Origin: a virus
Length of the DNA stretch: 64,000 bases
IMG/VR virus record: IMGVR_UViG_3300030106_006724
Coordinates: 25,201-89,200 of that record
Direction: 5' to 3' (one strand)
Positions 1 through 64,000 of the stretch are shown here, in pieces (position 1 is the first letter of the stretch; each line of letters starts with the position of its first letter). The position numbers were made by a program, and so were the translations under genes. The notes under the pieces are model-generated. The model did not search any database. It saw only the letters and a program-made list of their open reading frames with translations, and had not been told where the DNA came from.

Positions 1-3
1 ATT

Positions 4-34
4 ATTTGGAAAATTAAATAAAATTACTTATATT
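4..34 (+). promoter_or_regulatory. Early/middle promoter (ATTTG-N20-TATATT)
   Basis: Matches the window-wide AGTTG-N20-TAT(A/C)TT motif; 6 nt upstream of ATG 41. Confidence 0.65.
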
Positions 35-40
35 ATAGAT

Positions 41-1060
41 ATGAAAGACGATAAAGCAAAAGGTTACGAATGGATAGGAGATGCAGACGAAACTGTAGAA
101 GCTCCAGCTAATGAACATTCAGTGAAATACTACGAACCTGATAGAGATTATGATTCTAAATATAATCCTACTAAAGATGATATTAAAACGTTTCCTGATC
201 TTCAAAATGGTCCTTCTTCTTTGATTCAAGGGTCTCCTGTCGCTATACAGCAGGTAGGTATTCATAATTTTAGATTACCTTTAAAGTATAGCAAGAGAGG
301 AGGTGGTGATATAGAATTAGAAACTAAAGTTACTGGTACGGTTTCTTTAGCGGCTCATAAAAAAGGTATTAATATGTCTCGTATCATGAGATCATTTTAT
401 GAATATAAAGATGATTATGTATATGACAAGTTAGATGAAATATTATTAAAGTATAAAGAAAATTTAGAGACCTTTGATGCTAAAATAGGATTACATTTTT
501 CTTACCCTATATTACAACCTTCATTAAGATCAGATAATGCAGGTTATCAATATTATAACTGTACTTTAGAAGGTAATATAGATGATAAAGGTAATTTTAG
601 AAAGTTTTTACATTTCGATTTCGTTTATTCATCTGCTTGTCCTTGTTCTTATGAATTAGCAGAGCATGCTAGAAAATATAGAAATAAAGCAACAGTATCT
701 CATTCTCAAAGATCTGTAGCAAGAATATCTATTGAATTTGACGATATAGTATGGATTGAAGATTTACAAGAGATGTGTGCTAATGCTCTACAGACTGAAA
801 CTCAAGTAGTTGTTAAAAGAGAAGATGAGATGGCATTTGCTGAATTAAATGGTTCTTATCTTAAGTTTGTAGAAGATGCTGCTAGATTACTATATGAGCA
901 GTTAATAGAGGATAAAAGAGTAAAAGATTTTAGAGTTATTTGTTCTCATCAAGAGTCATTACATTCTCATGATGCTGTTTCAGTAATTACAGCTCCTGAT
1001 AGTGAATTTTGTCAAGATGTTCCTCATGAGTTATGGTCAAGTTTAATTCATATATCATAA
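41..1060 (+). CDS. folE2: GTP cyclohydrolase I type 2 (FolE2)
   Basis: IQQVGI, KGINMSR, SACPCS, SHSQRS, ESLHSHDA motifs. Confidence 0.92.
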   Translation: MKDDKAKGYEWIGDADETVEAPANEHSVKYYEPDRDYDSKYNPTKDDIKTFPDLQNGPSSLIQGSPVAIQQVGIHNFRLPLKYSKRGGGDIELETKVTGTVSLAAHKKGINMSRIMRSFYEYKDDYVYDKLDEILLKYKENLETFDAKIGLHFSYPILQPSLRSDNAGYQYYNCTLEGNIDDKGNFRKFLHFDFVYSSACPCSYELAEHARKYRNKATVSHSQRSVARISIEFDDIVWIEDLQEMCANALQTETQVVVKREDEMAFAELNGSYLKFVEDAARLLYEQLIEDKRVKDFRVICSHQESLHSHDAVSVITAPDSEFCQDVPHELWSSLIHIS

Positions 1061-1596
1061 TGTCTAAAATTGAAGAATTAAAAAAATTATGTGGTGAGTT
1101 AAGAACTTTAACTGAACAGACTTTTGATGAGGTTAAGAGTGATAAATATTCTAAATATGAAGATGCTTTAAGATCTTTTATTGATAAGTATGAAATAGAT
1201 CATAGACCATGGGGTAAGTACGAAGTAATGTACAGTAGTCCTTTTGTAAAAGTAAAGAAGATAATAGTTAAACCTCGAGGTATATTATCTTATCAGTATC
1301 ATGATCAAAGAACTGAGGATTGGATAATTACTAGAGGAAGCGCTAAAATAGTACTTGATGATGAAGAGGTATGGAGAACTGAAGGAGAAAGAATTAGAAT
1401 AAAAGTAGGACAGAAGCATAGAGTTAGTAATCCTAGTTTTGATAATATATTAGAATTTATAGAAGTGCAAACAGGAACTTACTTTGGAGAAGATGATATA
1501 ATCAGAATAGAAGATGATTATGGTAGATTAGAAGACGAGCATTTAAGAGATCATGATATAAAAGGAGGAATAATTAATAGTTATGAAAAAAAATAA
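1060..1596 (+). CDS. Cupin, mannose-6-phosphate isomerase type II C-terminal-like
   Basis: RPWGKYEV, LSYQYHDQRTEDW, IEVQTGTYFGEDDIIRIEDDYGR; ATG overlaps the folE2 stop. Confidence 0.85.
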   Translation: MSKIEELKKLCGELRTLTEQTFDEVKSDKYSKYEDALRSFIDKYEIDHRPWGKYEVMYSSPFVKVKKIIVKPRGILSYQYHDQRTEDWIITRGSAKIVLDDEEVWRTEGERIRIKVGQKHRVSNPSFDNILEFIEVQTGTYFGEDDIIRIEDDYGRLEDEHLRDHDIKGGIINSYEKK

Positions 1597-1762
1597 AAGT
1601 TTAGCAGAATATATAGTTGAAATAGATGGTAAGCAATATGTACCTTACAGTAAAGCTGTAGAGGCGATAATGCAATCCGTAAGTAGAGAAGTAAGAGAAG
1701 CTATGGATGAAGTAGCTTCCGGAATGAAGGATGTAAATAGTTTATTAGAAGATAATGATTAA
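1583..1762 (+). CDS. Hypothetical protein, 59 aa (not in ORF track)
   Basis: MKKNKSLAEYIVEIDGKQYVPY...; fills the gap and overlaps both neighbours. Confidence 0.65.
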   Translation: MKKNKSLAEYIVEIDGKQYVPYSKAVEAIMQSVSREVREAMDEVASGMKDVNSLLEDND

Positions 1763-2570
1763 AATAGCGCACGAATCTCCTAAGAGTATTTTTGATGATG
1801 TACAGAAAGTAACTGACTACGATTACGCTCTAGTTCATTTATTAGAAGAAGACGAACAGTATCTTAAGCATTTTCAACAAGCTATTAAAAAAGGAAGAGA
1901 AGTAATTTTAGATAATTCAATATTTGAATTAGAAGAAGCTTTTGAAGCTGAAAAATTTGCATACTGGGTTGAAAAATTAAGACCTGAATGGTATATAGTA
2001 CCTGATGCTTTAGAAAACTCTCTTCTTACCATGGCTCAGATGGAAAAATGGAACTCTCAGTATAAAAACCTTCCCGGTAAAAAAATTGGAGTAGTACAAG
2101 GTCAAACTTATCAATCTATTATAGACTGTTATAAGTATATGGATTATGTAGCTGATGTTGATATGATAGCTATATCATTTGATTACTCTTATTATACCGA
2201 ATCAGTACCTCATGCTAATAAGTACGTTAGTTGGATGTTAGGTAGAATAAAATTATTAGGAGACTTACTTAAGCATGGTATAATAAATAAAAATAAACCT
2301 CATCACCTTTTAGGATGTGGATTACCTCAAGAATTTAGCTTTTATAAACATTCAGATTACGATTGGTTATACTCTTTAGATACTTCTAATCCAGTAGTTC
2401 ACGGTATCAAAGGTATTAAATATGGTGATGATGGTTTGTGGAGCAAAGAATCTCAAAAACTTTATGAATTAATTAATTATGAAGTTGAAGATACTAATAT
2501 AATAATGAATAATATACAAAAATTTAGATGGTTAACTAATGGGAGACACAAAGTGGATATCGTTCTTTAG
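1755..2570 (+). CDS. TGT-fold 7-deazaguanine ribosyltransferase/transglycosylase (DpdA-like)
   Basis: VILDNS, IVPDA, IGVVQG, HHLLGCG, SLDTSNP motifs of the TGT barrel; sits between folE2 and queF. Confidence 0.75.
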   Translation: MIKIAHESPKSIFDDVQKVTDYDYALVHLLEEDEQYLKHFQQAIKKGREVILDNSIFELEEAFEAEKFAYWVEKLRPEWYIVPDALENSLLTMAQMEKWNSQYKNLPGKKIGVVQGQTYQSIIDCYKYMDYVADVDMIAISFDYSYYTESVPHANKYVSWMLGRIKLLGDLLKHGIINKNKPHHLLGCGLPQEFSFYKHSDYDWLYSLDTSNPVVHGIKGIKYGDDGLWSKESQKLYELINYEVEDTNIIMNNIQKFRWLTNGRHKVDIVL

Positions 2571-3102
2571 TCAAACAGGATCTGAAATAGCTGATATATC
2601 TGAAGCATTAGGACAAGCTCCTGATGTTATTATTACTAATGATAGACCCGATCATCTTAGAACTATAGATGAAAGAATAGAAAAGCAAGGTTATTTTACC
2701 TGGGCTAATAAACCTTCAGAAGAAGATTATATTAGTTTATTAGAAGCTTATCCTGATGCAATAGTTACTTTACATGGTTGGTTAAGAATAGTACCTCCGT
2801 ATGTCTGTGAACGTTCTAAAATTTATAACGGTCATCCCGGTCTGATAACTAAATATCCAGAACTAAAAGGTAAAGATCCTCAAGAGAAAGCTTTTAAATT
2901 ACAACACGAAGTTATGGGGTGTGTACTTCATGAGGTTTCTCCTGGAGTAGATGAAGGGAAAATACTAATGGAAGAAAGATTTAACTCTCATGGGTTGGAT
3001 CTTAACGGAGTTTTTCGTACCTTAAGAGATAGAAGTTTATACATGTGGATTAAATTTTTAAGAATAGCTTTAATTCATCAAAATTATTATAATGATAACT
3101 AG
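2539..3102 (+). CDS. PurN-like formyltransferase (DpdN-like, putative preQ1 N-formyltransferase)
   Basis: FFSQTGS, LHGWLRIV, NGHPGL, LHEVSPGVDEGKI formyltransferase motifs; context. Confidence 0.82.
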   Translation: MGDTKWISFFSQTGSEIADISEALGQAPDVIITNDRPDHLRTIDERIEKQGYFTWANKPSEEDYISLLEAYPDAIVTLHGWLRIVPPYVCERSKIYNGHPGLITKYPELKGKDPQEKAFKLQHEVMGCVLHEVSPGVDEGKILMEERFNSHGLDLNGVFRTLRDRSLYMWIKFLRIALIHQNYYNDN

Positions 3103-3613
3103 AATAGCTTTAGTAGGAGCAAGTAGTACAGGAAAAACTACTGTATTTGAATTACTTAAAAATAAATTACCTAAGTATGAATTCGTTAATGAATCGACTC
3201 GTACTATAGGTAACTATGGTTTTCCTATAAATGAACAAGGTACTGATGCTACTCAATTAGCTATTAGTAGCTTTCATTTAGAAGCTTTACTTCAACCTAA
3301 TAATTTAGTATTAGATAGATGCTATATGGATGTAGTAGTTTATTCTAAATTTATGGAAAATTTAAGAGCTAGAACTTATAATTATATTGAAGATACTTGG
3401 AATAGAATAAAAAAAGAGTATACTCATTATATTTATTTTCCTATTGAATTTGATTCAGTTGATGATGGAGTAAGGAGTATAGATGAGACTTGGAGAAAAG
3501 ATATAGATGATGAATTCCAAGCTGTATTAGAAGGAGTACGAAAACCTTATTTAACTGTTACTGGATCCCCGATGCAGAGAATTGAACAAATATTAAAATT
3601 TATAAATGAGTAA
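3092..3613 (+). CDS. P-loop nucleotide kinase (NadR/AAA_28-like)
   Basis: GASSTGKTT Walker A; LDRCYMD. Confidence 0.8.
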   Translation: MITRIALVGASSTGKTTVFELLKNKLPKYEFVNESTRTIGNYGFPINEQGTDATQLAISSFHLEALLQPNNLVLDRCYMDVVVYSKFMENLRARTYNYIEDTWNRIKKEYTHYIYFPIEFDSVDDGVRSIDETWRKDIDDEFQAVLEGVRKPYLTVTGSPMQRIEQILKFINE

Positions 3614-4118
3614 ACAATTAGAACTAGACTTTGGCGGTCCTGAAAAATATGTACCTTTCGTTTCAGAGGTAGAAGAATTTAATGCCACGTTTGGCAAACC
3701 TAATAATTATGAACCAACTATTCCAGAGAAAAAAGAATGGCAATTCGTCTATGACTTTATTCTCGAAGAACTTGAAGAATATAGAGAAGCTTGCGAAAGA
3801 GGAGACATCGTCGAAGTTTTGGATGCTCTTTGCGATATTGCTTACGTTTCCATTGGGAACGGTACTATGTTACATGGCCTTAAGGATAAGATATGGCCTG
3901 CTTATCAAGAAGTACAAGCGTCTAATATGTCAAAAGCTTGTACTACTGAAGAAGAAGCAAAAGAAACTGTCGCCCTCAGAACTAAAGAACAGGGTGAAGA
4001 GTGTTATTATGAAAAAGTAGGTGACTATTATATAGTATACCGAAAAAGAGATAAAAAGGTTATGAAATCTATAAATTATTTCAGACCAGATTTAAGTAAA
4101 TTTTTAAAAAATGTATAA
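3606..4118 (+). CDS. MazG-like nucleoside triphosphate pyrophosphohydrolase
   Basis: EELEEY...EVLDALCDIAYV...EVQASNMSK. Confidence 0.88.
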   Translation: MSKQLELDFGGPEKYVPFVSEVEEFNATFGKPNNYEPTIPEKKEWQFVYDFILEELEEYREACERGDIVEVLDALCDIAYVSIGNGTMLHGLKDKIWPAYQEVQASNMSKACTTEEEAKETVALRTKEQGEECYYEKVGDYYIVYRKRDKKVMKSINYFRPDLSKFLKNV

Positions 4119-4476
4119 ATACGGAGCAAAATTAGTTAGAGTAGTCGATGGAGATACAGCTGATGTAATGATCGACTTAGGTTTTGATACTTGGGTTAAG
4201 GCTAGACTTAGATTTAAAGGAGTTGATACCTGGGAAAAAAGAACTAGAAATAAAGAAGAAAAAATAAAAGGTTTAGCTGCTACAGCTTTTACTGCAACTT
4301 ATTTAGAAAAGAATAAAGGTAATTTTACTATTCAATCATACGGTAAAGGTAAGTACGGTAGAGTTTTAGCAGAGATCTTTATAGATGGAGAAGAAAAATC
4401 TCTTAATCAGTTATTAATAGAAAATGGTCATGCGTATATTTACGAAGGCGGTAAAAAACAAGTATTTAATGGATAA
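4111..4476 (+). CDS. Thermonuclease (SNase-like)
   Basis: RVVDGDT, RFKGVDT, GKYGRVLA, LIENGHA. Confidence 0.9.
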   Translation: MYKYGAKLVRVVDGDTADVMIDLGFDTWVKARLRFKGVDTWEKRTRNKEEKIKGLAATAFTATYLEKNKGNFTIQSYGKGKYGRVLAEIFIDGEEKSLNQLLIENGHAYIYEGGKKQVFNG

Positions 4477-5368
4477 TCAAAGTAAAGTAAAAGAAATAGC
4501 AGGTAAACATTTAGGTAAAGTAGGTGGAGCCGGCTATAGCGATCAGTATAATAGAGACTTATTAGTAAAAGTTCCTAGAAAGTTAAATAGAGAAACTTAT
4601 AATCTTTCTGGAAATGAATTTGTAGGAGTTGATACATGGAATGCATATGAAGTATCTGCTATTACTACTAAGGGTCAACCTGTAGCGGGTATGTTAAAAA
4701 TAGTATGCCCTTCTAACTCTGAATTTCACGTAGAATCTAAGTCTATAAAGTTATATTTAAATTCTCTTAATATGACTAAGATAGGAGATACAGCTAAAGA
4801 CTGTATTAAAGGTATAGAAGCTACAGTTAAAAGAGATTTAGATGAATTATTAGAAACTAATACGACTGTATCTTTTTATGCTGATGATTCAGAAACTACT
4901 CCTCTATCCTTTAAAGATTATGAAGATGTAGCCGAAATTGCTAATTTAGATGAAATAGATTTTACCTCTTTTAAATCTGATGCTTCTCAGTTAGAAGCTC
5001 AAGATAATGATGAAGTAGAAGAATTAAGGTATAGATCTAACTTATTAAGATCGAACTGTAGAGTAACTAATCAACCTGATTGGGGTGATGTATTTATCTA
5101 TCTTAGAGGTAAAAAATTACCTACTGCAGCTTCATTAGCAAAGTATATAGTAAGCCATAGAACTGTAAGTCATTTCCATGAAGAGATATGTGAAATGGTA
5201 TTTGCTCATTTATGTGAAGCATTTCAACCAGACCAATTAATGGTTGCATGTTTATATACTAGAAGAGGAGGTTTAGATATTAATCCTATTAGAGCTACTC
5301 ATTCTAGTTTAATACCAGAATTTTTTACTAATCCTGATTTTACTATTCAAAAAACTTTAAGGCAGTAA
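4469..5368 (+). CDS. queF: NADPH-dependent preQ0 reductase QueF (bimodular type)
   Basis: WNAYEVS, VESKSIKLYLNS, SNCRVTNQPDWG, FHEEICE, YTRRGGLDINP; ATG 4469 preferred. Confidence 0.92.
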   Translation: MDNQSKVKEIAGKHLGKVGGAGYSDQYNRDLLVKVPRKLNRETYNLSGNEFVGVDTWNAYEVSAITTKGQPVAGMLKIVCPSNSEFHVESKSIKLYLNSLNMTKIGDTAKDCIKGIEATVKRDLDELLETNTTVSFYADDSETTPLSFKDYEDVAEIANLDEIDFTSFKSDASQLEAQDNDEVEELRYRSNLLRSNCRVTNQPDWGDVFIYLRGKKLPTAASLAKYIVSHRTVSHFHEEICEMVFAHLCEAFQPDQLMVACLYTRRGGLDINPIRATHSSLIPEFFTNPDFTIQKTLRQ

Positions 5369-5973
5369 TGAATAAACTATGGTCCTTTGGTGATTCTTGG
5401 ACATATGGTCAAGGAGTTAATTCTAATGAAACCTTCACACAGCTTATAGCTGATTCCCTTAATTTAGAACCTTTAAATTTAGGTATACCAGGAGCTGCTA
5501 ATAGTTACATATATAATAAACTTATTCATTACCGTATTAATTTTAAACCTGGTGATTTAGTTTTAATAAACTGGAGTAGTCCTCATAGAGATGAATATAC
5601 AGATAGATATGATTATAAACGTTCTGATAATAAATTAAACTTTAATATAAAATTCTATCCTGAATATTTAAATAATACATATAATAAATTAAAAGAGTTT
5701 AATTTTATTATGACTCAAGCTTTTAATCCTATTTTTGGTTATGACTATAGTTTAAATACTAACTATCACGGTAAAAATTTTATAGAGTGGGGCAAACCTA
5801 ATAATACTTTAGTTGATATTATAAGTGATAATTGGTGTAAAGAAAATAGAAATAATTTATTTATGTCAAATTTTCCTGTTAAAAAAGATTTTTCGATGTT
5901 TGTTAAAGACGATAATCATCCATCACCTAAAGGGCATAAATTAATAGCAGATAAACTTTTAGAATATTTATAA
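5368..5973 (+). CDS. SGNH/GDSL-like protein
   Basis: FGDSWTYG, NLGIPGAAN, DNHPS. Confidence 0.7.
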   Translation: MNKLWSFGDSWTYGQGVNSNETFTQLIADSLNLEPLNLGIPGAANSYIYNKLIHYRINFKPGDLVLINWSSPHRDEYTDRYDYKRSDNKLNFNIKFYPEYLNNTYNKLKEFNFIMTQAFNPIFGYDYSLNTNYHGKNFIEWGKPNNTLVDIISDNWCKENRNNLFMSNFPVKKDFSMFVKDDNHPSPKGHKLIADKLLEYL

Positions 5974-5975
5974 TT

Positions 5976-6233
5976 ATGACAAAAGAAACAGTAGAATCTA
6001 TAAAACTAATCGCAGAAAGAGTCCCCCCTGGAGATAACTGGGAATTAGTAATTGATAAAGAGAACGTAATAGAAGGTTTAGTTCAGACTCTTACTCAATA
6101 TATGCGTAAAACTAAATTTAAAGGTAACTATAGATTAGAGCCTTTACAAGGTAAATTATTCGCTATAGAAGAAGAGCAAGTAAATATTGTTGAACCTGAA
6201 CCTGAAAAGTTTGACCTTTACGGAGAATTTTAG
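5976..6233 (+). CDS. Hypothetical protein
   Basis: ORF in operon. Confidence 0.7.
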   Translation: MTKETVESIKLIAERVPPGDNWELVIDKENVIEGLVQTLTQYMRKTKFKGNYRLEPLQGKLFAIEEEQVNIVEPEPEKFDLYGEF

Positions 6234-6239
6234 AAAATT

Positions 6240-6270
6240 AGTTGGAATTCTGAGATATTCTTCTTATATT
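6240..6270 (+). promoter_or_regulatory. Early/middle promoter AGTTG-N20-TATATT
   Basis: Exact motif; 6240-6271 is identical to 44725-44756. Confidence 0.8.
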
Positions 6271-6289
6271 AGGTTAATAAAACGGTTAT

Positions 6290-6721
6290 ATGGATAAAGT
6301 TTATCATTGGTTAGAAGAAGGTTTTATTCAAGCTGGTACTTTCTTTATTTCCGATAAATATACTCAAGGTGTTGATGTAGAATTTATAGTAGATAGAAAA
6401 GATTGGTATATACCTGGAGTATATATTTTTGCTGATAAACAAGGTAGTGTACTTAAAATAGGTGAAAGTGGTAAGCTTGCCGATAGAATGTTTAATCAAT
6501 ATAAGTGTATTGATAACGTTACTAATAATCGAATTAGAGAAAGCTTAAAAGCTGATTATAAAAAAGTTAATTTTTTCTTTTTTCCGGTTCCTCAAGCAAC
6601 TGAAACTATAATGAATAGAGAGATTACAGGAGCTTTTCATAAGCAGTTAGAAGAACAATTATTAAAAGAATACTTTAAAAATACTGGTAAACTTCCTACT
6701 TGGAACGAAATGAGAAAATAA
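6290..6721 (+). CDS. GIY-YIG-like nuclease
   Basis: PGVYIF...LKIGES...LADRM, late E and N. Confidence 0.65.
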   Translation: MDKVYHWLEEGFIQAGTFFISDKYTQGVDVEFIVDRKDWYIPGVYIFADKQGSVLKIGESGKLADRMFNQYKCIDNVTNNRIRESLKADYKKVNFFFFPVPQATETIMNREITGAFHKQLEEQLLKEYFKNTGKLPTWNEMRK

Positions 6722-6724
6722 TAT

Positions 6725-9052
6725 ATGCAATTAGAGAAAAAATACTATACCGTTCAAGATAATGAAACTCTTGAACTCTTATATAAACATATTGAATCGT
6801 CTGATATACTAGCTGTCGATACTGAAACTTCTGGTCTTAATCCTCGTAAAGATAAAATAGTTGGTTGGTCAGTATCTGGCGACGAAGGTGTAGGGTTTTA
6901 CCTACCTACCTTAGTTTGGAACTTTGATAAAGATGAATTAGAACTTCAAACTATTAACGGTAAATCTACTGAAACTATATCTAAAAACTTTATGAGAATG
7001 CTAAAAGGTAAAAAATTAGTATTTCATAATGCTTCGTTTGACTGTCAGTTTATTAAAAATTATTTTGGAGTAGATCTTATTGAAGATATATGGGTTGATA
7101 CTGGTCTATTAGTTCATACTGTATATGAAGAAGGTGCGTTTGGTTATGGTAATCCTTTTGGTTTGAAACCTATTGCTATAATGAATCAGAAAGAATTAGG
7201 TTTAGATGTAGAAAAAGCTGCTAACGAAGAGCAATTAGAACTTAAAGGCTCTATAAAGAAAAATGGCGGTCAGACTACTAAGTTACTATTTGAGATTTAT
7301 AAAGCTGATTTAGATATTCTATCTAAGTATGCTTCTGCCGATACCGATTTAACTTTACGTATATGTAACTTATATCTAAAGAAATTAAAAGAAGAAGGGC
7401 TAGAGAAGTTTTTCTTTGAAGAAGAAGTTATGCCGATATATAGAGAAGTAACTGTTCCTATGGAATCTGCAGGTGTTGATTTAGATGTAGAACTAATAGA
7501 AAAGACTCATAAAGAGATTAGCGAAGACTTAATTAAAAATAAAGAGATAGTAATGAAATCTTTATTAGCTATTTCTGAAGTTAAAGAATGGGTATTAGGT
7601 ACTGCATTAAGTAACTACCCTGTATCTCATAAAGGTAACTGGGCTCAGAATTTGGTTACTCGTTATTCTTTACCTTTACCTAAGTCTGAAAAAACTGGTA
7701 AGTATTCTCTTACTAGTAAAAATATAGAAGAGTTAGAGGAATCTAATGTTAAGCAGTTTTTACTTACTGGTGATACTGATCTTATAGAAGATGTAGAAAA
7801 AGCTCGTATATCGATGGCTATGTGGAAAGAATCTAATGATGGAGAGTATATTAATATTCAATCTAAGAAGCATTTAGGTGAAATAGTATTTAAGTATATG
7901 GGTATTAAACCTAAAGTAGCTGGTGCTAATACTAAATCTGGTAGAGCTAAGTTTGATATGGATATGGTAGAAGAACTAGCGAAAGAATATCCTTGGGCTG
8001 AAAACTTAAGAATATATAATAAACTACTTAAGATTAAATCTACTTATGTAGATAGGTTTAGAGATAGAAATGAAGATGGTAAATATTATTTTTACTTTAA
8101 GCAGAATGGTACTGTATCTGGTCGATATGGATCTGATGCTCAACAGTTACCTAAACCTTTAGAAGAAGGTGAAGATGCTCCTATTATTATGAAGTATGTT
8201 AATATAGTAAGGGCTTTCTTAGTAGCCGGTAAAGGTAGAAAAGTTATTGATGCTGATTACGAATCATTAGAACCTCATTGCTTTGCCTCAGTATCTGGTG
8301 ATAAAAAACTTCAAGAAATATTCGATAATGGTTGGGACTTTTATTCTTATGTCGCTATTCAAACTGAAAAGCTTGATGGAGTATCTGCTGATAAAAAAGC
8401 TGATAACTACCTTAAAAAATTAGATCCTGTTAAAAGAAATAAAGCTAAAGCTTATTCTTTAGGAGTTGCATATGGAATGGAAGCTTATGCTCTTAAAATG
8501 ACTTTAGGAGTAGATCAAAAGACTGCTGAAGGATTAATAAAGGGTTACTTAGATGGTTTTCCTGGTTTAAGAGATTGGAGAGAAAACTCTCGTAGGCAAG
8601 TAAAAGATCATGGTTTTATTAAAAATTATGTTGGTCGTATAAGGCACGTACCTAAGGTAAAAAAGATTTATGAAAAGTTTGGTGAAAAGATGATGGATTG
8701 GAGGTTTAGAAAAGACTTAGAGAATCAAGGATATAATAGAGATGATATAGTTAAGGTTTATAGAGATTACCGTAATGGATTAAACTTCTGCCTTAACTTT
8801 CAATTACAATCTTTAGCTGCAGCGGTAGTAAATAGAGCTGCTGTAGTTATTAATAGGACTGCTAGAGAAAAAGGCTTCGATGCTTTCGTTCAAGCACAAG
8901 TACATGACCAGTTAATTATAAACGTGAAAGACGATCAAGCTGAAGCCTTTGCTCCTTTAGTTCAAGAGATTATGGAAAATACTACTAAGTTACCTGGAGT
9001 AACTTTAAAAGCTCCTCCTGAAATAGCTAATAACTGGAGAGACGGACATTAA
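6725..9052 (+). CDS. polA: Family A DNA polymerase with 3'-5' exonuclease
   Basis: AVDTETSG, FHNASFD, YASADT; SGRYGS, ADYESLE, RNKAKAYSLGVAYG, QVHDQL. Confidence 0.95.
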   Translation: MQLEKKYYTVQDNETLELLYKHIESSDILAVDTETSGLNPRKDKIVGWSVSGDEGVGFYLPTLVWNFDKDELELQTINGKSTETISKNFMRMLKGKKLVFHNASFDCQFIKNYFGVDLIEDIWVDTGLLVHTVYEEGAFGYGNPFGLKPIAIMNQKELGLDVEKAANEEQLELKGSIKKNGGQTTKLLFEIYKADLDILSKYASADTDLTLRICNLYLKKLKEEGLEKFFFEEEVMPIYREVTVPMESAGVDLDVELIEKTHKEISEDLIKNKEIVMKSLLAISEVKEWVLGTALSNYPVSHKGNWAQNLVTRYSLPLPKSEKTGKYSLTSKNIEELEESNVKQFLLTGDTDLIEDVEKARISMAMWKESNDGEYINIQSKKHLGEIVFKYMGIKPKVAGANTKSGRAKFDMDMVEELAKEYPWAENLRIYNKLLKIKSTYVDRFRDRNEDGKYYFYFKQNGTVSGRYGSDAQQLPKPLEEGEDAPIIMKYVNIVRAFLVAGKGRKVIDADYESLEPHCFASVSGDKKLQEIFDNGWDFYSYVAIQTEKLDGVSADKKADNYLKKLDPVKRNKAKAYSLGVAYGMEAYALKMTLGVDQKTAEGLIKGYLDGFPGLRDWRENSRRQVKDHGFIKNYVGRIRHVPKVKKIYEKFGEKMMDWRFRKDLENQGYNRDDIVKVYRDYRNGLNFCLNFQLQSLAAAVVNRAAVVINRTAREKGFDAFVQAQVHDQLIINVKDDQAEAFAPLVQEIMENTTKLPGVTLKAPPEIANNWRDGH

Positions 9053-9062
9053 AATTAATTAT

Positions 9063-10013
9063 ATGATTAGAACAGCAGAATGTATAACACCTAAGCATCC
9101 AGATAAAATCTGTGATAGAATATCAGATGCTATTTTAGATGCATGTTTAAAGCAGGATCCTAATACAAGAGCTGCTATAGAAACTATGGGAGGTCACGGA
9201 ATTATAACCGTAACCGGCGAACTAACTACAACAGCCTTTGTTGATATTCCGGAAGTAGTAAAATCAGTATACGGTAAAGATATAGGAGTACAAACCAATA
9301 TAGTAATGCAATCACCAGAAATAGCTCAAGGAGTAGATACTGGCGGAGCAGGTGATCAAGGTATTATGATAGGATATGCTTGTACTGAAAATGATGAAAT
9401 GGTACCTCTAGAGTATTATTTTGCAAGAAAGTTATGTGAATCTATCTATATAAATCATCCTTATGATGGAAAAACTCAAGTTACTATATTAGAAGATGAT
9501 TCATTAAATGTAGTAGCATCGTTTCAAAATACTTCTACTGAAGACTTAATACATCATATAAAAGATTTCTTTGCAGAAACAAATTATACCATCAATTCTC
9601 TACATTGCAACCCAGCTGGAGAATGGAATTTAGGAGGCTTTGATGCTGATACAGGATTAACAGGAAGAAAATTAGCTGTAGATAACTATGGTCCTAGAAT
9701 ACCTTTAGGTGGAGGAGCTTTTAGCGGTAAGGATAGTTCTAAAGTAGATAGATCAGCAGCATATATGGCTAGAAGAATAGCTACAGACTATATAGGAAAA
9801 TATAAAGCTAGTGAAGTTTATGTAACTCTAGCTTATGCTATAGGACATGATAAACCTTTACAAGCTACAGCTTTAGTAGATGGAAAAGAAATTTATATAA
9901 ACGACTATGATTTATCTCCAAAAGGAATAGTAGAGTTTTTAGGTTTAAAACAACCTATTTTCTACGAAACTTCTAAATGGGGGCATATGGGAAAAAACTT
10001 TTCATGGAATTAG
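9063..10013 (+). CDS. metK: S-adenosylmethionine synthetase
   Basis: HPDKICDRISDAILD, GAGDQGIMIGYA, DTGLTGRK, GGGAFSGKD, KVDRSAAY. Confidence 0.95.
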   Translation: MIRTAECITPKHPDKICDRISDAILDACLKQDPNTRAAIETMGGHGIITVTGELTTTAFVDIPEVVKSVYGKDIGVQTNIVMQSPEIAQGVDTGGAGDQGIMIGYACTENDEMVPLEYYFARKLCESIYINHPYDGKTQVTILEDDSLNVVASFQNTSTEDLIHHIKDFFAETNYTINSLHCNPAGEWNLGGFDADTGLTGRKLAVDNYGPRIPLGGGAFSGKDSSKVDRSAAYMARRIATDYIGKYKASEVYVTLAYAIGHDKPLQATALVDGKEIYINDYDLSPKGIVEFLGLKQPIFYETSKWGHMGKNFSWN

Positions 10014-10045
10014 TTGCCTATTAAATGAAAATAGTATATATTTAT
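10012..10045 (+). promoter_or_regulatory. Early/middle promoter with overlapping TATTTAT element
   Basis: AGTTG-N20-TATATT at 10012-10042; TATTTAT at 10039-10045. Confidence 0.7.
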
Positions 10046-10126
10046 TATATATTGAAAGATCGACTCGAGAGCGATTTATTTTTAATATGTTAAACCGCGA
10101 GCTTAGGCCGCACAAATTTAAATGAT

Positions 10127-10534
10127 ATGAGTACATTATTTTATAGACCATCCCCTTTCGACATTTTAGTTCGAAATTTTTTTCAAGACGCAAGCCAATT
10201 TTCACCGCTTGCTGAAACCAAATTACAACATCCTGTAGATATCTATCAGACTGATAAAAGTCTTAATATTGATATAGCTTGTACAGGGATCTCTAAAGAA
10301 GAGATCGAGATTCAAATTCAAGATAATATCTTAAAAATCAATTACGATAAAGGTAAAGATGATAAATTAGAGTATATACATAAAGGTATAGCTAAAAGAT
10401 CGTTTAACTTAGGTTGGAAGATTGATAGTAAGTTTAATCTTGGAAAAGCAAACGCTAAGTTTGAAAATGGGTTGTTAGCCATTAGTATCCCTTATGCTAA
10501 AGGGTCAGAGTTAAAAACTTTGAAAATTAGCTAA
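10127..10534 (+). CDS. Small heat shock protein Hsp20
   Basis: PVDIY, YIHKGIAKRSF, AKFENGLLAISIP. Confidence 0.92.
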   Translation: MSTLFYRPSPFDILVRNFFQDASQFSPLAETKLQHPVDIYQTDKSLNIDIACTGISKEEIEIQIQDNILKINYDKGKDDKLEYIHKGIAKRSFNLGWKIDSKFNLGKANAKFENGLLAISIPYAKGSELKTLKIS

Positions 10535-10549
10535 ATTTTTTTGTTCTCG

Positions 10550-10580
10550 AGTTGGATCTTTTATAAAAATTTATTATATT
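10550..10580 (+). promoter_or_regulatory. Early/middle promoter AGTTG-N20-TATATT
   Basis: Exact motif upstream of groES. Confidence 0.75.
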
Positions 10581-10598
10581 ATATTAAAAGAAAGTTAT

Positions 10599-10910
10599 AT
10601 GCCAAAGTTATTAAACCCCGCAAATGATAGAGTACTTATCAAGCCTATAGATGAAGGTGAACAGACTTACGGGTCTATAGTTATTCCTGATATGGGTAAA
10701 GAAAAACCTGAAATGGGAGAAGTACTAGCCGTAGGACCTGGTAGATTATCAGAATATGGCAAAATGATACCGATAAGATCTTGTAAAGTAGGAGATATAG
10801 TTTTAGTTCCTAAAATAGGTTCTCTAAGAATAGATTTCGATGGAGAAGAATATTATATTACAAGAGATAGTGAAATATTAGCAGTAGTAAAAGAATCAAA
10901 TAATGAGTAA
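10599..10910 (+). CDS. groES: Co-chaperonin GroES
   Basis: PANDRVLI, GSIVIPD, KEKP, GEVLAVGPG, EILAV. Confidence 0.95.
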   Translation: MPKLLNPANDRVLIKPIDEGEQTYGSIVIPDMGKEKPEMGEVLAVGPGRLSEYGKMIPIRSCKVGDIVLVPKIGSLRIDFDGEEYYITRDSEILAVVKESNNE

Positions 10911-12546
10911 AAAAATTACATTTTCAAAAGACGCTAGGAATAAATTACTAAGCGGAGTTAATCAATTAGCAAATGCTGTAACAGCAACGTTAGGCCCTTC
11001 CGGAAGAAACGTTATTATAGAAAAAGATATGGGTAATCCAGTATCTACTAAAGATGGAGTTACGGTAGCTAAATCGATAGAGTTAAAAGATAAAGTAGAA
11101 AATTTAGGAGCACAAATAGTAAAACAAGCAGCTATTAAAACTGCTGACTATGCTGGTGATGGTACTACTACGTCTACTTTATTAGCTCAAGAAATTTTAA
11201 AAGAAGGTATAACTAGAATGGAAGCTGGTAGTAATGCAGTAGATATCAAAAAAGGTATAGATAACGCTACTGAAAAAGTTACTGATTTCTTATCTAGCAT
11301 ATCTAAAGATATTACAGATGAAGTACAATTAGAACAAATTGCTACTATATCTGCAAATAATGATAAAGAAGTTGGAAAGTTAATATCAACAGCCATGGAC
11401 AAGGTAGGGAGAGATGGAGTAGTTACGATTGAAGAGTCGAAGACAGGAGAGACGTATCTGGAAACAGTAGAAGGAATGCAATTCGACAGAGGTTATAAAT
11501 CTCCATATTTTGTTACGGACAATAATTCTATGACATCAGTACTGAAGGATCCTTTTATTCTTATTGTCGATAAGAGGTTAAATCAGGTCAAAGAGTTACT
11601 TCCTATCTTGGAGGCTGTTTCTCAACAGAATAAATCGTTATTAATTATAGCAGAAGATATAGACGGAGAGGCTTTATCTACTATGGTAGTTAATAAAATG
11701 AGAGGAATATTAGCCTGTGCTGCTGTTAAAGCTCCTGATTTTGGAGATAGAAGAAAGGCTATCATGGAAGATATAGCTGAATTAACCGGAGGTCAAGTAG
11801 TATCATCCGAAAAAGGTATGAGATTAGAAAAGTTTGATACTGGATGGTTAGGTAAGGCTAATAAAGCTACTATATCTAAAGAGTCTACTACTATTATAGA
11901 TGCTCAAGGATCTGAAGAATCTATTAATCAAAGAATAGCTTATCTAAAAGATCTTATTGAAGAATCAAATTCTCCTTTCGAAAAAGAAAATTTACAAAAT
12001 AGATTAGCTAAATTTATAGGAGGAGTTGCTGTAGTTAATGTAGGCGGTCATACTGAGATAGAAATGAAGGAAAAGAAAGATAGAGTTGAAGATGCTTTAC
12101 ATGCTACTAAAGCTGCATTAGAAGAAGGAGTTTTACCTGGAGGAGGAGTAGCATTATTAAATGCTGCAAATAATTTAGTTCAAAGCTTAGATGGAGTAGA
12201 TAATCGTGATGAAAGAACTGGTTACGATATAGTTATTAATGCTATAGAACAACCTTTCTTTAAAATACTAACTAATGCAGGATTATCAGATACTTATATT
12301 ACTAATATTGAAACTAATATTAAACAAACAGGAGACGTATGGGAAGGATTTAATCCTAGAGTAGATAAATCTGTTAATATGTTTAACGAAGGAATTATCG
12401 ATCCTACTAAAGTAACGAGATTAGCATTAGAAAATGCTTCCTCTGTTGCCGGTACTTTACTTATAACTGAAGCAGTAGTATCAAAAGGAAAAGAAAAAGA
12501 AAATAAACCAGTCGGAGGCGTAGATCCAAATATGCTTTTAGGCTAA
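10903..12546 (+). CDS. groEL: Chaperonin GroEL
   Basis: TLGPSGRNV, TKDGVTVAK, AGDGTTT, EGMQFDRGY, KAPDFGDRRK, GIIDPTKV. Confidence 0.97.
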   Translation: MSKKITFSKDARNKLLSGVNQLANAVTATLGPSGRNVIIEKDMGNPVSTKDGVTVAKSIELKDKVENLGAQIVKQAAIKTADYAGDGTTTSTLLAQEILKEGITRMEAGSNAVDIKKGIDNATEKVTDFLSSISKDITDEVQLEQIATISANNDKEVGKLISTAMDKVGRDGVVTIEESKTGETYLETVEGMQFDRGYKSPYFVTDNNSMTSVLKDPFILIVDKRLNQVKELLPILEAVSQQNKSLLIIAEDIDGEALSTMVVNKMRGILACAAVKAPDFGDRRKAIMEDIAELTGGQVVSSEKGMRLEKFDTGWLGKANKATISKESTTIIDAQGSEESINQRIAYLKDLIEESNSPFEKENLQNRLAKFIGGVAVVNVGGHTEIEMKEKKDRVEDALHATKAALEEGVLPGGGVALLNAANNLVQSLDGVDNRDERTGYDIVINAIEQPFFKILTNAGLSDTYITNIETNIKQTGDVWEGFNPRVDKSVNMFNEGIIDPTKVTRLALENASSVAGTLLITEAVVSKGKEKENKPVGGVDPNMLLG

Positions 12547-12564
12547 ACAATTAAATTTTAAATT

Positions 12565-12732
12565 ATGAATAAGCAAGAATTATTTGAACAAATCGTTTCA
12601 CATTTTGAAGAATTTGAAGCACATCATAGTGGTACTACAAAAGTATCACAAAGAAGAGCAAGAGCTGCAATTGGTTCTATTAAGAAGTTAATTACTCCTT
12701 ATAAGAAAGCAAGTGTAGCGGAGTCGAAGTAG
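12565..12732 (+). CDS. Histone H1-like (Hc1-type) small basic protein, 55 aa (not in ORF track)
   Basis: MNKQELFEQI...TKVSQRRARAAIGSIKKLITPYKKASVAESK resembles the Bacteroidota Hc1 pattern K-x4-RAR...YRK-x-S. Confidence 0.65.
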   Translation: MNKQELFEQIVSHFEEFEAHHSGTTKVSQRRARAAIGSIKKLITPYKKASVAESK

Positions 12733-12770
12733 GGGGCGTTTTTCTCTCTTTGCCACGCGCGAATTTGAAG

Positions 12771-12797
12771 AACCTTCCGGAGACGGAGGGTTTTTTT
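12771..12797 (+). terminator. Rho-independent terminator
   Basis: AACCTTCCG-GAGA-CGGAGGGTT followed by a T tract. Confidence 0.88.
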
Positions 12798-12821
12798 GTA
12801 TATTTATAGTAAACGTTTTAT

Positions 12822-13637
12822 ATGAAAGGAGACTACTACTCTCAATTTAAAAGGGTTTTTATGCGTAAACATGCAAATAGTATAGTGAATTATACTACCC
12901 CGGATAACGAAGAGCTATTTAAAGAGAACCTTGCAAAATACCCCGATAATAAAGAGTTATTACATTATCGAGATAACCCTATAAAGTATGCGTTAAATGA
13001 TTATGGTTTTAGAACACCGGATAATTTTGATAATGCTGAAGAAGAGGGTAATGTATTTCTGGGTTGTAGTCATACTTTTGGTATAGGACATTATTTAGAA
13101 AATACTTGGTCTTGGAGACTTAACCAAAAGATTGGAGGTAAGTTTTGGAATCTATCTGCGCCGGGAACAGGAATAGGAACCGCTGCGCGTTTGTTGGGAG
13201 AATTTAAAAATAAATTAAAAATAAAAAATATATTTCTCTACACTCCTTTCTGTTATAGGTATGAGGTTTATGAAGCTAAAAAAGGGGTATGGATAAATAT
13301 ATCTCCTGCTAATGTCTTTCACCATTATATAGAAGTATCAGATGAAGTAAGATTCATCTTAGGACAAGAAGAAAATATGAGATTAAATTGGAGAACTAAT
13401 CTTGCTGCTATAAAATACTATGCTCATGAAGTAGGAGCTAAATTATTTAGTATTGAAAATATAGATTTTTATGTTAATAATAATGATAACTTTCCAGAAA
13501 TAGCTAGAGATATATTACATCCAGGAGTTAGTTATCAAGATTTAGTTTATGATAAATTTTTAGATGCATATAAAAATAATTTACCATTATGGGAAGAACC
13601 TGCTAGCAGTTTTAAACCGTTAAAGACTTTGATATAA
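12822..13637 (+). CDS. SGNH-like protein
   Basis: LNDYGFR, FLGCSHTFG, NLSAPGTG, ARDILHPG; ends KTLI; TATTTAT at 12801. Confidence 0.65.
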   Translation: MKGDYYSQFKRVFMRKHANSIVNYTTPDNEELFKENLAKYPDNKELLHYRDNPIKYALNDYGFRTPDNFDNAEEEGNVFLGCSHTFGIGHYLENTWSWRLNQKIGGKFWNLSAPGTGIGTAARLLGEFKNKLKIKNIFLYTPFCYRYEVYEAKKGVWINISPANVFHHYIEVSDEVRFILGQEENMRLNWRTNLAAIKYYAHEVGAKLFSIENIDFYVNNNDNFPEIARDILHPGVSYQDLVYDKFLDAYKNNLPLWEEPASSFKPLKTLI

Positions 13638-13753
13638 TGAAAAAGATAGTAGCTACAATGAAGGAAATATATGATGCGATGAAACCTAACGTTTATCGTA
13701 ATAGAAAGAAATATACTCGTAAAACAAAACATAAGAATAAAAATGAAAATTAA
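13637..13753 (+). CDS. Small basic peptide, 38 aa (not in ORF track)
   Basis: MKKIVATMKEIYDAMKPNVYRNRKKYTRKTKHKNKNEN; overlaps both neighbours. Confidence 0.6.
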   Translation: MKKIVATMKEIYDAMKPNVYRNRKKYTRKTKHKNKNEN

Positions 13754-14225
13754 TTTATTAGATTATATACATACTATAAAAGACTTTCCTAAAGAAGGGA
13801 TTTACTTTAAAGATATACAACCTCTATTAGCTGATACTGTAGCATTTAAACAAGCTATAACTGAAATGGGTAGATTAGTTGAACAACCTGATTATTGGGT
13901 TGGTATAGAATCTAGAGGTTTTATCTTTGCTTCTGCTTTAGCCGCTACTTTCGGAGGAGGGTTAAGATTGATAAGAAAGGAAGGTAAATTACCTCCTGAT
14001 TTTTTAGTTAAAGAATCTTACGACTTAGAATACGGCAGTGATACTATAGAAATGAAACGAGGTAATGGATCAGTAATATTAGTTGATGATGTAATCGCTA
14101 CCGGAGGCACTATGAATGCATCGGAAAACATCGTATCTAATGCAGGTTATGATTTATTAGATAAATTAGTATTAATAGATATTGGAATAGCTGAGAACAA
14201 CGTTAAATCTTTAATTAAATATTAA
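13743..14225 (+). CDS. apt: Adenine phosphoribosyltransferase
   Basis: DFPKEGIYFKDI, GIESRGF, IRKEGKLP, YDLEYG, VDDVIATGGT. Confidence 0.93.
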   Translation: MKINLLDYIHTIKDFPKEGIYFKDIQPLLADTVAFKQAITEMGRLVEQPDYWVGIESRGFIFASALAATFGGGLRLIRKEGKLPPDFLVKESYDLEYGSDTIEMKRGNGSVILVDDVIATGGTMNASENIVSNAGYDLLDKLVLIDIGIAENNVKSLIKY

Positions 14226-14767
14226 TGGAAAATAAAATACTTTTACTTTCTGCTACTGACTACGAACATGACTGTAAAGACTTATTTGGTATACCGATTC
14301 ATATCACAGGTATAGGTAAAATTAATGCAGCAGTAAATAGTACTAGATTGATACAAAAATACGATCCTGATATAGTTATCAACTTTGGTTCTTGTGGCAA
14401 TTTAAAAGATTATCAAATAGGAGAAGTATTAGAAGTAGGAACGGTAATAAACGATTTAGATACTCTAGGATTTTATAATCAAATGTCTAATATATTAAAT
14501 AAAGATTTAAATATAAAATGTTTAACTACTGATCATATGTACGATAGCTCTCATGATGATTATGTAGAGTCATATATGGAAAAAATAGATGAATGTGATA
14601 TAGTTGATATGGAACTATTTAGTATAGCAGAAAGTTGTAAAATTGCTAAAAAATTCTTATATTCATATAAATGGGTTAGCGACGATGGGAGTAATGACGA
14701 ATGGTTAGAAAACGCTAAAGCCGGTTTTAATAATTTTAAACAAATATTTAAATCTAAACATCTATGA
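14225..14767 (+). CDS. MTA/SAH nucleosidase-like (PNP/UDP family)
   Basis: GIGKINAA, INFGSCG, VDMELFSIA, KWVSDD. Confidence 0.8.
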   Translation: MENKILLLSATDYEHDCKDLFGIPIHITGIGKINAAVNSTRLIQKYDPDIVINFGSCGNLKDYQIGEVLEVGTVINDLDTLGFYNQMSNILNKDLNIKCLTTDHMYDSSHDDYVESYMEKIDECDIVDMELFSIAESCKIAKKFLYSYKWVSDDGSNDEWLENAKAGFNNFKQIFKSKHL

Positions 14768-15003
14768 GTGATTCAGTAAAAAAATGGCACGAAACTATTT
14801 CAGAAGATATACAAGCAGTTTATGAAACAGCAGAAGTAAGAAGAGAAAAAAAGATAAATAAGTTATTAAATGTAGCTAAAGAATCTGGTAAAATGACTGA
14901 GATAATGCTAAGAGTAGTAGAAGTTCAAAAAGAATTCAATACTAGTTCATTTTTGTTAGGTTTAGAAATAGCCTGTGATGAATTATTAAAAGATGGTGCC
15001 TGA
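14764..15003 (+). CDS. Hypothetical protein
   Basis: ORF in operon. Confidence 0.65.
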   Translation: MSDSVKKWHETISEDIQAVYETAEVRREKKINKLLNVAKESGKMTEIMLRVVEVQKEFNTSSFLLGLEIACDELLKDGA

Positions 15004-15517
15004 TAAAAAAGATGTAGTACAATTAGTATTACATAAAGAAAATTATATTCCTATACAAGAGATCGATAACTCATTCTCCTATAAATGGTTTTATAAGTTA
15101 GATCAAGAACACGACTTTCATTCTATTATAAAAAGTATTAACTTAATGCTAGAAGATTGGAATGAAGCACCTACTTTTGATGATATAGTATCTAGATTCG
15201 AAGCAGGAAGTTTTGTAATGCTTCAATATTATAAAAATGAACCTATAGGGTGGTTTTGGGGGAATACGAGACTAACTTACGACTGGAAAAATATAGTAAA
15301 AGAATTACCCTCAGTTAATTCAATGTATGGAGGAGGTTCTTATATTACTAAAGATAGAAACATTCCTAAAAATACTGGTATTCAGCTTTATACTAAATTT
15401 TTTAATGATATATTTGATTTTTATAAATCAGCTTATGGTTATGTAGATTCATGGAATAAAGCTCCTATAAGAATTAATAAAAGATCAGGAGCTATCGAAA
15501 TAAATAATCTTTTATAA
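14993..15517 (+). CDS. Hypothetical protein, possible GNAT-like fold
   Basis: PIGWFW, GIQLY, VDSWNKAP loosely GNAT-like. Confidence 0.5.
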   Translation: MVPDKKDVVQLVLHKENYIPIQEIDNSFSYKWFYKLDQEHDFHSIIKSINLMLEDWNEAPTFDDIVSRFEAGSFVMLQYYKNEPIGWFWGNTRLTYDWKNIVKELPSVNSMYGGGSYITKDRNIPKNTGIQLYTKFFNDIFDFYKSAYGYVDSWNKAPIRINKRSGAIEINNLL

Positions 15518-16092
15518 TGAGAGTATGTATTTATGCTCAATCTAGATCTGGCTCTACAGTATTAAGTTTATATGTATCTAATCAATTAGGTCTTTATAAT
15601 ATTGCAGAACCTTATAATCCAAGAAATTCAGCTAGAGGAAGATACTTTCCTGATGAAGCAGTTTGGTTAGATCCTGGAGTATCGGTTAAGTTTTTATGCG
15701 GAGAGCTTAGAGTTGAACAGCAAGAATCATTAGATAAGTATTTTGATAAAGTAATTATCTTAACTAGAGAAGATGATATAGCTGGTGCTGAAAGTCATAT
15801 GATGGGGCTTATAACTAGAATATGGGAACCATATAAGTATAATTTAAAAGAATTTAACGAAGAAGAAAGAATTAAACTTCAGTATAATATAAAATGGAGA
15901 ACTGAAACTAGAGAGCAATTAACTAATTTACCTTACTTTCAAGTAACTTATGAGGAATTATTTTATAAAAAAGTTGGAATTACGAGATTAAATTCTTATC
16001 TTAATATAGAAAAGGATAACTCGGATATAGGTATGTTTGATTTAAAGCATAAGTATAGACAGGATCCTATAAATAAAAAGTCTCTAATTTGA
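15517..16092 (+). CDS. Sulfotransferase-like protein
   Basis: N-terminal AQSRSGST PAPS-loop, EPYN, ILTRED, VTYEEL; ends KKSLI. Confidence 0.7.
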   Translation: MRVCIYAQSRSGSTVLSLYVSNQLGLYNIAEPYNPRNSARGRYFPDEAVWLDPGVSVKFLCGELRVEQQESLDKYFDKVIILTREDDIAGAESHMMGLITRIWEPYKYNLKEFNEEERIKLQYNIKWRTETREQLTNLPYFQVTYEELFYKKVGITRLNSYLNIEKDNSDIGMFDLKHKYRQDPINKKSLI

Positions 16093-16565
16093 TAACTAAT
16101 AAAATTTATAATCCTCCTTTAAGTAAAGCTTGGATAATTAAGTATTTTAAGAAAGATTATTTAAAAAGGTCATATAATAGATTTCAATGGTGGAGAAGTT
16201 ATACTCCTAAAAGACCTCCTTTGAAAGCTTCTGCTTCTTTTAAAGATAAGATATATAATGGTGATTTCGATCATTCTCCTCTTTTGTTTGAAGCTTATTT
16301 AGCTGAATATAAGTTAAATGAATTATGGAATGAATGTGATCAAGATCATACTAGGTTTGGTCAGCCTGCTTCTATTCATAAGGCTAGAAGAAAAAGACTT
16401 TTAGAAGATTATCAAAAAGATGAGACTAATAGACTAGAGTATATTCGTAAAGGTTTTATGAAAGAATTTAAAATTGATCGTGAAACTTATACTAAAGAAG
16501 TAGAAAAAACTACAAAAAGTTTAAAAGATTTTTACGATTATATGTCTAGAAAATATAAACCATAA
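16089..16565 (+). CDS. Hypothetical protein
   Basis: ORF in operon. Confidence 0.7.
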   Translation: MITNKIYNPPLSKAWIIKYFKKDYLKRSYNRFQWWRSYTPKRPPLKASASFKDKIYNGDFDHSPLLFEAYLAEYKLNELWNECDQDHTRFGQPASIHKARRKRLLEDYQKDETNRLEYIRKGFMKEFKIDRETYTKEVEKTTKSLKDFYDYMSRKYKP

Positions 16566-16594
16566 ATATTTATTAACAATAACAAACATTAATT

Positions 16595-16900
16595 ATGAAT
16601 ACAATTTTTATTATTTTAGGGATTCTTGCAGTAGGAGCAGGTGTCTATTTCTTTTTCTACTCTAAGGGAAAGATTAACGATAGAGACGGAGATTTTATTC
16701 CTGACGAAGTTGAAGATAAAGTCGACGAAGTTAAGGAAAAAGTTGATAATGTCAAAAAAGAAGTTAAACGTAGAGTTAAAAATGTTAAAGCTGAAGTAAA
16801 AGACGTAAAAGAGTCTGCTGTAGATTTAGCAAAAGATGTGAGAGATGTAGGAAGAGCTGCTAGAGGTAAGAGCCGTAGAGGCCGCAAACCTAAAAAATAA
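16595..16900 (+). CDS. Membrane-anchored charged coiled-coil protein
   Basis: N-terminal TM, DRDGDFIPD, basic tail; TATTTAT at 16567. Confidence 0.75.
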   Translation: MNTIFIILGILAVGAGVYFFFYSKGKINDRDGDFIPDEVEDKVDEVKEKVDNVKKEVKRRVKNVKAEVKDVKESAVDLAKDVRDVGRAARGKSRRGRKPKK

Positions 16901-16902
16901 TT

Positions 16903-17124
16903 ATGCAGCAACAGCTAAATGTCGACATCAACCAAACAACAGGAGTTACATGCGATGAATGTGGAGGAATCTACTTTGAAAACGGACTTATTATCCGAGC
17001 AGCAAGTGGACTTCTCACCGGAACAGGTAAAAAGACTTACATCCCAATACCCGTCTTCAATTGTAAGAAGTGCGGACACGTTAATAGCGAGTTCCAACCC
17101 AAAGAACTTGAGTCATTGGTCTAG
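16903..17124 (+). CDS. Zinc-ribbon protein
   Basis: CDECGG ... CKKCGH. Confidence 0.75.
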   Translation: MQQQLNVDINQTTGVTCDECGGIYFENGLIIRAASGLLTGTGKKTYIPIPVFNCKKCGHVNSEFQPKELESLV

Positions 17125-17222
17125 GTACTGCTATTCCGGAATACAGGGACAGATATATGGTGATTCCTCTGATGAGGAATATGATGGAGAGACTAGTTAG
17201 AGGGTAGGAGCTCGACTAGTTA
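17125..17222 (+). other. Run of three hairpins before a terminator (structured 3' UTR or small RNA candidate)
   Basis: Stems at 17128-17146, 17163-17180 and 17191-17221. Confidence 0.4.
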
Positions 17223-17228
17223 GAAATT

Positions 17229-17251
17229 GAGGCCTTCGGGCCTCTTTTTTT
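17229..17251 (+). terminator. Rho-independent terminator
   Basis: GAGGCC-TTCG-GGCCTC followed by T7. Confidence 0.92.
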
Positions 17252-17298
17252 ATATATTTAAATCTATTTATAATAAAGTTTTCTAAAATAAGTTACAT

Positions 17299-17556
17299 AT
17301 GAATTGGATAAAAAAAACATTTATGGACTTTAAAAATTTATTTAAAGACAATAACGACATTAACGAAAAGTCGATTGTCGGTTTTATAGCTTTTATAGTA
17401 ATGATATTATTTGCATTTGCAGACTTACTTACTGGTTACTTTGGAAAAGATTTAGTTATAAACGAATTTATTTATGATTCATTCCTTTGGATAGTACTTG
17501 GTTGTTTCGGTATAGCTGAAGCAGGTAGAGCTATTAACCCTAATAATAAAAAATAA
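17299..17556 (+). CDS. Small two-TM membrane protein
   Basis: Two hydrophobic segments; TATTTAT at 17265. Confidence 0.7.
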   Translation: MNWIKKTFMDFKNLFKDNNDINEKSIVGFIAFIVMILFAFADLLTGYFGKDLVINEFIYDSFLWIVLGCFGIAEAGRAINPNNKK

Positions 17557-17560
17557 AAAA

Positions 17561-18799
17561 ATGAAAAAAACATTATTAATTGCTCTTGCTTTATTGATAG
17601 CAGTACCATCATTAGCTCAAGAGGAAAAGAAAAAGAAAAACTTCTTCAAAGAGCTATATTCTGACTTTTTAAAATATGGAACATTATATGCAGCTGGAGA
17701 TATTAGAAATGCATATGAAAACTCAAGAAAAGACTTTTTTGTAGAAAGACCAGCTGACGGTGACTTATATGCAATACCAAGAGTAATAGAGGTAACTGAA
17801 TATTTCGACTTCGATTATAGATACGGAGTAGGTATTCGTAAATTAGGAAGATTCGGTTATGAAAGAAAACCAGGTAACTTTTGGACTGGTAACCAATATA
17901 GAGAGAGTCAATTAGCATTATCAGCTCCAACATCTGCAGTAGATGGTTTTGAATATTTATTTCATTTTGAAAAAGAAAGATTAAGAGGAGAAGAATTTGA
18001 AAACTTTAGATATTTTTTAAGACATACAGGTAAATACCATATAGCTAAAATAGAATCTAGAGAGCAAGGTGCATATGACTTTTCTTATAAGTCAGCTGAA
18101 TTAAGAGCTAGATTACCTATCGGTAAAAAATTCAGTATATCAGCAGGAGCAATATATAGAACACACGAAAGAGCTTATGGATATAATCCTATCGAAATTT
18201 GGTTAAATGAAACCGAAACTTGGACTAATCCTACTACAGGAGAAGAAATTGAATACCCAGCTAACCCTTGGTACAGCTTAGGATTCCAATATGGATATAG
18301 CGACCACTATACTACTTATACAGATGTTAATACTGGAGAGGTACTTAACGATTGGATTTGGAAAGATGAACAAGGAAACATAGTAGCATATTCAGATTTA
18401 GATTTTAGGAATACAGTATTTAGAGACCTAATTAACAGATATAATAATGAAATCTGGGATACTATAGACCCCTTCGGTGTTGTATCTCCAATCATAGGAG
18501 CAGATTTTTATCATTATAAATCTAATTTCTGGCTTCACGCTTATGCTAACTATTTACCTCCATTCCACAAATATGTCTCAGGAGATGAAGACTTTAGTTA
18601 CTTAAATAGAAATAACTGGGGTAAAGGCGGATTAATACAGGATGCTGAAGGAGAACAATGGGAAGATTATCAAGTAGGACTTAATTTTGGTTGGAAAATA
18701 GGAAAAAATTTAGGAGTATTTATAGAAGGAGAGTATAATAAAATGTGGGATACTAAATTCTATAACTCAACATTTGGTATAAATTATACATTTAGATAA
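17561..18799 (+). CDS. Putative outer-membrane beta-barrel protein
   Basis: Sec signal peptide (SLA-Q), alternating aromatic strands, C-terminal STFGINYTFR beta-signal-like end. Confidence 0.7.
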   Translation: MKKTLLIALALLIAVPSLAQEEKKKKNFFKELYSDFLKYGTLYAAGDIRNAYENSRKDFFVERPADGDLYAIPRVIEVTEYFDFDYRYGVGIRKLGRFGYERKPGNFWTGNQYRESQLALSAPTSAVDGFEYLFHFEKERLRGEEFENFRYFLRHTGKYHIAKIESREQGAYDFSYKSAELRARLPIGKKFSISAGAIYRTHERAYGYNPIEIWLNETETWTNPTTGEEIEYPANPWYSLGFQYGYSDHYTTYTDVNTGEVLNDWIWKDEQGNIVAYSDLDFRNTVFRDLINRYNNEIWDTIDPFGVVSPIIGADFYHYKSNFWLHAYANYLPPFHKYVSGDEDFSYLNRNNWGKGGLIQDAEGEQWEDYQVGLNFGWKIGKNLGVFIEGEYNKMWDTKFYNSTFGINYTFR

Positions 18800-18801
18800 A
18801 A

Positions 18802-19086
18802 ATGGCAAAACAAATAGGTGAAGATACTAAGGTTACTTTAGATCTAAAAACAATAGGTATGTTAGCAGTAGGTATAGCTACCTTAGTTGGTATGTGGTTT
18901 GCCCTGCAAGGAGATATACAAGAAGCAAAAGAACTACCAGCACCAGTGATAGACAGGGTTGAATACGATTTGAAAGATGAATTGATTCGACAAACAATAA
19001 TGGATACTCAAGAAGACGTAGAAGATATAAAGGAACAGTTGGATAAGATTGATGAACGTCTTTATGAGTTACAACAAAAAAGATAA
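18802..19086 (+). CDS. Single-TM coiled-coil protein
   Basis: TM at residues ~17-35, then heptads. Confidence 0.7.
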   Translation: MAKQIGEDTKVTLDLKTIGMLAVGIATLVGMWFALQGDIQEAKELPAPVIDRVEYDLKDELIRQTIMDTQEDVEDIKEQLDKIDERLYELQQKR

Positions 19087-19088
19087 GT

Positions 19089-19490
19089 ATGAAAAAAGTT
19101 ATTTTCATTTTACTACTCTTTCTTCCTTTTATTAATAATGCACAAGAATTTATCGATGATTCTAACTTTGATAATAAAATCAACGAACAATCTGCTTTTG
19201 GAGATGATGAGACTAACATAGTAGTTGTTGAGTTTTGGGCTAAATTTAATGAAGCTAATGCTTTTGCTGATTGGGATAAAGTAGAAGGTGTAAAGTACTA
19301 TAGAGTAGATATAGGAGCAGCACCAGAAGCTAAAAAAGAATATAGAGTAAGAATGGCTCCTACCATAATAATATTCAAAAACGGTATTAACCAAGAATCA
19401 TTTAAAGCAGGTTTAGACTTAGAATGTCCTGTAACTTTAGATGAGTTGATAGAATCTATTGAAGAAGTCAAAACAGCAGATCAATTTTAA
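19089..19490 (+). CDS. Secreted thioredoxin-fold protein lacking CxxC
   Basis: Signal peptide; VVVEFWAKFN, YRVDI, YRVRMAPTIIIFKNG. Confidence 0.75.
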   Translation: MKKVIFILLLFLPFINNAQEFIDDSNFDNKINEQSAFGDDETNIVVVEFWAKFNEANAFADWDKVEGVKYYRVDIGAAPEAKKEYRVRMAPTIIIFKNGINQESFKAGLDLECPVTLDELIESIEEVKTADQF

Positions 19491-19500
19491 TTTTATAATA

Positions 19501-20061
19501 ATGAAAAAGTTAGTATTATTTTTAGCAATGGTTTTACTAATAAGTTGTGATAAAGAGGAAGAAGTAATCTTAGAACCAGTATTTGAAATAAGTCTTAATG
19601 GTGAGTCCTTCGATCCTTATGAAAGATACTCTAAAATAGAATCATTCGGCGGTACTAAATATGTCGATGGAGTTGTAAAAAAGATATTTATTCTTTATCT
19701 TCAAATAGATGATGGTCCTCCTCGATTAGATAGACAGCATTTTGCTCTTTATACATTAGACCATGATGCTAATGATGATGGAGAGTTATTAGATGTTGGT
19801 ACCTATACTTGGGAAGCACCTGATGGTAAATATGCTGGTGTAGAAATACCCGGTAATGACGAGTATATAGTATGGAATGAAGTTATAGTACAAGATGCAG
19901 GACAATTAGGCGGACCTCATACAGGTCTAATTTGCTTAACTGCTGAAGGAGTATTTTATAATCCTTACATACAGTCTAATATGAGTGTAAGTTTAAAACT
20001 AGAAAATTTTCCTATAGGGTTAGATATAGATGCTACTCCTTATGGTTACTTATTAAACTAA
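19501..20061 (+). CDS. Lipoprotein
   Basis: MKKLVLFLAMVLLIS-C-DKEEE lipobox plus acidic export signal; ATG 19501 preferred. Confidence 0.75.
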   Translation: MKKLVLFLAMVLLISCDKEEEVILEPVFEISLNGESFDPYERYSKIESFGGTKYVDGVVKKIFILYLQIDDGPPRLDRQHFALYTLDHDANDDGELLDVGTYTWEAPDGKYAGVEIPGNDEYIVWNEVIVQDAGQLGGPHTGLICLTAEGVFYNPYIQSNMSVSLKLENFPIGLDIDATPYGYLLN

Positions 20062-20241
20062 GTGAAATATTTAATTTTATTGATATGTTTATTTGGATGT
20101 GCGGAGATAATATATACTCCTCCAACAGTATCCTATATAACTTCAATAACTCAAAAGGGAGATACTGTCAAAGTTATACAAGTTAAGGATAAGTATAAAA
20201 CTAGTTATTATGTTCCTCCTTGTAATAAAATAAATAAATAA
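20062..20241 (+). CDS. Small lipoprotein, 59 aa (not in ORF track)
   Basis: GTG start; KYLILLICLFG-C lipobox; GDTV sequon. Confidence 0.55.
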   Translation: MKYLILLICLFGCAEIIYTPPTVSYITSITQKGDTVKVIQVKDKYKTSYYVPPCNKINK

Positions 20242-20246
20242 AAGTT

Positions 20247-20450
20247 ATGGCTTTTCCTTGCCCTTCCTGTGGAAACCCTCTAGGGTTAACTATCGAACAT
20301 ATTATGAAGCACGATCAAATGGCTTGTCCTCATTGTTTTGCTATTTTATCTTTTAAAGTAAAAGAAGAAACTACTAAAAGGATGAAGAAAGGATTAGCTG
20401 AGATTGAAAAAATCAAAAAAAAGTATAGTAATATAGCTAAGTTTGGATAG
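20247..20450 (+). CDS. Zinc-ribbon protein
   Basis: CPSCG ... CPHC. Confidence 0.7.
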   Translation: MAFPCPSCGNPLGLTIEHIMKHDQMACPHCFAILSFKVKEETTKRMKKGLAEIEKIKKKYSNIAKFG

Positions 20451-20493
20451 TAGTATTCTATTTATTACTATATAACCTTTAAATTTTATGTAA

Positions 20494-21120
20494 ATGTCAC
20501 AAATTGCAGATCAATTCGTCGGATTACCAATCGAAGATCTTATCACCGGACCATTAGTAGGTATAGCAAAAGGACAAGCAAAACTAAACGAAGTAACTTG
20601 GGATTATGTTCAAGAGGTAGCTTTTGAAACAGGATCAGTAGTTAACGGAGTTGACGTTTTAAAGACCAGAGCTATAGATGTTCAAATTACTAAGGCAGTT
20701 ACAAACTCAAATTTAGATACTGGTAGCAATACCGATGGTAGTATTAAAGAATGGAAAACTTTCTATAGTAAAGTTCCAATGATTGCTTTAATTCCATTAC
20801 CATCTTTAGCAGTTACAAAAGCAGATATTAACTTTACAATGGAGGTCAAAGAATCTTCTGTTAGCAAAGACACTACGTCAAAATCAGGACAGTTTAGTGC
20901 TTCTATGGGATACAGCGGATGGGGCTTCAATGTTAAAGCTAATATATCTGGTAAAGTAGCTACTACGAAAGAAAATACCAGAAGTACTGATAATTCAGCT
21001 AAATATGTAGTTAATGTACATGCAGAACAATTAAAACCTACTGAAGGTATGTTAAAACTCTACGATGCAGTAAACTCAATGATTGAGCCAGTAGATCTAG
21101 CACCATCAGGTTCTAACTAA
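20494..21120 (+). CDS. DUF2589-family protein (long form)
   Basis: FVGLPIEDLITGPL, VPMIALIPLPSLAV, INFTMEV, TDNSAKY, PTEGMLKL; TATTTAT at 20459. Confidence 0.8.
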   Translation: MSQIADQFVGLPIEDLITGPLVGIAKGQAKLNEVTWDYVQEVAFETGSVVNGVDVLKTRAIDVQITKAVTNSNLDTGSNTDGSIKEWKTFYSKVPMIALIPLPSLAVTKADINFTMEVKESSVSKDTTSKSGQFSASMGYSGWGFNVKANISGKVATTKENTRSTDNSAKYVVNVHAEQLKPTEGMLKLYDAVNSMIEPVDLAPSGSN

Positions 21121-21134
21121 ATTTTTATAGAATA

Positions 21135-21165
21135 AGTTGGTAATTAGGATAGTTTTTACTATCTT
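21135..21165 (+). promoter_or_regulatory. Early/middle promoter AGTTG-N20-TATCTT
   Basis: Motif variant with exact spacing. Confidence 0.65.
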
Positions 21166-21185
21166 ATAAAAAAAGGTTTCTATCA

Positions 21186-21671
21186 ATGGCAAAATTACAA
21201 ATTGAAGAGCTAGTAAGCGGTCTCCTTGAGGCCGCTATCGTAGCTAAACAGATAAGTGAAAGGCAACATATTAATGCCTTATCTAATTATTTTGACGATA
21301 AAGGTCAACCTATCACGACTGATGTACAGGTAGGAGACAAAAAAATCACTATACCTTATTATAGTATCGCAGATCATTCATCTATAGGATTAGACGAAAT
21401 GGAAATAGAGTTTGATGCAAGATTAGGATTCGATACTAGAAAAGGACCATCAGATCTTAAAAAATCATTGTTGGGTAAATTTAAAGGAGGAAAAAGGTAT
21501 AAGCATTTAGTTAAGAATATTGAGGTAGATCACGCTCATAATCCTAATAATATTGCTTGTGCTAAGATTAGAGTAAAATTTAAGAAAGATGAAACTCCTG
21601 AGACAGTTTCACGATTAGTAGATAGTTACATATCTATTATGGACGAACCAAATATAAACGATAAAGTATGA
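21186..21671 (+). CDS. DUF2589-family protein (short form)
   Basis: EELVSGLLEAA, LSNYFD, IPYYSI, LDEMEIEF, KFK..ETPETVSRL. Confidence 0.7.
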   Translation: MAKLQIEELVSGLLEAAIVAKQISERQHINALSNYFDDKGQPITTDVQVGDKKITIPYYSIADHSSIGLDEMEIEFDARLGFDTRKGPSDLKKSLLGKFKGGKRYKHLVKNIEVDHAHNPNNIACAKIRVKFKKDETPETVSRLVDSYISIMDEPNINDKV

Positions 21672-22273
21672 GCTATACAAGAGAACAAATAGAAGCGGCA
21701 GTTAAAAAAGAAGGACATAAATGGTTTGAAAATGGAGACTATAATGTTAATATAGTCGGTGTAAGAAACTCTGCAACACATAATGAAGTAACTAATAAAT
21801 TTGATGATTGGATGACAATCTCATATAAAGTCAATGGAGAATGGAATTTCCATTGCTATGACTGTACTACTGACCCTGGTAAGTATTGGGTTGATAACCT
21901 AATGAACCCAGATGGAGTAGCAATAGTAGTACCAGGACAGTATAGATCATCTCATAAGATTGGACTACATCAAGGTAAATATGAAGCTTTGAGACAACAA
22001 AAACCAATTAAAGTATGGAGAGATGATAATAAAGATAACGTTTATGATCATATTGCTGACGATATTCAAGATGGAGTATTCGGTATTAATATACATAGAG
22101 CAACTAAATATCCAGGTCATGAATCTACTCAAGTTGATAAATGGTCTGCAGGTTGCCAAGTAATAGCAGCATATAATGACTTCGAAGAATTTATGAACGT
22201 AATGTATAAAGCTAGAGATGCTTGGAGTAACTCTTTTACCTACACTTTGATAGAGTCTAAATATATAGACTAA
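21668..22273 (+). CDS. Putative endolysin, L,D-transpeptidase-like H...SxGC family
   Basis: TTDPG, PGQY, FGINIHRA, WSAGCQV; adjacent to a spanin-like pair. Confidence 0.55.
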   Translation: MSYTREQIEAAVKKEGHKWFENGDYNVNIVGVRNSATHNEVTNKFDDWMTISYKVNGEWNFHCYDCTTDPGKYWVDNLMNPDGVAIVVPGQYRSSHKIGLHQGKYEALRQQKPIKVWRDDNKDNVYDHIADDIQDGVFGINIHRATKYPGHESTQVDKWSAGCQVIAAYNDFEEFMNVMYKARDAWSNSFTYTLIESKYID

Positions 22274-22659
22274 TGAAAAATAAAGATATAAGAACTTATC
22301 TCTTCTGGGCTATACTCGGTATATTTGTCGGGTATGTGATATTCGGTAGAGGAACCATCAAAGTTGATGTAAAAAAATATGAAGCACAAATAGAAGCTTT
22401 AAACATAGTTATTGATTCAGCAAGAACAAAAAATAAAGAATTAGAAAAAGAAGTCGCAGATTTTCAATTAGTGATTTCTGAAGCTAATAGTAAGATTAGT
22501 AATCTTAATGATAAAATTTTTATAATTAAAAAGCAAACAGATGAAAAGATTAATGCTATCAACAGTCTTAATAATGATGAGCTTTATCAGTTTTTCACAG
22601 AACGATACAGACAGTACCTCGATTCGATTGGAAGTACCGATAGTAAAGCTAGTAATTAA
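22273..22659 (+). CDS. Inner-membrane spanin-like coiled-coil protein
   Basis: N-terminal TM followed by long heptads. Confidence 0.55.
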   Translation: MKNKDIRTYLFWAILGIFVGYVIFGRGTIKVDVKKYEAQIEALNIVIDSARTKNKELEKEVADFQLVISEANSKISNLNDKIFIIKKQTDEKINAINSLNNDELYQFFTERYRQYLDSIGSTDSKASN

Positions 22660-22951
22660 AGATCTAATTAACGGTGATGCAGCTAAAGAAGAACTAATAG
22701 TATTAGATACTATTTTACATCATAAAGATATTCAGTTAAACGTTAAAGATACTATCATTTTAAATCTTAATTCACAAATAGCTAACTTTAATAAAATAGT
22801 TTCTACTAAGGATAAACAACGAGAAATCCAAGAGAATCTTCAAAAGGACTTAGAAAAAGCTTTAAAAAAAGCTAAAAGAAGAGAGTTTCTATATAAAGTA
22901 GGTACTATAGCCGGCGGTGTAATGACCGTTCTTTACTTAACCACCAAGTAA
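22541..22951 (+). CDS. Spanin-like partner: signal peptide, coiled coil, C-terminal TM
   Basis: Overlaps the previous gene by 119 nt; SFS-Q cleavage site; hydrophobic C-terminus. Confidence 0.55.
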   Translation: MKRLMLSTVLIMMSFISFSQNDTDSTSIRLEVPIVKLVIKDLINGDAAKEELIVLDTILHHKDIQLNVKDTIILNLNSQIANFNKIVSTKDKQREIQENLQKDLEKALKKAKRREFLYKVGTIAGGVMTVLYLTTK

Positions 22952-22975
22952 AAACTATTTATATTAAAGAAAATC

Positions 22976-24232
22976 ATGCTAAAAACTTTAAGAAAAGGTT
23001 TTTTTCCTTTTATTATAGCTATCTCTGCTCTTTCCGTTTCTGGTTCAGCAGCTTTTTATTCAGTATTTGGTTTAAGTAAACTATTTGCTGGTGCTACTGT
23101 AGAGGTAATTATAATGGCCGGTTCTTTAGAAGTAGCTAAATTAGTTATAGCTTCTCTACTTTATCAGTATTGGGATACTATAAATAAACTTTTAAGAACT
23201 TATTTAACAATAGCAGCTATTATACTTGTACTTATAACCAGTATGGGTATATATGGATTCTTATCAGCTGCATATCAAGATACATACCAAACATTACTAC
23301 TTAATGAAAATAGAATCGAATTTCTAGATAATAAAGCTAAATTTTATGAAGACGATATTCAAAGATACGATAAAGAACTTGAACAAATACTGGACAATAT
23401 TAGTACTCTTTCTAACGCCAAGTCGGTTTCTATACAAGTCAAGGACACCAGTGTGGCTGGAGGCATTCGAAATACGATTTCCACGGTTGACTTACGTCTT
23501 GCACAAGATAGACTCAGAGTTGAAGAAAGTAACAGGAAAGATGTCTATTTAAGAAGAAGTATAGCTGCAGATAGTTTACAAAAATATAAATTTGAAATAT
23601 TAGAGTTACAAAATAATTCTGATGCTGCAGGTGAATTAGGTCCTTTAAAATACTTATCTGGATTAACTGGTACTCCTATGGATAGCATAATTAATATTTT
23701 ATTATTAGTTATTATATTTGTATTTGATCCTTTAGCAGTAGCTTTAGTTGTAGCAGCTAATATGGCTTTCGCAAATGCTTTTCCTAGAAAAGAAGAAAAT
23801 ATATATGGAGAAGTAGAAGAAGAAGACGATTCGTGGGAGGCTTTTATAGAAGATGAAACTTACGAACCTACAAAAAATTATACTGAAGAGGATGAAAAGA
23901 GGATGGACATTATAGGTCAAAACGGAAATGATGGAGAACATTACGAAGCTCCTGTAATACAGACTTTATTAGCTGATGTAGAAGCATTAAAAAAAGAAGA
24001 AAAACAAGTACCTGCACCTAAAATTAAACCGAAAGAGGAACCTGTAGGTAATGTAAATGATCTTAAGTCTAATCCTAATACTTTTCAAATAGTCAATAAA
24101 GATGGATCTAGAGAATTTTTAAATGAAGAACCTAAAATAGATATTAGAGGTACTAGAGCATATGTAAAACTAAATGACGGTAGAGAAGGATGGATGGATC
24201 GAGACAATAGTGATAGAATAATTTACATGTAA
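22976..24232 (+). CDS. Multi-TM membrane protein with periplasmic coiled coil
   Basis: 3 N-terminal TMs, GELGPLKYL, IIFVFDPLA, acidic tail; TATTTAT at 22956. Confidence 0.75.
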   Translation: MLKTLRKGFFPFIIAISALSVSGSAAFYSVFGLSKLFAGATVEVIIMAGSLEVAKLVIASLLYQYWDTINKLLRTYLTIAAIILVLITSMGIYGFLSAAYQDTYQTLLLNENRIEFLDNKAKFYEDDIQRYDKELEQILDNISTLSNAKSVSIQVKDTSVAGGIRNTISTVDLRLAQDRLRVEESNRKDVYLRRSIAADSLQKYKFEILELQNNSDAAGELGPLKYLSGLTGTPMDSIINILLLVIIFVFDPLAVALVVAANMAFANAFPRKEENIYGEVEEEDDSWEAFIEDETYEPTKNYTEEDEKRMDIIGQNGNDGEHYEAPVIQTLLADVEALKKEEKQVPAPKIKPKEEPVGNVNDLKSNPNTFQIVNKDGSREFLNEEPKIDIRGTRAYVKLNDGREGWMDRDNSDRIIYM

Positions 24233-24233
24233 A

Positions 24234-24264
24234 AGTTGTTCGTCTGATATATTTTTATTATATT
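24234..24264 (+). promoter_or_regulatory. Early/middle promoter AGTTG-N20-TATATT
   Basis: Exact motif. Confidence 0.75.
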
Positions 24265-24269
24265 ATAGT

Positions 24270-24476
24270 ATGGAAAAAGAAGTATATAAATTTTTAAAAG
24301 CAGAAGCAGAAGCTGATAAAGCTAAAGCATTAGCTAGTATTAAATTATTAACTAAACACTCAGCAGGTATAGGAGATCATTCTACTAAAGACTATTGGGA
24401 TAACTGTAATGAATCCTTAAAGTTACTTGCTTCAGCTGACGAAAGATTAGAAGTACTCGATAAGTATTTCAAGTAA
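24270..24476 (+). CDS. Hypothetical protein
   Basis: AGIGDHS motif; directly after promoter. Confidence 0.7.
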   Translation: MEKEVYKFLKAEAEADKAKALASIKLLTKHSAGIGDHSTKDYWDNCNESLKLLASADERLEVLDKYFK

Positions 24477-24495
24477 AATTATTAATAAAAGTTAT

Positions 24496-24837
24496 ATGAG
24501 TAAAAAAACTATAGAAGTTTTAAAGAAAGAATACCCTACCATTTACAACGCTTATAAAGAGATAATGGATGAGCAGTTTGAACTGTTCGCTAAAAAGCAT
24601 CTCGATTACGGAATGGGTAATGTATCAGCTGGTACTCAATTAGTAAATGAAGAAGAGAAAGAATTTGCTATGACAGGACTTTGGTATAGACTATCTGATA
24701 AAATTAACAGATGGAAAAATATGATACTTACTGGTCGTAAAGCTCAAAATGAAACGTTGATAGATACCTTCCAGGATATTACTAACTACGGAATTATCGC
24801 TCAGTTAGTATTTAACGGTAAATGGAAAAATAAATAA
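24496..24837 (+). CDS. Nucleotide-modification-associated domain 1 (DUF1599-like)
   Basis: KKHLDYG, RLSDKINR, DTFQDITNYGII. Confidence 0.8.
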   Translation: MSKKTIEVLKKEYPTIYNAYKEIMDEQFELFAKKHLDYGMGNVSAGTQLVNEEEKEFAMTGLWYRLSDKINRWKNMILTGRKAQNETLIDTFQDITNYGIIAQLVFNGKWKNK

Positions 24838-24838
24838 T

Positions 24839-25762
24839 ATGCCTAAAAAAATTCCAAAGCAAGTAAAACTTGTTAGGGATAGTTATATAAAGCAGAGTAA
24901 GAGTAATAAACATATCTCTTATAGTCAGCTATTTACTTACCTTAGTTGTAAACGTAAATGGGAATTACAGTATTTACGTAATATAGCTCCTTTCGAACCA
25001 TCAATACATGCTGTATTCGGATCAGCATTTCATGAAACATTGCAAAATTATTTAAATGTAATGTATACTGATACTGCAAAAGCAGCTGATGAAATAGATA
25101 CTAATGCGTATCTGTACGAAAGGATGACTAAAAATTATAAAAGACAGAAAATGCAGAACGGTAACGAGCATTTTTCTAATGCCGACGAAATGAATATGTT
25201 TTGGTTAGATGGGAAGCATATAATGGAATTTATTAAAAAGAAAAGAAGAGGTTATTTTTCTAAAAAGAATACTTACTTAGCAGGTATCGAGACTTTACTA
25301 TATCAAGAATTAAAACCAGGAGTTTATTTTAAAGGTTTTATAGATTTAGTTTTTTATAATAAATTTTTAGATGAATATACTTTAGTCGATATTAAAACGT
25401 CTACTAAAGGATGGAATAAATTTGCTAAAGCTGATGATAAAAAAATATTTCAATTACTTTTATATAAAGAATTTTTTGCTAAGCAATTTAATATTCCTAT
25501 TGAAAAAGTAAACGTAGAATACTTTATAGTAAAAAGAAGAGTACCTGTAGAAGCTGATTTTGCTTCTATGCAAAGAAGAGTACAAGAGTTTAGACCAACA
25601 GCTGGTAAAATAAAAAGAGGTAAAGCTCTATCAGCTATGAATAACTTTATAAAAGATGTATTAGATGAAAATAATAACTATATAGATAAAAGCTATCACT
25701 GTACTGGAGATAGAAATCCGTGCTGGCATTGTAACGTTTACGATGGAGTTTTAGAAAAATAG
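24839..25762 (+). CDS. PD-(D/E)XK exonuclease (RecB/AddB/Cas4-like)
   Basis: ISYSQ..C, FGSAFHE, GFIDL, VDIKT, QLLLY, C-terminal CxxC. Confidence 0.85.
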   Translation: MPKKIPKQVKLVRDSYIKQSKSNKHISYSQLFTYLSCKRKWELQYLRNIAPFEPSIHAVFGSAFHETLQNYLNVMYTDTAKAADEIDTNAYLYERMTKNYKRQKMQNGNEHFSNADEMNMFWLDGKHIMEFIKKKRRGYFSKKNTYLAGIETLLYQELKPGVYFKGFIDLVFYNKFLDEYTLVDIKTSTKGWNKFAKADDKKIFQLLLYKEFFAKQFNIPIEKVNVEYFIVKRRVPVEADFASMQRRVQEFRPTAGKIKRGKALSAMNNFIKDVLDENNNYIDKSYHCTGDRNPCWHCNVYDGVLEK

Positions 25763-25764
25763 CC

Positions 25765-25780
25765 TATTTATATATAAATA
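25765..25780. promoter_or_regulatory. Perfect 16-bp palindrome TATTTATATATAAATA containing the late-type motif
   Basis: Seen directly upstream of 25812. Confidence 0.5.
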
Positions 25781-25811
25781 TATACTTATATATAGTTATA
25801 AAACATTAGTT

Positions 25812-26000
25812 ATGATAAAAGATGAAAAGTTAACATCCGTTAAAATCACACAGCCTCACTTCGATAAATTTAAAATGGCTTGCTTACAAGATAATTTTTC
25901 TTTTAAAAAGCTTGCAGATCGGGCAATTTTTCTTTATATTACAGATAAGGAGTTTAAGAAATTAATTCATGATACTGTATCAATTAAATTAAAAAGATGA
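25812..26000 (+). CDS. Small ribbon-helix-helix-like DNA-binding protein
   Basis: LTSVKI strand followed by two helices. Confidence 0.5.
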   Translation: MIKDEKLTSVKITQPHFDKFKMACLQDNFSFKKLADRAIFLYITDKEFKKLIHDTVSIKLKR

Positions 26001-27430
26001 TAGAAGGGTATATTCCAAAAGCAGATAGAAAAAAGATACTACTATTGTGCGATGATATAAGAATGCATTCAGGTATTGCTACTATGGCAAGAGAGTTTGT
26101 AGTAAACTTATCACATAAATATAATTGGTTCCAATTAGGTGCAGCACTTAAACATCCTGATGCTGGTAAGACCTTTGATATAAGTCAAGACGTTGGTAAG
26201 AGAGCAGGAATAAATGATGCTGATATAAAAGTTATGCCATGGAATGGTTACGGAGACGCAGGTGTAGTAAGAAATTTAATGGCAAAAGAAGACCCTGATG
26301 CTATTTTTATATTTACTGATCCAAGATATTGGATATGGTTATTTGAAATAGAAAGAGAAATAAGAAGTAAAATTCCTATATTTTGGTTAAATATTTGGGA
26401 CGACTATCCTGCTCCTATGTACAATAGACCTTATTATGAATCAGTAGACTTATTAATGGGTATATCAAAACAAACAGTTAATATTAATAAATTAGTATTA
26501 GAAGAAAAAGCTAATGATAAAGTTATAGAATATGTACCTCATGGAATAGATACTAAAGATTTCTTCCCTATCAGAGAAGGAGATGAACTTTACCCTAAGT
26601 TAATAGAATTTAAAAAACAAACAGTACCTGTTGAAACTGACTTTATAGTATATTTTAATTCCAGAAATATTCATAGAAAAAGACCAGGTGATACATTAAT
26701 GGCTTATAAACATTTTTGTGATATAATAGGAGAAGAGAAAGCTAAAAGAACTGCATTAGTAATGCATACTCAACCAACTGATAATAACGGTACTGATCTT
26801 CAAGCGATGAAAAATACTTTTTATCCTAATGGTAATATATTTTTCTCTAGTGCTAAAATTAGTCCTCAACAGATGAACTTTATGTATAATATGGCTGACT
26901 TAACTGTATTACTATCATCTAATGAAGGATGGGGATTAGCATTAACTGAATCGATGATGTGCGGTACTATGATATCAGCTAATGTTACTGGAGGTATGCA
27001 AGATCAAATGAGATTTGTAGATGATAAAGGTAAATGGATAGAATTCGATGCTGATTTTCCTTCTAATCATAGAGGTACATATAAAGAACATGGTGAATGG
27101 GCTATACCAGTATTTCCTTCTAATATTTCCTTTACTGGTTCTCCTCTGACTCCTTATATATACGATGATAGATTAAGCCCTGAAGATGCTGCTCAAGCTA
27201 TATTAAAAGCTTATAATTTAAGTAAAGAAGAGAGAGATAAAAGAGGAATGAAAGGCCACGAATGGGTTATGTCTGATGAAGCAGGTATGTCTTCTAAGAA
27301 TATGAGTAAAAAAGTAGGAGAGTGTATGGAAAAAGCATTTAAAAACTTTAAGCCTAGACCTTCATATAACGTAATAAAAATAAAAGAGTATAAACCTCCA
27401 ACTGTTAAACATAAAATTATAGGTTATTAA
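25997..27430 (+). CDS. Glycosyltransferase, GT4/GT-B
   Basis: VPHGID, RNIHRK, NEGWGLALTESM. Confidence 0.88.
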   Translation: MIEGYIPKADRKKILLLCDDIRMHSGIATMAREFVVNLSHKYNWFQLGAALKHPDAGKTFDISQDVGKRAGINDADIKVMPWNGYGDAGVVRNLMAKEDPDAIFIFTDPRYWIWLFEIEREIRSKIPIFWLNIWDDYPAPMYNRPYYESVDLLMGISKQTVNINKLVLEEKANDKVIEYVPHGIDTKDFFPIREGDELYPKLIEFKKQTVPVETDFIVYFNSRNIHRKRPGDTLMAYKHFCDIIGEEKAKRTALVMHTQPTDNNGTDLQAMKNTFYPNGNIFFSSAKISPQQMNFMYNMADLTVLLSSNEGWGLALTESMMCGTMISANVTGGMQDQMRFVDDKGKWIEFDADFPSNHRGTYKEHGEWAIPVFPSNISFTGSPLTPYIYDDRLSPEDAAQAILKAYNLSKEERDKRGMKGHEWVMSDEAGMSSKNMSKKVGECMEKAFKNFKPRPSYNVIKIKEYKPPTVKHKIIGY

Positions 27431-27431
27431 T

Positions 27432-28697
27432 ATGGATAAAATATCAGTAGTAATTAGTTCTCCTGTAGATACTTATTCAGGATATGGAGCAAGAGCTAGA
27501 GACTTTGTTAAAGCAGTTATGGCTTTAGATAAGTATGATGTTAAGTTATTATCTCAACGTTGGGGTAATACTAGATTCGGTTATTTAGAAGATCATGGTG
27601 AAGATGATATGTTAGTAAATATTATTCCTCAAATGACCTCACAACCTGATATATGGATACAGATTACTGTACCGAATGAATTTCAAAAGATAGGTAAATA
27701 TAATATAGGAGTTACTGCAGGTATAGAAACTACTCTTTGTGCAAAAGAATGGATTGACGGATTAAATAGAATGGATCTAGTTCTTACTTCTTCTAATCAT
27801 TCTAAAAACGTATTAGAAGAAACTAAATGGGATATTAAAGATAATAGAACTAATCAAATAGTAGAAACTACTAAAGCTACAGTTCCTATTAAAGTTTTAT
27901 TTGAAGGTATTGATAATAATAAGTACAAAGTAAGTCCTAGTAAAGAATTTGATTTATCTATAGTACAAGAAGAATTTTGTTTTTTATTTGTAGGACATTG
28001 GCTGCAAGGTAGTTTTGGTCATGATAGAAAGAATATAAGTTACATGATTAAATCTTTCTTAGAAACGTTTAAAAATAAACCTAAACAACCTGCATTAGTA
28101 TTAAAAACCTCTCATGTAGGAAGTTCTATAATAGATGAAGATAGAATACTTAAAAAAATAGGAGAAATAAGACAATCAGTAAAAGGTAAATTACCTAATA
28201 TATATTTAGTTCATGGAGAGATTTCAGATACTGAAATGAATAATTTATATAATCATCCTAGAATTAAAGCAATGGTTTCGTTTACTAAAGGAGAAGGTTT
28301 CGGAAGACCTTTACTTGAATTTAGTGTAGTTAAAAAACCTATTATAGCATCAGGATGGTCTGGTCAAACTGATTTCCTTAATAATAAACAGTCTTTTTTA
28401 GTAGGAGGTCAAGTTCATAAATTAGATAAGTCATCGGTACAGAAAGGAGTATTATTAGAAGAAAGTGAATGGTTCCAACCTGAAGATGCTCAAGTAGGTG
28501 CAGCATATAAAGAAATTTATAAAAATTATAAAAAATGGGTTCCTTTAGCTAAACAGTTAGGATTTAAAAATTCTAAAGATTTTAGTTTTGAAGCTATGAC
28601 TAAACTACTAGGTGAAATACTAGATGAAAGTTTACCTGAGTTTCCTAAACAAGTTGAGTTAGAGTTACCTAAATTAGATTTACCTAAATTAAAATAG
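27432..28697 (+). CDS. Glycosyltransferase, GT4/GT-B
   Basis: SGYG, DRKNI, GEGFGRPLLE. Confidence 0.88.
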   Translation: MDKISVVISSPVDTYSGYGARARDFVKAVMALDKYDVKLLSQRWGNTRFGYLEDHGEDDMLVNIIPQMTSQPDIWIQITVPNEFQKIGKYNIGVTAGIETTLCAKEWIDGLNRMDLVLTSSNHSKNVLEETKWDIKDNRTNQIVETTKATVPIKVLFEGIDNNKYKVSPSKEFDLSIVQEEFCFLFVGHWLQGSFGHDRKNISYMIKSFLETFKNKPKQPALVLKTSHVGSSIIDEDRILKKIGEIRQSVKGKLPNIYLVHGEISDTEMNNLYNHPRIKAMVSFTKGEGFGRPLLEFSVVKKPIIASGWSGQTDFLNNKQSFLVGGQVHKLDKSSVQKGVLLEESEWFQPEDAQVGAAYKEIYKNYKKWVPLAKQLGFKNSKDFSFEAMTKLLGEILDESLPEFPKQVELELPKLDLPKLK

Positions 28698-28699
28698 TT

Positions 28700-29173
28700 A
28701 TGAGTGATAATTTAACAAAAGATAGATTAGTAAAAGGTCCTTTTGGTAGTGATGCTTGTTATGAGCAATCATTTCAGCAAGAAGGTAAAGAAGTTAAAAC
28801 TTGGCTTTGTATGGGAAGTGGTTTCAGTACTTCAACTATGATGGATAAAGATTCTAAATTAGTAAAAGATACTTTAGAAACTTCCCCTGAATTATATAAA
28901 GATCTTATGCATATAGATGAAAATGATAGAGCATGGTTTCCTGCTACAATAACTCTTCCTGGAAAAGGAATGGTATTTGCAGATGGTACTAATAAAAAAG
29001 ATTGGAAATGGGCTGCAGTTAGAGCTCAAGAATTAACTAACGAAGAAGTTGAATCAGGAAAGTTTCCTAAAGATCAAACGCACAAAATGGATATGAAAAA
29101 TATGACTTATTTTGATGCTCATAGAGGATTTATGGATGCTTTAGAAGTAATAGGGTTTTATGAAATCAATTAG
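28700..29173 (+). CDS. Hypothetical protein
   Basis: ORF in operon. Confidence 0.7.
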   Translation: MSDNLTKDRLVKGPFGSDACYEQSFQQEGKEVKTWLCMGSGFSTSTMMDKDSKLVKDTLETSPELYKDLMHIDENDRAWFPATITLPGKGMVFADGTNKKDWKWAAVRAQELTNEEVESGKFPKDQTHKMDMKNMTYFDAHRGFMDALEVIGFYEIN

Positions 29174-29792
29174 TTACGCTATAACAGTTTGTAATGAGTT
29201 TATAGAAATACAAAAACTCGTTCCTTTTCTTTTAGAACATAAAAGAGATGAAGACCAGATAGTAGTATTGTATGATCAAAGTAATGGTACTGAAGGAGTA
29301 GAAGACTTCTTAAGAGCTAAGAGTATTAATTATGATTTTAGTTGGTATCCAGGATCATTCAATAAAAATTTTAGTGAATGGAAAAATTTATTAACTAGCT
29401 ATTGTTCAGGAGATTATATATTTCAAATAGATGCTGACGAATTACCTGATGAAGGATTAATTAAAGATCTTCCTAGAATTATAGAAGCTAATCCTGATAA
29501 TGAAGTATATTTAACCCCTAGAATTAATACAGTCGAAGGATTAACTCAAGAGCATATAGGTAGATGGCAATGGAGAGTAAATGAAAAAGGATGGGTTAAC
29601 TGGCCTGATTACCAATGGAGAATCTGGAAAAATATACCTAGTATAAAATGGATAAATAAAGTTCATGAAAAATTATCTGGGTATAAAACTTATGCTGCAC
29701 TACCTGCTTCTCCTAAATATGCTTTATATCATCCAAAAGATATTAAGAGACAGGAAAGACAAAATGAATTTTATAACACTTTAACAGATTAA
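29160..29792 (+). CDS. Glycosyltransferase, GT2
   Basis: ISYAITVCNE, IFQIDADE, WPDYQWR, VHE. Confidence 0.85.
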   Translation: MKSISYAITVCNEFIEIQKLVPFLLEHKRDEDQIVVLYDQSNGTEGVEDFLRAKSINYDFSWYPGSFNKNFSEWKNLLTSYCSGDYIFQIDADELPDEGLIKDLPRIIEANPDNEVYLTPRINTVEGLTQEHIGRWQWRVNEKGWVNWPDYQWRIWKNIPSIKWINKVHEKLSGYKTYAALPASPKYALYHPKDIKRQERQNEFYNTLTD

Positions 29793-29794
29793 AT

Positions 29795-30211
29795 ATGGGA
29801 GCACCTTTTATATTACAAGAAGAATCAGTAAAAGATGTAGTTAACTCAGTAGGAGTAATTACTGATTATCTAAAAAAGTTTGAACAAAAAGATATATCAT
29901 TAGTAAAATTATTTTCAAAAGATGTAGAACTTATAGATTGGAACATACATAAGAAAGGATTTAGCGATGTAGTCAAAGCTTATGAAGATATATTTACATC
30001 AGTTAATACTTTTAAAATTACCAGTCCTGGTATAGGAGATGTATCTTCAACCGATTCAGTTTTACTTTATCCAGTTATTAAAGTTGACGCTCAAGCATTT
30101 CTTTGTAGAATCGATATAGCTATAGATGGTAAAGAACCTTTAAAAGTAATAGATATTATAACTTTAAATAATGAAGGGTTAATTAGTAAGATTAATGCTT
30201 TTAAACAATAA
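29795..30211 (+). CDS. SnoaL/NTF2-like protein
   Basis: LFSKDVELIDW, VIDIITLNNEGLISKINAF. Confidence 0.65.
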   Translation: MGAPFILQEESVKDVVNSVGVITDYLKKFEQKDISLVKLFSKDVELIDWNIHKKGFSDVVKAYEDIFTSVNTFKITSPGIGDVSSTDSVLLYPVIKVDAQAFLCRIDIAIDGKEPLKVIDIITLNNEGLISKINAFKQ

Positions 30212-31023
30212 TGAAAGTAGGAATAATTGGTAATGGTTTTGTAGGAGAAGCTCAAGCTTTTGCTTTTAGTCCTACGTATGAAATAAAGATCTACGATGTT
30301 GATCCTCTTAAAAGTCTAAATACATTAGATGAAGTACATAACTGTGATGTAGTATTTGTTTGTGTTCCTTCTCCTATGAACGAAGATGGATCTCAAAATT
30401 TAACCTATATTGAAGACGTTTTTGATAATGCTGATCCTGGCCCAGTATATGTAATAAAATCAACTGTTATACCTGGTACTACACGTCTCTTACAAAAGAA
30501 ATATAAAGATTTAAGTATTGTATTTAGTCCTGAATTTTTAACTCAAAGAACCGCTAAATTAGATATGATGACTCAAGCAAGAGTTATCTTTGGAGGTGAC
30601 GATATAACTACTGGAGCATTAGAAAAATTTTATTCTAAAAGGTTTAAGAATAGAAACTATATACATACCGATCCAACAACAGCTGAATTAATCAAGTATA
30701 TGAATAATACTTTTTTTGCTACTAAAGTATCGTTTATGAATGAATTTAAAATATTAGCTAATAAGCTAGGAGTTGATTGGGATACAGCAGTATGGGGATT
30801 TGCATCTGATCATAGATTAGGAGATAGTCATTTAGATGTTCCTGGTCCTGATGGTAAGTTAGGATTTGGAGGAACTTGTTTTCCAAAAGATATAAACGCT
30901 ATTATTGATGTTGCTAATAGTAATAAAGTAGATATGAAAGTATTAAAAGCAGCTTGGGAAACCAATTTAGTAGTAAGACCAGAAAAAGATTGGGAAGAAT
31001 TAAAAGGAAAAGCAGTAGTATGA
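30211..31023 (+). CDS. UDP-glucose/GDP-mannose dehydrogenase family (short form)
   Basis: GNGFVG, KSTVIPGTT, SPEFL, GFGGTCFPKD. Confidence 0.9.
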   Translation: MKVGIIGNGFVGEAQAFAFSPTYEIKIYDVDPLKSLNTLDEVHNCDVVFVCVPSPMNEDGSQNLTYIEDVFDNADPGPVYVIKSTVIPGTTRLLQKKYKDLSIVFSPEFLTQRTAKLDMMTQARVIFGGDDITTGALEKFYSKRFKNRNYIHTDPTTAELIKYMNNTFFATKVSFMNEFKILANKLGVDWDTAVWGFASDHRLGDSHLDVPGPDGKLGFGGTCFPKDINAIIDVANSNKVDMKVLKAAWETNLVVRPEKDWEELKGKAVV

Positions 31024-32108
31024 AAACAAAGATACGTAAAAAGTCCGCTTTAGTCTTAGGCGGAGGAGGATTTATAGGAGGACATTTAGCTAAAAGATTA
31101 AAAGAAGAAGGCTTTTGGGTTAGAATAGTTGATATAAAAACTAATCATGAATACTTTAACCATAAAGATATTTGTAACGATTACGTATCAGGTGATTTAA
31201 GGGATCCTAAAGTAGTAGAAGCAATCTTTAGAATAGAAACAGATCCTAATCATAAGGACGTAATTTATAATTATACTTTTTATAAACAACCTTTTACTAA
31301 CGTAGAAGCATTTGATGAAGTTTACCAACTAGCTGCTGATATGGGTGGTGCAGGTTATATCTTTACAGGAGATAATGATGCAAATGTTATGCACAACTCA
31401 GCATTAGTTAATTTAAACGTAGTAAATGAAGCTACTAAAACTGGAGTAGGTAGAATATTTTATTCTTCTTCTGCTTGTATGTATCCAGAACATAATCAAT
31501 TAGATCCTGATAATCCTAACTGTGAAGAGTCTTCAGCTTATCCAGCTGATCCTGATAGCGAATACGGATGGGAGAAACTATTTAGTGAAAGATTGTATTT
31601 TGCTTTTAATAGAAATTATAACTTAGATGTTAGAGTAGCTCGTTATCATAATATATTCGGTCCTGAAGGAACATACGATGGAGGAAGAGAAAAAGCTCCA
31701 GCTGCTATGTGCCGTAAAGCTGCTGAAGGTAAAGAAGAAATAGAAGTATGGGGTAGCGGTAATCAAACAAGATCGTTTATGTATGTAGATGAATGTGTTG
31801 AAGCAACTTTAAGATTAATGAGACAAGATAAATTTTTAGGACCTGTAAATATAGGCTCAGAAGAAATGGTAACTATTAATGAATTAGCTCAAATAGCAAT
31901 AGATCTTTCCGGAAATAATCTTTCTATAAAAAATATAGATGGTCAAGAGTTTATAGACAAATATGGCTTTCCATGTCCGTTAGGAGTAAATGGTAGAAAC
32001 TCTCATAATAAATTATATAAAGAAAAAATAGGATGGGAATCTAAAGCTACTCTTAAAGAAGGAATGGCTAAAACTTTTGAATGGATCAATAAAAAAATTA
32101 ATGGATAA
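31020..32108 (+). CDS. GDP-mannose 3,5-epimerase-like NAD-dependent epimerase
   Basis: GGGGFIG, LAADMGGAGYI, SSSACMYP, YGWEK, GGREKAPAA; ATG 31020 preferred. Confidence 0.88.
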   Translation: MKTKIRKKSALVLGGGGFIGGHLAKRLKEEGFWVRIVDIKTNHEYFNHKDICNDYVSGDLRDPKVVEAIFRIETDPNHKDVIYNYTFYKQPFTNVEAFDEVYQLAADMGGAGYIFTGDNDANVMHNSALVNLNVVNEATKTGVGRIFYSSSACMYPEHNQLDPDNPNCEESSAYPADPDSEYGWEKLFSERLYFAFNRNYNLDVRVARYHNIFGPEGTYDGGREKAPAAMCRKAAEGKEEIEVWGSGNQTRSFMYVDECVEATLRLMRQDKFLGPVNIGSEEMVTINELAQIAIDLSGNNLSIKNIDGQEFIDKYGFPCPLGVNGRNSHNKLYKEKIGWESKATLKEGMAKTFEWINKKING

Positions 32109-32892
32109 GAAAATATTATTATTTACAACTATTGGTAAACTCTCAGAAGAGTCTCAAGCTCATGTTAATGCTAGCTTTCAATCTTGGAAAGATTATGGGT
32201 TAGATATATTAGTATTTGGAGAAACATTTCATAAAGATTTATGTAGTAAGTTTGACGCTATATTAGATACATCAGTTGAAAAATCTGAGTTTGGTATACC
32301 TTTAGTAAGAAGCCTATTTGTTAAAGCATCACAATATGAAGGATACGATTTATTTTGTTATATTAATTCTGATATTATTTTTAATAAAGATCCTAGACCT
32401 ATACTGGAACTAATTAAATATAAAGAGTTTATGGCTGTAGGTCAAAGACTAGATGTATGGAACTGGCCTAATATTACTAAAAAGAAGGTACATAATCCTG
32501 GAGGTATAGATTACTTTTTTATGACCAAAGGGTTTAGAGATTGGAATGATATGCCTGACTTTAGCGTTGCAAGGGGTAGATTCGATCATTGGATTATGGG
32601 TAAAGCATTAGAAAGCGGTAAAGCAGTAGTAGACTTAACTAAGGTATTTTTACCTATCCATCCCGAACCTATAAATAGAATATCAGCAAATCCTGATATA
32701 CAGTACGCTAACGGTATGATTAAGTTAGGGTACCAGCAATATAGAAATATGAATATTTTTTTAGATCTACAATGTCATGGTCAAACTAATATGACTCCAT
32801 TTGTTATGACTAAAAAAGGATTAGAAAAAAGAAAAGACATACCTTTAAATGAATTTAAACATCAGTTCGAATATGACTACGAAAAATTTTGA
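32101..32892 (+). CDS. Glycosyltransferase-like protein (GT-A)
   Basis: GIPLV, YINSDII, GIDYF, FDHW. Confidence 0.6.
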   Translation: MDKKILLFTTIGKLSEESQAHVNASFQSWKDYGLDILVFGETFHKDLCSKFDAILDTSVEKSEFGIPLVRSLFVKASQYEGYDLFCYINSDIIFNKDPRPILELIKYKEFMAVGQRLDVWNWPNITKKKVHNPGGIDYFFMTKGFRDWNDMPDFSVARGRFDHWIMGKALESGKAVVDLTKVFLPIHPEPINRISANPDIQYANGMIKLGYQQYRNMNIFLDLQCHGQTNMTPFVMTKKGLEKRKDIPLNEFKHQFEYDYEKF

Positions 32893-33253
32893 TTTATCTG
32901 AACCTAAAACTATAGTATTCGATTTAGATGGAACATTACTTAATGTTGATAGAAACTATTACGATAAAGCTACTCCTATCAAACATAGAATCAATATGGT
33001 TAATAAACTATACGATGAAGGCCACACGATAATAATAGAAACAGCTAGAGGCTGTGTAAGTGGAAAAAATTATTTCTTTTATACTTTAGATCAACTTAAA
33101 GAATTTGGTTTAAAATTTCATACTCTACGTACTGGAGTTAAATATGGAGCGGATTTATTTGTAGATGATAAGGGTATATCTGATAATAATTTTTTTAAAG
33201 ATAACGGTAAAGGTAAAAAATTAGAACCTTGGCAGTTAAAAGATCGTGATTAA
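32873..33253 (+). CDS. HAD-superfamily phosphatase (capsule-biosynthesis type)
   Basis: FDLDGTL, TARG, FVDDK. Confidence 0.85.
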   Translation: MTTKNFDLSEPKTIVFDLDGTLLNVDRNYYDKATPIKHRINMVNKLYDEGHTIIIETARGCVSGKNYFFYTLDQLKEFGLKFHTLRTGVKYGADLFVDDKGISDNNFFKDNGKGKKLEPWQLKDRD

Positions 33254-34581
33254 TGGCAAGTATAAAAAAGTTTATAAATAAAAGTCCAAACATAGTAAAA
33301 AAGTTATATTATAAATTAGTTCCATTTTATAAAAGATATGGGTCTGAATTTAAAGATACTTATGACTTTTTACTACATTCATTAGATTTTACTCCTAAGC
33401 AGTTAAAAGATTATCAGTTTAGTAAACTACGAGAGACTATTTCTAATGCTTATGAGAACGTACCATACTATCATAAGTTAATGGTAGATTACGGAGTACC
33501 TAAGTATATTCAAGATCCATCTGATATTTCTAAATTACCTATACTTACAAAACAAATAGTTAAAGATAATTGGAAAGATTTAATTAATAAGAAATACAAA
33601 GATGATATAATAACTTTTAAAACCTCAGGTTCTACTGGAGAAAAATTTAAGTTTTTAGGGAACGATAATTTATATAAAAGAGAAGCAGCATTTGTACTAA
33701 GAGCATTTAATATGCATAACGCTTCTCTATATGATAAACCTTCAGTTTGGGTTAGACGATATGCTCCTAAAGCCGGAGACCCAATTTCCTATACTGATCA
33801 TGAATTAAATAGAGTATATTTATCTCCTTTTAATTTGTCTCCTTCAACTATAGAAAGTTATGTTAGAGAAATAGATAGAACATCAGCTGAAACTTTAGTT
33901 ACTTATCCTTCGTTAGCTAATTTTATGGCTAACTTAATGTATGATAAATGTTTAAGATTTAAAAAGATTAGAAGTATTCATGTAGCTTCTGAAATGGTCC
34001 TTCCGGAATGGAGAAATAATATTAGAGCTAAGTTAGGAATTAATTTATATGCTCATTATGGTATGATGGAAAAGGTTTCTTTCTTTTCTAATTTTTTAGG
34101 TAGTGATAAGTATGCTGAAAGTTTAGAATATGGTTATACTGAAATAGTGAACGGTGATGTTATAGGTACTGGCTTCTTAAACGATGTTATGCCTTTTATA
34201 CGTTATTCTCCCGGTGATAGAGCTGTTAAAAATAGTAACATTGAATACTTTAATGCATTACCGGTTAGTATAGATGATTTTATAGGAAGATCCACAGATA
34301 TGATTTTTACAAAAGATGGTAGAAAGTTATCCGGAGTTAATTTTTATACTATGATGTATAAAATACCTGGAGTAGAAATGTTTCAAATTATTCAAAAATC
34401 ATTGGATGAAATAATAGTTAATTATATACCTTCTGATGAATGGGGTAAAGATACAGAAAACTGTATAATAGATGGTATGGAAGATAGAGCAGGAAAAGAT
34501 ATTAAGTTACAAGTTAATTCAGTTATAGAGTTGGAAAGAAGTTCTACTGGGAAGTTAAAAACGATTAAGAATGAATGTTAA
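33253..34581 (+). CDS. Phenylacetate-CoA ligase-like adenylating enzyme (CapK-like)
   Basis: LPILTK, TSGSTG, YGMME, MPFIRY..GD, GRSTD, STGK. Confidence 0.85.
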   Translation: MASIKKFINKSPNIVKKLYYKLVPFYKRYGSEFKDTYDFLLHSLDFTPKQLKDYQFSKLRETISNAYENVPYYHKLMVDYGVPKYIQDPSDISKLPILTKQIVKDNWKDLINKKYKDDIITFKTSGSTGEKFKFLGNDNLYKREAAFVLRAFNMHNASLYDKPSVWVRRYAPKAGDPISYTDHELNRVYLSPFNLSPSTIESYVREIDRTSAETLVTYPSLANFMANLMYDKCLRFKKIRSIHVASEMVLPEWRNNIRAKLGINLYAHYGMMEKVSFFSNFLGSDKYAESLEYGYTEIVNGDVIGTGFLNDVMPFIRYSPGDRAVKNSNIEYFNALPVSIDDFIGRSTDMIFTKDGRKLSGVNFYTMMYKIPGVEMFQIIQKSLDEIIVNYIPSDEWGKDTENCIIDGMEDRAGKDIKLQVNSVIELERSSTGKLKTIKNEC

Positions 34582-35566
34582 TTTAGATAATGTAAAACCT
34601 TATATACTTTCTGATAGAGTTATATCATCTGATATGACTTACTTAGATTGGAATGAAGGTAGTCCTATACCTATAGAACTTTTAGATAATATTAAAAGAA
34701 AATTAACTGACCTACACCACTACTCAGACCCTTCTAATAATGAATTAAAAGAAGCATTAGAGAACCATACAGGAGTAGATAAAACTTTTATCGAAGTATT
34801 TAACGGATCTGATTCAGCTTTAGATTATACATTTAGAGTTTTACTTAACAGTAATGATAAAGTCTGTATACCTTACCCTAATTATACTCAAGTAAATCAA
34901 ACTATAACTTCATTAGGATGTCGAGTTCTTAATTGCGATATTAGTACTTTAGAAGAGAATATTAAATCTTTTAAACCTAAAGTAGTTTACTTATCAGTAC
35001 CTAATAATCCTTTAGGGTATGTTTATAATACTTTACCTCTTGCTGAGAAGTACCCTAATACTTTCTTTATAGTAGATGAAGCTTATGCTGAATACTTTCC
35101 TAAATGCTCAGTATTTGATCAAGCTTATAAGTATTCAAATGTAATAGTTACAAGAACTTTTTCAAAAGGTTTTGGATTAGCTGGGATTAGGCTTGGATAT
35201 TTGACAACTAATTCATATATTATGAATAAGATAAGGTCTATTAATAACTTTAAACAAGTAAATACTTTAGCAGCAATAGCTGGAGTAGAAGCATTAAAAG
35301 ATTTTAAAACTATACAAGCAAGTATTAATTTAACTAATATAGTTAAAAAGAGTTTTTTAAATGTACTTAAAGATTATAGAATAAGAGATAGTCATGCTAA
35401 CTTTGTATTATTAGAGCATACTAGAGCTAAAGAAATAATAGAAGAATTAAAAAGATCAGGTATTTTAGTTAGAGATAGAAGTAAATTTATTAATAATACT
35501 ATGAGAATTACTATTGGAGATGGATCTATAATGAAAAAAATAGCTGAAATTATAAAAAAATATTAA
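34571..35566 (+). CDS. PLP aminotransferase, HisC-like class I/II
   Basis: LDWNE, NGSD, PNNPLG, VDEAY, RTFSKGFGLAGIRLG. Confidence 0.88.
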   Translation: MNVNLDNVKPYILSDRVISSDMTYLDWNEGSPIPIELLDNIKRKLTDLHHYSDPSNNELKEALENHTGVDKTFIEVFNGSDSALDYTFRVLLNSNDKVCIPYPNYTQVNQTITSLGCRVLNCDISTLEENIKSFKPKVVYLSVPNNPLGYVYNTLPLAEKYPNTFFIVDEAYAEYFPKCSVFDQAYKYSNVIVTRTFSKGFGLAGIRLGYLTTNSYIMNKIRSINNFKQVNTLAAIAGVEALKDFKTIQASINLTNIVKKSFLNVLKDYRIRDSHANFVLLEHTRAKEIIEELKRSGILVRDRSKFINNTMRITIGDGSIMKKIAEIIKKY

Positions 35567-36846
35567 TGTATAAAAAGATATCCTTTGTAGGTTTAGGTAA
35601 GCTAGGTCTTCCTTTAGCTACTAATTTTGCTAAAAACGGTCACGAAGTATTAGCAGTAGATAAAAATACTAGATTAATTGAAATACTAAACGCAGGTAAA
35701 GAACCTTGGTTGGAGGTAGGACTATTAGATAATATTAAGCAAGCAAAAAAGAATATAACATATACCACAGGTTACGATGGAGTAGGCAAATCTGATGTTA
35801 GTATAATATTAGTTAATACTCCTTCAATTAAAAAAGATGGATCGTTTTCAAATTTATATGTTGAACAGTCTATCCAATCTATATGTGAACAACTTGAATT
35901 AGAAAGAAAAAAAGAACATCATATAATACTATCTTCTACAGTAATGCCTGGTTCGATTAATAATGATTTTATTCCTCTAATTAAATCTTTAACTAAATGC
36001 AAAGTAAGTTTTAGTTATGTACCTGATTTTGTAGCTATAGGACAAGTTATAAAAGATTTTGAGAACCCAGACTTTTTATTAATAGGAAGTGATTCAAAAA
36101 AATCTTCTACGTTTACAAAAAAATTATATAAAAGTATTTTAAAAAGTAAACCTCCTGTAAAAGAATTAACGTTAGCTGAAGCTGAACTTTGTAAGGTATC
36201 GTTAAATGCATATATTACTACTAAAATATCTTTTGCTAACTATTTAGGATTATTAGCGAATAAATTAGATCCTAATATTCAAGTTGATAATATTACTGAT
36301 ACGATAGGATTAGATGCTCGTATAGGAACTAAATACTTTAAATCTGGAGGTCCGTACGGCGGTACTTGTTTTCCTAGAGATACCTGGGCATTCGCAAAAG
36401 TATCTGAAAAAGTAGGATTAGAATCTTTTCAAATGTTTGCCAATGAAAAAATTAACGATCAAACCGATAAAGATATATTCAATCAGGTAATGGATAGAAA
36501 TCCTGATAATATTGGTTTAATTGGTTTAGGTTTTAAACCCGGTACTTCTGTTATTACTGAAGGAGTTGCTACTAAATTTTTAGAAAAAATAAAGAATTAT
36601 CATTGTAAAGTTTATTTGTACGATAGATATTCTGATAGTATAGATAATATTATTAATGAGCATCCAGAGATAGATTTTGTAGACTGTAGAATAAATAATT
36701 ATACTATAAGAGATGTAGTTAGTGCTTGTGATTCTATTTTATTTTGCAACGGTGATAGAGAATATTTAGAAGACAAACATTTCGGAGAAGTAGATATGTT
36801 TGAAATTAATACTAAGACTGTTATAGACCCTTGGAGAATGTTATGA
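35566..36846 (+). CDS. Nucleotide-sugar dehydrogenase (UGD family)
   Basis: GLGKLGLP, STVMPG, YGGTCFPRD, GLGFKPGT. Confidence 0.9.
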   Translation: MYKKISFVGLGKLGLPLATNFAKNGHEVLAVDKNTRLIEILNAGKEPWLEVGLLDNIKQAKKNITYTTGYDGVGKSDVSIILVNTPSIKKDGSFSNLYVEQSIQSICEQLELERKKEHHIILSSTVMPGSINNDFIPLIKSLTKCKVSFSYVPDFVAIGQVIKDFENPDFLLIGSDSKKSSTFTKKLYKSILKSKPPVKELTLAEAELCKVSLNAYITTKISFANYLGLLANKLDPNIQVDNITDTIGLDARIGTKYFKSGGPYGGTCFPRDTWAFAKVSEKVGLESFQMFANEKINDQTDKDIFNQVMDRNPDNIGLIGLGFKPGTSVITEGVATKFLEKIKNYHCKVYLYDRYSDSIDNIINEHPEIDFVDCRINNYTIRDVVSACDSILFCNGDREYLEDKHFGEVDMFEINTKTVIDPWRML

Positions 36847-37883
36847 AGATATTATTTGCAAAACAACAATTAGATTTAGTAGGACCAAGACAATCATTTG
36901 CTTATGCCGATGATCATGAATTAGAAATATTAAGAGGTTTTCAAGGTAAAGTTTCTTTATGGGAAATGTTATGTGCATTAAAAGCTGACTTTCTTATAAC
37001 TCCTACTTTAGTTCAAGCACCTTGGTTAGGTACTTTATTACAACAAGAAGGTTATAAAGATACTATGCAAAGAACTACTCCACAAGTTATAGATCCTAAC
37101 CATTTTGACTTTGGAGCCTACGATGTAGTAATAACTCATGATTCATTTTTAGGATTACAGATAGATGCTTTAAAAGAAAAGTTTCCTAAAACAGTTTTTG
37201 CTTATTTATTAGCTGAACATTCAAGTTGGCAAATGCATAGAATAGGATATAAATATGATTTATACTTAGATCATACTTTAGAATCAGTAGATAAGGTAGT
37301 AAGATTACCTCAAGCAGTTAACTTTTTATTTCCAAGAATACCTCAAAGAGTAAGAGAGTTATTTAAACAAGAAAGAACCTCAGTATTTTTAGATTATAGA
37401 ACCTTAGGTTATTTTATTGGTCATGGATCAAATAACTTTTTACTTACTGAAGATAAAGTAAATAACTTTTATGATAATTTAAAATTAGATTTACCGATAG
37501 AAAGAATAAGTAATATTTCTATGAAACCTTTTATGTTTGATGAAACATACAATAACGATTCGATTGAATATTATAGTAAATTATGTAGAACTAAATACTT
37601 CTTTACTATAGCTAATAGAGTAGGTCAAGCTGCTTTTGATGCAGCATCTGCAAATTGTATAGTATTTGGTAATTCTAAATCTAAACTTCATAAATTACTT
37701 TGTCATCCTTTTACTTTGATGGATGAAGAGATAAAAATAGAACATGTTAAAGATGCAATTAATACATTAGAAAACGATCAAGATTTATGTATGAAAATTT
37801 TAGATCATCAAAATAAATTTTTATTTGAAACTTGTGTAGAGCATCCTATAAACGTATTTAAAAAAGCAATTGAATTAAAATGA
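36843..37883 (+). CDS. Hypothetical protein, possible divergent glycosyltransferase
   Basis: Cluster context; GQAAFDAA resembles the GT-B donor loop. Confidence 0.5.
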   Translation: MKILFAKQQLDLVGPRQSFAYADDHELEILRGFQGKVSLWEMLCALKADFLITPTLVQAPWLGTLLQQEGYKDTMQRTTPQVIDPNHFDFGAYDVVITHDSFLGLQIDALKEKFPKTVFAYLLAEHSSWQMHRIGYKYDLYLDHTLESVDKVVRLPQAVNFLFPRIPQRVRELFKQERTSVFLDYRTLGYFIGHGSNNFLLTEDKVNNFYDNLKLDLPIERISNISMKPFMFDETYNNDSIEYYSKLCRTKYFFTIANRVGQAAFDAASANCIVFGNSKSKLHKLLCHPFTLMDEEIKIEHVKDAINTLENDQDLCMKILDHQNKFLFETCVEHPINVFKKAIELK

Positions 37884-38071
37884 AAAAACTTATAATACTA
37901 TTTTTACTATTTACTAGTTGTGCAAGCGTACAACAGGAAAGATTAGCACCAGATAATATATTTGATGCAGTTAATATTAATGATAATAATCCTAAAAGGA
38001 ATAAAGGCATAATGAAAACATTAGTATTTAGTACTGCTGTATTTATATTAACTACAATAGCAAACAAATAA
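37880..38071 (+). CDS. Small lipoprotein with C-terminal hydrophobic segment
   Basis: LLFTS-C lipobox. Confidence 0.6.
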   Translation: MKKLIILFLLFTSCASVQQERLAPDNIFDAVNINDNNPKRNKGIMKTLVFSTAVFILTTIANK

Positions 38072-38922
38072 TGAAAATATTAGTAACAGGAGGTGCAGGT
38101 GCAGTAGGTACTAACCTTATAGAAAAATTATTAGAATTAGGACATAAAGTAACTAGCTGGGATAATTACTCTGCTGGTTTAGAATCTAATCATATTGAAG
38201 GTGCTACATATATTAATAGAGATACTAGAGAGATGAGTTATGGTACAGGTCCTGGGAGTATAAAAGGATTTGATTTAGTATACCATTTAGGAGAGTACTC
38301 TAAAGTTGTTCCTTCGTTTGATATACCTGAATTAGCTTTTAGATATAACTTAGATGGAAGTATGAGGGTATTAGAATCTTGCAGGCATGAAAATATACCT
38401 GTAGTATATGCAGGTTCTTCTACTAAGCTATCATACCCAGGAGAATTAGGATCTCCTTATGCTTTATATAAATCTACAGTAGCTAAATTATTTCAATGCT
38501 ATGGTGATTGGTATGATTTAAAATTTAATATATGCTATTTTTATAATGTTTATGGTCCTAGAACTGAAACTTGGGGTAATGAATGGCAAACAGTTATTAA
38601 TATATTTAGGGATCAAAAGAAAGCAGGAAAGAATTTAACTGTTACAGGAGATGGAACTCAAAAAAGAGATTTTACTCATGTAGAAGATATAATACAAGGT
38701 TTAGTTTTAGCAGGAGAAAATATTAATAATGAAGAATATCAATTAGGTACTGGGGAAGAGTTTAGTATTTTAGAAATAGCTGAAGCATTTGATCATCCTC
38801 ATGAGTTTATTGATCCTAGACCTGGAGATAGACCTAATGGATTAGCTGATATTAGTTTTACTAAAGAACGTTTAGGATATAAACCTAAGCATAAAATAAT
38901 GGATTATATAAAAAATATATGA
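38071..38922 (+). CDS. NAD-dependent epimerase/dehydratase
   Basis: VTGGAGAVG, YALYK, FYNVYGP, GDGTQKRDFTHV. Confidence 0.9.
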   Translation: MKILVTGGAGAVGTNLIEKLLELGHKVTSWDNYSAGLESNHIEGATYINRDTREMSYGTGPGSIKGFDLVYHLGEYSKVVPSFDIPELAFRYNLDGSMRVLESCRHENIPVVYAGSSTKLSYPGELGSPYALYKSTVAKLFQCYGDWYDLKFNICYFYNVYGPRTETWGNEWQTVINIFRDQKKAGKNLTVTGDGTQKRDFTHVEDIIQGLVLAGENINNEEYQLGTGEEFSILEIAEAFDHPHEFIDPRPGDRPNGLADISFTKERLGYKPKHKIMDYIKNI

Positions 38923-39866
38923 AAATAGCTTATATAAGTGAAATGGGTAATAGAGGGCAAATTGCCCGAGTAGGAAGAGAATATGATATGATGAGAACGG
39001 AATGGGCATGGCCGTGTGCATTAGAAGCTGATCTATTTCCATTCGATACTGAACCTCAAGGTGTTATGTATGATTTAGCTATAGTAATATTACCTAAGCA
39101 GAATTTACGTTTATGGAGAGAAAGTAAATTTTTTGAAAGAGCTAGAAAGTTCTGTAAGAAAATTGCTATAATGCAAGAAGGACCTCACTGGTGCTTTCAA
39201 GATTACGAATTAGCAGATCAGATATGGTACTATAATAGTTTAAAAAATGCTGATATTTTATACGTTCATAATAAATTAGATATTATATACTATAAAGGTA
39301 TTACTGATCATAAAGATATTAGAATACTTCCTTCATTAATGGTTACAGATTCAGTAGAAGATTTACCTAAAGTAAAAAGAGATGGAATAATGATAGGTGG
39401 TAACTTCGTTAGTTGGTATGGAGGATTTGATTCATATGTAGTTGCTAAAAGCATAGATGAACCTATTTACTCTCCTCAAATGGGAAGAAGACAACAAGGA
39501 GAAGAACAATTAGGGATTAATCAACTTCCTTATATGAGTTGGGTTGATTGGATTAAGGCATTAAATAATAGAAAGTACGGTATTCATTTAATGAGAACAC
39601 ATGCAGCAGGTACCTTTGCTCTTAATTGTGCTTTTTTAGGTATACCCTGTATTGGTTATAAAGGATTAGATACTCAGGAAAAATGCCACCCTGAGTTAAG
39701 TATAGAAATAGGAGATATTGAAAAAGCTAAGTATTTACTTGGAGAATTGAAAAATAATTCGTATTTTTATAAAGAGTGTACGTATCAAGCAAAAGAAAAT
39801 TATAAAGAATATTATCATGAAGATAAGTTTAATTCAACCTTCAAGAAACAATTTGAAATACCTTAA
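38919..39866 (+). CDS. Glycosyltransferase-like protein (GT-B)
   Basis: AAGTFALNCAFLGIPCIG; cluster context. Confidence 0.55.
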   Translation: MKIAYISEMGNRGQIARVGREYDMMRTEWAWPCALEADLFPFDTEPQGVMYDLAIVILPKQNLRLWRESKFFERARKFCKKIAIMQEGPHWCFQDYELADQIWYYNSLKNADILYVHNKLDIIYYKGITDHKDIRILPSLMVTDSVEDLPKVKRDGIMIGGNFVSWYGGFDSYVVAKSIDEPIYSPQMGRRQQGEEQLGINQLPYMSWVDWIKALNNRKYGIHLMRTHAAGTFALNCAFLGIPCIGYKGLDTQEKCHPELSIEIGDIEKAKYLLGELKNNSYFYKECTYQAKENYKEYYHEDKFNSTFKKQFEIP

Positions 39867-40992
39867 ATGGTCTTATGATTCTATAAGAAAGAATCAAGGA
39901 GATCATGAAGTACAGATATGTGTAGCAGATGATGCCTCATCTGACGGTACGTTAGAATGGTGTAAAAAAGTAGCTAAGGAAGATAAACTATTTAAGTTTA
40001 TTAGAAATGAAGGACCTAAAAGATTAGGTCATACTATACTATATGATAGGTTAATTAATGAAGTAGCTACGTTTGATATTGCTATGATCTATCATGCTGA
40101 TATGTATTTATGTCCCGGAGCTTTAGATAGTATAGAAGAATTAATAGAACCTAAAGTAATAGTTTCATTAACTAGAATAGAACCTCCTTTACATCCAGAC
40201 GGTCCTGAAAAAGTTTTATTAGCTTGCGGAGAAGAACCTGAAAGATTTAGAGAGCAAGCAGTACTTGATTATGTTTTTAAGAATGCTGATAAAGATAAAG
40301 TAACTGAAGGTATATTTGCTCCTTGGGCATTTTATAGAAAGGACTTTCAAGAAATAGGAGGACATGATCCATTATATGCTCCTCAATCAAAAGAAGATAC
40401 CGATATCTTTAATAGATTTCAGCTAAATGGAGTTAAGTTTAAACAGACATGGTCAGGTTTCGTTTATCATATGACTTGTAGAGGTAGTAGAAGAAATGTA
40501 TTAGATGCAGCTAAAAATATACATGAAGATAGCCCTGAATGGTTAGAACAGAATATGAGATCTACTCGTAATTTTATTCGAAAGTGGGGTCATTTCTGTT
40601 TACATGATGCTTATATGAAACCTATTATTCCTCCAAAGTATAATATTAGGTTTAATCTTACTAATACTACTATTGATAAATTACATATGTTAGAACCTTG
40701 GTGCGATAATATGGATACTGATATCCCAACAGATGAATTAAAAAAGTATATTGAAAGAGAACAAAAGAATACTATTATAAAATTAGAACCTAAATTTAAT
40801 TATAATCGAAATAGCGATATTACAGTTAATATTGATTGTAATACTTTTACTAACGAAGATTTTATTAATTTATCGAGAATGTCTCAAATAATAAAAGATA
40901 GTGGAGCAGTAGGAGAGTTTAATTTAGGTAATCTATTTATTAATATAGTAAGAATAAAAGAATATACAGATAATTTAATTAAGTTAAAATGA
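39817..40992 (+). CDS. Glycosyltransferase, GT2
   Basis: ISLIQPSRN, VADDASSDGT, HADM, IGGHD, EDTD. Confidence 0.88.
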   Translation: MKISLIQPSRNNLKYLKWSYDSIRKNQGDHEVQICVADDASSDGTLEWCKKVAKEDKLFKFIRNEGPKRLGHTILYDRLINEVATFDIAMIYHADMYLCPGALDSIEELIEPKVIVSLTRIEPPLHPDGPEKVLLACGEEPERFREQAVLDYVFKNADKDKVTEGIFAPWAFYRKDFQEIGGHDPLYAPQSKEDTDIFNRFQLNGVKFKQTWSGFVYHMTCRGSRRNVLDAAKNIHEDSPEWLEQNMRSTRNFIRKWGHFCLHDAYMKPIIPPKYNIRFNLTNTTIDKLHMLEPWCDNMDTDIPTDELKKYIEREQKNTIIKLEPKFNYNRNSDITVNIDCNTFTNEDFINLSRMSQIIKDSGAVGEFNLGNLFINIVRIKEYTDNLIKLK

Positions 40993-41174
40993 CAAGAAAG
41001 TATTTAGTAGAATTTACTTATCAAACAGGAGAAGTAGAAGAAGTTGAATTAATTACTGATAGAATAGAGTGGTCAATTAATCAATGGAGTAGAAATAGAG
41101 CTATAATAAATCATAAAATTATAGCAACTATTAATGAACATCCTAATAATGATAACAAAATGCTTTTTGGCTAA
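40989..41174 (+). CDS. Hypothetical protein
   Basis: ORF in operon. Confidence 0.6.
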   Translation: MTRKYLVEFTYQTGEVEEVELITDRIEWSINQWSRNRAIINHKIIATINEHPNNDNKMLFG

Positions 41175-41186
41175 CTATTTATTAAT

Positions 41187-41561
41187 ATGAAACTAGAAAA
41201 CTTAGTAAAACAGATTACTGAAGCAGCTAAAATTAACTTTGCTGGTCATCAATTTATATTAAAAGTTGATACTAATGAAGATCCTCAAAAGAAAGGTGTT
41301 AAAGTACAGTTCATTCCTACCGAATTTGGTTCTATTTCAGCTACTGAACAAAACGATATTGCTATTGAATTAGAAGAAAGACTAGAACAAGGTCTATCAG
41401 ATTATGATTTAAGAGTAGAAAGAGATAGAAATTTAAAAGATAAAACTATTATAGGATTCTTTATTTATATAGAGTATTTCGATAGAATTATTAGAAAAGC
41501 ATTAGCAGATCAAAACCCAGATTTAGACGAACCAGTACAAGATATACCAGGAGATGAATAA
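41187..41561 (+). CDS. Hypothetical protein
   Basis: TATTTAT at 41176. Confidence 0.7.
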   Translation: MKLENLVKQITEAAKINFAGHQFILKVDTNEDPQKKGVKVQFIPTEFGSISATEQNDIAIELEERLEQGLSDYDLRVERDRNLKDKTIIGFFIYIEYFDRIIRKALADQNPDLDEPVQDIPGDE

Positions 41562-41955
41562 ATTTACAGCTTCATTAAAGCAAACATTTTTTTCGTTACA
41601 TAAAGTTCCTTTTAGAATTAAACAAAAGCAACTTGATCGCACTTCTGTTAACCAAAAATTATTCTTTGATTTCTTACAAAATATGCAAAGAATAGAAGTA
41701 AGAAGAGAAAAACTCTTAGATATAGGTTTAGATGTTACTGGTTATGAAGATATGTTTTTCCACGTTATTGAAAGTTTACTTAATCTTACCTTTAATAAAA
41801 AACAATTAGAATTATTACATACCTATTTATACGAACTAGCTCCTAATCCTGATTGGGATGGAACTATAAAATTAAAAATTAACGAAAAAGAAGAAAGAGT
41901 AGTTAATTTAAAGACACCAAAAGATGTATGGGAAGTACTTCAGAAAATGGGGTAA
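41554..41955 (+). CDS. Hypothetical protein
   Basis: ORF in operon. Confidence 0.7.
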   Translation: MNKFTASLKQTFFSLHKVPFRIKQKQLDRTSVNQKLFFDFLQNMQRIEVRREKLLDIGLDVTGYEDMFFHVIESLLNLTFNKKQLELLHTYLYELAPNPDWDGTIKLKINEKEERVVNLKTPKDVWEVLQKMG

Positions 41956-41957
41956 AT

Positions 41958-41988
41958 AGTTGTTTTTCTGAATAATTTTTCTTATATT
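41958..41988 (+). promoter_or_regulatory. Early/middle promoter AGTTG-N20-TATATT
   Basis: Exact motif. Confidence 0.75.
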
Positions 41989-42019
41989 TAAGATTGATTA
42001 ATTTAAAACGGTTATATAT

Positions 42020-42433
42020 ATGCAAAACAATGTAAAAATGCTACAATGCCCAGCTTGTGGGCAATATACTTTACATCCTCAAAGAAAAGCTTTAGGATTT
42101 CACGTTTGTGTTAATTGTTCAACTACTGATAGAGTAGTAGGTATTACTACTGTAGAAGGTAAAGGAGATCATACATGGAATGATATTATTATTATGGATA
42201 GAAAGAAAGCTTTAGGTATTGCTAAAAAAGAAGCTGAGTTAAAAGGAAAAAGATTCGATCCAGGAGTTGAAATACAAGATTACGAAAAGGATGAAAACGT
42301 AGTTACTCAATCAGTTAATGAGAAAGTAAGCGCTTCTTTAAATCCTTCTGACGAAATGGATCTTAAATTTCCAGAATACGATACTTATGATCCTAATGCT
42401 GAACCTGAAGGAATACAAGGAATAGATTACTAA
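42020..42433 (+). CDS. C4 zinc-finger protein (TraR/DksA finger-like)
   Basis: CPACG...PQRKALG...CVNCS. Confidence 0.6.
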   Translation: MQNNVKMLQCPACGQYTLHPQRKALGFHVCVNCSTTDRVVGITTVEGKGDHTWNDIIIMDRKKALGIAKKEAELKGKRFDPGVEIQDYEKDENVVTQSVNEKVSASLNPSDEMDLKFPEYDTYDPNAEPEGIQGIDY

Positions 42434-42849
42434 TGTCTTGGATAGGAGAAAATAGAGCTATATCAGCTATAGATTGGATAGAGGAAAATAAACCTCATGA
42501 TGGTCCTTTTATAGTTTACTTTAAAGATGATCCTATCTCAGTAACTTTAGATATAAATGAATCTAAAAATAGGCAGGTAAGATGGGAGATGTACTTTAAA
42601 GATGGGGAAAGAGCAGATGGTAATTCTTACGGTTGGTATTTTGACGGTACTTTAAAGCAAATTATAAGTTGGAAAAATGGAGTTAAGCATGGAGCTAATA
42701 TTAGATTTCATCCTAACGGTATGTTAATAGATCAATGGCATTATAAAGATGGTAAGAGAGATGGAGTATGGTTATCCAGACATAATAAGATTGAAGATAA
42801 TATTAGAAGAAAAGATTTATACGATAACGGAATTATGTTAAATGGCTAG
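42433..42849 (+). CDS. MORN-variant repeat protein
   Basis: FKDGERADG, WKNGVKHG, YKDGKRDG repeats. Confidence 0.75.
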   Translation: MSWIGENRAISAIDWIEENKPHDGPFIVYFKDDPISVTLDINESKNRQVRWEMYFKDGERADGNSYGWYFDGTLKQIISWKNGVKHGANIRFHPNGMLIDQWHYKDGKRDGVWLSRHNKIEDNIRRKDLYDNGIMLNG

Positions 42850-43471
42850 ACCAAGTAAAATACTTACTAAGGAAGATATACTTAGAGCTCAAAAGATGAC
42901 TAGATCTAATTTTGCAGCTGCTAGATATCTTCATGTATCTTATAATCATTATAAAAAATATGCTAAAATGTATAAAGATGATGATGGTAAGACTTTATTA
43001 GAAGCTCATATGAATCAAGCCGGCAAAGGTATTCCTAAGTTCTTAACTAATAAAGGTAAAGAACCTCCTTTAATGGATCTATTAGAAGGTAGGATTCCTA
43101 TAGAGCATTTTGATGCTCAAAAAGTAAAGCAGAGAATCTTACAAGAATGTTTATTAGAAGAAAAATGTGATAAATGTGACTTTATGGAGAGAAGAGTACA
43201 CGATACTAAAGTACCGTTAGTCTTAACTCATAAAGATAGAAACAGAAAAAATTGGAAATTAGATAATTTACAGTTCTTATGTTATAATTGTGCTTTCTTA
43301 TATTATGCTGATCCTATTACTGAACAGCAAGTTGAAGCTATGGAAGACTACGTAGATAAATCTAAAGAAGAATTTAACTGGGAAATGGATCAACATCATA
43401 TCGATCATTTAAAAGAGTTAGGACTATATGATGAAGAGAAACCAGGTGATGAATTTATAGAAAAGCTATAA
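42842..43471 (+). CDS. HNH-like endonuclease with N-terminal HTH
   Basis: CDKC ... HKDRNRKNWKLDNLQFLCYNC. Confidence 0.7.
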   Translation: MARPSKILTKEDILRAQKMTRSNFAAARYLHVSYNHYKKYAKMYKDDDGKTLLEAHMNQAGKGIPKFLTNKGKEPPLMDLLEGRIPIEHFDAQKVKQRILQECLLEEKCDKCDFMERRVHDTKVPLVLTHKDRNRKNWKLDNLQFLCYNCAFLYYADPITEQQVEAMEDYVDKSKEEFNWEMDQHHIDHLKELGLYDEEKPGDEFIEKL

Positions 43472-43483
43472 CTATTTATATTC

Positions 43484-43633
43484 ATGAAAACTAATAAGAA
43501 TAAAAAGTTTTCTACGTTTAAAAGACGTAAATCTCACGAAAGAAAAGTTGCTGATGACCTCGTTAAGCAACACGAGCGAAACGAAAAGTTACGCGAAAAG
43601 GAGATAGGAAATAAATTTCTTGATCTCTTCTAA
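43484..43633 (+). CDS. Small basic protein, 49 aa (not in ORF track)
   Basis: MKTNKNKKFSTFKRRKSHERK...; TATTTAT at 43473. Confidence 0.55.
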   Translation: MKTNKNKKFSTFKRRKSHERKVADDLVKQHERNEKLREKEIGNKFLDLF

Positions 43634-43653
43634 GTTTAATTTAATTTTATTTT

Positions 43654-44247
43654 ATGAAAAAAATCTCAACTATAGCTATGTTAGTATTTGGAATTAGTAT
43701 TATATCACTCTTTGCAAGTACTCCATTATTTATACCTTACTATCAAACAAAAGTATCAGTAGTTGAAGCCCAGCCAGTTTATTTTGTAGAAGCTGAACCA
43801 ATAAAAGTAAATATAAATCTTGATATTAAAAACCATAATGCTTTTTTAGAAGCTATGGGTAAAAGAGAATCTTCTAATAATTATAGAGCAGTTAATAGAT
43901 TCGGTTATATGGGTAAATATCAATTTGGTAAATCGACTTTAAAGACTCTAAAAATTAAAGTTAGCAAAGAAGAGTTCTTAAATAACCCAGACCTACAAGA
44001 AGAAGCTATGCATAAGCTACTTTTATATAATCAGAAAAAATTAAAAAAATATATAGAAAAGTACGATGGTAAAATAGTTCATGGTGTTTTTGTTACTGAA
44101 TCTGGACTATTAGCAGCAGCTCACCTAGGAGGACCAGGTAGCGTTAGAAAATGGTTTAGAACCGGTGCAGTTAGAAAGGATGGTAACGGAGTAAAAATAA
44201 CATCTTATATGAAAAACTTTTCAGGTTATTCCTTGGAGAATTTATAA
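43654..44247 (+). CDS. Membrane-anchored lysozyme/lytic-transglycosylase-like protein
   Basis: N-terminal TM; KRESSNNY, GYMGKYQFG, SGLLAAAHLGG. Confidence 0.75.
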   Translation: MKKISTIAMLVFGISIISLFASTPLFIPYYQTKVSVVEAQPVYFVEAEPIKVNINLDIKNHNAFLEAMGKRESSNNYRAVNRFGYMGKYQFGKSTLKTLKIKVSKEEFLNNPDLQEEAMHKLLLYNQKKLKKYIEKYDGKIVHGVFVTESGLLAAAHLGGPGSVRKWFRTGAVRKDGNGVKITSYMKNFSGYSLENL

Positions 44248-44268
44248 TTTTTTACTATATTTAAAGAT

Positions 44269-44565
44269 ATGATTAAGTTACATTTTGAATCTACTCACGA
44301 ATTTGAGAAGTTATTTTCATCTAAAAATAAAGAAGTTACAGACGGTATAGTTAGCGGAGTTGAAAATGCTATGGATAAGAATAAAAAAGTAGCATTTTTA
44401 TTTGAAGTTACTTTTAGTAATGGTGATCATGCATACGAAATAACTTTATCATCTCATTTATGGGCTGAAGCTCTACAAAGCTGCTTAGATTTTTATCATG
44501 AAGAAGGACATACTGACGAAGCAATCGATTGTTGGAAACTGTTAGAATGTGCTAAAGTATGGTAA
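44269..44565 (+). CDS. Hypothetical protein
   Basis: Preceded by CCTTG-N20-TATATT (44231-44261). Confidence 0.7.
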   Translation: MIKLHFESTHEFEKLFSSKNKEVTDGIVSGVENAMDKNKKVAFLFEVTFSNGDHAYEITLSSHLWAEALQSCLDFYHEEGHTDEAIDCWKLLECAKVW

Positions 44566-44738
44566 AACCTTTTGAGGAATTATTCGTAGAACCTAGAACT
44601 TGGAAGTTTAAATCATCTAGTTCTGATAAAGAATATACAGTAACTGAAGGTAAATGGCTATACTGTGATTGTTGGGGTTATATAGCTCATAAGCGTTGTA
44701 AGCATATAAAAAAAGTTAAAGAACAGTTGGAATTCTGA
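44559..44738 (+). CDS. SWIM-type zinc-finger protein, 59 aa (not in ORF track)
   Basis: EYTV...CDCWGYIAHKRCKHI. Confidence 0.7.
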   Translation: MVKPFEELFVEPRTWKFKSSSSDKEYTVTEGKWLYCDCWGYIAHKRCKHIKKVKEQLEF

Positions 44739-44755
44739 GATATTCTTCTTATATT
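44725..44755 (+). promoter_or_regulatory. Early/middle promoter AGTTG-N20-TATATT
   Basis: Exact motif; identical to the 6240 copy. Confidence 0.8.
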
Positions 44756-44774
44756 AAGGTATAAAATTAAGGTT

Positions 44775-45053
44775 ATGTATAATATAAATTTCGATGTTTG
44801 GCTTAAAGATGAAGTTAAAGATATCTTAGAAGCTAATTATGTAGATAAATCTCTATCTACGGATGATTTTGTAGGATTAGTTAATGAAGTTAAGAATGAA
44901 TATAAGGAGTGTGATTCTCCTGAAGATGTTGATATAGAAGACTTAGTTAACTATATTTTTGAATCTTCTTCTTATAAGGATAGTATGTGGGTAATTTATC
45001 CCGATTGGCATAAATATGCTGGTCAGGAAAGAAGTTTAATTCCTAATTGTTAA
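44775..45053 (+). CDS. Hypothetical acidic protein
   Basis: Follows promoter; AAGGTTATG start. Confidence 0.65.
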   Translation: MYNINFDVWLKDEVKDILEANYVDKSLSTDDFVGLVNEVKNEYKECDSPEDVDIEDLVNYIFESSSYKDSMWVIYPDWHKYAGQERSLIPNC

Positions 45054-45055
45054 TT

Positions 45056-45343
45056 ATGACTAGAAGAGAAAAGCAAAGAGCGTTTACTAAAGAGTTTCTT
45101 ACGTGGGTTAAAGCTATTTATCCTAAAGCAGAGTTTGATGATTCTGAAGGATATGGATATACTGATATTTCTATAGATGGTGATTGGGAAGGAGATAATG
45201 TTATATCTTATAGAAGACATCAGAATGAAGTTTGCGCTTATAGTTATGCTCAGGATCATATATTAGAAGCTGAGAAAGTTATGGATAAAAAATTAGATAA
45301 ATTAAAAGAAAATTATAATTTGCATTATGGTAGAAGTAATTAA
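45056..45343 (+). CDS. Hypothetical protein
   Basis: ORF in operon. Confidence 0.65.
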   Translation: MTRREKQRAFTKEFLTWVKAIYPKAEFDDSEGYGYTDISIDGDWEGDNVISYRRHQNEVCAYSYAQDHILEAEKVMDKKLDKLKENYNLHYGRSN

Positions 45344-45497
45344 GCATGTACTAGGAATTTGTGGAGATCATTGGCATCCGAATATTTGGACTGCTCTAGC
45401 TGGATCTCCTGTTATAGCTTCAACGGTTTACTACGTTAAATGTAAATGTGGTAATTGGTTTAATCATAAGAAAGGTTGCGATCATGAAGTGCATTAA
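45327..45497 (+). CDS. Small Cys/His-rich membrane protein, 56 aa (not in ORF track)
   Basis: KHVLGICGDHWHPN...KCKC...HKKGC. Confidence 0.55.
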   Translation: MVEVIKHVLGICGDHWHPNIWTALAGSPVIASTVYYVKCKCGNWFNHKKGCDHEVH

Positions 45498-45720
45498 ATG
45501 TGCTGAGGAAATAAACCCTCTTAGATTAAAAGCCTTACCGGAAACGAAAACGTGTGTTAGTTGTAGTAGTACTGGAAGATGGTATGTAAGGAATGTTATT
45601 TCCGGAAAAACTACTTATGCTGAGACCGAAGTAATAAAAGATCCTAATGTAGCTAAAAGTATAGCTGCTATGGATCGAAGACAAGGATGGGGGAGTAACC
45701 TTCATAAAGTTAGAAGATAA
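45484..45720 (+). CDS. TraR/DksA-type C4 zinc-finger protein
   Basis: CIKCAEEINPLRLKALPETKTCVSC; ATG 45484 preferred. Confidence 0.75.
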   Translation: MKCIKCAEEINPLRLKALPETKTCVSCSSTGRWYVRNVISGKTTYAETEVIKDPNVAKSIAAMDRRQGWGSNLHKVRR

Positions 45721-45735
45721 ATTTAAATTAAAGTT

Positions 45736-45975
45736 ATGAATAAATTAAAGTTGTATTTAAGTCTATATTATCCTATTATATTATCATTCTTATCATTCCT
45801 ATATTCAGTTGGATTATGGTTCAGCGGATATCAATTAGAAGGAATATTCGTTGGTATTTGGGTACCATCTATATTATGTTTTGCTATTTGTATTAGACAG
45901 AGAAGAAATGATTTTTTTCAAGCTATAGCTAGACAAAATAAATTTAATAAAAACCAAAGAAGAAAAAGAAAATGA
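45736..45975 (+). CDS. Small membrane protein
   Basis: Two TMs; GIFVGIWVPSIL. Confidence 0.7.
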   Translation: MNKLKLYLSLYYPIILSFLSFLYSVGLWFSGYQLEGIFVGIWVPSILCFAICIRQRRNDFFQAIARQNKFNKNQRRKRK

Positions 45976-46265
45976 TAACCGGTAATATGTTATTAATGTT
46001 TATTATAGGATTTATTATATTCTGTATTTATATATCAGGTTTAATATATGCTATATACTGGGGTCATAGTACTCAGAGAAAAGAAATGATGGAAGATCCT
46101 GAACTTCAAAATTACTATAACAGGCATAATAATTATGATGCTGATATAGACTGGTCTAAATATAATCCTCATGTAGATGAATCTGATAGTTATGTTAAAA
46201 ATCTTTTTAAACCTAAAACAAATAAGAAAAAAGAAAACGTAGGTAAGAGTACGTTTTGGGATTAA
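45972..46265 (+). CDS. Membrane-anchored hypothetical protein
   Basis: N-terminal TM. Confidence 0.65.
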   Translation: MITGNMLLMFIIGFIIFCIYISGLIYAIYWGHSTQRKEMMEDPELQNYYNRHNNYDADIDWSKYNPHVDESDSYVKNLFKPKTNKKKENVGKSTFWD

Positions 46266-46846
46266 TGAAGAAAAGACATTTAATCGTAATAGGTCATCCA
46301 GATAAAAAATCATTTTGTTGGAATGGTATATATAAAACTATAATCCGACAAATGCGAAAGCATAAACAGAATTATAGAACTATTGATTTATATAGAGATA
46401 GTTTTTCAAGACCTAGAACTGAATTAGTAGAAAAATATCAAGATTGGGTTTCGTGGAGTACTCACATTTATTTTATTTCTCCTGTATGGTGGTTTAGATT
46501 AACTCCTAGAATGGAAGTATTTTTCGACGAAGTATTTACTCCCGGATGGGCATATAAGTTTGTTAATATTACAAAGTTGTATGCTTACCCTAAACCTTTT
46601 TTAAAAGATAAGAGAGTTAGAACTTATATTACTCACGGAGCTCCTTCTTTACCAGTTAGAACTTTATACCTAAATTCAGTTAAATTAAGATTAGTATTAG
46701 GAGTATTTACTTTTGTATTTGGATGGAAATTATCCAGATGGTTAAAGACTAAGCAGTTTTGGTCAGTACCGTTCGTAAGTCAAAAGAAAAGAACTAAATA
46801 TTTAAGAGTAGTTAAAGAAGATATTAGAAACGATTTAGGATTATGA
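46265..46846 (+). CDS. NAD(P)H-dependent oxidoreductase, flavodoxin-like (NQO/KefF family)
   Basis: GHPDKKSF, IDLY, SPVWWF..P, DEVFTPGWAY. Confidence 0.8.
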   Translation: MKKRHLIVIGHPDKKSFCWNGIYKTIIRQMRKHKQNYRTIDLYRDSFSRPRTELVEKYQDWVSWSTHIYFISPVWWFRLTPRMEVFFDEVFTPGWAYKFVNITKLYAYPKPFLKDKRVRTYITHGAPSLPVRTLYLNSVKLRLVLGVFTFVFGWKLSRWLKTKQFWSVPFVSQKKRTKYLRVVKEDIRNDLGL

Positions 46847-47022
46847 AAAAATTTAAAGAAAGATTATATAGATACGCTATGAAGTCCTCACTCAGAAAAT
46901 GGGCATTAGGATTAGATGGATGGAAATATTGGGTCTGGCAATTAGGAGTAGGTTTAGTATTTTTTACTATAATCGAAATAATATTAAATAAAATTGGTAT
47001 GACTATGTTACCTTGGAAATAA
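46843..47022 (+). CDS. Small membrane protein, 59 aa (not in ORF track)
   Basis: Trp-rich with one TM; overlaps both neighbours. Confidence 0.55.
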   Translation: MKKFKERLYRYAMKSSLRKWALGLDGWKYWVWQLGVGLVFFTIIEIILNKIGMTMLPWK

Positions 47023-47294
47023 TGAGAAGAGGAAAAAAATCATTTAAGGTTCAGTTTTTAAGATGGTGGGTAAGAGATAGAGAACTTACTCCATTAGAAA
47101 GAAATAGTAGTAAAGTAGGTTATATGGGAGCAGGTTTTTTAATGGCTGGTCATTGGACTGTAGAACCTATTCTTTTTATGTTAGGTTTTTGCTGCATACT
47201 TTTTCAAGTTACAGTTAAAAAGCAATGGAACTTAGTTGTTTTACAGCTAAATGGATTAATAGCATGGACTATACATTTTTTTAGTAACTTGTAG
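47022..47294 (+). CDS. Small multi-TM membrane protein
   Basis: Three hydrophobic segments. Confidence 0.65.
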   Translation: MRRGKKSFKVQFLRWWVRDRELTPLERNSSKVGYMGAGFLMAGHWTVEPILFMLGFCCILFQVTVKKQWNLVVLQLNGLIAWTIHFFSNL

Positions 47295-47323
47295 TTGGAA
47301 TTTAAGATAAAATTAATTATATT
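47293..47323 (+). promoter_or_regulatory. Early/middle promoter AGTTG-N20-TATATT
   Basis: Exact motif. Confidence 0.75.
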
Positions 47324-47328
47324 ATAAT

Positions 47329-47481
47329 ATGGAAACCTTTGAAGATTATATGAATAAAAAAAAACACGAAGATATTGTTAATGAAATAATAGATTTAAAA
47401 ATGAGACATCCGCTATCTGAGGAGGATAAGTTAAAACTACAAAAATTACAACAAAAATTAAATGGCGAAAAAGAAATATAA
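47329..47481 (+). CDS. Hypothetical protein, 50 aa (not in ORF track)
   Basis: Directly after promoter; overlaps the next gene. Confidence 0.5.
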   Translation: METFEDYMNKKKHEDIVNEIIDLKMRHPLSEEDKLKLQKLQQKLNGEKEI

Positions 47482-47932
47482 AGTGATGCTATTAAGCGGT
47501 GGATTCGATCCGGTTCACAAAGGTCATGTAGAAATGATAGAGCAAGCTAGAGAGTTAGCTGACGAAATATGGATTATTCTTAATAATGATAGTTGGTTAA
47601 GAAGCAAAAAAGGTAAATCTTTTATGAAGGAATCAGAAAGAGAATATATAATGTCACAATTTAAAGGAGTAACTAAAACCTTTATATGTAATCCTAGAAT
47701 TCCAACCGACAAAACAGTTAGTGATGGTATATACTCAGCAGTAATGACTTATAGAAGAGAATTTGATGGTAAGATGAGAATGGCTTTTGGTAATGGAGGA
47801 GATAGAAAGCAAGGTAATATTCCGGAAGAAGATTATTGTAATTCAATGGAAGTTGATATGGTTTGGAACTTAGGTAATAAAGTTCAATCTTCTTCTTGGT
47901 TACTTGAAAAGTATGAAAACGCAGCAGTATAA
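47462..47932 (+). CDS. Cytidylyltransferase-like (HIGH) nucleotidyltransferase
   Basis: SGGFDPVHKGH, LNND, NGGDR, KVQSSSWLL. Confidence 0.88.
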   Translation: MAKKKYKVMLLSGGFDPVHKGHVEMIEQARELADEIWIILNNDSWLRSKKGKSFMKESEREYIMSQFKGVTKTFICNPRIPTDKTVSDGIYSAVMTYRREFDGKMRMAFGNGGDRKQGNIPEEDYCNSMEVDMVWNLGNKVQSSSWLLEKYENAAV

Positions 47933-48584
47933 GGAATACTGTATTGAGAAGAATATATTTGATTGTAAACATAAACTCTTCTATGATCCTAAATATGACG
48001 GAGGAGGACCTTTATTTATCGAACATATATTTTCAAAAAAAGATTTTTTAAATAGTAATAAAAACGTTAAAAGTATATTAGAGTTATGCTCAGGTCCAGG
48101 TTTTATAGGGTGGTATCTTTTTCACAAACTCGAAGCAGAAATAGTTTCTTTTTCCGACTTAAACCAAGAAGTTTCGGAAGGATTAAGTCTAACTAATAAA
48201 AGTAATAATAGTAATTTTTTATTTTATCATAGTGATGGGTTTAATGATTACACTGGGGATAAGGTAGATCTTATCGTTTCTAACCCTCCATTTTTTAATA
48301 ATGAACAACAACTTTATTCTTTTATTAATTGGTATCAGCTACAAGATGAAAAATTAGCAAGGTTTATAGCTTTAGATCAAGATTTTAATCTTCATAAAAG
48401 AATTATAAATGAGTATCCTAATTATTTAAATGATGGAGGTAAGTTTATTTTAATAAATGATATAAGATTTACCGATCCTGAAACATTAGTATCGTTTGCT
48501 AAACCTAATGTTAAGTATGAAGTTAATCAATTTAAAATTAATAATAAAAACCCAAATTATTATACATTAACTTTTTATAAGTGA
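47913..48584 (+). CDS. Class I SAM-dependent methyltransferase (NPPF type)
   Basis: LELCSGPGFIG, SDLN, DLIVSNPPF, LNDGG. Confidence 0.85.
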   Translation: MKTQQYKEYCIEKNIFDCKHKLFYDPKYDGGGPLFIEHIFSKKDFLNSNKNVKSILELCSGPGFIGWYLFHKLEAEIVSFSDLNQEVSEGLSLTNKSNNSNFLFYHSDGFNDYTGDKVDLIVSNPPFFNNEQQLYSFINWYQLQDEKLARFIALDQDFNLHKRIINEYPNYLNDGGKFILINDIRFTDPETLVSFAKPNVKYEVNQFKINNKNPNYYTLTFYK

Positions 48585-48606
48585 TATTTATATTAAAGTA
48601 TTTTAT

Positions 48607-50925
48607 ATGCAAGGAACATTATTTTCTTCAGATTATGTTATAGATGCTAACGGTAACGAAAGATTAATTGAAATCAATACCGATACTGCATTTACACAAG
48701 AATTTATAGATAGCTATATAAACTTAACTGACTTTATTAACGTACTTTCGTCTAATAATATAGCAGAAGTAGTAGTAATATACAAAGATTTCCATTATAA
48801 TTTTGTTGAGAAGTTAGAAGCTACGTTAAGCTCTCAACTTCCCTCAGTAACTTTAACTAAACAGATTGAAGATATTAATAGTATTTATCCTAACTCAGTT
48901 ACTGATGCTGCTAATAAATTTATATTAAGACTTGCTTATAACGAAAATGCATTACTAGACTCTACTTATGCTAAAAATAAATTAAATCTATTTGAATTAT
49001 TTGTAGATAATAATAATACAACAGAAATAGCTGAATTTTATCATTCAGGTTCTAACGGTATTATAAATACTATTACAGCATCATCTAACGCATCAAATAT
49101 TCCTGATTATATTTCTAAACCATCTGAGGTTCAGCATCAAACATATAACTTATTTAAAGGAGTATCAGGCTCTACTGATCAAGAACAATTAGATAATATT
49201 ATTGAAGATGTAGAAAATATAGAACGAGTAGATAGGATGGTACAAAAATACCATTATAATAGCGGACAAGTAGTTAATAATAGAATTACTTCTATAAGAT
49301 TATTTTCAATAGTATATGATACTGATATAAAATTACTACATTTAGGAATAGCAAAAGCTTCTGCTATGTTAAATATTCCTGGAGTAGTCGAGTATGATAC
49401 CAGAGGAGTAGGTAGATTAAAACTTCAACATTATTATGAGTTTGCTACTAACTATCCTAAGTTTAATCGTAAGCAAGGAGGTTTTTTACCTACAGTACAT
49501 GTTTTAAAACCTGATAATTCAGGAGTTCAGATTAGCTCAGTTCAGTTAAATGATAGTTTAGCTTCATATTATGTTTCTGGCTCTCCTGATACTGATAGCG
49601 GTTCAGTATTAGTTCAATGGAGTATTCCTGGCAATGAAATTCCTTCCGGTTCTTATGTAACCAGCTCAATAGTACATACTGCTATGTCTTCATCAGCAGG
49701 TGATGCAGCTTTAGGAAGATTAGTAACTGATAGCGGTTACGAACTACCAGTAAGTCCTGCCTCGATATTTTTAGTACATGACTCAGCTTCTAATACGGTT
49801 ACTTTCGAAAGTATGCATAATATAAATCCTGGAGATAGTTTATTTAATTTAGATGGTAGTAAGTATTTAATATCTCAATCTCTTCTTGATGTTTATTCTA
49901 ATCAGGATAATCCAATTTATGAATTAAATATGGAATCTACCGATATGTACATATTAAGTTCATCAGGTATATTAGTTCATAATGCTCCTTGTTTTATAGC
50001 AGGAACTATGATTGAATGCGAAGATTCAGTTAAACCTATTGAAATAATTGACCCAGGAGAAAAAGTATTAACTTATAATCACGAAACTAACGAAATAGAA
50101 CCTAAAGAAGTATTAGAAATATGTGTTTGTAAAGATACTCCTGTTATTAAAATTACTATAGGAGAAATAGAAGTTACTTGTACTCATGATCATCCTTTCT
50201 ATATTGAAAATAAAGGGTACGCTTCTTATAATCCAATACAGACATACGAAGATGCTGGAATGGAAGTAGCTAAATTAGAAATAGGAGACAAGGTATTAGA
50301 TGCTAATAAAGTATATACTGAAGTAAAAAGTATAGAAGAGTTAGAGGAACATGAAACTGTATATAATTTAAAGCAGGTTAAAGATAATCATAATTTTTAT
50401 GCTAATAGTTTTTTAGTTCATAATAGAGGAGGTTTTTGTTTTGCAGCTGGTAGTGAAGTAGCGTTAGCTAATGGAGATTATAAAAATATAGAAGATATAG
50501 TAATAGGAGATCAAGTTTTAAGTTGGAATGAAGAAACACATAAAGTGGAAGCTGATACTGTTTACGATATTACTAAACCAGTTTATAGCAATCTAATAGA
50601 CTTAACTTTTGAAAATTCATATACTAATAAAGAATCTAATATTAGCTATATTAGTTGTACTAAAGATCATCCTATATATATTTGGAATGAAGATAATTTT
50701 AAACTAGCATCTTCTGATCCAGATAGAAGTAATGAAATTTATGATATTCCTCACAAAGTTGAAAAATTAGTAATAGGTAATAATGCTATTAATATTCATA
50801 ACGGTCACAGTGAATTAAAAGATTTACAATTTGCTGAAGATAAAGATCCACAAGTTACGTATTGTTTAAGAGTTAAAAATAATAATAACTTTTTTGTTAA
50901 TAATATTTTAGTACACAATAAATAA
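48607..50925 (+). CDS. Circularly permuted ATP-grasp-like domain fused to three tandem Hint domains
   Basis: N-terminal SDYVID..G..RLIEINT, YISKP, VQKY; Hint1 GF...ILVHN (49480-49983), Hint2 CF..GT/THDH/LVHN (49990-50424), Hint3 CF..GS/TKDH/LVHN (50437-50919); TATTTAT at 48585. Confidence 0.8.
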   Translation: MQGTLFSSDYVIDANGNERLIEINTDTAFTQEFIDSYINLTDFINVLSSNNIAEVVVIYKDFHYNFVEKLEATLSSQLPSVTLTKQIEDINSIYPNSVTDAANKFILRLAYNENALLDSTYAKNKLNLFELFVDNNNTTEIAEFYHSGSNGIINTITASSNASNIPDYISKPSEVQHQTYNLFKGVSGSTDQEQLDNIIEDVENIERVDRMVQKYHYNSGQVVNNRITSIRLFSIVYDTDIKLLHLGIAKASAMLNIPGVVEYDTRGVGRLKLQHYYEFATNYPKFNRKQGGFLPTVHVLKPDNSGVQISSVQLNDSLASYYVSGSPDTDSGSVLVQWSIPGNEIPSGSYVTSSIVHTAMSSSAGDAALGRLVTDSGYELPVSPASIFLVHDSASNTVTFESMHNINPGDSLFNLDGSKYLISQSLLDVYSNQDNPIYELNMESTDMYILSSSGILVHNAPCFIAGTMIECEDSVKPIEIIDPGEKVLTYNHETNEIEPKEVLEICVCKDTPVIKITIGEIEVTCTHDHPFYIENKGYASYNPIQTYEDAGMEVAKLEIGDKVLDANKVYTEVKSIEELEEHETVYNLKQVKDNHNFYANSFLVHNRGGFCFAAGSEVALANGDYKNIEDIVIGDQVLSWNEETHKVEADTVYDITKPVYSNLIDLTFENSYTNKESNISYISCTKDHPIYIWNEDNFKLASSDPDRSNEIYDIPHKVEKLVIGNNAINIHNGHSELKDLQFAEDKDPQVTYCLRVKNNNNFFVNNILVHNK

Positions 50926-50928
50926 ATT

Positions 50929-51069
50929 ATGTCAGCACCAATATATAAAACAGTTTCATTTAGTGAAGTCAAAGAAGGAAAACTAAACTCAGTTGATTCT
51001 ACTCAAGAAACTAATACTAAAGCTATTATAGGAAGATTTATAACTTACTTTAAAGCAAAACACTTATAA
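50929..51069 (+). CDS. Small protein, 46 aa (not in ORF track)
   Basis: MSAPIYKTVSFSEVKEG...FITYFKAKHL; 3 nt after the Hint gene. Confidence 0.65.
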   Translation: MSAPIYKTVSFSEVKEGKLNSVDSTQETNTKAIIGRFITYFKAKHL

Positions 51070-51073
51070 AAAT

Positions 51074-51104
51074 AGTTGCTTTTTCGAGTTATTTTACTTA
51101 TATT
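51074..51104 (+). promoter_or_regulatory. Early/middle promoter AGTTG-N20-TATATT
   Basis: Exact motif. Confidence 0.75.
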
Positions 51105-51118
51105 ATTATTTAAATGTT

Positions 51119-51313
51119 ATGATTATGAACCAGTTATTTTTTATAAAATCACATAAAGTTAACCATAAAACTATAGATTCAGTAATGGAAGGTTGCCATA
51201 TTGAATTAGATGGTTATCGATACGAACAACTTAATAAAAGACCTTTTGGTAGATCGATTGAGAGAAGATTGAGAAGTATGGATGAAGAAACTCAATTAGT
51301 AGTCTATAAGTAA
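51119..51313 (+). CDS. Hypothetical protein
   Basis: Follows promoter. Confidence 0.6.
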   Translation: MIMNQLFFIKSHKVNHKTIDSVMEGCHIELDGYRYEQLNKRPFGRSIERRLRSMDEETQLVVYK

Positions 51314-51669
51314 TGGAAAAACTAAATTGGTATTATATTTTTCTAGGGTTTGTAGTTACTGTTATAGCTCAGATAGGAGCTTGGTTTCAACATAATCTTC
51401 AATTTAAAGATCCTAAATACGATGAAACTTGGTGGGGTATGTATGCTTTGGCTATACCTCTAACTTATGTTTTTATTTTAGCTACTAAATATAATGTAGT
51501 TGGGTATGGAGGTTCTATATGGGGAGCTAGATTTGTAGGTTTTGCTTTAGGAATGTTAGTATATGCTATAATGATTCAAATATTTTTTAAAGAACCTTTT
51601 ACTATCAAGATAGCAGTTCAGTTATTATTATGTTTTACTATATTAGCAGTCCAAGCTTTTTGGAAATAA
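51313..51669 (+). CDS. Four-TM membrane protein (SMR/DMT-like size)
   Basis: Four hydrophobic helices in 118 aa. Confidence 0.65.
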   Translation: MEKLNWYYIFLGFVVTVIAQIGAWFQHNLQFKDPKYDETWWGMYALAIPLTYVFILATKYNVVGYGGSIWGARFVGFALGMLVYAIMIQIFFKEPFTIKIAVQLLLCFTILAVQAFWK

Positions 51670-51672
51670 ATT

Positions 51673-52200
51673 ATGGATATAAAAATTATTTACGGATCAG
51701 ATACAGGTAATACAGAAGATGTAACTAATATGATAGTTGATCTTTTAATGGCAGGCGAAGGTAGGTACATTACAAAAATAGTAACTGTTGAAGATTTAGA
51801 GCCTGAAGATTGGACCTCTCACGATTATTACTTTTTAGGTATTCCTACTTGGTACGATGGAGAACTTCAGAGTGATTGGGAAGAATACTTTGAAGAATTT
51901 AAAACTATAGATTTTACTGGTAAAACAGTAGCTATATTTGGATTAGGAGATCAATATACTTATGCTACGTGGTTCTGTGACGGAGTAGGAATATTAGCTA
52001 AAGTTATTATGGAAAATGGAGGTAAAGTTATAGGTTATACTGAAAAAGATGACTCTTATGATTTTGAAACTATTCCTAAAGCTTTATTAGATGAAAATAC
52101 TTTTTATGGGTTATGTATTGACCAGGATAATCAAGAAGAATTAACTGAAAGTAGAGTTAATAACTGGGTTGAAAAAGTTAAAAAAGAGTTGGAATCCTGA
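51673..52200 (+). CDS. fldA: Long-chain flavodoxin
   Basis: YGSDTGNTE, GIPTWYDGELQSDW, AIFGLGDQ, GLCIDQDNQ. Confidence 0.92.
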   Translation: MDIKIIYGSDTGNTEDVTNMIVDLLMAGEGRYITKIVTVEDLEPEDWTSHDYYFLGIPTWYDGELQSDWEEYFEEFKTIDFTGKTVAIFGLGDQYTYATWFCDGVGILAKVIMENGGKVIGYTEKDDSYDFETIPKALLDENTFYGLCIDQDNQEELTESRVNNWVEKVKKELES

Positions 52201-52217
52201 TATATTTTTCTTATATT
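52187..52217 (+). promoter_or_regulatory. Early/middle promoter AGTTG-N20-TATATT
   Basis: Exact motif. Confidence 0.75.
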
Positions 52218-52236
52218 TATAGATAAAGGAAGTAAT

Positions 52237-52479
52237 ATGGCAGATACAAATAGATACGTAGTAAAAATTGAAGCTTACGTTTATGGTAAAGATGATTATC
52301 ATGTAAGAATGAAAGCTCATAAAATGCTCGATAAAATTAACGCTGATAACTTAAATGCAGATGCTGAAATAAAAGAACTTGGTTCTCAACCTTTCGGTAC
52401 CTTTAAGTATAGAGAATTAGAAGACTTTAGTCGACCATCTAAATTAGATGAACCTGACGATAGTCCTTTACCGTTTTAA
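52237..52479 (+). CDS. Hypothetical protein with acidic DD-x-LPF tail
   Basis: Ends EPDDSPLPF, an SSB-like C-terminal motif. Confidence 0.65.
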   Translation: MADTNRYVVKIEAYVYGKDDYHVRMKAHKMLDKINADNLNADAEIKELGSQPFGTFKYRELEDFSRPSKLDEPDDSPLPF

Positions 52480-52480
52480 T

Positions 52481-52705
52481 ATGTTTGAAATTATAAGAAT
52501 TGTAAGTGGCTATTTAGTCATAGGTTGTATTTGGATAATATGGTTCGAATGGTTTTGTAAAAAAAATAAAATAGGAGGTGCATTTACTAATCAAGAAAGA
52601 TATATTCAGTTAGTATTATGGCCTTTAAATTTATCTGTATTCCTTTTTACTTGGATACAGGAGGCTTTTAAAAATAGTAACGATGGCGGACCTAGCGGTT
52701 ATTAA
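52481..52705 (+). CDS. Small membrane protein
   Basis: Two TMs; VLWP. Confidence 0.6.
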   Translation: MFEIIRIVSGYLVIGCIWIIWFEWFCKKNKIGGAFTNQERYIQLVLWPLNLSVFLFTWIQEAFKNSNDGGPSGY

Positions 52706-53396
52706 AGAAATAATTAAAGAAACTAAAAATGTATGGAGATTTAAAATAGAATCTCCTTTATACGATAAATTAAATTATAAACCAGGACAACTTATTAATT
52801 TATTTTTAAGAAGTCCTATGGATCCTCCTCACGTAAGAAGTTATTCTATTTCTTCTTGGCCTGATGATACAAATCAACTAGAGATAATAGTTACCGATCA
52901 GCCTGGCGGTATTATGAGTGAATTATTATTTAGACAAGCTAAGGTAGGAACTGAATTAGAATATAGTGGACCTATGGGGGTATTTACCCTTCCGGAAGAA
53001 ATTAATAGAGATATTTTCTTTGTTTGTACTGGTTCAGGTATAAGTCCTTTTAGATCCATGGTAAATTACGTTACTAAAAATAATATTAAGACTAAAAATA
53101 TTCATCTTATATATGGTTGTAGAACTAAAGCAGATCTACTTTATTACGATGAATTAAAAGAATTAGAAAAAGAAAATCCTAACTTTCATTATCATTGTAC
53201 TCTTTCTAGAGAGAAAGTAGAAGGATTTCATAACGGTTATGTTCATCCAATTTATTTAGATTTAATTAAAGATCTAAAAAATAAACCTCTATTCTACTTA
53301 TGTGGTTGGAAGCAGATGATTACCGATGTTAGAACTAATCTAAATAGATTAGATTATAAGATGGGTAAAGATATAAGGATAGAAATATTCGGATAA
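52683..53396 (+). CDS. FNR-family FAD/NAD(P) oxidoreductase
   Basis: YKPGQ, RSYSISS, GGIMS, GPMGVF, TGSGISPF, YLCGW, EIFG. Confidence 0.9.
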   Translation: MADLAVIKEIIKETKNVWRFKIESPLYDKLNYKPGQLINLFLRSPMDPPHVRSYSISSWPDDTNQLEIIVTDQPGGIMSELLFRQAKVGTELEYSGPMGVFTLPEEINRDIFFVCTGSGISPFRSMVNYVTKNNIKTKNIHLIYGCRTKADLLYYDELKELEKENPNFHYHCTLSREKVEGFHNGYVHPIYLDLIKDLKNKPLFYLCGWKQMITDVRTNLNRLDYKMGKDIRIEIFG

Positions 53397-53399
53397 ATC

Positions 53400-54518
53400 T
53401 TGAAAAATAAAAAGGTTATAATATCTAAGGATAGAATATTTTATTCTGACGGTAATAAAAATAAAGGTATCGTTATGGATAAAATAGCTAAACCTATTAC
53501 TGAAGAGTTCTGTAGTATAGTAGGTAAGAGTAGAGGAGATATACTAGATATAGGATTTGGTTTAGGATACTCAGCTGATAGATTTTATTCTATGGGTGTT
53601 AAGAGTTATACTTGTATCGAAATTAATAAGCAAATTTATGATACAGCTATAAAGTGGGCAGAAGATAAAGATAATGTTAATATTATTTACGGAGACTGGA
53701 TAGATATAATTCCAACTCTTAATAAAAAATTTGATGGTATCTTTATGGATACCTATGAAGATAAAAATTATTCTAAATTTGAAGATTATGCAAAATTAAT
53801 CTCAAATGAAAATTGTTGTTTATCAATTTATGAATATCCTGAACTTAAAAGTTTAAATTTATTAAATTCAAAAGCTATAAAATTAGAACAAGAAGGTTAT
53901 GAATTGCTATTAAAACCTTATCATAGAGTATGTTGGACATATTTCGTAGCTAATAAATTTAGAAAAAATAAGTTCTTTAGTTCTAAAAAGTTACTCTCAA
54001 AAAAGCTATGTAATAAATTAATATCAGATAATAAAGATTCTCTTATTAAAGAAGAAGTAGAGAAAGAAGTAGATGGTATTTTACATAAAAGAATCTATAA
54101 GTTTACTAATTTAAAATATAATAAAGCTTTTGAAGATATATTAAATAATACTTTCTTCTTAAATTATCAAAAAGTAAACTTAAAAGATATATTATGCGTT
54201 ATGGTTGAATACGGTGTAGGTGAAGGTTACGATAGACATGTTGAAACTATTAAAGGATTATCTTTAGATCATAAAGAGCAATATAATATGATATACGACT
54301 TTACTCTTAATGATGATTATGAAGGAGGAGAAGTTGAAATATATGACGCATGGCATAAAAATGACAGAGATACATTTTCAGCTATAAAACCTAATATAGG
54401 AGAATGTTTAATTTACAAACCTTATCAACATGCTACTTATAAGAAAGTAACTAAAAATAAAAAGTATCAAATCATAGTAATGATTAAAAATAAAGATTTA
54501 AAAAAAACTTTAATATAA
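53400..54518 (+). CDS. Methyltransferase fused to a 2OG-Fe(II) oxygenase-like domain
   Basis: ILDIGFGLG, CIE, FDGIFMDTY; C-terminal YDRHVE, LNDDYEGGE, H..KKVT; ends KKTLI. Confidence 0.75.
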   Translation: MKNKKVIISKDRIFYSDGNKNKGIVMDKIAKPITEEFCSIVGKSRGDILDIGFGLGYSADRFYSMGVKSYTCIEINKQIYDTAIKWAEDKDNVNIIYGDWIDIIPTLNKKFDGIFMDTYEDKNYSKFEDYAKLISNENCCLSIYEYPELKSLNLLNSKAIKLEQEGYELLLKPYHRVCWTYFVANKFRKNKFFSSKKLLSKKLCNKLISDNKDSLIKEEVEKEVDGILHKRIYKFTNLKYNKAFEDILNNTFFLNYQKVNLKDILCVMVEYGVGEGYDRHVETIKGLSLDHKEQYNMIYDFTLNDDYEGGEVEIYDAWHKNDRDTFSAIKPNIGECLIYKPYQHATYKKVTKNKKYQIIVMIKNKDLKKTLI

Positions 54519-54688
54519 TGTCGATGAATAAATACTGGAGATTATGGGCTCAAGCATTAGGTGAAAAAACAGGACAAAGTAATGAAGAAGCAGATGCAGT
54601 AGCAAGATTTAGAACTATATTAATATTACAAGCTGTTATAACTAATGTGCTAATATCTATTAATATATTAATTACTTGGTTAAAATAA
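54518..54688 (+). CDS. Small membrane protein, 56 aa (not in ORF track)
   Basis: WRLWAQALGEK...EADAVARFRT followed by a TM. Confidence 0.65.
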   Translation: MSMNKYWRLWAQALGEKTGQSNEEADAVARFRTILILQAVITNVLISINILITWLK

Positions 54689-54698
54689 CTAAGAAAAA

Positions 54699-54729
54699 AG
54701 TTGCTTTTCTGGAAAATTTTTACTATATT
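54699..54729 (+). promoter_or_regulatory. Early/middle promoter AGTTG-N20-TATATT
   Basis: Exact motif. Confidence 0.75.
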
Positions 54730-54756
54730 AAGGTATATTAAAAATTAAAAACGGTT

Positions 54757-55260
54757 ATGAAATATAAAAATTCTACTAAAATTATATCTGGTTCAGATAG
54801 TAAAAAAGCTAAAAACGAAAAAAAAGACTGTGTAGTAAAAGCTATTGCTTCTTCTACTAGTGTGGATTATAATACTGCTCATAGTTGGGTTAAAGAAAAC
54901 TTTGAGAGAGAAGATAAAAAAGGAACTAGTAATTGGATGATTTCTAAAAGATTTAAAAATGAAAAAATGGAAATCGGAGGTAAAGAGTTCAAAGTTAGAA
55001 AACTAAAAAGCTGGGAAACTACAAATAGTTATAAGCTTTATGGTGAGTTAATAAATCGTCAGAAAACTGTTAAGTCTTTTAGAAAAGATAAACCTAACGG
55101 TACTTATATGGTATTAGTTAGTAAGCATGCTTTTACTATTAAAGAAGGTACTTTGATAGATAATGTAGGAGAAGAATGGAGACCTACTAGAAAAGTAATC
55201 GGAGCTTATCAGTTTGTTCCAGTTAGTAAAGAAGTTCAACTTTCCCTAGATTTTTCTTAG
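54757..55260 (+). CDS. Hypothetical protein, possible papain-like Cys-His-Asp peptidase fold
   Basis: DCVVKAIA ... KHAFTIKEGTLID. Confidence 0.55.
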   Translation: MKYKNSTKIISGSDSKKAKNEKKDCVVKAIASSTSVDYNTAHSWVKENFEREDKKGTSNWMISKRFKNEKMEIGGKEFKVRKLKSWETTNSYKLYGELINRQKTVKSFRKDKPNGTYMVLVSKHAFTIKEGTLIDNVGEEWRPTRKVIGAYQFVPVSKEVQLSLDFS

Positions 55261-55265
55261 GGAAT

Positions 55266-55296
55266 AGTTGGAAGTCTGAGAAAAAGTTCTTATATT
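55266..55296 (+). promoter_or_regulatory. Early/middle promoter AGTTG-N20-TATATT
   Basis: Exact motif, preceded by hairpin TTCCCTAG..TTAGGGAA. Confidence 0.75.
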
Positions 55297-55326
55297 TAAG
55301 TATATAAATCAATAATAAAAAAGGTT

Positions 55327-56241
55327 ATGTCAAATCAATTAATTTTCGAAACTCTTAAAGCTAAAGAGGATAAACTGCAAGCTAAATTAGATAAATTACA
55401 AGAAAAACATAGAGAAGTTAGAGATGCTAAAACTAAAGCTCTTAACGATACTTTAAGATCTTATTTTGAACCAACTATTGCAGGTGATTCAGCTACTAAC
55501 TTAGTAGATGTTAAGTATGAAACTTCTTATGGTTCTTCTATGGAGATTACTGCTCAAGGTAATTCATATGAAAAAGACGTATGGAATCAAGAAAAAGAAG
55601 AATATGAAGTTAAAACTTTATTTAGAAGAAAAGAAGTATGTACTGTAAAAGTAAAAGAGTATAGTAGATATGATAATGACGAAGATACTGGAGATCATTT
55701 TACTGATTTAGGTATTAGTACTTATTCTTCTTCTGATAATTACTCAGAGTTTACTTTAGATAGAATGTTATTTACTGGTCAAGTTGCTTTAACTATTAAA
55801 GACTTTAAAGATGATATCTTAGCTGATATGAATAAAGTTTATGAGCAGCATACTAAATTAACTGATAAGTCATTGGATAAAGTAAATGTGGTTAGGGATC
55901 AGATCCAAGAAATCGAAGATCAGAGATCTAAATTTAAGCATGATATCTTCATGGAAGATCTTAAGAATGGTATCGAACTTTTAGATGATAAAACTGCTTC
56001 GATCCAGGTAAGATACGATTGGCATGTTGGTAGCATTATAGCTGCTAAGATTACTAGAACTTCTTACTCAGGTAAGTCTGTTGACTTAGAAGTTAAGACT
56101 AAAGGAAGATCTTGGAATAGTGAAACTGAAAAGTATGAAGATCAGATCTTTACTAAGACTTTAGATAAAGTAAGAGTTTCTAAACTTCAGGATTCTTTTT
56201 TAAACGGTTATAGTAATTTAACTTGGAAAAAAGTATCGTAA
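55327..56241 (+). CDS. Hypothetical coiled-coil protein
   Basis: Long ORF after promoter. Confidence 0.75.
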   Translation: MSNQLIFETLKAKEDKLQAKLDKLQEKHREVRDAKTKALNDTLRSYFEPTIAGDSATNLVDVKYETSYGSSMEITAQGNSYEKDVWNQEKEEYEVKTLFRRKEVCTVKVKEYSRYDNDEDTGDHFTDLGISTYSSSDNYSEFTLDRMLFTGQVALTIKDFKDDILADMNKVYEQHTKLTDKSLDKVNVVRDQIQEIEDQRSKFKHDIFMEDLKNGIELLDDKTASIQVRYDWHVGSIIAAKITRTSYSGKSVDLEVKTKGRSWNSETEKYEDQIFTKTLDKVRVSKLQDSFLNGYSNLTWKKVS

Positions 56242-56450
56242 GTATAATTAATAAGACTGATTTAGTCATCATGAGCTGCAACTGTTTAGAGCAGCTCTTG
56301 GTGGCTGAAAAGTATGCAGATCGAGCCGAAGACTTTATGTTGTTTAAGTTTGGATCTGGTTTAACTGCTGAAGAAGTAGTAATTTATGATGAGTTTAGGA
56401 GTAATAATAAGCAGAAAATAGCTGCTAAGAAAATAATGTTAAAAAATTAA
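56223..56450 (+). CDS. Hypothetical protein
   Basis: ORF in operon. Confidence 0.5.
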   Translation: MEKSIVSIINKTDLVIMSCNCLEQLLVAEKYADRAEDFMLFKFGSGLTAEEVVIYDEFRSNNKQKIAAKKIMLKN

Positions 56451-56451
56451 T

Positions 56452-56652
56452 ATGTTAATAATAAAAGTAGGTAAAAAAGAAAATATAAATCAAGCTGTAA
56501 AGCGATTAAAAAGAAAGGTCCGTAATACTGGTCTTATTAAACAGATAAGAGAGAATAAGTATTTTGAGAAACCTTCTGCTGCTAGAAGAAAGAAAAAACA
56601 AAAAGCTGTCTTTCAGAAGAATTGGGAACTTAAAAACGGAATAGATGTATAG
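56452..56652 (+). CDS. rpsU: Ribosomal protein bS21
   Basis: MLIIKV..ENINQAVKRLKRKV..TG...IRE..YFEKPS..RR. Confidence 0.92.
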   Translation: MLIIKVGKKENINQAVKRLKRKVRNTGLIKQIRENKYFEKPSAARRKKKQKAVFQKNWELKNGIDV

Positions 56653-56750
56653 CGATTTAAACGTAACAGAAGAAGGTATGCTAGTTTTTATAGTTACCGC
56701 GTTGTTGTTATATATGTTAACTTATTTAATAGATAATAAAAAATAAAAGT

Positions 56751-57128
56751 ATGAACCATTTTATGAATAACGGAAAAGAATATCTTAAAAAAGATAAAGT
56801 ACGTCATTTTAGGTCTAATCAAGGTAGAAGCCCTCAACAAGAAAGAGGAAATAATATAGCTGCTTTTATTAGTATAGTTGGGTTAATAATAACTTTTATA
56901 ATAATATTGTTAACTAGCTGCTCTAAAGAGCCTGCAATATTAGATAATTGTTTAGAAGATAAAGATCCAAATATGGTTTGTACTATGGATGTAAATTATC
57001 AATGTGGATGTGATGGTTGGATATATATTAATCCTTGTCATGCTACTAAAAATGGAGTTAAAAGAATTAGACCTCACGATCCATCTTATCCAGATGGTTA
57101 TTCAGGTGATGGTTGTCAACCTTGGTAA
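56751..57128 (+). CDS. Membrane/lipoprotein with a Kazal-like domain
   Basis: TM ending LTS-C-SKE; C-x6-CGCDG-x2-Y-x-NPC-x-A-x3-GV. Confidence 0.65.
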   Translation: MNHFMNNGKEYLKKDKVRHFRSNQGRSPQQERGNNIAAFISIVGLIITFIIILLTSCSKEPAILDNCLEDKDPNMVCTMDVNYQCGCDGWIYINPCHATKNGVKRIRPHDPSYPDGYSGDGCQPW

Positions 57129-57137
57129 ATTAAAATT

Positions 57138-57539
57138 ATGAAAAATAAATTTGAATTAATAGATTACTTTATGATATTTGCTATAGCATTCTTTATACTT
57201 ATAGGTACTATGAGTACTATGGCTCAATCGTATACTGTTACTAAATGTGAAATGCATGATCATTATGTAATTAGTTTTATAGATGAGTTTAATGATAGAT
57301 GGTACGTAGATGGAGAAGAGGTTATTAGTTATGGTAAATTAGATCTAACTAAAAAAGAATATGTCCAGCTCATTAAAGATATTAAAAAAACATTTAAACA
57401 ATCAGAGAAAGAATTAGATAGAGCTAACTATGCTGTTATTAAATACGGTTGGGTTAGAGATAGTGTTTGGGTGTATTGGGATAATAAGGCATTTAGCGTA
57501 ACTAAAGAAGATATAGAATACTTAAATAGTAAACTATAA
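57138..57539 (+). CDS. Secreted hypothetical protein
   Basis: Signal peptide ending TMA-Q. Confidence 0.65.
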   Translation: MKNKFELIDYFMIFAIAFFILIGTMSTMAQSYTVTKCEMHDHYVISFIDEFNDRWYVDGEEVISYGKLDLTKKEYVQLIKDIKKTFKQSEKELDRANYAVIKYGWVRDSVWVYWDNKAFSVTKEDIEYLNSKL

Positions 57540-57543
57540 AATA

Positions 57544-57690
57544 TACCCAGTAGAGCAGTAGGTAGCTCGCTTTGGCTTAACCTGGCGCGGAGAAGTAACT
57601 TGTACGTAAAAGTGAAACTCGTAATACAATCGATCGTGAAAAGCAAAAGGGTCAAAGAGGTCGCAGGTTCGAGTCCTGCCTGGGCAGCAA
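57544..57690 (+). ncRNA. tRNA-like RNA with a 78-nt structured insert replacing the anticodon loop
   Basis: Acceptor TACCCAG/CTGGGCA, D-arm GAGC-AGTAGGTA-GCTC, stem CTTTG/CAAAG, variable loop AGGTC, T-arm GCAGG-TTCGAGT-CCTGC. Confidence 0.8.
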
Positions 57691-57705
57691 AATAAACTTT
57701 AAACT

Positions 57706-57736
57706 AGTTGGAGAATAGAAATATTTTTCTTATATT
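57706..57736 (+). promoter_or_regulatory. Early/middle promoter AGTTG-N20-TATATT
   Basis: Exact motif. Confidence 0.75.
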
Positions 57737-57767
57737 AAAGGAATAAACGGTTATAAAAATTAAGGTT

Positions 57768-57926
57768 ATGAATAGTGAATTAATAGATTTTCTTTTAGAT
57801 AAAAAAAGTAAAGGTTTACCTATGAATGTAGGACAGGCTATGTCTGAGTTAAATATGTGGAGAGAAGGTAAAGTTGAATCTGTAGCTAATACTTTCAGAA
57901 TCGAATGGGAAAAAAATAATAAATAA
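57768..57926 (+). CDS. Hypothetical protein, 52 aa (not in ORF track)
   Basis: AAGGTTATG start after promoter. Confidence 0.6.
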   Translation: MNSELIDFLLDKKSKGLPMNVGQAMSELNMWREGKVESVANTFRIEWEKNNK

Positions 57927-58253
57927 ATGGCAGCAGAGAAAAGAGGCTTTACTGGTAAATTAGATTATGACTTTCCTACTCATGGAGTATGTGAAGTACA
58001 GATGAGAAACGATTTATGGTATAGAGTAACTGAAAGGGACTTTAGATCGTTTGATGGTCCTAGAAGAATAACTCTTCCTGATTATACTAAGCATAAAAAT
58101 GTAGAGGTTCCTATGACTACATACGAGTATAATGGTCCTGTTTATATGTGGGGTACTAATACTGAAGTATTCCATCCTAAAGGAACTAGAAAGTTATTAG
58201 AGTCTGATGAAAGAATCAAAGAGAGAGAAGAGTTAAATAGACAAAGAGCATGA
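57927..58253 (+). CDS. Hypothetical protein
   Basis: WYRVTERDFRSFDGPRRI; ORF in operon. Confidence 0.7.
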   Translation: MAAEKRGFTGKLDYDFPTHGVCEVQMRNDLWYRVTERDFRSFDGPRRITLPDYTKHKNVEVPMTTYEYNGPVYMWGTNTEVFHPKGTRKLLESDERIKEREELNRQRA

Positions 58254-58468
58254 TAAAATATCCAGACATAGTAGCGGTATATAAATTATCTAAAAGAGCT
58301 AATGCTAAAAAGTATATGAAGATCTTTAAAAATACTCTTATAGATAAGATTATAGATAATAGATCTAGAGCAATACCTAAAGGAGCTACAATAGTAGACT
58401 TAGGAGTAGGAAAAGGATTTAAAAAGCTTTGGAAAGCTAAACATAAGATTTATACTTTAACTAAGTGA
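58250..58468 (+). CDS. Hypothetical basic protein
   Basis: ORF in operon. Confidence 0.6.
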   Translation: MIKYPDIVAVYKLSKRANAKKYMKIFKNTLIDKIIDNRSRAIPKGATIVDLGVGKGFKKLWKAKHKIYTLTK

Positions 58469-58572
58469 GAAAAGTATATATATGGTTAAGAGTATTTTTT
58501 ATAAGGATACCAAAAGAAATAAAGTACAAATTATTAGAGATGTACGATATGGAATATTTTAAACGATAAGTT

Positions 58573-58725
58573 ATGCATTCATTCAAAGTAGAGTATTGGT
58601 ATAGGTTTAATGGAGATGATATGGACTTTAGAGTTATACAAGTAGAAGCAGAAGATGAAACTACTGCTTTAAAGATAGCTAAGATAAGAGCCGAAAGAGG
58701 TGCAAAGAATTTTAAAGTATTATAA
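58573..58725 (+). CDS. Hypothetical protein, 50 aa (not in ORF track)
   Basis: MHSFKVEYWYR...VEAEDETTALKIAK; AAGTTATG start. Confidence 0.55.
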   Translation: MHSFKVEYWYRFNGDDMDFRVIQVEAEDETTALKIAKIRAERGAKNFKVL

Positions 58726-58761
58726 GATTTTGTTTTTGTTTTATATTTTTAATTATTAATT

Positions 58762-58956
58762 ATGAAGAAGCAAACTTTAGAGCAGAGGCTCGAAGGGTGG
58801 GGCTTTGACATGCCAAGGTTGAGGGAGAGCGAGGGGGCGATTTCCTCCTCTCTCGACCGAAGGTCGCCACGCGCATTTTCGACTACCGTCTCAAATGATC
58901 CTCCTAACTACTGCCATTATAGTGGTTTAAGGACTGTAAGGAGTTATATGGAATAA
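58762..58956 (+). CDS. Hypothetical protein overlapping a GC-rich motif
   Basis: ORF track; C-terminal CHYSGL. Confidence 0.45.
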   Translation: MKKQTLEQRLEGWGFDMPRLRESEGAISSSLDRRSPRAFSTTVSNDPPNYCHYSGLRTVRSYME

Positions 58957-59289
58957 ATAAAGGCTGAGGTATAGTAGACTTTGGTTAATACTCTATATCG
59001 TTTGATATAAGATCTAATGAGAGAGAACCTCTTAGATATATTAGATAAAGGAATATAAACTATACTTACCATAAAGCCTATTATAAACGATAAGTGTATA
59101 TATTCATATATAGATATACACATATAAAGCTATAAAGATATATAATGTTATATAGAATAAACCGGTATGATCGTATAGAAAACAGAAGGATTATATCAGG
59201 GGCGTGTACCTCCCTACCCTTTTTTCTCTCTATATAGTCGATATCGATAGATCGAATCGATGTCCAGGCCGGAAAAAAACTTAAGAAAT

Positions 59290-59320
59290 AGTTGGATATA
59301 TGAGATATTTTTACTATATT
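59290..59320 (+). promoter_or_regulatory. Early/middle promoter AGTTG-N20-TATATT
   Basis: Exact motif. Confidence 0.75.
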
Positions 59321-59341
59321 TAAGTATTAAAAGGTTATATT

Positions 59342-59542
59342 ATGAAAGAATTCTTTAATAAAGGCCTATGGTATCTTATAATAGTATCAGTCCTTATAGC
59401 CGGAGTTAGTCTATTAGTACTATTGATAGATCTATTAGTGTACGGCCTATATATGGTCTTAATGTATCCTCTACATACTATTATTATCTCAGGTATATTA
59501 TTTACAACCGGCCTATTATATTTTCTATATACGGAAAAGTAA
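59342..59542 (+). CDS. Small two-TM membrane protein
   Basis: Follows promoter; hydrophobic. Confidence 0.5.
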   Translation: MKEFFNKGLWYLIIVSVLIAGVSLLVLLIDLLVYGLYMVLMYPLHTIIISGILFTTGLLYFLYTEK

Positions 59543-59795
59543 ATGCCTATTATGGTCACCCTTATGGCCGTCTGACATCACCTTGATATAACACTGACAG
59601 TATAGTTCCCTTATACGTACGTTACTATATTGCTTTGCCCAAACCTATCCGTATATTTCTTACGATTTTTAGTGATATAGGTATATATATTTATATATTT
59701 ATATATAATAATATATTTAATCTACCCTTATTGTATTATCTATCGTAGTACTTATTGTGCTATCTATGGTAATATTGATGACTCTGATGTTAAAC

Positions 59796-59951
59796 TTAGA
59801 AGAATCTCCAAGTTAACTTAACTATACCTAAGAAAATATTAAGTTCAGTCCAGTCTTCATCTTCGAATCCTTCTACTCTATCGCCTTTAGGAAAGTAAGT
59901 AATACCTATTAGGAATCCATCTCCTAATCCAGTAATTCTAAAATCGTTCAT
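59796..59951 (-). CDS. Hypothetical protein, 51 aa; the only credible minus-strand gene (not in ORF track)
   Basis: MNDFRITGLGDGFLIGITYFPK...LGIVKLTWRFF; own promoter and AAGGTTATG start. Confidence 0.7.
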   Translation of the reverse strand: MNDFRITGLGDGFLIGITYFPKGDRVEGFEDEDWTELNIFLGIVKLTWRFF

Positions 59952-59976
59952 AACCTTTATTTTAATTTATACCTTT

Positions 59977-60007
59977 AATATAAGAACTTTTTTGGTAATA
60001 TCCTACT
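59977..60007 (-). promoter_or_regulatory. Early/middle promoter AGTAG-N20-TATATT (minus strand)
   Basis: Motif variant with exact spacing upstream of 59951. Confidence 0.65.
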
Positions 60008-60070
60008 AGATCCGGGGATTTTTTTCGGAAAAATTTTTCCATATATGGGGTTTTCTTCTATTTATAGGAA

Positions 60071-60514
60071 ATGAAACCTATAGATCCTAATCAATTATTT
60101 AATCTTTTCGAAGTAGGCGATGAAGAAGTCTATGAAGAGAACGGAGTTAAGGATGTTCTACAGAATCCTTACGTTTTAATGGGTATGGTTGTAAGAGGAT
60201 TAGAAAATTACAAGCTTTTAGATAAATTATACTTGAGAAACCACAAAAAACACTACGAAAACGTTAGACATGACGTAAGATTCAAGTATTTTTCTAAAAT
60301 CTTCGGTTATCTTGAAAGAATTAACCCTAATAAATTTGAAAGTAAGTATATAATTACAGAAAACTACGATGTAGTTAAGGTAAATGTTGTTCTAAACGAG
60401 TTTCTTCGATATTTTGAGGGTATAGAGCATTACGAAAAGTGTGCAGTCATTAAAAAGTACATAGATCTTATATATTCCGACCCTAAAGTTACGCTACCAG
60501 AGAACTTAACTTAA
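60071..60514 (+). CDS. Hypothetical protein with C-terminal UVR-like motif
   Basis: FEGIEHYEKCAVIKK; TATTTAT at 60059. Confidence 0.7.
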   Translation: MKPIDPNQLFNLFEVGDEEVYEENGVKDVLQNPYVLMGMVVRGLENYKLLDKLYLRNHKKHYENVRHDVRFKYFSKIFGYLERINPNKFESKYIITENYDVVKVNVVLNEFLRYFEGIEHYEKCAVIKKYIDLIYSDPKVTLPENLT

Positions 60515-60611
60515 AATTATATGATATTCTTTAAAGTCATCTTTATGTTGGCTGTCTTTTGGTTCATTATGAACAGATGGTTCAAATATTTAGATAAATA
60601 AAAGGGGAGAT

Positions 60612-60642
60612 AGTTGGAATTCTGCTAAATTCTTCTTATATT
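60612..60642 (+). promoter_or_regulatory. Early/middle promoter AGTTG-N20-TATATT
   Basis: Exact motif. Confidence 0.75.
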
Positions 60643-60665
60643 ATGGTATATTTAAAAACGGTTAT

Positions 60666-60986
60666 ATGAATTATCAAGAAAAAGTCAATCAATCTAAGAG
60701 AATTATTAGAGAAATAGAATCTTTAGAGCCCGGAGAGGAGTTCGAAGTTACCTATGGAGTAGATAGAGATGGTAAACCCAGAGTATTTACAATAAAGGCA
60801 TATAATGGCTTTAAAGATGAGATAGATTATACTATAAGAGAAGGAAATGGATATTTAGGTGGTAGTATGAATATAGAAAAAGTAACTAATACTCAATTGA
60901 AAGGGTATACGTTTGATATGATGGCTAATAAGACTACTTATAACTTTCCATTATACTTGTTAAAGATAAGAAACGTACATAATTAA
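60666..60986 (+). CDS. Hypothetical protein
   Basis: Follows promoter; AACGGTTATATG start. Confidence 0.7.
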   Translation: MNYQEKVNQSKRIIREIESLEPGEEFEVTYGVDRDGKPRVFTIKAYNGFKDEIDYTIREGNGYLGGSMNIEKVTNTQLKGYTFDMMANKTTYNFPLYLLKIRNVHN

Positions 60987-61004
60987 TATAGTCTAACCAA
61001 AGTC

Positions 61005-61271
61005 ATGATAGTACCTCAGCACATTCAATCTCAGCTCTCTGATTTTATATCCCATAAATTTAAAGATATAGACATAGATAGATACTCTATGGACTCTTCA
61101 GACTGGAATCTTACCGTTACGGGCAAATACTCTTTTATTATGAGTGTAAGGAAAGGCCGTCCTATAGATGTAATGGTATCGGAGATAGCTAACCAAAAGC
61201 ATACCGAAGAGGCCTTCTATAATAGAGCTGCTTTAGAATATGAATTAAACGATAATATAAAGTATGAATAA
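61005..61271 (+). CDS. Hypothetical protein
   Basis: ORF in operon. Confidence 0.6.
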   Translation: MIVPQHIQSQLSDFISHKFKDIDIDRYSMDSSDWNLTVTGKYSFIMSVRKGRPIDVMVSEIANQKHTEEAFYNRAALEYELNDNIKYE

Positions 61272-61890
61272 ACTAATAGAAAAAATTTCGTGGCAACTTT
61301 GCGCGTTTTGCGCGGCGGGCGCGACGCTTTTTATGAGTTGTACCCCCGATGACCTCCCTTCCTCCCCTTGTATAGATGGAGATTGTAATGCAGAGATGGT
61401 TTTACCGGGTTATTTAGATGATAACGGATATTACCATATTGATTTAGATTTTGACGGAGACTATCTTCCTTGGTTTCAAGTAGATGTTTATGCAGATAAA
61501 GTATTACCTCAATACGAATATAATGGAGTTCAACCAGTTGAGGCTAGATTCGATAGTGATACTCATTGGACTATTGGAGATTCTCTAATGGTAACCGTAA
61601 ACAACTATAATCCTTTCCAAGGACCTTACGATTATAACGGTAATTTACTGCCTAATTCTTCATACGATATCATTCTAAACCAGTTTGCAGGTACAAAAGT
61701 TAATATAGTTCAAGGAACTACTATATACTTTTCCGATGATCATGAACGTTTAAGATCCAAAAGAGTAGTTGGACCTATTCCTCCTATGGCTCAAAACGAT
61801 ACTATTACCCTTTATATGGAGGTTTATTGGGAAGGAGTTGGTAATTCCGTAGTAAAAGATCATTATTTTGAAAAATTTATTGTAGAATAG
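61264..61890 (+). CDS. Lipoprotein
   Basis: LFMS-C-TPDD lipobox; GDSL and NDTI sequons. Confidence 0.7.
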   Translation: MNKLIEKISWQLCAFCAAGATLFMSCTPDDLPSSPCIDGDCNAEMVLPGYLDDNGYYHIDLDFDGDYLPWFQVDVYADKVLPQYEYNGVQPVEARFDSDTHWTIGDSLMVTVNNYNPFQGPYDYNGNLLPNSSYDIILNQFAGTKVNIVQGTTIYFSDDHERLRSKRVVGPIPPMAQNDTITLYMEVYWEGVGNSVVKDHYFEKFIVE

Positions 61891-61919
61891 TTGATCTTTT
61901 GAAAAAAAATCATTATCTT
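61889..61919 (+). promoter_or_regulatory. Early/middle promoter AGTTG-N20-TATCTT
   Basis: Motif variant with exact spacing. Confidence 0.65.
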
Positions 61920-62010
61920 AATTATATATTAAGAATTAAATATAAATAAATACTTAATTATAGTAATAATATAAGAATAATTTAATAATTAAACAAATAA
62001 TTAATCTAAT

Positions 62011-62745
62011 ATGTCATTGAAAGCGGAGAAAATCCATTCGAATTATGAGAAACATCTTAAAATTATAGATACTTATTTAGGTACTCGTAAAGAATCTTGT
62101 AAAAAACTTATAGAACACTTAGGCGAAGCCTATATTATGGCACCTGCTAGCGGTAAATCTTGGCATCACAATGCTTTTGCCGGAGGTTATGTAGACCATG
62201 TTAATAGAGTAGTTGAATTTGCTATTAAACAAATGAGATTATTTGAGGATATGGGCGGTACTATAGATTTTACAGAAGAAGAATTAGTTTTTGCTGCTTT
62301 ATTTCATGATCTCGGTAAGATAGGTGATGGAGATAAGGAAAACTATATACCTCAGACCGATAAATGGAGGCAAGATAAGCTACACGAAATGTATACTTAT
62401 AATCCAGACCTTGGATTTATGCTTATCCCAGACAGATCGTTATTTATATTACAAAAATTCGGTATCAAAGTATCTAAAAACGAGTTCCTAGGTATCAGAC
62501 TACACGATGGAGTGTTCGATAAAGCTAATGAAGCATATTTCTTTAGTAATGTACCTTCATCCAGAATGAAAACTAACATAGTATTCGTACTACATACAGC
62601 TGATTTCTTAGCTTCTAAGGTAGAATACGATAAATGGCTAGCAGAAGGTGGAAATACTGCTCCAAAAGCAAAAAAAACTAAGTCCTCTACGGGAAAACGA
62701 GTAAATTCCTCTCAAGGACTAAAGAATATGTTAAATAAACTATAA
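62011..62745 (+). CDS. HD-domain phosphohydrolase
   Basis: APAS...HH..GGYVDH, ALFHDLGKIG, IRLHDG, LHTAD. Confidence 0.88.
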   Translation: MSLKAEKIHSNYEKHLKIIDTYLGTRKESCKKLIEHLGEAYIMAPASGKSWHHNAFAGGYVDHVNRVVEFAIKQMRLFEDMGGTIDFTEEELVFAALFHDLGKIGDGDKENYIPQTDKWRQDKLHEMYTYNPDLGFMLIPDRSLFILQKFGIKVSKNEFLGIRLHDGVFDKANEAYFFSNVPSSRMKTNIVFVLHTADFLASKVEYDKWLAEGGNTAPKAKKTKSSTGKRVNSSQGLKNMLNKL

Positions 62746-63056
62746 TGAACGTAACTTTATACATAATAATCGGTATTTTAGTTGCCATTTCGGGAACTTT
62801 AGTGTATATTATTAGAAACCTTATGGTAAAAGTGGAGAAATACGAAGATGTTACAGTAGATCAAACACAATATCTTCAAAATATTTCCAATATCATAGGG
62901 GAGTCTAACAAACACTTACAGAATCTCGACGAAAAGGGGGTCTTTCAATCAGATGATGAAGTTGGTGAATTTTTTAACCAAATGAAAGCAGTACAGGACG
63001 AATTGAATAGGTACATGCTCCCAGAGAACTATGGCAAGGAAGAGAGCGAAAGCTAA
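62745..63056 (+). CDS. Membrane-anchored hypothetical protein
   Basis: N-terminal TM; LDEKGVFQSDDEVG. Confidence 0.7.
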   Translation: MNVTLYIIIGILVAISGTLVYIIRNLMVKVEKYEDVTVDQTQYLQNISNIIGESNKHLQNLDEKGVFQSDDEVGEFFNQMKAVQDELNRYMLPENYGKEESES

Positions 63057-63735
63057 TTACTTTACAAAAGAGACAGAAGAGTACATCGTAAGGTTTAATG
63101 AATCAGAAGACCAAACTTATAGAAGTAAGATCTTTACCGAACACATCTATTACCCATTTTATAAACTAGCAGAAAACATAATTCATACTTTTAAGTTCTA
63201 TTATACAGATGTAGATAAGATAGAAGACTTAAAACATGAAATAGTATCAGTATTATACGAAGAAAAAATTATGAAATTTGATCCTACTAATGGAGCAAAA
63301 GCATATTCTTACTTTGGTACTATTGTCAAGAGGTGGTTAATAAACTATAACAATAAGAACTATAAGAAGTTAAAACAGATAGGTCAGTTTGCCGATATGG
63401 AGGATTCTTATAAACAAGCCTATGATGTAGATCACAGCTATGCTAAGTCATTAAGCGATTTTATAGACACCTGGGTTGATGAAACTTATTTAATAATAGA
63501 TGAACTTTTCGTAAAAGAACAAGATAAAAGAATAGCTGATGCTGTTCTTACTATTTTTAAGACTAGACACGATTTAGATATATTTAAAAAGAAAGCTCTT
63601 TATATTTACATTAGAGAAATGACTGATTGCGATACTCCTAACTTAACTAAGGTTATAAACGTATTAAAAGCTAGGTTTAGAGAAAAGTATCAAAAAAGCT
63701 ATGAATTAGGATTATTATCTAATAATTCACAATAA
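63031..63735 (+). CDS. Phage sigma-factor-like protein (T4 gp55-like, putative late sigma)
   Basis: NYF, FYKLAENI, KFDPTNGAKAYSYFGTI match the gp55/sigma region 2 pattern. Confidence 0.6.
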   Translation: MARKRAKANYFTKETEEYIVRFNESEDQTYRSKIFTEHIYYPFYKLAENIIHTFKFYYTDVDKIEDLKHEIVSVLYEEKIMKFDPTNGAKAYSYFGTIVKRWLINYNNKNYKKLKQIGQFADMEDSYKQAYDVDHSYAKSLSDFIDTWVDETYLIIDELFVKEQDKRIADAVLTIFKTRHDLDIFKKKALYIYIREMTDCDTPNLTKVINVLKARFREKYQKSYELGLLSNNSQ

Positions 63736-63756
63736 CTCTATTTATTATAAAACATT

Positions 63757-64000
63757 ATGAGTTTAGATAAAGAAATATTTAAGGGAAAAACCTTATCTGA
63801 CCTCTTTAGTGAAATATACGATAATTCTAAAGAAACTAAATCACAAGTTAAAGGTCTCATAGCAGAACTTAAACCTCTTATAGAGAATATAGGAGATGCT
63901 ACTCTGCTTGTTCCTATGATAAAAGAGTATATGGAGATAGGTGTAAAAAACGATGAACACCTAATTAAACTTGCCACAGTAATACAGAGGTTAGAAATAG
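63757..64000 (+). CDS. Hypothetical protein, truncated by the window end
   Basis: MSLDKEIFKGKTLSDLFSEIY...; open to the end; TATTTAT at 63739. Confidence 0.7.
   Translation, partial: MSLDKEIFKGKTLSDLFSEIYDNSKETKSQVKGLIAELKPLIENIGDATLLVPMIKEYMEIGVKNDEHLIKLATVIQRLEI

Follow-up and report, generated by a model that had tools for sequence, protein, structure and literature searches.

The genes at positions 41 to 9,052 of the window, a 64,000-nucleotide stretch of viral DNA (IMG/VR record IMGVR_UViG_3300030106_006724, positions 25,201 to 89,200), are judged by homology to form a DNA-hypermodification operon of an uncultured phage resembling Flavobacterium phage immuto_2-6A; the host is probably a member of the Bacteroidota. 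The cluster is very probably an fdPreQ1 module, whose product would be 7-(formylamino)methyl-7-deazaguanine, replacing all guanine in the phage DNA. The favoured reading, held at about even confidence, is that the exchange takes place before replication, on free deoxyguanosine nucleoside or nucleotide and not on finished DNA.

All seven genes that an earlier sequence-only reading had named as a cluster leading up to polA were located in this interval on the plus strand, and profile searches, the 76.5% identity of the DpdA protein to the one annotated in immuto_2-6A and an AlphaFold2 model bear out their identities and places. The plus-strand order is GTP cyclohydrolase I type 2 (FolE2; 41..1060; PF02649, E 6.5e-70; NCBIfam NF010200, 273 bits, cut-off 215), a cupin like the C-terminal domain of mannose-6-phosphate isomerase (1033..1596; PF01050, E 5.6e-29), the TGT-fold guanine/7-deazaguanine transglycosylase DpdA3 (1755..2570), the PurN-like formyltransferase DpdN (2539..3102; PF00551, E 4e-9), an AAA_28 P-loop kinase like the ribosylnicotinamide kinase (RNK) domain of NadR (3092..3613; PF13521, E 8.4e-19), a MazG-like all-alpha nucleoside triphosphate pyrophosphohydrolase (3606..4118; PF01503 (PRA-PH), E 1.9e-10; phrog_671, E 2.4e-30), a staphylococcal-nuclease-like (SNase) endonuclease (4111..4476; PF00565, E 3.2e-10; phrog_452, E 4.5e-40), a bimodular QueF, the preQ0 to preQ1 reductase (4424..5368; QueF_N, E 4e-27; QueF, E 8.3e-16; TIGR03138, E 5.2e-71, below cut-off), a GDSL/SGNH hydrolase (5368..5973; PF00657, E 2.7e-6) and a family A DNA polymerase with a 3'-5' exonuclease domain (PolA; 6725..9052; PF00476, E 6.4e-58; PF01612, E 1.9e-11). 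Because nine successive gene junctions, from FolE2 through the GDSL gene, overlap by 1 to 53 nt, this stretch is one operon. Six ORFs are additional to the earlier list, namely the cupin, SNase-like and GDSL genes, a 59-aa ORF with no family match (1583..1762), an 85-aa ORF (5976..6233) that most immuto-like loci also have between QueF and PolA, and a 143-aa ORF (6290..6721) that is possibly a homing-endonuclease remnant, given its weak GIY-YIG signal (PF01541, E 0.0091, below cut-off; 37-40% matches in 3 loci); all three small ORFs are also on the plus strand. Beyond PolA, a MetK-like S-adenosylmethionine synthetase (9063..10013, plus strand; three MetK domains; TIGR01034, E 1e-74) may be the source of the SAM that QueE, a radical-SAM enzyme, consumes.

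The earlier reading had placed queD, queE and queC outside the window, and a search of the same 89-kb viral contig found QueC, QueD and QueE 0.4-9 kb upstream. Also just upstream is a purine (xanthine/guanine-type) phosphoribosyltransferase (PRT) of 132 aa (L003:16820-17218, plus strand; PF00156, E 4.4e-10), which starts 381 nt before the window and whose 3' end occupies 1..17; its nearest solved structures are the purine PRT 1vdm (E 4.7e-11), then XGPRT. The pathway genes for fdPreQ1 are all present on the contig. FolE2 catalyses the first step from GTP to 7-deazaguanine, and, as homology establishes, FolE2, QueD, QueE, QueC and QueF carry GTP to the free base preQ1.

No Pfam family matched the TGT-fold gene. 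Homology and the predicted fold nevertheless identify its product as the base-exchange enzyme DpdA3: it is about 41% identical to the Campylobacter CP220 group, comparison with hhalign gave 99.0% to phiST gp042, and the AlphaFold2 model (pLDDT 96.6) has TGT and DpdA as its best Foldseek matches (about E 1e-7), with VIA-align Z scores of 17.8 to 1iq8 and 17.1 to the DNA preQ0 insertase DpdA 7ui4 (rmsd 3.6, 233 residues aligned). Natural fusions join DpdA3 to DpdN (P0166, P0209) and to QueF (P0271, P0273, P0274). DpdN is, by homology, a catalytically intact PurN-type formyltransferase: in alignment with E. coli PurN, the catalytic residues Asn, His and Asp are invariant, and so is the S-x-x-G-S loop near the N terminus, which in PurN holds the 5'-phosphate of its ribonucleotide substrate.

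The DNA of immuto_2-6A was published in 2023 as lacking dG and containing 345,000 fdPreQ1 per 10^6 nt (PMC10516641, Table 1), and that source bears out the earlier reading's link of DpdA3 and DpdN, a paralogue of PurN, with formyl-dPreQ1 in a phage of Flavobacterium. Both loci carry, in the same order, QueD, QueE, PRT, a GTP cyclohydrolase, DpdA3, DpdN, the kinase, QueF and PolA, followed later by GroES/GroEL, and because it is syntenic with a phage published as fully fdPreQ1-substituted, the present cluster is a further example of a type of locus already described. Protein identities to immuto_2-6A are 76.5% for DpdA3, 53% for DpdN, 67% for the kinase, 80% for MazG, 60% for QueF and 69% for PolA; nucleotide alignment covers only 5% of the region, at 80% identity, and the phage therefore represents a separate genus-level lineage. 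The two also differ in that MazG follows the kinase in the window but precedes DpdA3 in immuto_2-6A, in the cupin, SNase, GDSL and MetK genes that the window has in addition, and in the cyclohydrolase, which is FolE type IA in immuto_2-6A.

Related loci were drawn from two IMG/VR scans, which confirmed 531 and 585 relatives and from each of which the best 80 were used; together these comprise 95 distinct DpdA3 sequences, which fall into 21 clusters when grouped at 70% identity, and 56 loci, in 15 evaluable clusters, have at least 3 kb on both sides of DpdA3. Within this set FolE2 is rare (3 of the 95 distinct loci) and FolE type IA is found in 46 of the 56 loci, as also in the nearest relative, L005, so FolE2 was rightly singled out in the earlier reading. 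The cupin and the SNase-like nuclease each occur in 12 of 49 related loci; the first scan (best 80 of 531) revealed no locus with the GDSL hydrolase.

The kinase is nearly invariant. It lies within 5 kb of DpdA3 in 55 of the 56 loci and, counted by cluster, in 14 of the 15 that could be evaluated (best 80 of 531 and best 80 of 585), and in the same sample it is downstream on the same strand in 55 of 55. Between the two genes the median gap is 560 nt, as long as DpdN itself; at loci without DpdN it shrinks to -7 nt. The kinase is retained at loci lacking DpdN (L125, L148) or both DpdN and QueF (L155), and at loci lacking MazG. Among isolate phages, it follows DpdA3 in all 18 records with a close DpdA3 (14 Campylobacter, 4 Flavobacterium), including CP220, whose gp057 is 28% identical to it (E 5e-18). 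The best solved matches to its profile are the NadR RNK domains 1lw7, 9x6f and 6gye (E 6.5e-7 to 1.8e-5, the lowest for 1lw7), then dNK and TMPK, and its Walker A, DR and DDGxR motifs are invariant. These matches place it in a small-molecule kinase family and not among ParB-like or DNA-dependent ATPases. Walker A and DDGxR are common to the NadR domain and the phage kinase; unlike NadR, however, the phage protein is a stand-alone enzyme of 173 aa without adenylyltransferase or HTH domain, and its neighbors are 7-deazaguanine genes instead of NAD genes. The family also occurs outside DpdA3 phages: 117 phage records contain matches, among them 89 of Streptomyces, 5 of Bacteroides and 1 of Rhodococcus, and no phage of these three host genera gave a DpdA3 match even at E <= 10. 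In the single Streptomyces record examined, an FkbM methyltransferase adjoins it. In phiST and in Bacillus phage BSTP12, too, a P-loop protein adjoins DpdA3, but neither could be matched securely to this kinase: the hhalign probabilities were 0.5% and 79.6%, respectively, and neither has PDB matches.

The near-invariant position of this kinase and its kinship with small-molecule kinases provide a new argument for a nucleoside- or nucleotide-level route. DpdA3 would first swap guanine for preQ1, and DpdN would then formylate the product, a nucleoside or a phosphate-bearing form of it, at its aminomethyl group. Phosphorylation would fall to the NadR-type kinase, whose gene lies directly downstream. 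No Gmk or NDK is encoded in immuto_2-6A, CP220, phiST or BSTP12; host enzymes accepting the modified nucleotide would therefore have to complete the triphosphate, which the phage polymerase would incorporate. The MazG-like enzyme would keep dGTP low and supply dGMP, and the upstream PRT would recycle released guanine toward GTP. The earlier reading is partly supported. The nearest characterised relatives of the kinase phosphorylate nucleosides, not nucleotides, and the order of steps that it proposed may for that reason need changing. The case for MazG is weaker than it implied. The acidic EExxE ... D..D motifs of the MazG-like protein do not vary across 12 sequences, and a MazG-type enzyme, from one of two unrelated MazG families, stands beside DpdA3 in phiST and within 5 kb of it in 36 of the 56 loci, but it is absent in the other 20 (best 80 of 531 and best 80 of 585), and PF03819 has no match anywhere in the CP220 and BSTP12 records.

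Such a route would resemble the T4 hydroxymethyl-dC system, with its dCTPase, dCMP hydroxymethylase and dNMP kinase, and that of the Z-genome phages, with PurZ, MazZ, DatZ and DpoZ: an NTP pyrophosphatase, a nucleotide-altering enzyme, a kinase and a phage polymerase occur together and one base is fully replaced. Unlike in those systems, MazG is not universal here, and the altering enzyme would be a TGT-fold transglycosylase, which is unprecedented at the nucleotide level; the characterised TGT-superfamily enzymes all act on a polynucleotide (tRNA or DNA), and no member is known to use a mononucleotide or nucleoside. The Z pathway is summarised in PMC12783734, a paper of December 2025 in which 7-deazaguanine is still counted among the modifications made at nucleic-acid level, and a modified-dGTP route was earlier proposed for Campylobacter phages (PMC6884629).

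A somewhat less probable, though serious, alternative is that the same cluster yields the same product after replication, with DpdA3 flipping every guanine out of the phage DNA to insert preQ1 and DpdN then formylating preQ1 in DNA. T4 glucosylation is a precedent for complete post-replicative modification. Post-replicative insertion is also what the authors who named DpdA3 argue (PMC10516641). Supporting the alternative, DpdA3 has the TGT/DpdA fold, with a Z score to 7ui4 near that to tRNA enzymes, and its motifs LDNS and LDTSNP recall the LDSG and CDSSS of the DNA-acting DpdA1 of Enterobacteria phage 9g, which is equally acidic (pI 5.64) and likewise lacks the CxCxxC zinc motif; HMMER similarity to the DNA-acting DpdA enzymes, however, is undetectable, and hhalign to the 9g enzyme gave 2.6%. 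PolA is part of the cluster, as the earlier reading had noted, but the 9g gene, which clusters with FolE, QueD and QueE, adjoins a polymerase too, and this adjacency is a weaker pre-replicative cue than that reading implied.

The P-loop protein would then be an ATP-driven helper or a salvage kinase that, with the PRT, returns released guanine to GTP for more preQ1, and MazG a general nucleotide-pool enzyme. Bacterial DpdA requires the ATPase partner DpdB (PMC10164549), on which ground a DNA-level role of the P-loop neighbor is possible, and a purine PRT within reach of DpdA3 in 43 of 49 loci fits guanine salvage. Against this, the protein belongs by its matches with the NadR RNK, dNK and TMPK enzymes, a GMP salvage kinase would be expected to be of guanylate-kinase type, phage DpdA1 and DpdA2 function without a helper, the annotation of the 9g DpdA cluster and its surroundings shows neither a kinase nor a MazG, and no kinase homologue was found in Escherichia, Mycobacterium, Vibrio or Cellulophaga phage records. 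Among the phages reported in PMC10516641, complete G replacement is confined to those with DpdA3, the other, DNA-acting DpdA families reaching at most 30%, and that source reports DpdA3 as inactive in an E. coli DNA assay, a result compatible also with a wrong substrate.

An unlikely alternative is a de novo PRT route like that to toyocamycin and tubercidin, in which preQ1 or fpreQ1 and PRPP would give a ribonucleotide, the kinase its diphosphate and a phage ribonucleotide reductase the deoxy form, leaving DpdA3 a minor task, for instance the proofreading of leftover G. A purine PRT does occupy the slot between QueE and FolE2 here, as it does between QueE and FolE in immuto_2-6A, the 43 of 49 loci noted above have some PRT nearby, and genes for thioredoxin and the large subunit of a ribonucleotide reductase are on the contig. 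However, the remaining 6 loci have none nearby, the universal marker is DpdA3 and not the PRT, and the nearest kinase relatives are nucleoside and not NMP kinases. PF00156 is moreover absent from the whole CP220 and BSTP12 genomes, and the phiST copy lies 17 kb from DpdA3, whereas CP220 and phiST DNA are both published as fully substituted (PMC10516641). A role in RNA, with DpdA3 acting on tRNA to boost queuosine precursors, is very improbable: DpdA3 shares the fold of tRNA-guanine transglycosylases, and Hutinet 2019 (PMC6884629) considered that phages which have pathway genes and no DpdA might boost queuosine, but the syntenic immuto_2-6A has DNA free of dG and full of fdPreQ1 (PMC10516641), the window contains no tRNA gene, and the formyltransferase and the DpdA3-DpdN fusions have no counterpart in queuosine synthesis.

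Exchange on the free nucleoside or nucleotide is the favoured explanation of this operon, at about even odds. The presence of a nucleoside-type kinase beside a base-swapping enzyme reopens the question of whether, in these phages, the swap is made before or after the DNA is copied.

The genes between positions 41 and 9052, all on the + strand, were called from an ORF listing together with three HMM libraries. In order they encode FolE2 (41-1060), a cupin (1033-1596), a 59-aa ORF (1583-1762), a 271-aa protein without a Pfam match (DpdA3, 1755-2570), a PurN-like formyltransferase (DpdN, 2539-3102), an AAA_28 P-loop protein referred to here as the kinase (3092-3613), a MazG-like pyrophosphohydrolase (3606-4118), an SNase-like nuclease (4111-4476), a bimodular QueF (4424-5368), a GDSL hydrolase (5368-5973), two small ORFs (5976-6233 and 6290-6721) and PolA (6725-9052). 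From FolE2 to the GDSL hydrolase, adjoining genes overlap by 1-53 nt at nine junctions in a row, and they are therefore regarded as a single operon; a promoter and terminator scan of window positions 1-10200 returned counts no higher than in shuffled sequence. The window is the final 64 kb of an 89.2-kb IMG/VR viral contig, has a GC content of 27-33% and carries nearly all of its genes on the + strand. The sequence-only reading had described a 7-deazaguanine cluster at 41-9052 and placed queC, queD and queE outside the window. Both points are borne out, as the gene calls recover the cluster while QueC, QueD, QueE and a 132-aa purine phosphoribosyltransferase (PRT), whose gene ends at window base 17, lie just upstream on the same contig and complete the pathway.

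Several neighboring genes deserve mention. Downstream of PolA, positions 9063-14225 encode a SAM synthetase (9063-10013), Hsp20, GroES, GroEL and an adenine phosphoribosyltransferase; the SAM synthetase gene is uncommon in relatives, occurring only in loci L010 and L017. A 113-aa ORF at 24496-24837 scores 24.5 bits (cut-off 25) against DUF1599 ('nucleotide modification associated domain 1'), a domain that adjoins QueC and ThyX in locus L125. Sugar-nucleotide and glycosyltransferase genes are abundant at 25997-40992 and elsewhere on the contig (L003:2487-7900 and 12689-14347), comprising two GT1, two GT2, two UDP-glucose dehydrogenases, epimerases and an aminotransferase, with two carbamoyltransferases upstream; they may act on the virion, on the host surface or on DNA. 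A 772-aa protein at 48607-50925 contains Hint/intein domains at residues 461-702, and the remaining host-protein part belongs to no Pfam family.

The gene order of the cluster is the same as in Flavobacterium phage immuto_2-6A (immuto), a distant phage at the DNA level, where an alignment covers only 5% of the region, with 80% identity. According to Cui, Hutinet et al. (NAR 2023; PMC10516641), from which the names DpdA3 (the TGT-like gene) and DpdN (the PurN paralogue) are taken, immuto DNA lacks dG and contains 345,000 formylated dPreQ1 (fdPreQ1) per 10^6 nucleotides; it is this work that ties DpdA3 and DpdN to formylated dPreQ1 in a Flavobacterium phage, as the earlier reading had noted. The same text reports complete substitution in the DpdA3 phages CP220, phiST and immuto as against at most 30% for other DpdA families, and states that the authors' attempts to obtain DpdA3 activity in E. 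coli failed. Because the immuto gene order, the TGT fold of DpdA3 and the PurN residues of DpdN all recur here, the cluster very probably represents the complete-replacement module of an immuto-like phage and belongs to the published fdPreQ1 system. Phage DNA in which guanine is fully replaced by a bulky 7-deazaguanine resists most restriction enzymes. The presence of FolE2 in place of FolE, earlier singled out as notable, is indeed rare: the protein scores 273 bits against NF010200 (curated cut-off 215), FolE2 is found in only 3 of 95 distinct DpdA3 loci, and the nearest relative (L005, with a 95% identical DpdA3) has FolE type IA. FolE2 is a local replacement.

The assignment of the TGT-fold protein to DpdA3 among the DpdA subfamilies was established by tblastn identity to immuto (76.5%) and to hypothetical proteins of CP220-group Campylobacter phages (approximately 41%), and by an hhalign probability of 99.0% between the family profile and phiST gp042. 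For an AlphaFold2 model based on 72 members of the family (pLDDT 96.6, pTM 0.93), the Foldseek matches listed were all TGT or DpdA proteins (best E 1.2e-7). VIA-align gave Z scores of 17.8 with archaeosine TGT (1iq8), 17.4 with Z. mobilis TGT and 17.1 with the DNA preQ0 insertase DpdA (7ui4), with approximately 232 residues aligned. As modelled, DpdA3 has the TGT (beta/alpha)8-barrel fold. Recognition by sequence is weak, with hhalign probabilities of 15.7% for E. coli Tgt and 20.5% for a Tgt profile; the family profile had no match in the PDB, and 16 of the 72 members match DUF6610. Thus, it is the fold search and not these tests that settles the relationship to TGT.

Across the 72 sequences D53, in the motif LDNS, is invariant and D209, in LDTSNP, is nearly so; in the weak hhalign match to TGT, D209 falls within one residue of the aspartate of GIDMFDC. 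D53 and D209 are candidate catalytic residues. In one 634-aa metagenomic protein (P0272) an intein with a LAGLIDADG domain splits DpdA3 directly after LDNS, a position consistent with this motif being part of a putative active site. A tandem second DpdA3 paralogue in L079 (7362-8231) lacks both conserved aspartates, having NCS for DNS and ITSHP for DTSNP. The family is abundant in nature, comprising 3,780 clusters at 90% identity and 1,392 representatives at 50% identity (E <= 0.001).

DpdN, a protein of the PurN type, matches PF00551 (E 4e-9). The catalytic Asn, His and Asp of PurN are retained without exception, as N97, H99 and D138, when it is aligned with E. coli PurN, and PDB alignments to PurN concur. 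It also retains the N-terminal S-x-x-G-S loop of PurN, which we take to bind the 5'-phosphate of a ribonucleotide substrate. The contig encodes DpdN alongside DpdA and every pathway enzyme from FolE to QueF, the combination used as a criterion in PMC10516641, where formylation by DpdN is described as predicted. DpdN is likewise a predicted formyltransferase here, acting on the aminomethyl group of preQ1 or dPreQ1. Natural fusions join DpdA3 to DpdN (P0166 and P0209, 447 aa) and to QueF (P0271, P0273 and P0274, 531-568 aa), which suggests that preQ1 may be handed from QueF to DpdA3 and the product onward to DpdN. No DpdA3-kinase fusion was present among the 150 representatives listed and five longer proteins. 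Two further proteins, P0186 (419 aa) and P0124 (586 aa), extend DpdA3 by approximately 160 C-terminal and 317 N-terminal residues, respectively, without a Pfam family; these parts might be other tailoring enzymes and hence yield other 7-deazaguanine derivatives.

The neighborhood of DpdA3 was surveyed in two IMG/VR scans, taking the best 80 of 531 and the best 80 of 585 confirmed relatives. In the first set, BLASTP with the proteins of the window against 49 loci with at least 4 kb on either side found the kinase and QueF in all 49, DpdN in 48, MazG and PolA in 44 each, SNase and the cupin in 12 each, and FolE2 in one. The pooled sets, which are skewed toward relatives of the window and contain lineages that are not independent, comprise 156 DpdA3 loci, whose 95 distinct DpdA3 sequences fall into 21 clusters at 70% identity; neighbor counts are based on the 56 distinct loci with at least 3 kb on either side. 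A profile search placed the kinase within 5 kb of DpdA3 in 55 of these 56 loci and in 14 of 15 evaluable clusters, always 3' of DpdA3 on the same strand, with a median gap of 560 nt that becomes -7 nt where DpdN is missing. The sole locus without it, L079, is the one carrying the tandem second DpdA3 copy. Of the 56 loci, 38 have a polymerase within 5 kb of DpdA3 (30 PolA, 7 PolB and 1 Pol III-like); one contig carrying a 775-aa PolA also has a second family A polymerase-like gene (L088:1390-2715, 441 aa, PF00476 E 1.6e-10).

Pfam annotation of ten diverse loci revealed that the kinase is kept where DpdN is absent (L125 and L148), where DpdN and a nearby QueF are both absent (L155), and where the adjoining polymerase is of family B (L138 and L155). 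The modules of L138 and L155 sit directly behind this polymerase and, as in L125 and L148, DpdN is lacking in L138 too; these four DpdA3-kinase modules probably make derivatives other than fdPreQ1. Among isolate phages the kinase is found right behind DpdA3 in all 14 Campylobacter and all four Flavobacterium records with DpdA3, the gap in Campylobacter phages being 48 nt. The 180-kb Campylobacter phage CC_R7 (PQ092953.1) has a distant kinase paralogue, with no match to DpdA3 or to the DpdA3-linked kinase; the two may have been lost together.

The kinase of the window is homologous to CP220 gp057 (28% identity, E 5e-18), and in an alignment of 28 sequences the Walker A motif is invariant while TR, INE, TQ, DR and DDGxR are conserved. 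The best solved relatives are ribosylnicotinamide-kinase domains of NadR (1lw7, E 6.5e-7; 9x6f; 6gye), and DDGxR is common to NadR and the phage kinase. A deoxynucleoside kinase (8puu, E 1.5e-4) and a thymidylate kinase (2pbr, E 1.1e-3) come next, and two family members score above or near the Pfam dNK cut-off. By these comparisons the family is one of putative small-molecule kinases, the closest characterized activity being conversion of a nucleoside to its 5'-monophosphate. The P-loop neighbors of DpdA3 in phiST and in Bacillus phage BSTP12 could not be identified as the same kinase; hhalign gave 0.5% for the former, with only the P-loop in common, and 79.6% for the latter, and neither has a significant PDB match.

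Members of the family also occur in phages of Streptomyces (89 records), Bacteroides (5) and Rhodococcus (1), genera whose phages yielded no match to DpdA3 even at E <= 10. In the one Streptomyces record examined, phage Karimac (L087, 67035-68446), the AAA_28 kinase adjoins an FkbM-type methyltransferase, and in Streptomyces phages it may be the sign of a further nucleotide modification that has not yet been described. In a kinase tree, built to see whether DpdA3-linked members have a clade to themselves, the single Streptomyces sequence joined a long DpdA3-linked branch, a placement that carries a long-branch warning.

The question of timing is whether the base is exchanged on a monomer before replication or on finished DNA. 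We put at about even the chance that DpdA3 is the first TGT-fold enzyme to work at monomer level, swapping the base on a free deoxynucleoside or deoxynucleotide and not on a polynucleotide, and that it forms a pre-replicative pathway with the kinase. Together with this NadR-type partner it would feed 7-deazaguanine nucleotides to the polymerase. In a pathway of the T4 or Z-genome type, the kinase is a candidate for the step on the modified monomer and the MazG-like protein one for removal of the canonical dNTP; the synteny of DpdA3 with the kinase lends indirect support to an enzyme that makes the modified nucleotide as a monomer. The main new argument is that the kinase is near-invariant and translationally coupled behind DpdA3, a position held more tightly than those of DpdN, QueF, MazG and the polymerase; a nucleoside or nucleotide kinase would have no obvious task if the base were swapped in finished DNA. 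Pairwise identities of DpdA3 correlate alike with those of the kinase (r = 0.85) and QueF (r = 0.83) and thus speak for linkage, not function. The monomer-level idea itself is not new, since a route through modified dGTP had been put forward for the Campylobacter phages when DpdA3 was still undiscovered (PMC6884629). In the literature searched, no paper other than that of 2023, in its two versions, uses the term DpdA3, and no test or discussion of the DpdA3-linked kinase was found; the word 'kinase' occurs nowhere in the main text or one supplement file of PMC10516641.

MazG-type genes lend the monomer route a little support, as does the PurN-like phosphate loop of DpdN. The MazG-like gene here has intact acidic motifs; comparison with solved structures gave nothing significant. 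Genes of this type from two unrelated families lie near DpdA3 in 36 of the 56 loci and in phiST. CP220 gp055, the HD-plus-P-loop protein beside DpdA3, was rejected as a dNTPase and is not counted as a nucleotide pyrophosphatase: in its P-loop half it resembles the RNA-repair kinase Pnkp1 (E 9.2e-7), and it has the look of a kinase-phosphatase of RNA repair. Counting against the monomer route are the occurrence of the kinase family in phages without DpdA3, the phiST and BSTP12 neighbors that could not be identified as this kinase, the lack of a PF03819 MazG in the CP220 and BSTP12 genomes, and the lack of a phage Gmk or NDK in immuto, CP220, phiST and BSTP12. Moreover, we know of no TGT-fold enzyme that acts on a monomer.

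Post-replicative exchange on finished DNA is a serious possibility, to which we give somewhat short of an even chance. The published case for this view has no more behind it than the occurrence of a TGT-like gene, and the view leaves the kinase without obvious work; in its favor, DpdA3 is as similar to the DNA-acting DpdA as to the tRNA enzymes in VIA-align. Because bacterial DpdA requires an ATPase partner (PMC10164549), a DNA-level role for the P-loop neighbor is conceivable, though the fold is different. Three candidate arguments for the monomer route were discarded on comparison with the DNA-acting DpdA of Enterobacteria phage 9g, which shares with DpdA3 a polymerase neighbor, acidity and the absence of the CxCxxC zinc motif. 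The DpdA3 family is acidic, with a median pI of 5.5 and net charge of -8 (n=72), but 9g DpdA (pI 5.64, net -8) and E. coli Tgt (pI 5.97) match it in this respect, so that charge is no sign against DNA binding. De novo synthesis through the PRT, matched in 35 of the 49 loci (43 with two further PRT queries), is very improbable given the absence of PRT from CP220 and BSTP12.

If true, the monomer route would give sequencing and DNA labelling, both of which use 7-substituted 7-deaza-dGTP analogues, a new enzymatic source of these compounds. The conclusion drawn in 2023, that 7-deazaguanine DNA modifications are all post-replicative, would then be overturned, and the complete replacement of guanine in DpdA3 phages alone would be accounted for. 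The pairing of DpdA3 with the kinase across Flavobacterium-type, Campylobacter and many uncultured phages offers a concrete enzyme pair to study.

Follow-up and report, generated by a model that had tools for sequence, protein, structure and literature searches.

A phage gene that encodes an enzyme-like head, an array of intein-like domains and almost nothing behind them raises the question of what the array does for the enzyme. The window (the whole 64,000-nt stretch of DNA analysed here) contains such a gene, an ORF of 772 aa on the plus strand (48607-50925 in the ORF list of the window). The first-pass annotation read its product as an ATP-grasp-like ligase followed by three Hint domains that would release Ala-Pro, Arg-Gly-Gly-Phe and Lys. 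The anatomy of a head plus Hint1, Hint2 and Hint3 (Table 1) was recovered by Pfam, a PDB search, hhalign and the motif positions taken together: RLIEINT at 19, YISKP at 168 and VQKY at 212 in the head, LVHN at 456, 603 and 768, GGF at 291 and 608, and CF at 462 and 611. The junctions read LVHN-AP-CF between Hint1 and Hint2 and LVHN-RGGF-CF between Hint2 and Hint3, and the protein ends with LVHN-K-stop. Thus, as noted at first pass, none of the +1 positions is occupied by Cys, Ser or Thr. No Cys is present in residues 1-461. Pfam matched only Hint-clan families, in two stretches of residues 461-771, and nothing in residues 1-460 at E≤1.

Table 1. Features of the ligase-Hint gene and its surroundings (positions in the 64,000-nt window)
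Feature	Position	Strand	Basis
Head domain, residues 1-291, probable GspS/YgiC-type ATP-grasp amide ligase	48607..49479	+	invariant residues, hhalign
Head motifs: D9, D13, E22-x-N24-T-D-T; A-K123-x-K-L..L-F; Y-I-S-K171-P; V-Q-K-Y 212-215; R231	within 48607..49479	+	
Hint1, about residues 292-459, degenerate Hint domain	49480..49983	+	hhalign vs Hint2 profile
Junction Ala460-Pro461	49984..49989	+	motif map
Hint2, residues 462-606, intact BIL-type Hint	49990..50424	+	Pfam, PDB 2lwy, motifs
Junction Arg-Gly-Gly-Phe 607-610	50425..50436	+	motif map
Hint3, residues 611-771, intact BIL-type Hint	50437..50919	+	Pfam, hhalign, motifs
Terminal Lys772 and stop codon	50920..50925	+	motif map
46-aa partner protein, C-terminus K-A-K-H-L	50929..51069	+	begins 3 nt past ligase stop
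Methyltransferase-2OG-Fe(II) oxygenase fusion, C-terminus ...D-L-K-K-T-L-I	53400..54518	+	Pfam Methyltransf_25, 2OG-FeII_Oxy_3

Hint2 and Hint3 belong to the Hint superfamily and are of the BIL type A, with self-cutting predicted from their motifs. The putative catalytic set comprises Cys462, T526-x-x-H529 (a TCTH motif is mapped at 524) and His605-Asn606 in Hint2, and Cys611, T685-x-x-H688 (TKDH) and His770-Asn771 in Hint3. The Pfam families were PT-HINT, Intein_splicing and AXH for Hint2, and Hint, Hom_end_hint and Vint, from residue 607/611 onward, for Hint3; PT-HINT (2.9e-14) and Intein_splicing (1.9e-17), together with Hint_2, Hint and Vint, scored above or near the cut-off. A PDB sequence search matched residues 462-606 to the bacterial intein-like domain of C. 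thermocellum (2lwy; 3.1e-16), and the +1 residues, Arg607 and Lys772, are those of a BIL domain rather than of a canonical intein. Hint2 and Hint3 aligned to each other with an hhalign probability of 100%, and shared 32.7% identity in the window protein. Across the family, the identity between the two units of the same protein had a median of 28% and a maximum of 41%, and a recent duplication was rejected on this ground. Despite 20-40% identity, 371 of the 386 complete canonical units retained Cys1, TxxH and His-Asn altogether, and Cys1 was present in all 386. The refuting case named at first pass, that Hint2 and Hint3 are recent, unselected duplicates with random linkers, is therefore not sustained for the duplication, while the linkers are indeed variable (see below). 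No homing endonuclease was found in the canonical units.

Hint1 carries Gly292 at the place of Cys1, E443/D446, a conserved insert of approximately 23 residues and the terminal His458-Asn459, and lacks TxxH. It aligned end to end with the Hint2 profile (hhalign probability of 97.4%, E 1.4e-11) and also with the Hint3 profile (96.8%), whereas the head, used as a control, reached 0.45% against the former. The C-terminal HN was found in 273 of 277 distinct members, and the Asn in all 277. Canonical inteins interrupt a conserved site of a host protein and have a +1 nucleophile; class 3 inteins are recognized by a block F Cys and class 2 inteins by a +1 Cys. Hint1 was rejected as either class: residues 1-461 are free of Cys, and of 252 relatives only 39 place a Cys at +1. 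These profile and motif comparisons show residues 292-771 to be three Hint domains, of which the first is true but degenerate and the other two are complete.

The assignment of the head to a divergent ATP-grasp amide ligase of the GspS/YgiC type is moderately supported. Among the heads of 43 lineage representatives, D9, D13, E22, N24, T25, D26, K60, D100, R108, Y111, D118, Y121, D167, K171 and R231 are invariant. The family motif R-L-L-E-I-N-T-D-T has its counterpart in E. coli YgiC, K-L-L-E-N-N-A-D-T, and hhalign placed D9, E22 and N24 on YgiC D102, E115 and N117. The putative Mg-binding strand, Asp...Glu-x-Asn, precedes the lysine strands as it does in GspS and YgiC. For the trypanothione synthetase of Leishmania and the GspS of E. 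coli, PMC2427367 gives the order R/D...E-x-N...K...K...R and assigns a Mg role to the D, E and N. The "circularly permuted" motif order reported at first pass thus holds, and is in fact native to GspS/YgiC-type ligases. RLIEINT was confirmed but the proposed D-x7 spacing was not; the acidic residues before R19 are D9 (x9) and D13 (x5).

The head matched YgiC alone with an E of 0.0029, and 23 GspS-like sequences with an E of 1.4e-4 and a probability of 52% (residues 8-77 on YgiC 101-169). A second, colinear match covering the Lys strand and hinge (166-217 on YgiC 297-340) reached an E of only 0.081; by eye, K123, K171 and V-Q-K-Y 212-215 correspond to N-K267, V-K302-P and V-Q-Q-F of YgiC. A divergent subfamily gave the same placements (E 0.0074 against GspS-like sequences, and 0.019 and 0.14 against RimK-like sequences) and possesses a textbook hinge, L-Q-E-Y-I. 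The ATP-grasp assignment thus draws on about 85 N-terminal residues and short motifs. Residues 95-291 by themselves resembled neither GspS-like nor RimK-like profiles significantly (E 0.13-0.74), and Pfam matched no ATP-grasp model, GSP_synth included, to the 772-aa protein at E≤10. When the 43 heads were searched against Pfam, GSP_synth (0.049) and ATPgrasp_ST (0.014) each matched a single head, and FtsH_ext matched seven, surely as noise; the same heads had no match in NCBIfam. One PDB profile search with the 43 heads returned no ATP-grasp chain, and another returned D-Ala-D-Ala ligase 4eg0 at an E of 2.6, over residues 8-34 only. Against E. coli RimK alone, the hhalign probability was 0.26%; 125 RimK-like sequences gave the expected placement at non-significant E values (0.092 and 0.15). 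A forced global alignment scored 1.87, below the mean of 3.05 for the 60 column shuffles that served as the control. In the protein Atlas, homologue P0045 fell only in viral clusters without names.

The family comprises 251 representatives when clustered at 50% identity (E≤1e-3) and 371 clusters at 90% identity. Among the matches listed, full-length ones mostly start with residue 1 in query and hit alike, the exceptions being fragments. Two scans, possibly overlapping, located 128 and 303 related places in viral contigs; 185,579 species genomes yielded a single place, in an uncultured Cyanobium bin (contig of 2.8 kb). We analyzed the best 80 of the 128 and the best 80 of the 303 places, calling genes with a simple longest-ORF routine. 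A homologue of the 46-aa protein was encoded 0-110 nt downstream of the ligase gene in all of the best 80 of 128 loci, representing 42 of 42 lineages, with Y6, K7, F37 and H45 nearly invariant and the C-terminus conserved as K-x-K-H-L/S. In the divergent subfamily, the partner was recognized by motif in 71 of the best 80 of 303 loci. Even the members without any canonical Hint keep the partner gene. The 46-aa ORF is thus an obligate partner of the ligase-Hint gene, bearing out the small system suggested at first pass, and the two genes make up a conserved unit with practically no occurrence outside viral contigs. The unit is common in aquatic phages, and its phage backgrounds are unrelated to one another. 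The uncultured phage of the window is a relative of Flavobacterium "immuto" phages (PolA 69% identical), and no match to the head was found in the cultured ones.

Two proposals about the partner were rejected: its homology to the K-H-L endings that occur in some Hint units of the third type (no match better than E 1) and a sharing of its K-H-L end by neighbour proteins (4/1645 and 6/1464). The gene upstream of the ligase in the window encodes an MTS-type methyltransferase (Pfam). Its membership in the system, proposed at first pass, found no backing, as it is not among the conserved neighbours in the related loci. The late-type promoter proposed with it is without statistical support: TATTTATATTA with up to one mismatch occurs 29 times against 27.6 expected, and an enrichment of the TATTTAT type was rejected accordingly. 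Sigma-70-like sites were also at chance level (32 vs. 33.1 expected).

The peptides between the Hints are variable. Among 252 proteins, the linker between Hint1 and Cys1 was of zero residues in 39, one in 30, two in 130 and 3-14 in 53, and the linkers of different lengths are unrelated in sequence. AP occurs in 98 of the 252; the two-residue linkers are X-Pro in 119 of 130 (AP 98, SP 16, GP 3, DP 1 and NP 1). For the second junction, rough counts gave RGGF in two and the longer, recurrent RAGFPGSYYTDPT in 20 of 146; here and in the tails, some rows were cut too early, at an internal His-Asn, and so include the last Hint block. Such variation in length and sequence does not support the idea that AP, RGGF and K are defined products or tags. 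Canonical units number 0-3 per protein (a single one in 106/252; none in 21/273; at least one in 252/273), so that Hint number and linkers vary across homologues while the 46-aa ORF stays linked, a point that the first-pass annotation had proposed to test. The C-terminal tripeptide seen most often in the family is HNK (170 proteins). Natural short members end with HN+K, HN+AKEEV or HN+PAPPPKL (1-10 residues past His-Asn), and others carry, in place of the Hints, Cys-rich tails, which are hypervariable in some, or a Peptidase_S74 self-cleaving chaperone domain (P0227; 1.2e-6).

We tentatively favor, at a little short of an even chance, an amide ligase whose Hint cassette removes itself and whose small partner resembles a scaffold. 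The ligase would activate a carboxylate as an acyl-phosphate at the expense of ATP and then couple it to an amine. As the carboxylate, that of the partner's conserved C-terminus would be most plausible; the partner may be a scaffold or carrier, like LysW or the PEARL scaffold peptides, or equally a regulator, clamp or adaptor. Cyclization of Asn459, Asn606 and Asn771 would cut behind each Hint domain, and thioesters at Cys462 and Cys611 would permit the cuts in front of Hint2 and Hint3. Such processing would leave a mature ligase-Hint1 body with a His-Asn end, the same end as that of the natural short members. AP, RGGF and K would then be junction remnants rather than products. The cassette, the units of which have been reshuffled many times in number and type, may serve timing, folding or tethering as a removable pro-piece. 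Pro before Cys1 is unfavorable for thioester formation in intein work, and, since Pro461 precedes Cys462, the N-terminal cut of Hint2 may be slow in the window protein. Together, the conserved catalytic residues and the X-Pro preference of the linkers suggest that the cassette does more than fall off.

The neighbours in the related loci include 2OG oxygenases, radical SAM enzymes, SET domains, methyltransferases and Trp-halogenase-like genes. An end tag, K-x-x-K-[ST]-L-I, is common to the nearby enzymes in the related phages. Of the distinct proteins with 80 aa or more encoded at +1 to +5 genes from the pair, 57% (124/217) and 66% (150/227) end with [LI][LI] in the two sets, against an internal rate of 2.7% for the dipeptide. 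The tag was found in 75 of 97 2OG oxygenases, 20 of 34 radical SAM proteins and 13 of 24 SET proteins, but in none of 11 PhoH proteins. Within the window, the methyltransferase-oxygenase fusion is the only tagged gene near the ligase-partner pair. With a low probability, the gene pair may be the core of an undescribed tag-directed modification system of phages, in which the ligase would build an adduct on a protein-borne carboxyl end, either the partner's K-H-L or the ligase's own Hint-bracketed tail, and the tagged enzymes would be recruited to tailor it. Asn cyclization upstream and the thioester downstream would then free, cyclize or transfer the product. If true, small modified peptides or protein tags would be made in viruses by a route that is both ribosomal and self-releasing.

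Two further readings each have a low probability. A chosen nucleophile, instead of water, might resolve the Cys462 (and Cys611) thioester in the manner of Hedgehog, joining the C-terminus of ligase-Hint1 to Lys7 of the partner, a virion or host protein, or a lipid. Practically nothing lies downstream of the C-terminal Hints, as in Hedgehog/Hog, and both the universal Cys1 of the complete units and the nearly invariant Tyr6-Lys7 of the partner would suit such a transfer. Against it are the members that keep the partner gene without a canonical Hint and the Pro before Cys1 in about half of the proteins; moreover, no adduct-recognition region was found. Equally improbable in our view, the canonical Hints may be semi-selfish insertions, BIL- or mini-intein-like, which only remove themselves and accumulated at the His-Asn/Lys end of the gene by recombination between similar 3' ends. 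The variable unit number agrees with this, and precise removal of the units would restore the HN-K end of the short member P0214. In a quick tree of 180 units, first- and second-position subtypes were intermixed, with 27 label changes, at least four of which are forced by well-supported branches. Nevertheless, the position labels are more clustered than in shuffles (47 changes; 0/500 as low), most members possess at least one unit, and the units are devoid of homing endonucleases. The same place is held by unrelated self-cleaving or Cys-rich modules in other members, an indication that a processed C-terminal piece is under selection.

More doubtful still is that the head is a docking platform and not an active ligase, assembling the K-x-x-K-[ST]-L-I enzymes with the partner or presenting the variable C-terminal piece to them as a substrate. 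The excess of [LI][LI] ends, the sharing of the tag by unrelated families but not by PhoH, and the hypervariable Cys-rich tails would suit a platform, but the invariant Asp/Glu/Asn/Lys/Arg set of the head looks catalytic, and in the window only one tagged gene lies near the pair. Least probable, we consider, is the first-pass model, that the array excises and activates AP and RGGF as thioesters, an X-Pro thioester yielding a diketopiperazine and a longer linker a cyclic peptide, or the ligase passing the peptide on: the geometry of Asn cyclization upstream and a Cys1 thioester downstream, the strong X-Pro preference and the recurrent longer second junctions suit it, and linker variability alone excludes no product, since RiPP cores are hypervariable, but many proteins have one residue or none before Cys1, the linkers of up to 14 residues are unrelated, RGGF is rare, the single-Hint members bracket no second peptide, some members have no canonical Hint, and one small molecule per 772-aa protein would be very costly.

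Hint/BIL domains and ATP-grasp ligases are each well known separately. The combination of a ligase, a graded Hint array, a tiny partner and, in relatives, end-tagged enzymes is not described in the literature searched; Iyer et al. 2009 (amidoligases) or supplementary tables might list the ligase-Hint-array architecture. If the ligase and the cassette cooperate, viruses would make or attach modified peptides in a new way, and protein engineering would gain a natural supply of fast-cleaving Hint domains that are +1-independent; a cassette that is no more than a removable pro-piece would still be an unusual enzyme control in phages.

Compared with known systems, the favored ligase-cassette-partner arrangement shares parts with several. 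The head has the Mg-site motif order of GspS, YgiC, YjfC and trypanothione synthetase and a nearly identical [KR]-L-L-E-x-N-x-D-T strand; it differs from YgiC in lacking the N-terminal segment of about 95 residues, in a second half that is not detectably similar and in failing Pfam GSP_synth, and the phage protein has no amidase domain. The small conserved peptide gene beside a putative ATP-dependent ligase, amid tailoring enzymes, recalls PEARL/pearlin and LysW-LysX. In the LysW-LysX amino-group carrier system, an ATP-dependent ligase activates the C-terminal carboxylate of a small carrier peptide; activation of this kind, also a feature of PEARL/pearlin, is proposed for the phage pair, where the conserved K-H-[LS] end of the partner and the tailoring enzymes nearby would fit it. 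The preprint bioRxiv 10.1101/2024.03.12.584671 reports that PEARLs resemble GspS and GSH synthetase, and describes ATP-driven activation of the scaffold peptide C-terminus followed by tailoring. Unlike PEARLs, the phage ligase has no tRNA-dependent LanB-like domain, and unlike carrier peptides, the partner ends with K-H-L/S instead of an acidic tail, with no release protease seen.

The array resembles A-type BIL domains, as Hint2 matches 2lwy over its whole length, keeps Cys1, TxxH and the final His-Asn, lacks Cys, Ser or Thr at +1, and bears no endonuclease insert (about 145-160 aa). Dassa et al. 2004 reportedly found cleavage or splicing by BIL domains in the absence of a +1 nucleophile. The phage Hints depart from them in being arranged in tandem at the extreme C-terminus with 1-4 residues between and after them, behind a degenerate Hint and fused to an enzyme. 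As in Hedgehog/Hog, a C-terminal Hint stands behind a functional N-terminal part, which the Cys1 thioester of that Hint would release; unlike there, no sterol-recognition region was found, several Hints stand in tandem, all ending with His-Asn, and the host is a phage. PT-HINT of the polymorphic toxins, which is among the Pfam matches, and the Peptidase_S74 intramolecular chaperone domains, which terminate some family members, are self-cleaving modules as well, and both free or mature a variable C-terminal piece. In contrast to the polymorphic toxins, the Hints of this family are followed by no toxin domain; further Hints, Cys-rich tails or a single residue make up the variable pieces.

The module considered here comprises the gene of a ligase-Hint protein, in which a head (residues 1-291) is followed by three Hint domains (Hint1, Hint2 and Hint3), and the gene of a small partner. 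As the most likely reading, we tentatively propose that it encodes a GspS-type amide ligase with a self-removing C-terminal Hint cassette; the cassette would cut itself off the ligase, and the partner, the likeliest scaffold or substrate, would serve the ligase in either capacity. The anatomy and the linkage to the partner were observed directly, and we infer the chemistry from motifs and named families. The viral record behind the window (89.2 kb, completeness ~54%, G+C ~30%) is placed, on the sequence of its family A DNA polymerase, near the vB_FspM_immuto group because of the identity listed in the table. No match to the ligase head was found in cultured phage records, the cultured members of that group included.

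Features of the window around and beyond the ligase-Hint module
Feature	Position	Strand	Remark
Family A DNA polymerase	6725-9052		69% identical to Flavobacterium phages vB_FspM_immuto (160 kb)
Tagged gene	12822-13637	+	between 12.8 and 16.1 kb
Tagged gene	14993-15517	+	between 12.8 and 16.1 kb
Tagged gene	15517-16092	+	between 12.8 and 16.1 kb
Flavodoxin-like fold protein	46256-46846		upstream of module
Cytidylyltransferase-like protein			upstream of module
MTS methyltransferase			upstream of module
Ligase-Hint protein, 772 residues	48607..50925	+	ORF call
Partner ORF, 46 residues	50929..51069	+	starts three bases behind ligase-Hint stop
64-aa ORF	51119-51313		just behind partner; near module in 12/42 lineages; no Pfam match
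Probable membrane protein, 118 aa	51313-51669		behind partner; near module in 9/42 lineages; no Pfam match
Flavodoxin	51673-52200		downstream of module
FNR-like FAD/NAD reductase	52683-53396		downstream of module
Methyltransferase-2OG oxygenase fusion	53400-54518	+	downstream of module

The family is large and viral: clustering at 90% identity gave 371 clusters, and at 50% the family has 251 representatives. Related places in viral contigs numbered 128 in one scan and 303 in another, which may overlap, and the 185,579 species genomes yielded a single place, in a Cyanobium bin (contig of 2.8 kb). Among 265 sequences, head-Hint1 was followed by two Hints in 112 and by one in 77, and stood alone in 25; the remainder were head fragments (34), sequences with three hits (9, mostly a split third unit) and others (8). 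Of 273 rows, 252 have a canonical Hint behind the His-Asn of Hint1, 10 end within 12 residues of it and 11 carry other sequences. Among these 11 are Cys-rich tails, 30-90 residues long, some closed by a Peptidase_S74 self-cleaving chaperone domain (P0225, P0234, P0236, P0245, P0252, P0261 and P0262; P0227, P0237 and P0257; C-terminal Peptidase_S74 match of P0227, 1.2e-6).

Pfam matched Hint-clan families to residues 461-606 (approximately) and again to 607/611-771, and gave no match at E<=1 for residues 1-460. In a PDB sequence search, Hint2 matched the solved bacterial intein-like domain of C. thermocellum (2lwy) at 3.1e-16. As the first-pass annotation had described, Hint2 and Hint3 are intact, with C462 and C611, T-x-x-H at 526-529 and 685-688, and a terminal His-Asn followed by Arg and Lys, respectively. 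Its reading of Hint1 as a Hint that starts with Gly in the place of Cys and is devoid of T-x-x-H was confirmed by profile-profile alignment: the profile of residues 292-460 (105 sequences) aligned end-to-end with that of Hint2 (probability 97.4%, E 1.4e-11), with Gly292 in the place of Cys1, whereas the head, used as a control, gave a probability of 0.45%. Hint1 carries a conserved insert of ~23 residues, and where the domain is complete (277 distinct relatives) its C-terminus is His-Asn in 273 and Asn in all. Cys1 was retained in every one of 386 complete units, T-x-x-H in 374, His-Asn in 376 and all three in 371, and this motif retention argues for retained Hint chemistry. A Hedgehog-like transfer is another use to which such units might be put, and we regard it as unlikely.

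Recent duplication of Hint2 and Hint3, named by the first-pass annotation as a case against its own reading, found no support: in 128 two-Hint proteins the two units of one protein were 28% identical in the median and 41% at most (32.7% in the window), and they are therefore not recent duplicates. In a tree of 180 units built by a quick method, first- and second-position units were intermixed, with 27 label changes compared with 47 in shuffles, at least 4 of the 27 being forced by supported branches. Thus, as far as this tree indicates, Hint units have repeatedly been gained, lost or swapped. That the units are selfish seems to us no likelier than Hedgehog-like transfer, and that the head serves as a docking platform is slightly more doubtful.

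The linkers between a terminal Asn and the next Cys1 bear on the remaining alternative, in which the excised peptides are the products of the Hint array. In 252 proteins the linker from Hint1 to Cys1 measured 0 residues in 39, 1 in 30, 2 in 130 and 3-14 in 53, and read AP in 98 and SP in 16. The second junctions (n=146) were heterogeneous, ranging from 1 to 14 residues, with RGGF in 2, although these counts are rough, as the parser halted at an internal His-Asn in part of the rows. AP and RGGF, taken at first as defined products, thus vary in length and sequence among relatives, and because of this variability the Hint-bracketed peptides are, on sequence grounds, no conserved products; we consider this alternative the least probable. 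X-Pro accounts for 119 of the 130 two-residue linkers before Cys1, the AP of the window lying at 49984-49989. Proline before Cys1 is unfavourable for intein thioester formation. The commonest protein C-terminus in the family is HNK (170 proteins).

The expected linkage of the partner held: in the best 80 of 128 loci a homologue lies 0-110 nt downstream in 80/80, corresponding to 42/42 lineages at 70% identity. Tyr6, Lys7, Phe37 and His45 are nearly invariant, the C-terminus reads K-x-K-H-[LS], and no match was found among Pfam or PHROG families. In the divergent subfamily, a 37-50-residue ORF with a similar end, recognized by motif, occurs in 71 of the best 80 of 303 loci. In some relatives (P0047, P0075, P0090, P0100, P0102, P0120, P0127, P0132, P0151 and P0171) the last Hint is of a type that has no His-Asn; its C-terminal part reads ...A-S-G-L-G-D-N...K-Y-x-R-Q...[KNT]-H-L, with the same last residues as the partner. 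HMM similarity between this type and the partner was not detected.

Frequent neighbours in the main set are multi-copy 2OG-Fe(II) oxygenases in 34/42 lineages (147 copies), SET domains in 13, radical SAM enzymes in 12 and PhoH in 11, and those in the divergent set 2OG oxygenases and a Trp-halogenase-like gene (14/38). The upstream methyltransferase, once counted as part of the system, is no conserved neighbour across relatives. The flavodoxin-like protein, flavodoxin and FNR-like reductase of the window could supply electrons to oxygenases. Many neighbouring enzymes share a C-terminal tag, K-x-x-K-[STKN]-[LI]-[IL], which we counted as [LI][LI] ends of distinct same-strand proteins of at least 80 aa (loci L002-L081 and L114-L193). 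In the main set such ends occurred in 124/217 at +1..+5, 101/216 at +6..+10 and 31/165 further downstream, and in 57/213 at -5..-1 and 36/351 further upstream; the divergent set gave 150/227, 91/222 and 17/105, and 113/233 and 39/269, respectively. At +1..+5 this amounts to 57-66% of protein ends, against an internal dipeptide frequency of 2.7%. Proteins of unrelated families bear the tag (2OG oxygenase 75/97, radical SAM 20/34, SET 13/24), which is absent from PhoH (0/11) and the partner (0/45). In the window only 4 of 96 plus-strand ORFs bear it, the fusion gene alone near the module.

The head is probably a GspS-type ATP-grasp ligase, as predicted from motif order and profile comparison. 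No curated model in Pfam or NCBIfam matched it, and the best hit of PDB profile searches was D-Ala-D-Ala ligase (E 2.6, residues 8-34 only). By hhalign, the head matched YgiC alone at E 0.0029 and 23 GspS-like sequences (YgiC, YjfC, the Gss synthetase part and 20 viral-contig homologues) at E 1.4e-4 with a probability of 52%; re-alignment gave a second colinear match (E 0.081) that spans the Lys strand and the hinge. Residues 95-291 alone showed significant similarity to neither GspS-like nor RimK-like profiles. The divergent subfamily (20-30% identical) gave the same placements and bears L-Q-E-Y-I and Y-R-S-x-D-x-x-Y-G. The putative ATP-grasp motifs first read in the head are present, and their supposedly permuted order, compared by eye, follows that of E. 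coli YgiC: D-Y-V-I-D-A-N-G-N-E-R-L-I-E-I-N-T-D-T, A-K-N-K-L-N-L-F-E-L-F, Y-I-S-K-P and M-V-Q-K-Y-H in the phage head, and a 22-letter stretch (not shown), S-N-K-A-L-L-P-L-L-W, Y-V-V-K-P and M-I-V-Q-Q-F-H in YgiC. The module also occurs on a relative's contig (L086; 219 kb, viral record G001) whose 488-aa RimK-family ATP-grasp ligase, extended at its C-terminus, gives that genome a second peptide ligase, of the classical kind.

No description of the ligase-Hint-partner design was found in the literature searched, which included parts of PMC7824862 and PMC4431377. For trypanothione synthetase and E. coli GspS, PMC2427367 lists Arg328, Asp330, Glu344, Asn346, Lys513, Lys548 and Arg613 as conserved residues for triphosphate and Mg, and the phage head appears to present its putative counterparts in the same order.

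What the first reader, a model, noticed from the sequence alone, without database searches (positions are those of the whole stretch)
57544..57690. Initiator-like tRNA scaffold whose anticodon loop is replaced by a 78-nt folded arm
Seen: acceptor stem (6 of 7 pairs, A2-C71 mismatch), D-arm, 5-bp anticodon stem, variable loop and T-arm are all canonical, but the loop (57575-57652) is 78 nt instead of 7. The insert can pair internally (CGCGG/TCGTG, TTGTA/TACAA, AGT-GAA-ACT, GCTT/AAGC) into a long arm. The 3' end is GCAA, not CCA. Established: a GAGC/GCTC D-stem (A11-U24) is typical of bacterial initiator tRNA; 71 extra nt is far too short for a group I intron; tmRNA lacks a full D-stem. Inference: either a protein-spliced tRNA intron or a tRNA-mimic ncRNA, such as a decoy for anticodon nucleases or stringent-response sensors, or a tRNA-protected carrier for a functional RNA domain. 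It lies in the same gene run as phage bS21.
Basis: partly seen in the sequence, partly recalled or inferred. Interest (0 to 1): 0.85.

Follow-up and report, generated by a model that had tools for sequence, protein, structure and literature searches.

The report
Self-pairing tRNA-shaped phage RNA
A marine phage of Flavobacteriaceae carries a conserved small-RNA gene that keeps the upper body of a tRNA but has a long folded arm instead of a codon-reading loop; that arm ends in a self-complementary loop, so the RNA probably pairs with a second copy of itself, and what it does is unknown.

Summary
Window 57544-57690 (+) has a canonical acceptor stem, D arm, variable loop and T arm, but 78 nt sit where the 7-nt anticodon loop belongs. 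It is neither decayed nor a chance fold. I found 68 distinct relatives in viral and marine metagenome contigs. The full-length form was not found in 141 Flavobacteriaceae genomes. Covariation supports every helix (96.6% of cells paired, 0 of 500 shuffles as good).

The anticodon stem continues as a 7-bp helix, then a bulge (UUAA here), 3 bp, a 3x3 internal loop, a 2-bp G-C clamp and a hairpin.

New here:
- Every module variant keeps a perfect 6-nt palindrome at one loop position: CGAUCG, CGUACG, CAUAUG, AUGCAU or GUGCAC. Adjacent bases cannot pair within one chain, so this points to a symmetric kissing dimer.
- 0 of 68 members pair both 1-72 and 2-71.
- The D arm equals the Flavobacteriaceae initiator tRNA's.
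- RNA-library contigs hold the insert joined to the 3' tRNA half.

Splicing is disfavoured: an intron-aware tRNA finder implies 10 different anticodons.

The link to bS21 is lineage-specific (4 of 29 records). Function is unknown; my guess is a non-decoding mimic.

This scan found the same family before on other DNA (e1-6077462, e1-6077470).

The parts
57544..57687 (+). Whole tRNA-shaped RNA, position 1 to the discriminator (144 nt); 57688-57690 is CAA, so no CCA is encoded
   Evidence: CM R1 scores it 164.8 bits, against 60-68 bits for host tRNAs.
57544..57550 (+). Acceptor stem, 5' strand; pairs with 57680-57686. Pair 2-71 is an AxC mismatch.
   Evidence: Pairs 3-70 to 6-67 covary. 0 of 62 plus 0 of 6 members have both 1-72 and 2-71 paired.
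57553..57568 (+). D arm (GAGC / AGTAGGTA / GCTC; A11-U24), identical to the D arm of the Flavobacteriaceae tRNA-Met(CAT)
   Evidence: The 17-nt word is exact in 57 of 61 genomes of that family against 2 of 81 of the class sample. Some relatives have GTTC/GAAC or CCTC/GAGG instead.
57570..57576 (+). Extended anticodon stem, 5' strand (7 bp with 57651-57657)
   Evidence: 100% of cells paired and 4 of 7 pairs changed on both sides. RNAalifold predicts the same stem independently in class B.
57577..57580 (+). Bulge UUAA on the 5' strand
   Evidence: Among 62 members: UUAA 50, UAAA 4, AUUAA 4, AUAA 3, UUAUAA 1. UAA is present in all.
57581..57583 (+). Second helix, 5' strand (CCT with AGG at 57648-57650)
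   Evidence: The middle pair is C-G 27 / U-A 25. The outer pair is C-G 36, A-U 6, G-C 6, U-A 4. No cell is broken.
57584..57588 (+). GGC of a 3x3 internal loop (opposite AAA 57645-57647), then a 2-bp G-C clamp (57587-57588 with 57643-57644)
   Evidence: Clamp pairs are 100% paired. L260 has a C-G to G-C swap and L245 a G-U.
57590..57620 (+). Inner hairpin (GAG/CUC base, CUU/AAG top, loop holding UACGUA at 57603-57608). It is absent from the 115-117-nt short relatives.
   Evidence: pairs 49-81 and 61-72 of A5 changed on both sides. 14 of 52 class A members lack the hairpin.
57631..57636 (+). Self-complementary hexamer CGAUCG in the large 3' loop of the module: the proposed kissing (dimerisation) site
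   Evidence: 156 of 156 cells are 'paired' when the hexamer is read against itself. L320 has CGUACG and L260 has CAUAUG. Class B has AUGCAU x8 and GUGCAC x2. This is the only CGATCG in the 89.2-kb record; 5.1 are expected.
57658..57679 (+). Variable loop AGGUC and T arm (GCAGG-UUCGAGU-CCUGC)
   Evidence: 3 of 5 T-stem pairs changed on both sides.

Best explanation
This is a working, non-decoding, unspliced small RNA gene. It descends from a phage copy of the Flavobacteriaceae initiator tRNA. The tRNA 'elbow' (acceptor/T and D arms) is kept, so the RNA can be cut out of tRNA arrays or longer transcripts by the host's tRNA-processing enzymes and stay stable. This processing step is inferred. The anticodon loop is replaced by a rigid, bent extension arm: a 7-bp stem, an A-rich bulge, 3 bp, an internal loop, a G-C clamp and an optional hairpin. 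The tip of the arm displays a 6-nt self-complementary word. Two copies most likely join tail to tail through this word as a loop-loop (kissing) dimer. That is inferred from palindrome covariation; it is not shown physically. The end of the acceptor stem is always frayed, as in initiator tRNA, which should keep the RNA away from the elongation machinery (inferred). The dimer would then act in trans as a mimic or sponge for some factor that reads the upper body of tRNA. The identity of that factor is a guess.
For: Real and conserved:
- There are 62 distinct members from D-arm-anchored scans.
- Six more came from module-anchored scans.
- Helices covary.
- Each of the 12 viral records searched has one full-length copy, at 85-174 bits.

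Not found in host genomes:
- In 141 Flavobacteriaceae genomes the best CM hits listed are all 76-nt tRNAs of at most 67.9 bits.
- 0 of 120 genome contigs pattern hits had a tRNA body.

Origin:
- The D arm, variable loop and T arm match the host tRNA-Met(CAT).
- In the complete 60-kb phage G146 the element directly follows a phage tRNA(CAT) that has an A1xA72 mismatch and A11-U24.

Handled like a tRNA:
- It lies 2-11 nt after tRNA-Gln in 6 of 25 loci.
- In L260 it lies 4 nt before another tRNA.
- 35 of 65 distinct upstream flanks have a promoter-like GTAYATT that ends 6-10 nt before position 1.

Not spliced:
- RNA-library contigs carry the insert joined to the 3' tRNA half: X17 57552-57729, X18 57582-57696, X16 57615-57765.

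Self-pairing:
- Five different hexamers occupy the homologous loop site and all are perfect palindromes.
- There are four pair changes in three lineages and no one-sided change, so 186 of 186 cells are 'paired'.
- Kretsch et al. 2025 (PMC12286853, passages read) use the same logic for the symmetric kissing loops of OLE and GOLLD.

Frayed acceptor end:
- 0 of 68 members pair both 1-72 and 2-71.
Against: - Dimerisation rests on covariation in only three lineages (L320, L260, L016/L286).
- 59% of shuffled modules contain some 6-nt palindrome, so the mere presence of one is weak evidence.
- An intramolecular helix that hides half the hexamer is possible in 91.3% of class A cells.
- It is what the single-sequence MFE fold shows.
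- The RNA evidence is contigs only. Contigs cannot show ends, levels, strand or the absence of a spliced form, and DNA may be present in RNA libraries.
- The initiator-type A11-U24 is not family-wide: 5 of 6 module-anchored members have U-A or C-G at 11-24.
- My D-arm counts for the 62 are partly circular, because the scan patterns fixed the D arm.
- No conserved protein neighbour or partner was found.
Confidence: 0.55

Rival explanations
1. It is an intron-bearing tRNA, most simply tRNA-Leu(UAA). An unknown host or phage endonuclease and ligase remove the module, and the spliced product decodes.
For: ARAGORN with introns allowed finds a 76-nt tRNA plus a 69-nt 'intron' in the window and a tRNA in 61 of 62 members, with anticodon UAA in 31. 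UAA is present in all 62 bulges. Devoto et al. 2019 (PMC6784885, passages read) report conserved 'enigmatic introns' in tRNAs of Lak phages, which infect another Bacteroidota genus.
Against: - The implied anticodon is not stable: taa 31, tag 14, aag 4, gaa 4, aaa 2, gag 2, and ttg, tat, cag and ggg once each.
- ARAGORN's model needs a shifted stem with two bases between the D and anticodon stems.
- ARAGORN's model also cuts through helices that covary.
- In 8 of 62 members the base 5' of UAA is not U.
- The layout is not a bulge-helix-bulge, and 37-71 nt is far too short for a group I core. Rfam gives no intron or ribozyme hit even at E<=10.
- The locus L246 also has an ordinary tRNA-Leu(taa).
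- RNA contigs show the unspliced junction.
- An intron that is only discarded would not need a covarying palindrome.
Confidence: 0.08
2. It is a monomeric carrier. The tRNA body only stabilises and processes the module, which acts on its own, for example as a released small RNA or as a protein- or ligand-binding domain. The palindrome serves something other than self-pairing.
For: The module is the most conserved part, whereas the D stem and acceptor sequence vary. The inner hairpin is optional and two unrelated module classes sit at the same place. The design resembles the engineered tRNA scaffold (recalled; seen in no call).
Against: All five hexamer variants stay palindromic. A protein site or a target-pairing site has no need for that. 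The module was not found outside a tRNA body: the other matches of the two module scans are chance matches without the rest of the module (4 of 12 new loci; 81 of 82 hits).
Confidence: 0.15
3. It is a cis-acting processing signal ('punctuation'). The tRNA shape only tells RNase P and RNase Z where to cut a phage polycistronic message or how to start the downstream mRNA.
For: No terminator follows the element. Downstream genes start 12-80 nt later. RNA contigs run on into downstream sequence.
Against: Upstream and downstream genes differ between lineages. A cutting signal needs only an acceptor/T minihelix, not a conserved 37-76-nt module with a covarying palindrome and an invariant bulge motif.
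Confidence: 0.1
4. It is a decayed tRNA gene disrupted by a random insertion.
For: Standard tRNA finders and Rfam do not call it.
Against: There are 68 distinct members, with compensatory changes inside the insert and no broken helices.
Confidence: 0.01

Closest known systems
Phage T5 RNA2 and phage T4 species 1/2 RNAs (rnaC, rnaD)
   Same: These are small stable phage RNAs encoded in tRNA clusters, with a tRNA-like acceptor/T arm, no usable anticodon loop and unknown function. They are annotated as such in NC_005859 and NC_000866. The T5 RNA2 fold shows acceptor, D arm, an enlarged central arm and a T arm.
   Different: They are not homologous. CM R1 gives T5 RNA2 25.1 bits, below ordinary T4/T5 tRNAs (26-51 bits) and far below family members (85-174 bits). 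It gives no hit on T4 rnaC. In T4 rnaC the enlarged hairpin sits at the D-arm side. No palindrome covariation is known for them.
'Enigmatic introns' in tRNAs of Lak megaphages (Devoto et al. 2019, PMC6784885)
   Same: These are phage tRNA genes, from phages of a Bacteroidota host, interrupted in the anticodon region by short, highly conserved sequences with no known splicing route (passages read).
   Different: There they were read as introns from tRNAscan's eukaryote mode, each with an assigned anticodon. Here the implied anticodon is inconsistent and the insert has its own covarying structure. Their sequences are in supplements that I could not open, so homology is untested.
Bacterial initiator tRNA-fMet (Flavobacteriaceae type)
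   Same: The 17-nt D arm is identical, the variable loop and T arm nearly so, 11-24 is A-U, and the acceptor end is weak.
   Different: It has no CAU, no run of G-C pairs in the anticodon stem and no 7-nt loop. The acceptor sequence is different. In the window 1-72 is paired and 2-71 is not.
Symmetric kissing-loop homo-oligomers OLE, GOLLD and ROOL (Kretsch et al. 2025, PMC12286853)
   Same: Loop palindromes switch between different palindromes, which was taken there as evidence for intermolecular pairing. GOLLD and ROOL are phage RNAs near tRNA islands (passages read).
   Different: Those RNAs are roughly 500-800+ nt and not tRNA-shaped. No Rfam family matches the window. Oligomerisation is shown for them by cryo-EM; here it is only inferred.
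tmRNA and YrlA (Y RNA-like)
   Same: They are non-decoding RNAs with a tRNA-like domain.
   Different: ARAGORN finds no tmRNA. Pair 3-70 is C-G, not G-U. YrlA scores 14.5 bits against a gathering score of 69. In both of those the tRNA-like part lacks a full D stem or is internal to the RNA (recalled).

Membership tests
Canonical tRNA (Rfam RF00005) | Reaches the family's gathering score / is found by a tRNA finder | tested here: not met
   0 tRNAs by default ARAGORN. No Rfam hit at gathering score. Only the T arm matches, at 14.5 bits against 29.
Canonical tRNA (Rfam RF00005) | 7-nt anticodon loop with U33 and a purine at 37 | tested here: not met
   78 nt lie between the stem halves. The flanks pair as a 7-bp helix with a 4-nt bulge.
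Bacterial initiator tRNA | CAU anticodon | tested here: not met
   There is no CAU at the loop position, and none can be made by removing one contiguous piece.
Bacterial initiator tRNA | Three consecutive G-C pairs at the base of the anticodon stem | tested here: not met
   The stem is CUUUG/CAAAG. The host initiator has GGG/CCC.
Bacterial initiator tRNA | Mismatch at 1-72 | tested here: inconclusive
   The window has U1-A72 paired and A2xC71 unpaired. In the family 33 of 62 members have 1-72 unpaired, and 0 of 62 plus 0 of 6 have both top pairs formed.
Bacterial initiator tRNA | Purine 11 - pyrimidine 24 (A11-U24) | tested here: met
   Met in the window and in the 62 D-arm-anchored members, but only in 1 of 6 module-anchored members.
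Intron-bearing tRNA (archaeal/eukaryal protein-spliced type) | Bulge-helix-bulge: two 3-nt bulges on opposite strands, 4 bp apart, at the exon-intron borders | tested here: not met
   The layout is one 4-6-nt bulge on the 5' strand, then 3 bp, then a 3x3 internal loop. The order of strands is opposite to a 37/38 intron (the known layout is recalled).
Intron-bearing tRNA (any type) | Removal gives the same, usable anticodon in all relatives | tested here: not met
   10 different anticodons among 61 calls.
Intron-bearing tRNA (any type) | A spliced joint in RNA | tested here: inconclusive
   No joint over the insert is listed in 4 RNA runs, and unspliced junctions are present. These are contigs, which cannot show absence.
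Group I intron in a tRNA anticodon loop | Conserved catalytic core (about 200 nt or more) | tested here: not met
   The insert is 37-78 nt. Rfam gives no hit even at E<=10.
tmRNA | G3-U70, tag reading frame, pseudoknots | tested here: not met
   ARAGORN finds no tmRNA. Pair 3-70 is C-G or A-U and never G-U.
T5 RNA2 / T4 rnaC family | Sequence-and-structure similarity to the annotated RNAs | tested here: not met
   R1 gives T5 RNA2 25.1 bits and no hit on T4 rnaC, against 85-174 bits for family members.
Symmetric kissing-loop RNA homodimer (works-like class, not a sequence family) | A loop palindrome that changes to other palindromes | tested here: met
   CGAUCG, CGUACG and CAUAUG in class A; AUGCAU and GUGCAC in class B. 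186 of 186 cells are 'paired'.
Symmetric kissing-loop RNA homodimer (works-like class, not a sequence family) | A physical dimer | not testable with these tools
   Needs a native gel, SEC-MALS or cryo-EM.

The most novel reading that the evidence does not exclude
The RNA is a two-fold symmetric 'double initiator-tRNA look-alike'. Two frayed-end tRNA bodies are held tail to tail by a kissing loop. The dimer captures two copies of a host factor, or two ribosomal sites, that read the upper body of initiator tRNA. Candidates are formyltransferase, IF2, the 50S P/E site, or a tRNA-directed defence toxin. Through this, the phage would reprogram or protect translation initiation in Flavobacteriaceae, which start translation without Shine-Dalgarno pairing (recalled). 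In some lineages it would act alongside phage bS21.
Probability: 0.08. Interest if true: 0.9.

Novelty: new variant of a known kind. Interest (0 to 1): 0.66.

Why it matters
Phage tRNA-shaped stable RNAs without an anticodon (T4 species 1, T5 RNA2) are annotated as being of unknown function. By recall they were found decades ago. This family offers a tractable handle on them:
- It is widespread in marine Flavobacteriaceae phages.
- It has a clear parent tRNA.
- It has a modular arm in at least three forms.
- It has a specific, testable feature, a covarying palindrome. That predicts an RNA-RNA dimer that point and compensatory mutants can make or break.

It also bears on how 'tRNA introns' reported in phage genomes should be read: at least here the insert behaves like a functional domain and not like an intron. 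If the dimer mimics initiator tRNA, it would be a new way for a virus to touch translation initiation.

Tried and rejected
- **Phage database.** blastn of the element and of 1.2 kb around it against the 50,697 records found no full-length relative. Only T-arm matches to phage tRNA-Asn, Thr and Arg appeared.
- **Genome-contig scan.** The 14-base pattern gave 120 hits, all without a tRNA body, so they are chance matches.
- **Conserved neighbours.** Window ORFs from 53.4-61.9 kb recur only in close relatives. bS21 is within reach in 3 of 29 loci and anywhere in 4 of 29 records.
- **Shared proteins.** I compared the complete phage G146 with the other element-bearing DNA. The shared proteins were:
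  - a GroEL-like chaperonin;
  - a 412-aa plus 94-aa pair with no family in Pfam or PHROGs, for which the Atlas gave only viral hypothetical proteins;
  - a 68-aa membrane-like protein present in 5 of 91 loci.

  None is a credible RNA partner.
- **L244 neighbours** were not informative.
- **Second host tRNA as source of the GTTC/GAAC D arm.** 0 of 5 Flavobacteriaceae genomes match.
- **Spliced form.** No joint over 57575-57652 was listed in RNA runs X15-X18, and the stretches upstream of the element had no cover. Contigs show neither absence nor level, so I use neither as evidence. An adapter-like loose end at 57688 in one X15 contig is too thin to call a 3' end.
- **Alternative helix CGCG/CGUG.** It is possible but without covariation.
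- **Bulge as a second self-pairing site.** UUAA and UUAUAA are palindromes, but UAAA and AUAA (7 of 62) are not, so I dropped this idea.
- **Inner-loop palindromes.** ACGU in class A and UAAUUA in class B are invariant or nearly so. L359 has UAAUUUA. They give no covariation evidence.
- **Resemblances seen by eye.** A likeness of part of the module to the 16S 3' region and the SD-like AAAGAGGU repeats were not kept in relatives and I did not pursue them (no call).
- **Literature.** Searches (listings seen) showed no description of this family. Supplements are closed, so the Lak phage intron sequences (Devoto 2019, Supplementary Table 6) and the interaction tables of Kretsch 2025 could not be compared.
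- **Not used.** Complex prediction and structure prediction.
Full report
**What is there.** The window is part of an 89.2-kb IMG/VR virus record estimated to be 54% complete. The element at 57544-57690 (+) lies between ORFs 57138-57539 and 57768-57926 on the same strand. Its first base is 5 nt after the upstream stop codon, and no terminator-like site follows it. The sequence has:
- a 7-bp acceptor stem with A2xC71;
- U8, a GAGC/GCTC D stem with an AGTAGGTA loop, an AGGTC variable loop and a GCAGG-TTCGAGT-CCTGC T arm;
- a discriminator G followed by CAA.

Between the halves of the 5-bp anticodon stem lie 78 nt. Default ARAGORN and Rfam do not call it. The single-sequence fold is not unusually stable (z = +0.67), so one sequence alone proves little.

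**It is a conserved family.** Pattern scans anchored on the D arm and T loop found relatives in IMG/VR and in marine metagenome contigs. Together they give 62 distinct sequences in 92 copies (one further hit, L304, is an ordinary tRNA). They fall into three forms:
- class A long (143-147 nt, including the window);
- class A short, which lacks the inner hairpin (115-117 nt; 14 of the 52 class A);
- class B, with an unrelated module at the same place (140 nt; 10 sequences).

Scans anchored on the module instead of the tRNA body added six more distinct full-length members. Their other hits were chance matches without a tRNA body, so the module was not seen on its own. Each of 12 viral records searched holds exactly one full-length copy, at 85-174 bits with my covariance model. 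In 141 Flavobacteriaceae genomes the best hits listed are all 76-nt tRNAs of at most 67.9 bits. The full-length form was therefore not found in the host genomes searched.

**Structure.** Counting pairs on 52 aligned class A sequences gives 96.6% standard pairs. Twenty-one pairs are changed on both sides, 0 of 500 shuffles are as good, and slid controls give 31-51%. An earlier subset gave the same picture. Class B gives 96.6% and 14 such pairs. RNAalifold on class B independently predicts the 7-bp stem, the 4-nt bulge and the continuing helix.

The anticodon stem is really 7 bp long (57570-57576 with 57651-57657). It is followed by:
- a bulge on the 5' strand (57577-57580);
- 3 bp that covary freely (CCU/AGG, CUC/GAG, CCA/UGG, CCC/GGG, CCG/CGG);
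- a 3x3 internal loop (GGC/AAA);
- a 2-bp G-C clamp, which L260 swaps from C-G to G-C;
- a large loop that, in the long form, carries an extra hairpin.

Its CGCGG/TCGTG helix, which is also what the MFE fold shows, is possible in 91.3% of cells. It has no compensatory change and is broken in L260. It may be an alternative monomer conformation.

**The palindrome.** At one homologous position in the 3' loop of the module every member has a perfect self-complementary hexamer:
- class A: CGAUCG (50 of 52), CGUACG (L320) and CAUAUG (L260);
- class B: AUGCAU (8 of 10) and GUGCAC (2 of 10), inside an 8-nt hairpin loop flanked by purines.

Read against itself, the hexamer is 'paired' in 186 of 186 cells. 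There are four pair changes in three lineages and no one-sided change. The central two bases are neighbours and cannot pair within one chain. The simplest reading is pairing between two copies, that is, a symmetric kissing dimer. Kretsch et al. 2025 use exactly this argument for OLE and GOLLD, whose dimers and cages they solved (PMC12286853, passages read).

Three caveats apply:
- 59% of shuffled modules contain some 6-nt palindrome, so only the positional covariation counts.
- Three lineages are few.
- No physical evidence exists.

CGATCG occurs only once in the whole 89.2-kb record.

**Origin and host.** The 17-nt D-arm word is exact in 57 of 61 sampled genomes of the family of Mesonia (Flavobacteriaceae). 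In a class-wide sample it is exact in only 2 of 81. Where I looked, that word lies in a tRNA-Met(CAT). That tRNA's variable loop and T arm also match the element, and its acceptor has C1xU72. In the complete 60-kb phage G146 the element directly follows a phage tRNA(CAT) with A1xA72 and A11-U24. This suggests a duplicated phage initiator tRNA gene as the ancestor.

The initiator-type D stem is not required, however. Five of the six module-anchored members have GTTC/GAAC or CCTC/GAGG, and no host tRNA with that variant arm was found in 5 genomes. It looks like ordinary covariation. My count of A11-U24 in the other 62 is partly circular, because the patterns fixed the D arm.

What is family-wide is a frayed acceptor end. 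0 of 62 and 0 of 6 members have both 1-72 and 2-71 paired: 29 pair only 1-72, 28 pair only 2-71, and 5 pair neither. The discriminator is A in 42 of 62, and no member encodes CCA.

**How it is made.** In 6 of 25 loci scanned the element lies 2-11 nt after a tRNA-Gln(UUG). In L260 another tRNA starts 4 nt after it. In 35 of 65 distinct upstream flanks a promoter-like GTAYATT ends 6-10 nt before position 1, and 29 of these also have GTGG further upstream. The RNA is thus either cut out like a tRNA or started almost exactly at its first base.

In public marine metatranscriptome assemblies, contigs hold the insert joined to the 3' tRNA half: X17 57552-57729, X18 57582-57696 and X16 57615-57765. 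A class B-type 5' junction is also present in X16. These are contigs. They show that the unspliced form exists in RNA libraries, and nothing about ends, level or absence of other forms.

**Is it an intron?** With introns allowed, ARAGORN calls the window tRNA-Leu(UAG) with a 69-nt intron at 35/36. To do so it shifts the stem and leaves two bases between the D and anticodon stems. Across the family it of 62, but with ten different anticodons (taa 31, tag 14, and eight others). The 'exon' bases it uses belong to covarying helices. UAA is present in every bulge, but 8 of 62 lack U before it. One locus also has a normal tRNA-Leu(taa). There is no bulge-helix-bulge layout, no room for a group I core and no ribozyme hit. 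I put the intron reading at about 8%.

**Context.** The bS21 gene is real (56452-56652; Pfam E 5.5e-15), but it accompanies the element in only 4 of 29 viral records. Flanking genes differ between lineages. No shared protein looks like an RNA partner.

**What it is like.** The kind is known: T5 RNA2 is annotated 'tRNA-like stable RNA with unknown functions' and T4 rnaC/rnaD 'small, stable RNA'. T5 RNA2 folds as a tRNA with an enlarged central arm. Neither is a member of this family: T5 RNA2 scores 25.1 bits and rnaC gives no hit. Lak megaphage tRNAs with 'enigmatic introns' (Devoto et al. 2019, passages read) may be a parallel case, but their sequences are in supplements that I could not open. 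I found no description of this family in four literature searches (listings seen). This scan met the same family before on another genome (e1-6077462, e1-6077470) and met other anticodon-less phage tRNA look-alikes. I treated those notes as leads and tested the host assignment, the T4/T5 comparison and the Lak lead myself.

**Verdict.** It is a real, conserved, phage-borne tRNA-shaped RNA that most likely does not decode and is not spliced (about 85% for these points together). It probably self-pairs through a loop palindrome (about 60%). Its role is unknown. My working guess, a dimeric mimic or sponge for something that reads the upper body of initiator tRNA, is weakly held (about 25%).

Noticed in passing
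window 56452-56652 (+): A phage-encoded ribosomal protein bS21 (66 aa; Pfam PF01165 E 5.5e-15; PHROG 21469). Among 29 element-bearing viral records only 4 carry one.
   Followed up: partly
window 10903-12546 (+): A phage GroEL-type chaperonin (547 aa; Pfam Cpn60_TCP1 E 2.3e-71; PHROG 5725). It is shared with other element-bearing phage records, including the complete 60-kb G146.
   Followed up: partly
window 17561-19086 (+): A 412-aa plus 94-aa gene pair with no Pfam or PHROG family. It is conserved (33-59% identity) in G146, G166, L014, L016 and others. The Atlas gives only viral hypothetical proteins, so it may be structural.
   Followed up: partly
window 19089-19490 (+): A thioredoxin-like protein (Pfam PF00085, E 2.1e-07).
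   Followed up: no
L245, L272, L003 and about 30 other loci, 6-60 nt upstream of the element: A conserved promoter-like pair, GTGG(A/T) then about 17-20 nt then TTCGTATATT. The same CGTATATAC-like word recurs further upstream. It may be a phage-specific promoter of these Flavobacteriaceae phages.
   Followed up: partly
L002 about 650-727 (G146:C1:4940-5016): A phage-encoded tRNA(CAT) with initiator traits (A1xA72, A11-U24) lies immediately upstream of the class B element in a complete 60-kb phage. The pair looks like a tandem duplicate.
   Followed up: partly
L251 3604-3680 and L252 (same sequence): A phage tRNA(CAT) with the same D arm and a GGGG/CCCC anticodon stem, but with extra bases in front of the T loop, followed by a second tRNA.
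   Followed up: no
L304 (metagenome contig Ga0126343_10034893), 252-369 (-): An ordinary initiator-type tRNA whose 3' part (T arm and acceptor end) is repeated about 60 nt downstream. This is the pattern left by an element integrated into a tRNA gene.
   Followed up: no
window 57832-57906: One RNA-library contig of X15 skips 73 nt inside the 52-aa ORF 57768-57926 (side 22, likeness below 95). It is probably a strain variant or another organism and not a splice.
   Followed up: no
L284 74-218: The 5' acceptor strand (AAAAGGG) does not match the 3' strand (CTGGGAA). This may be a recombinant or an assembly chimera between two lineages of the element.
   Followed up: no
G000 whole record: CGATCG occurs once in 89.2 kb (5.1 expected from base composition), and that one copy is the element's loop palindrome.
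   Followed up: partly
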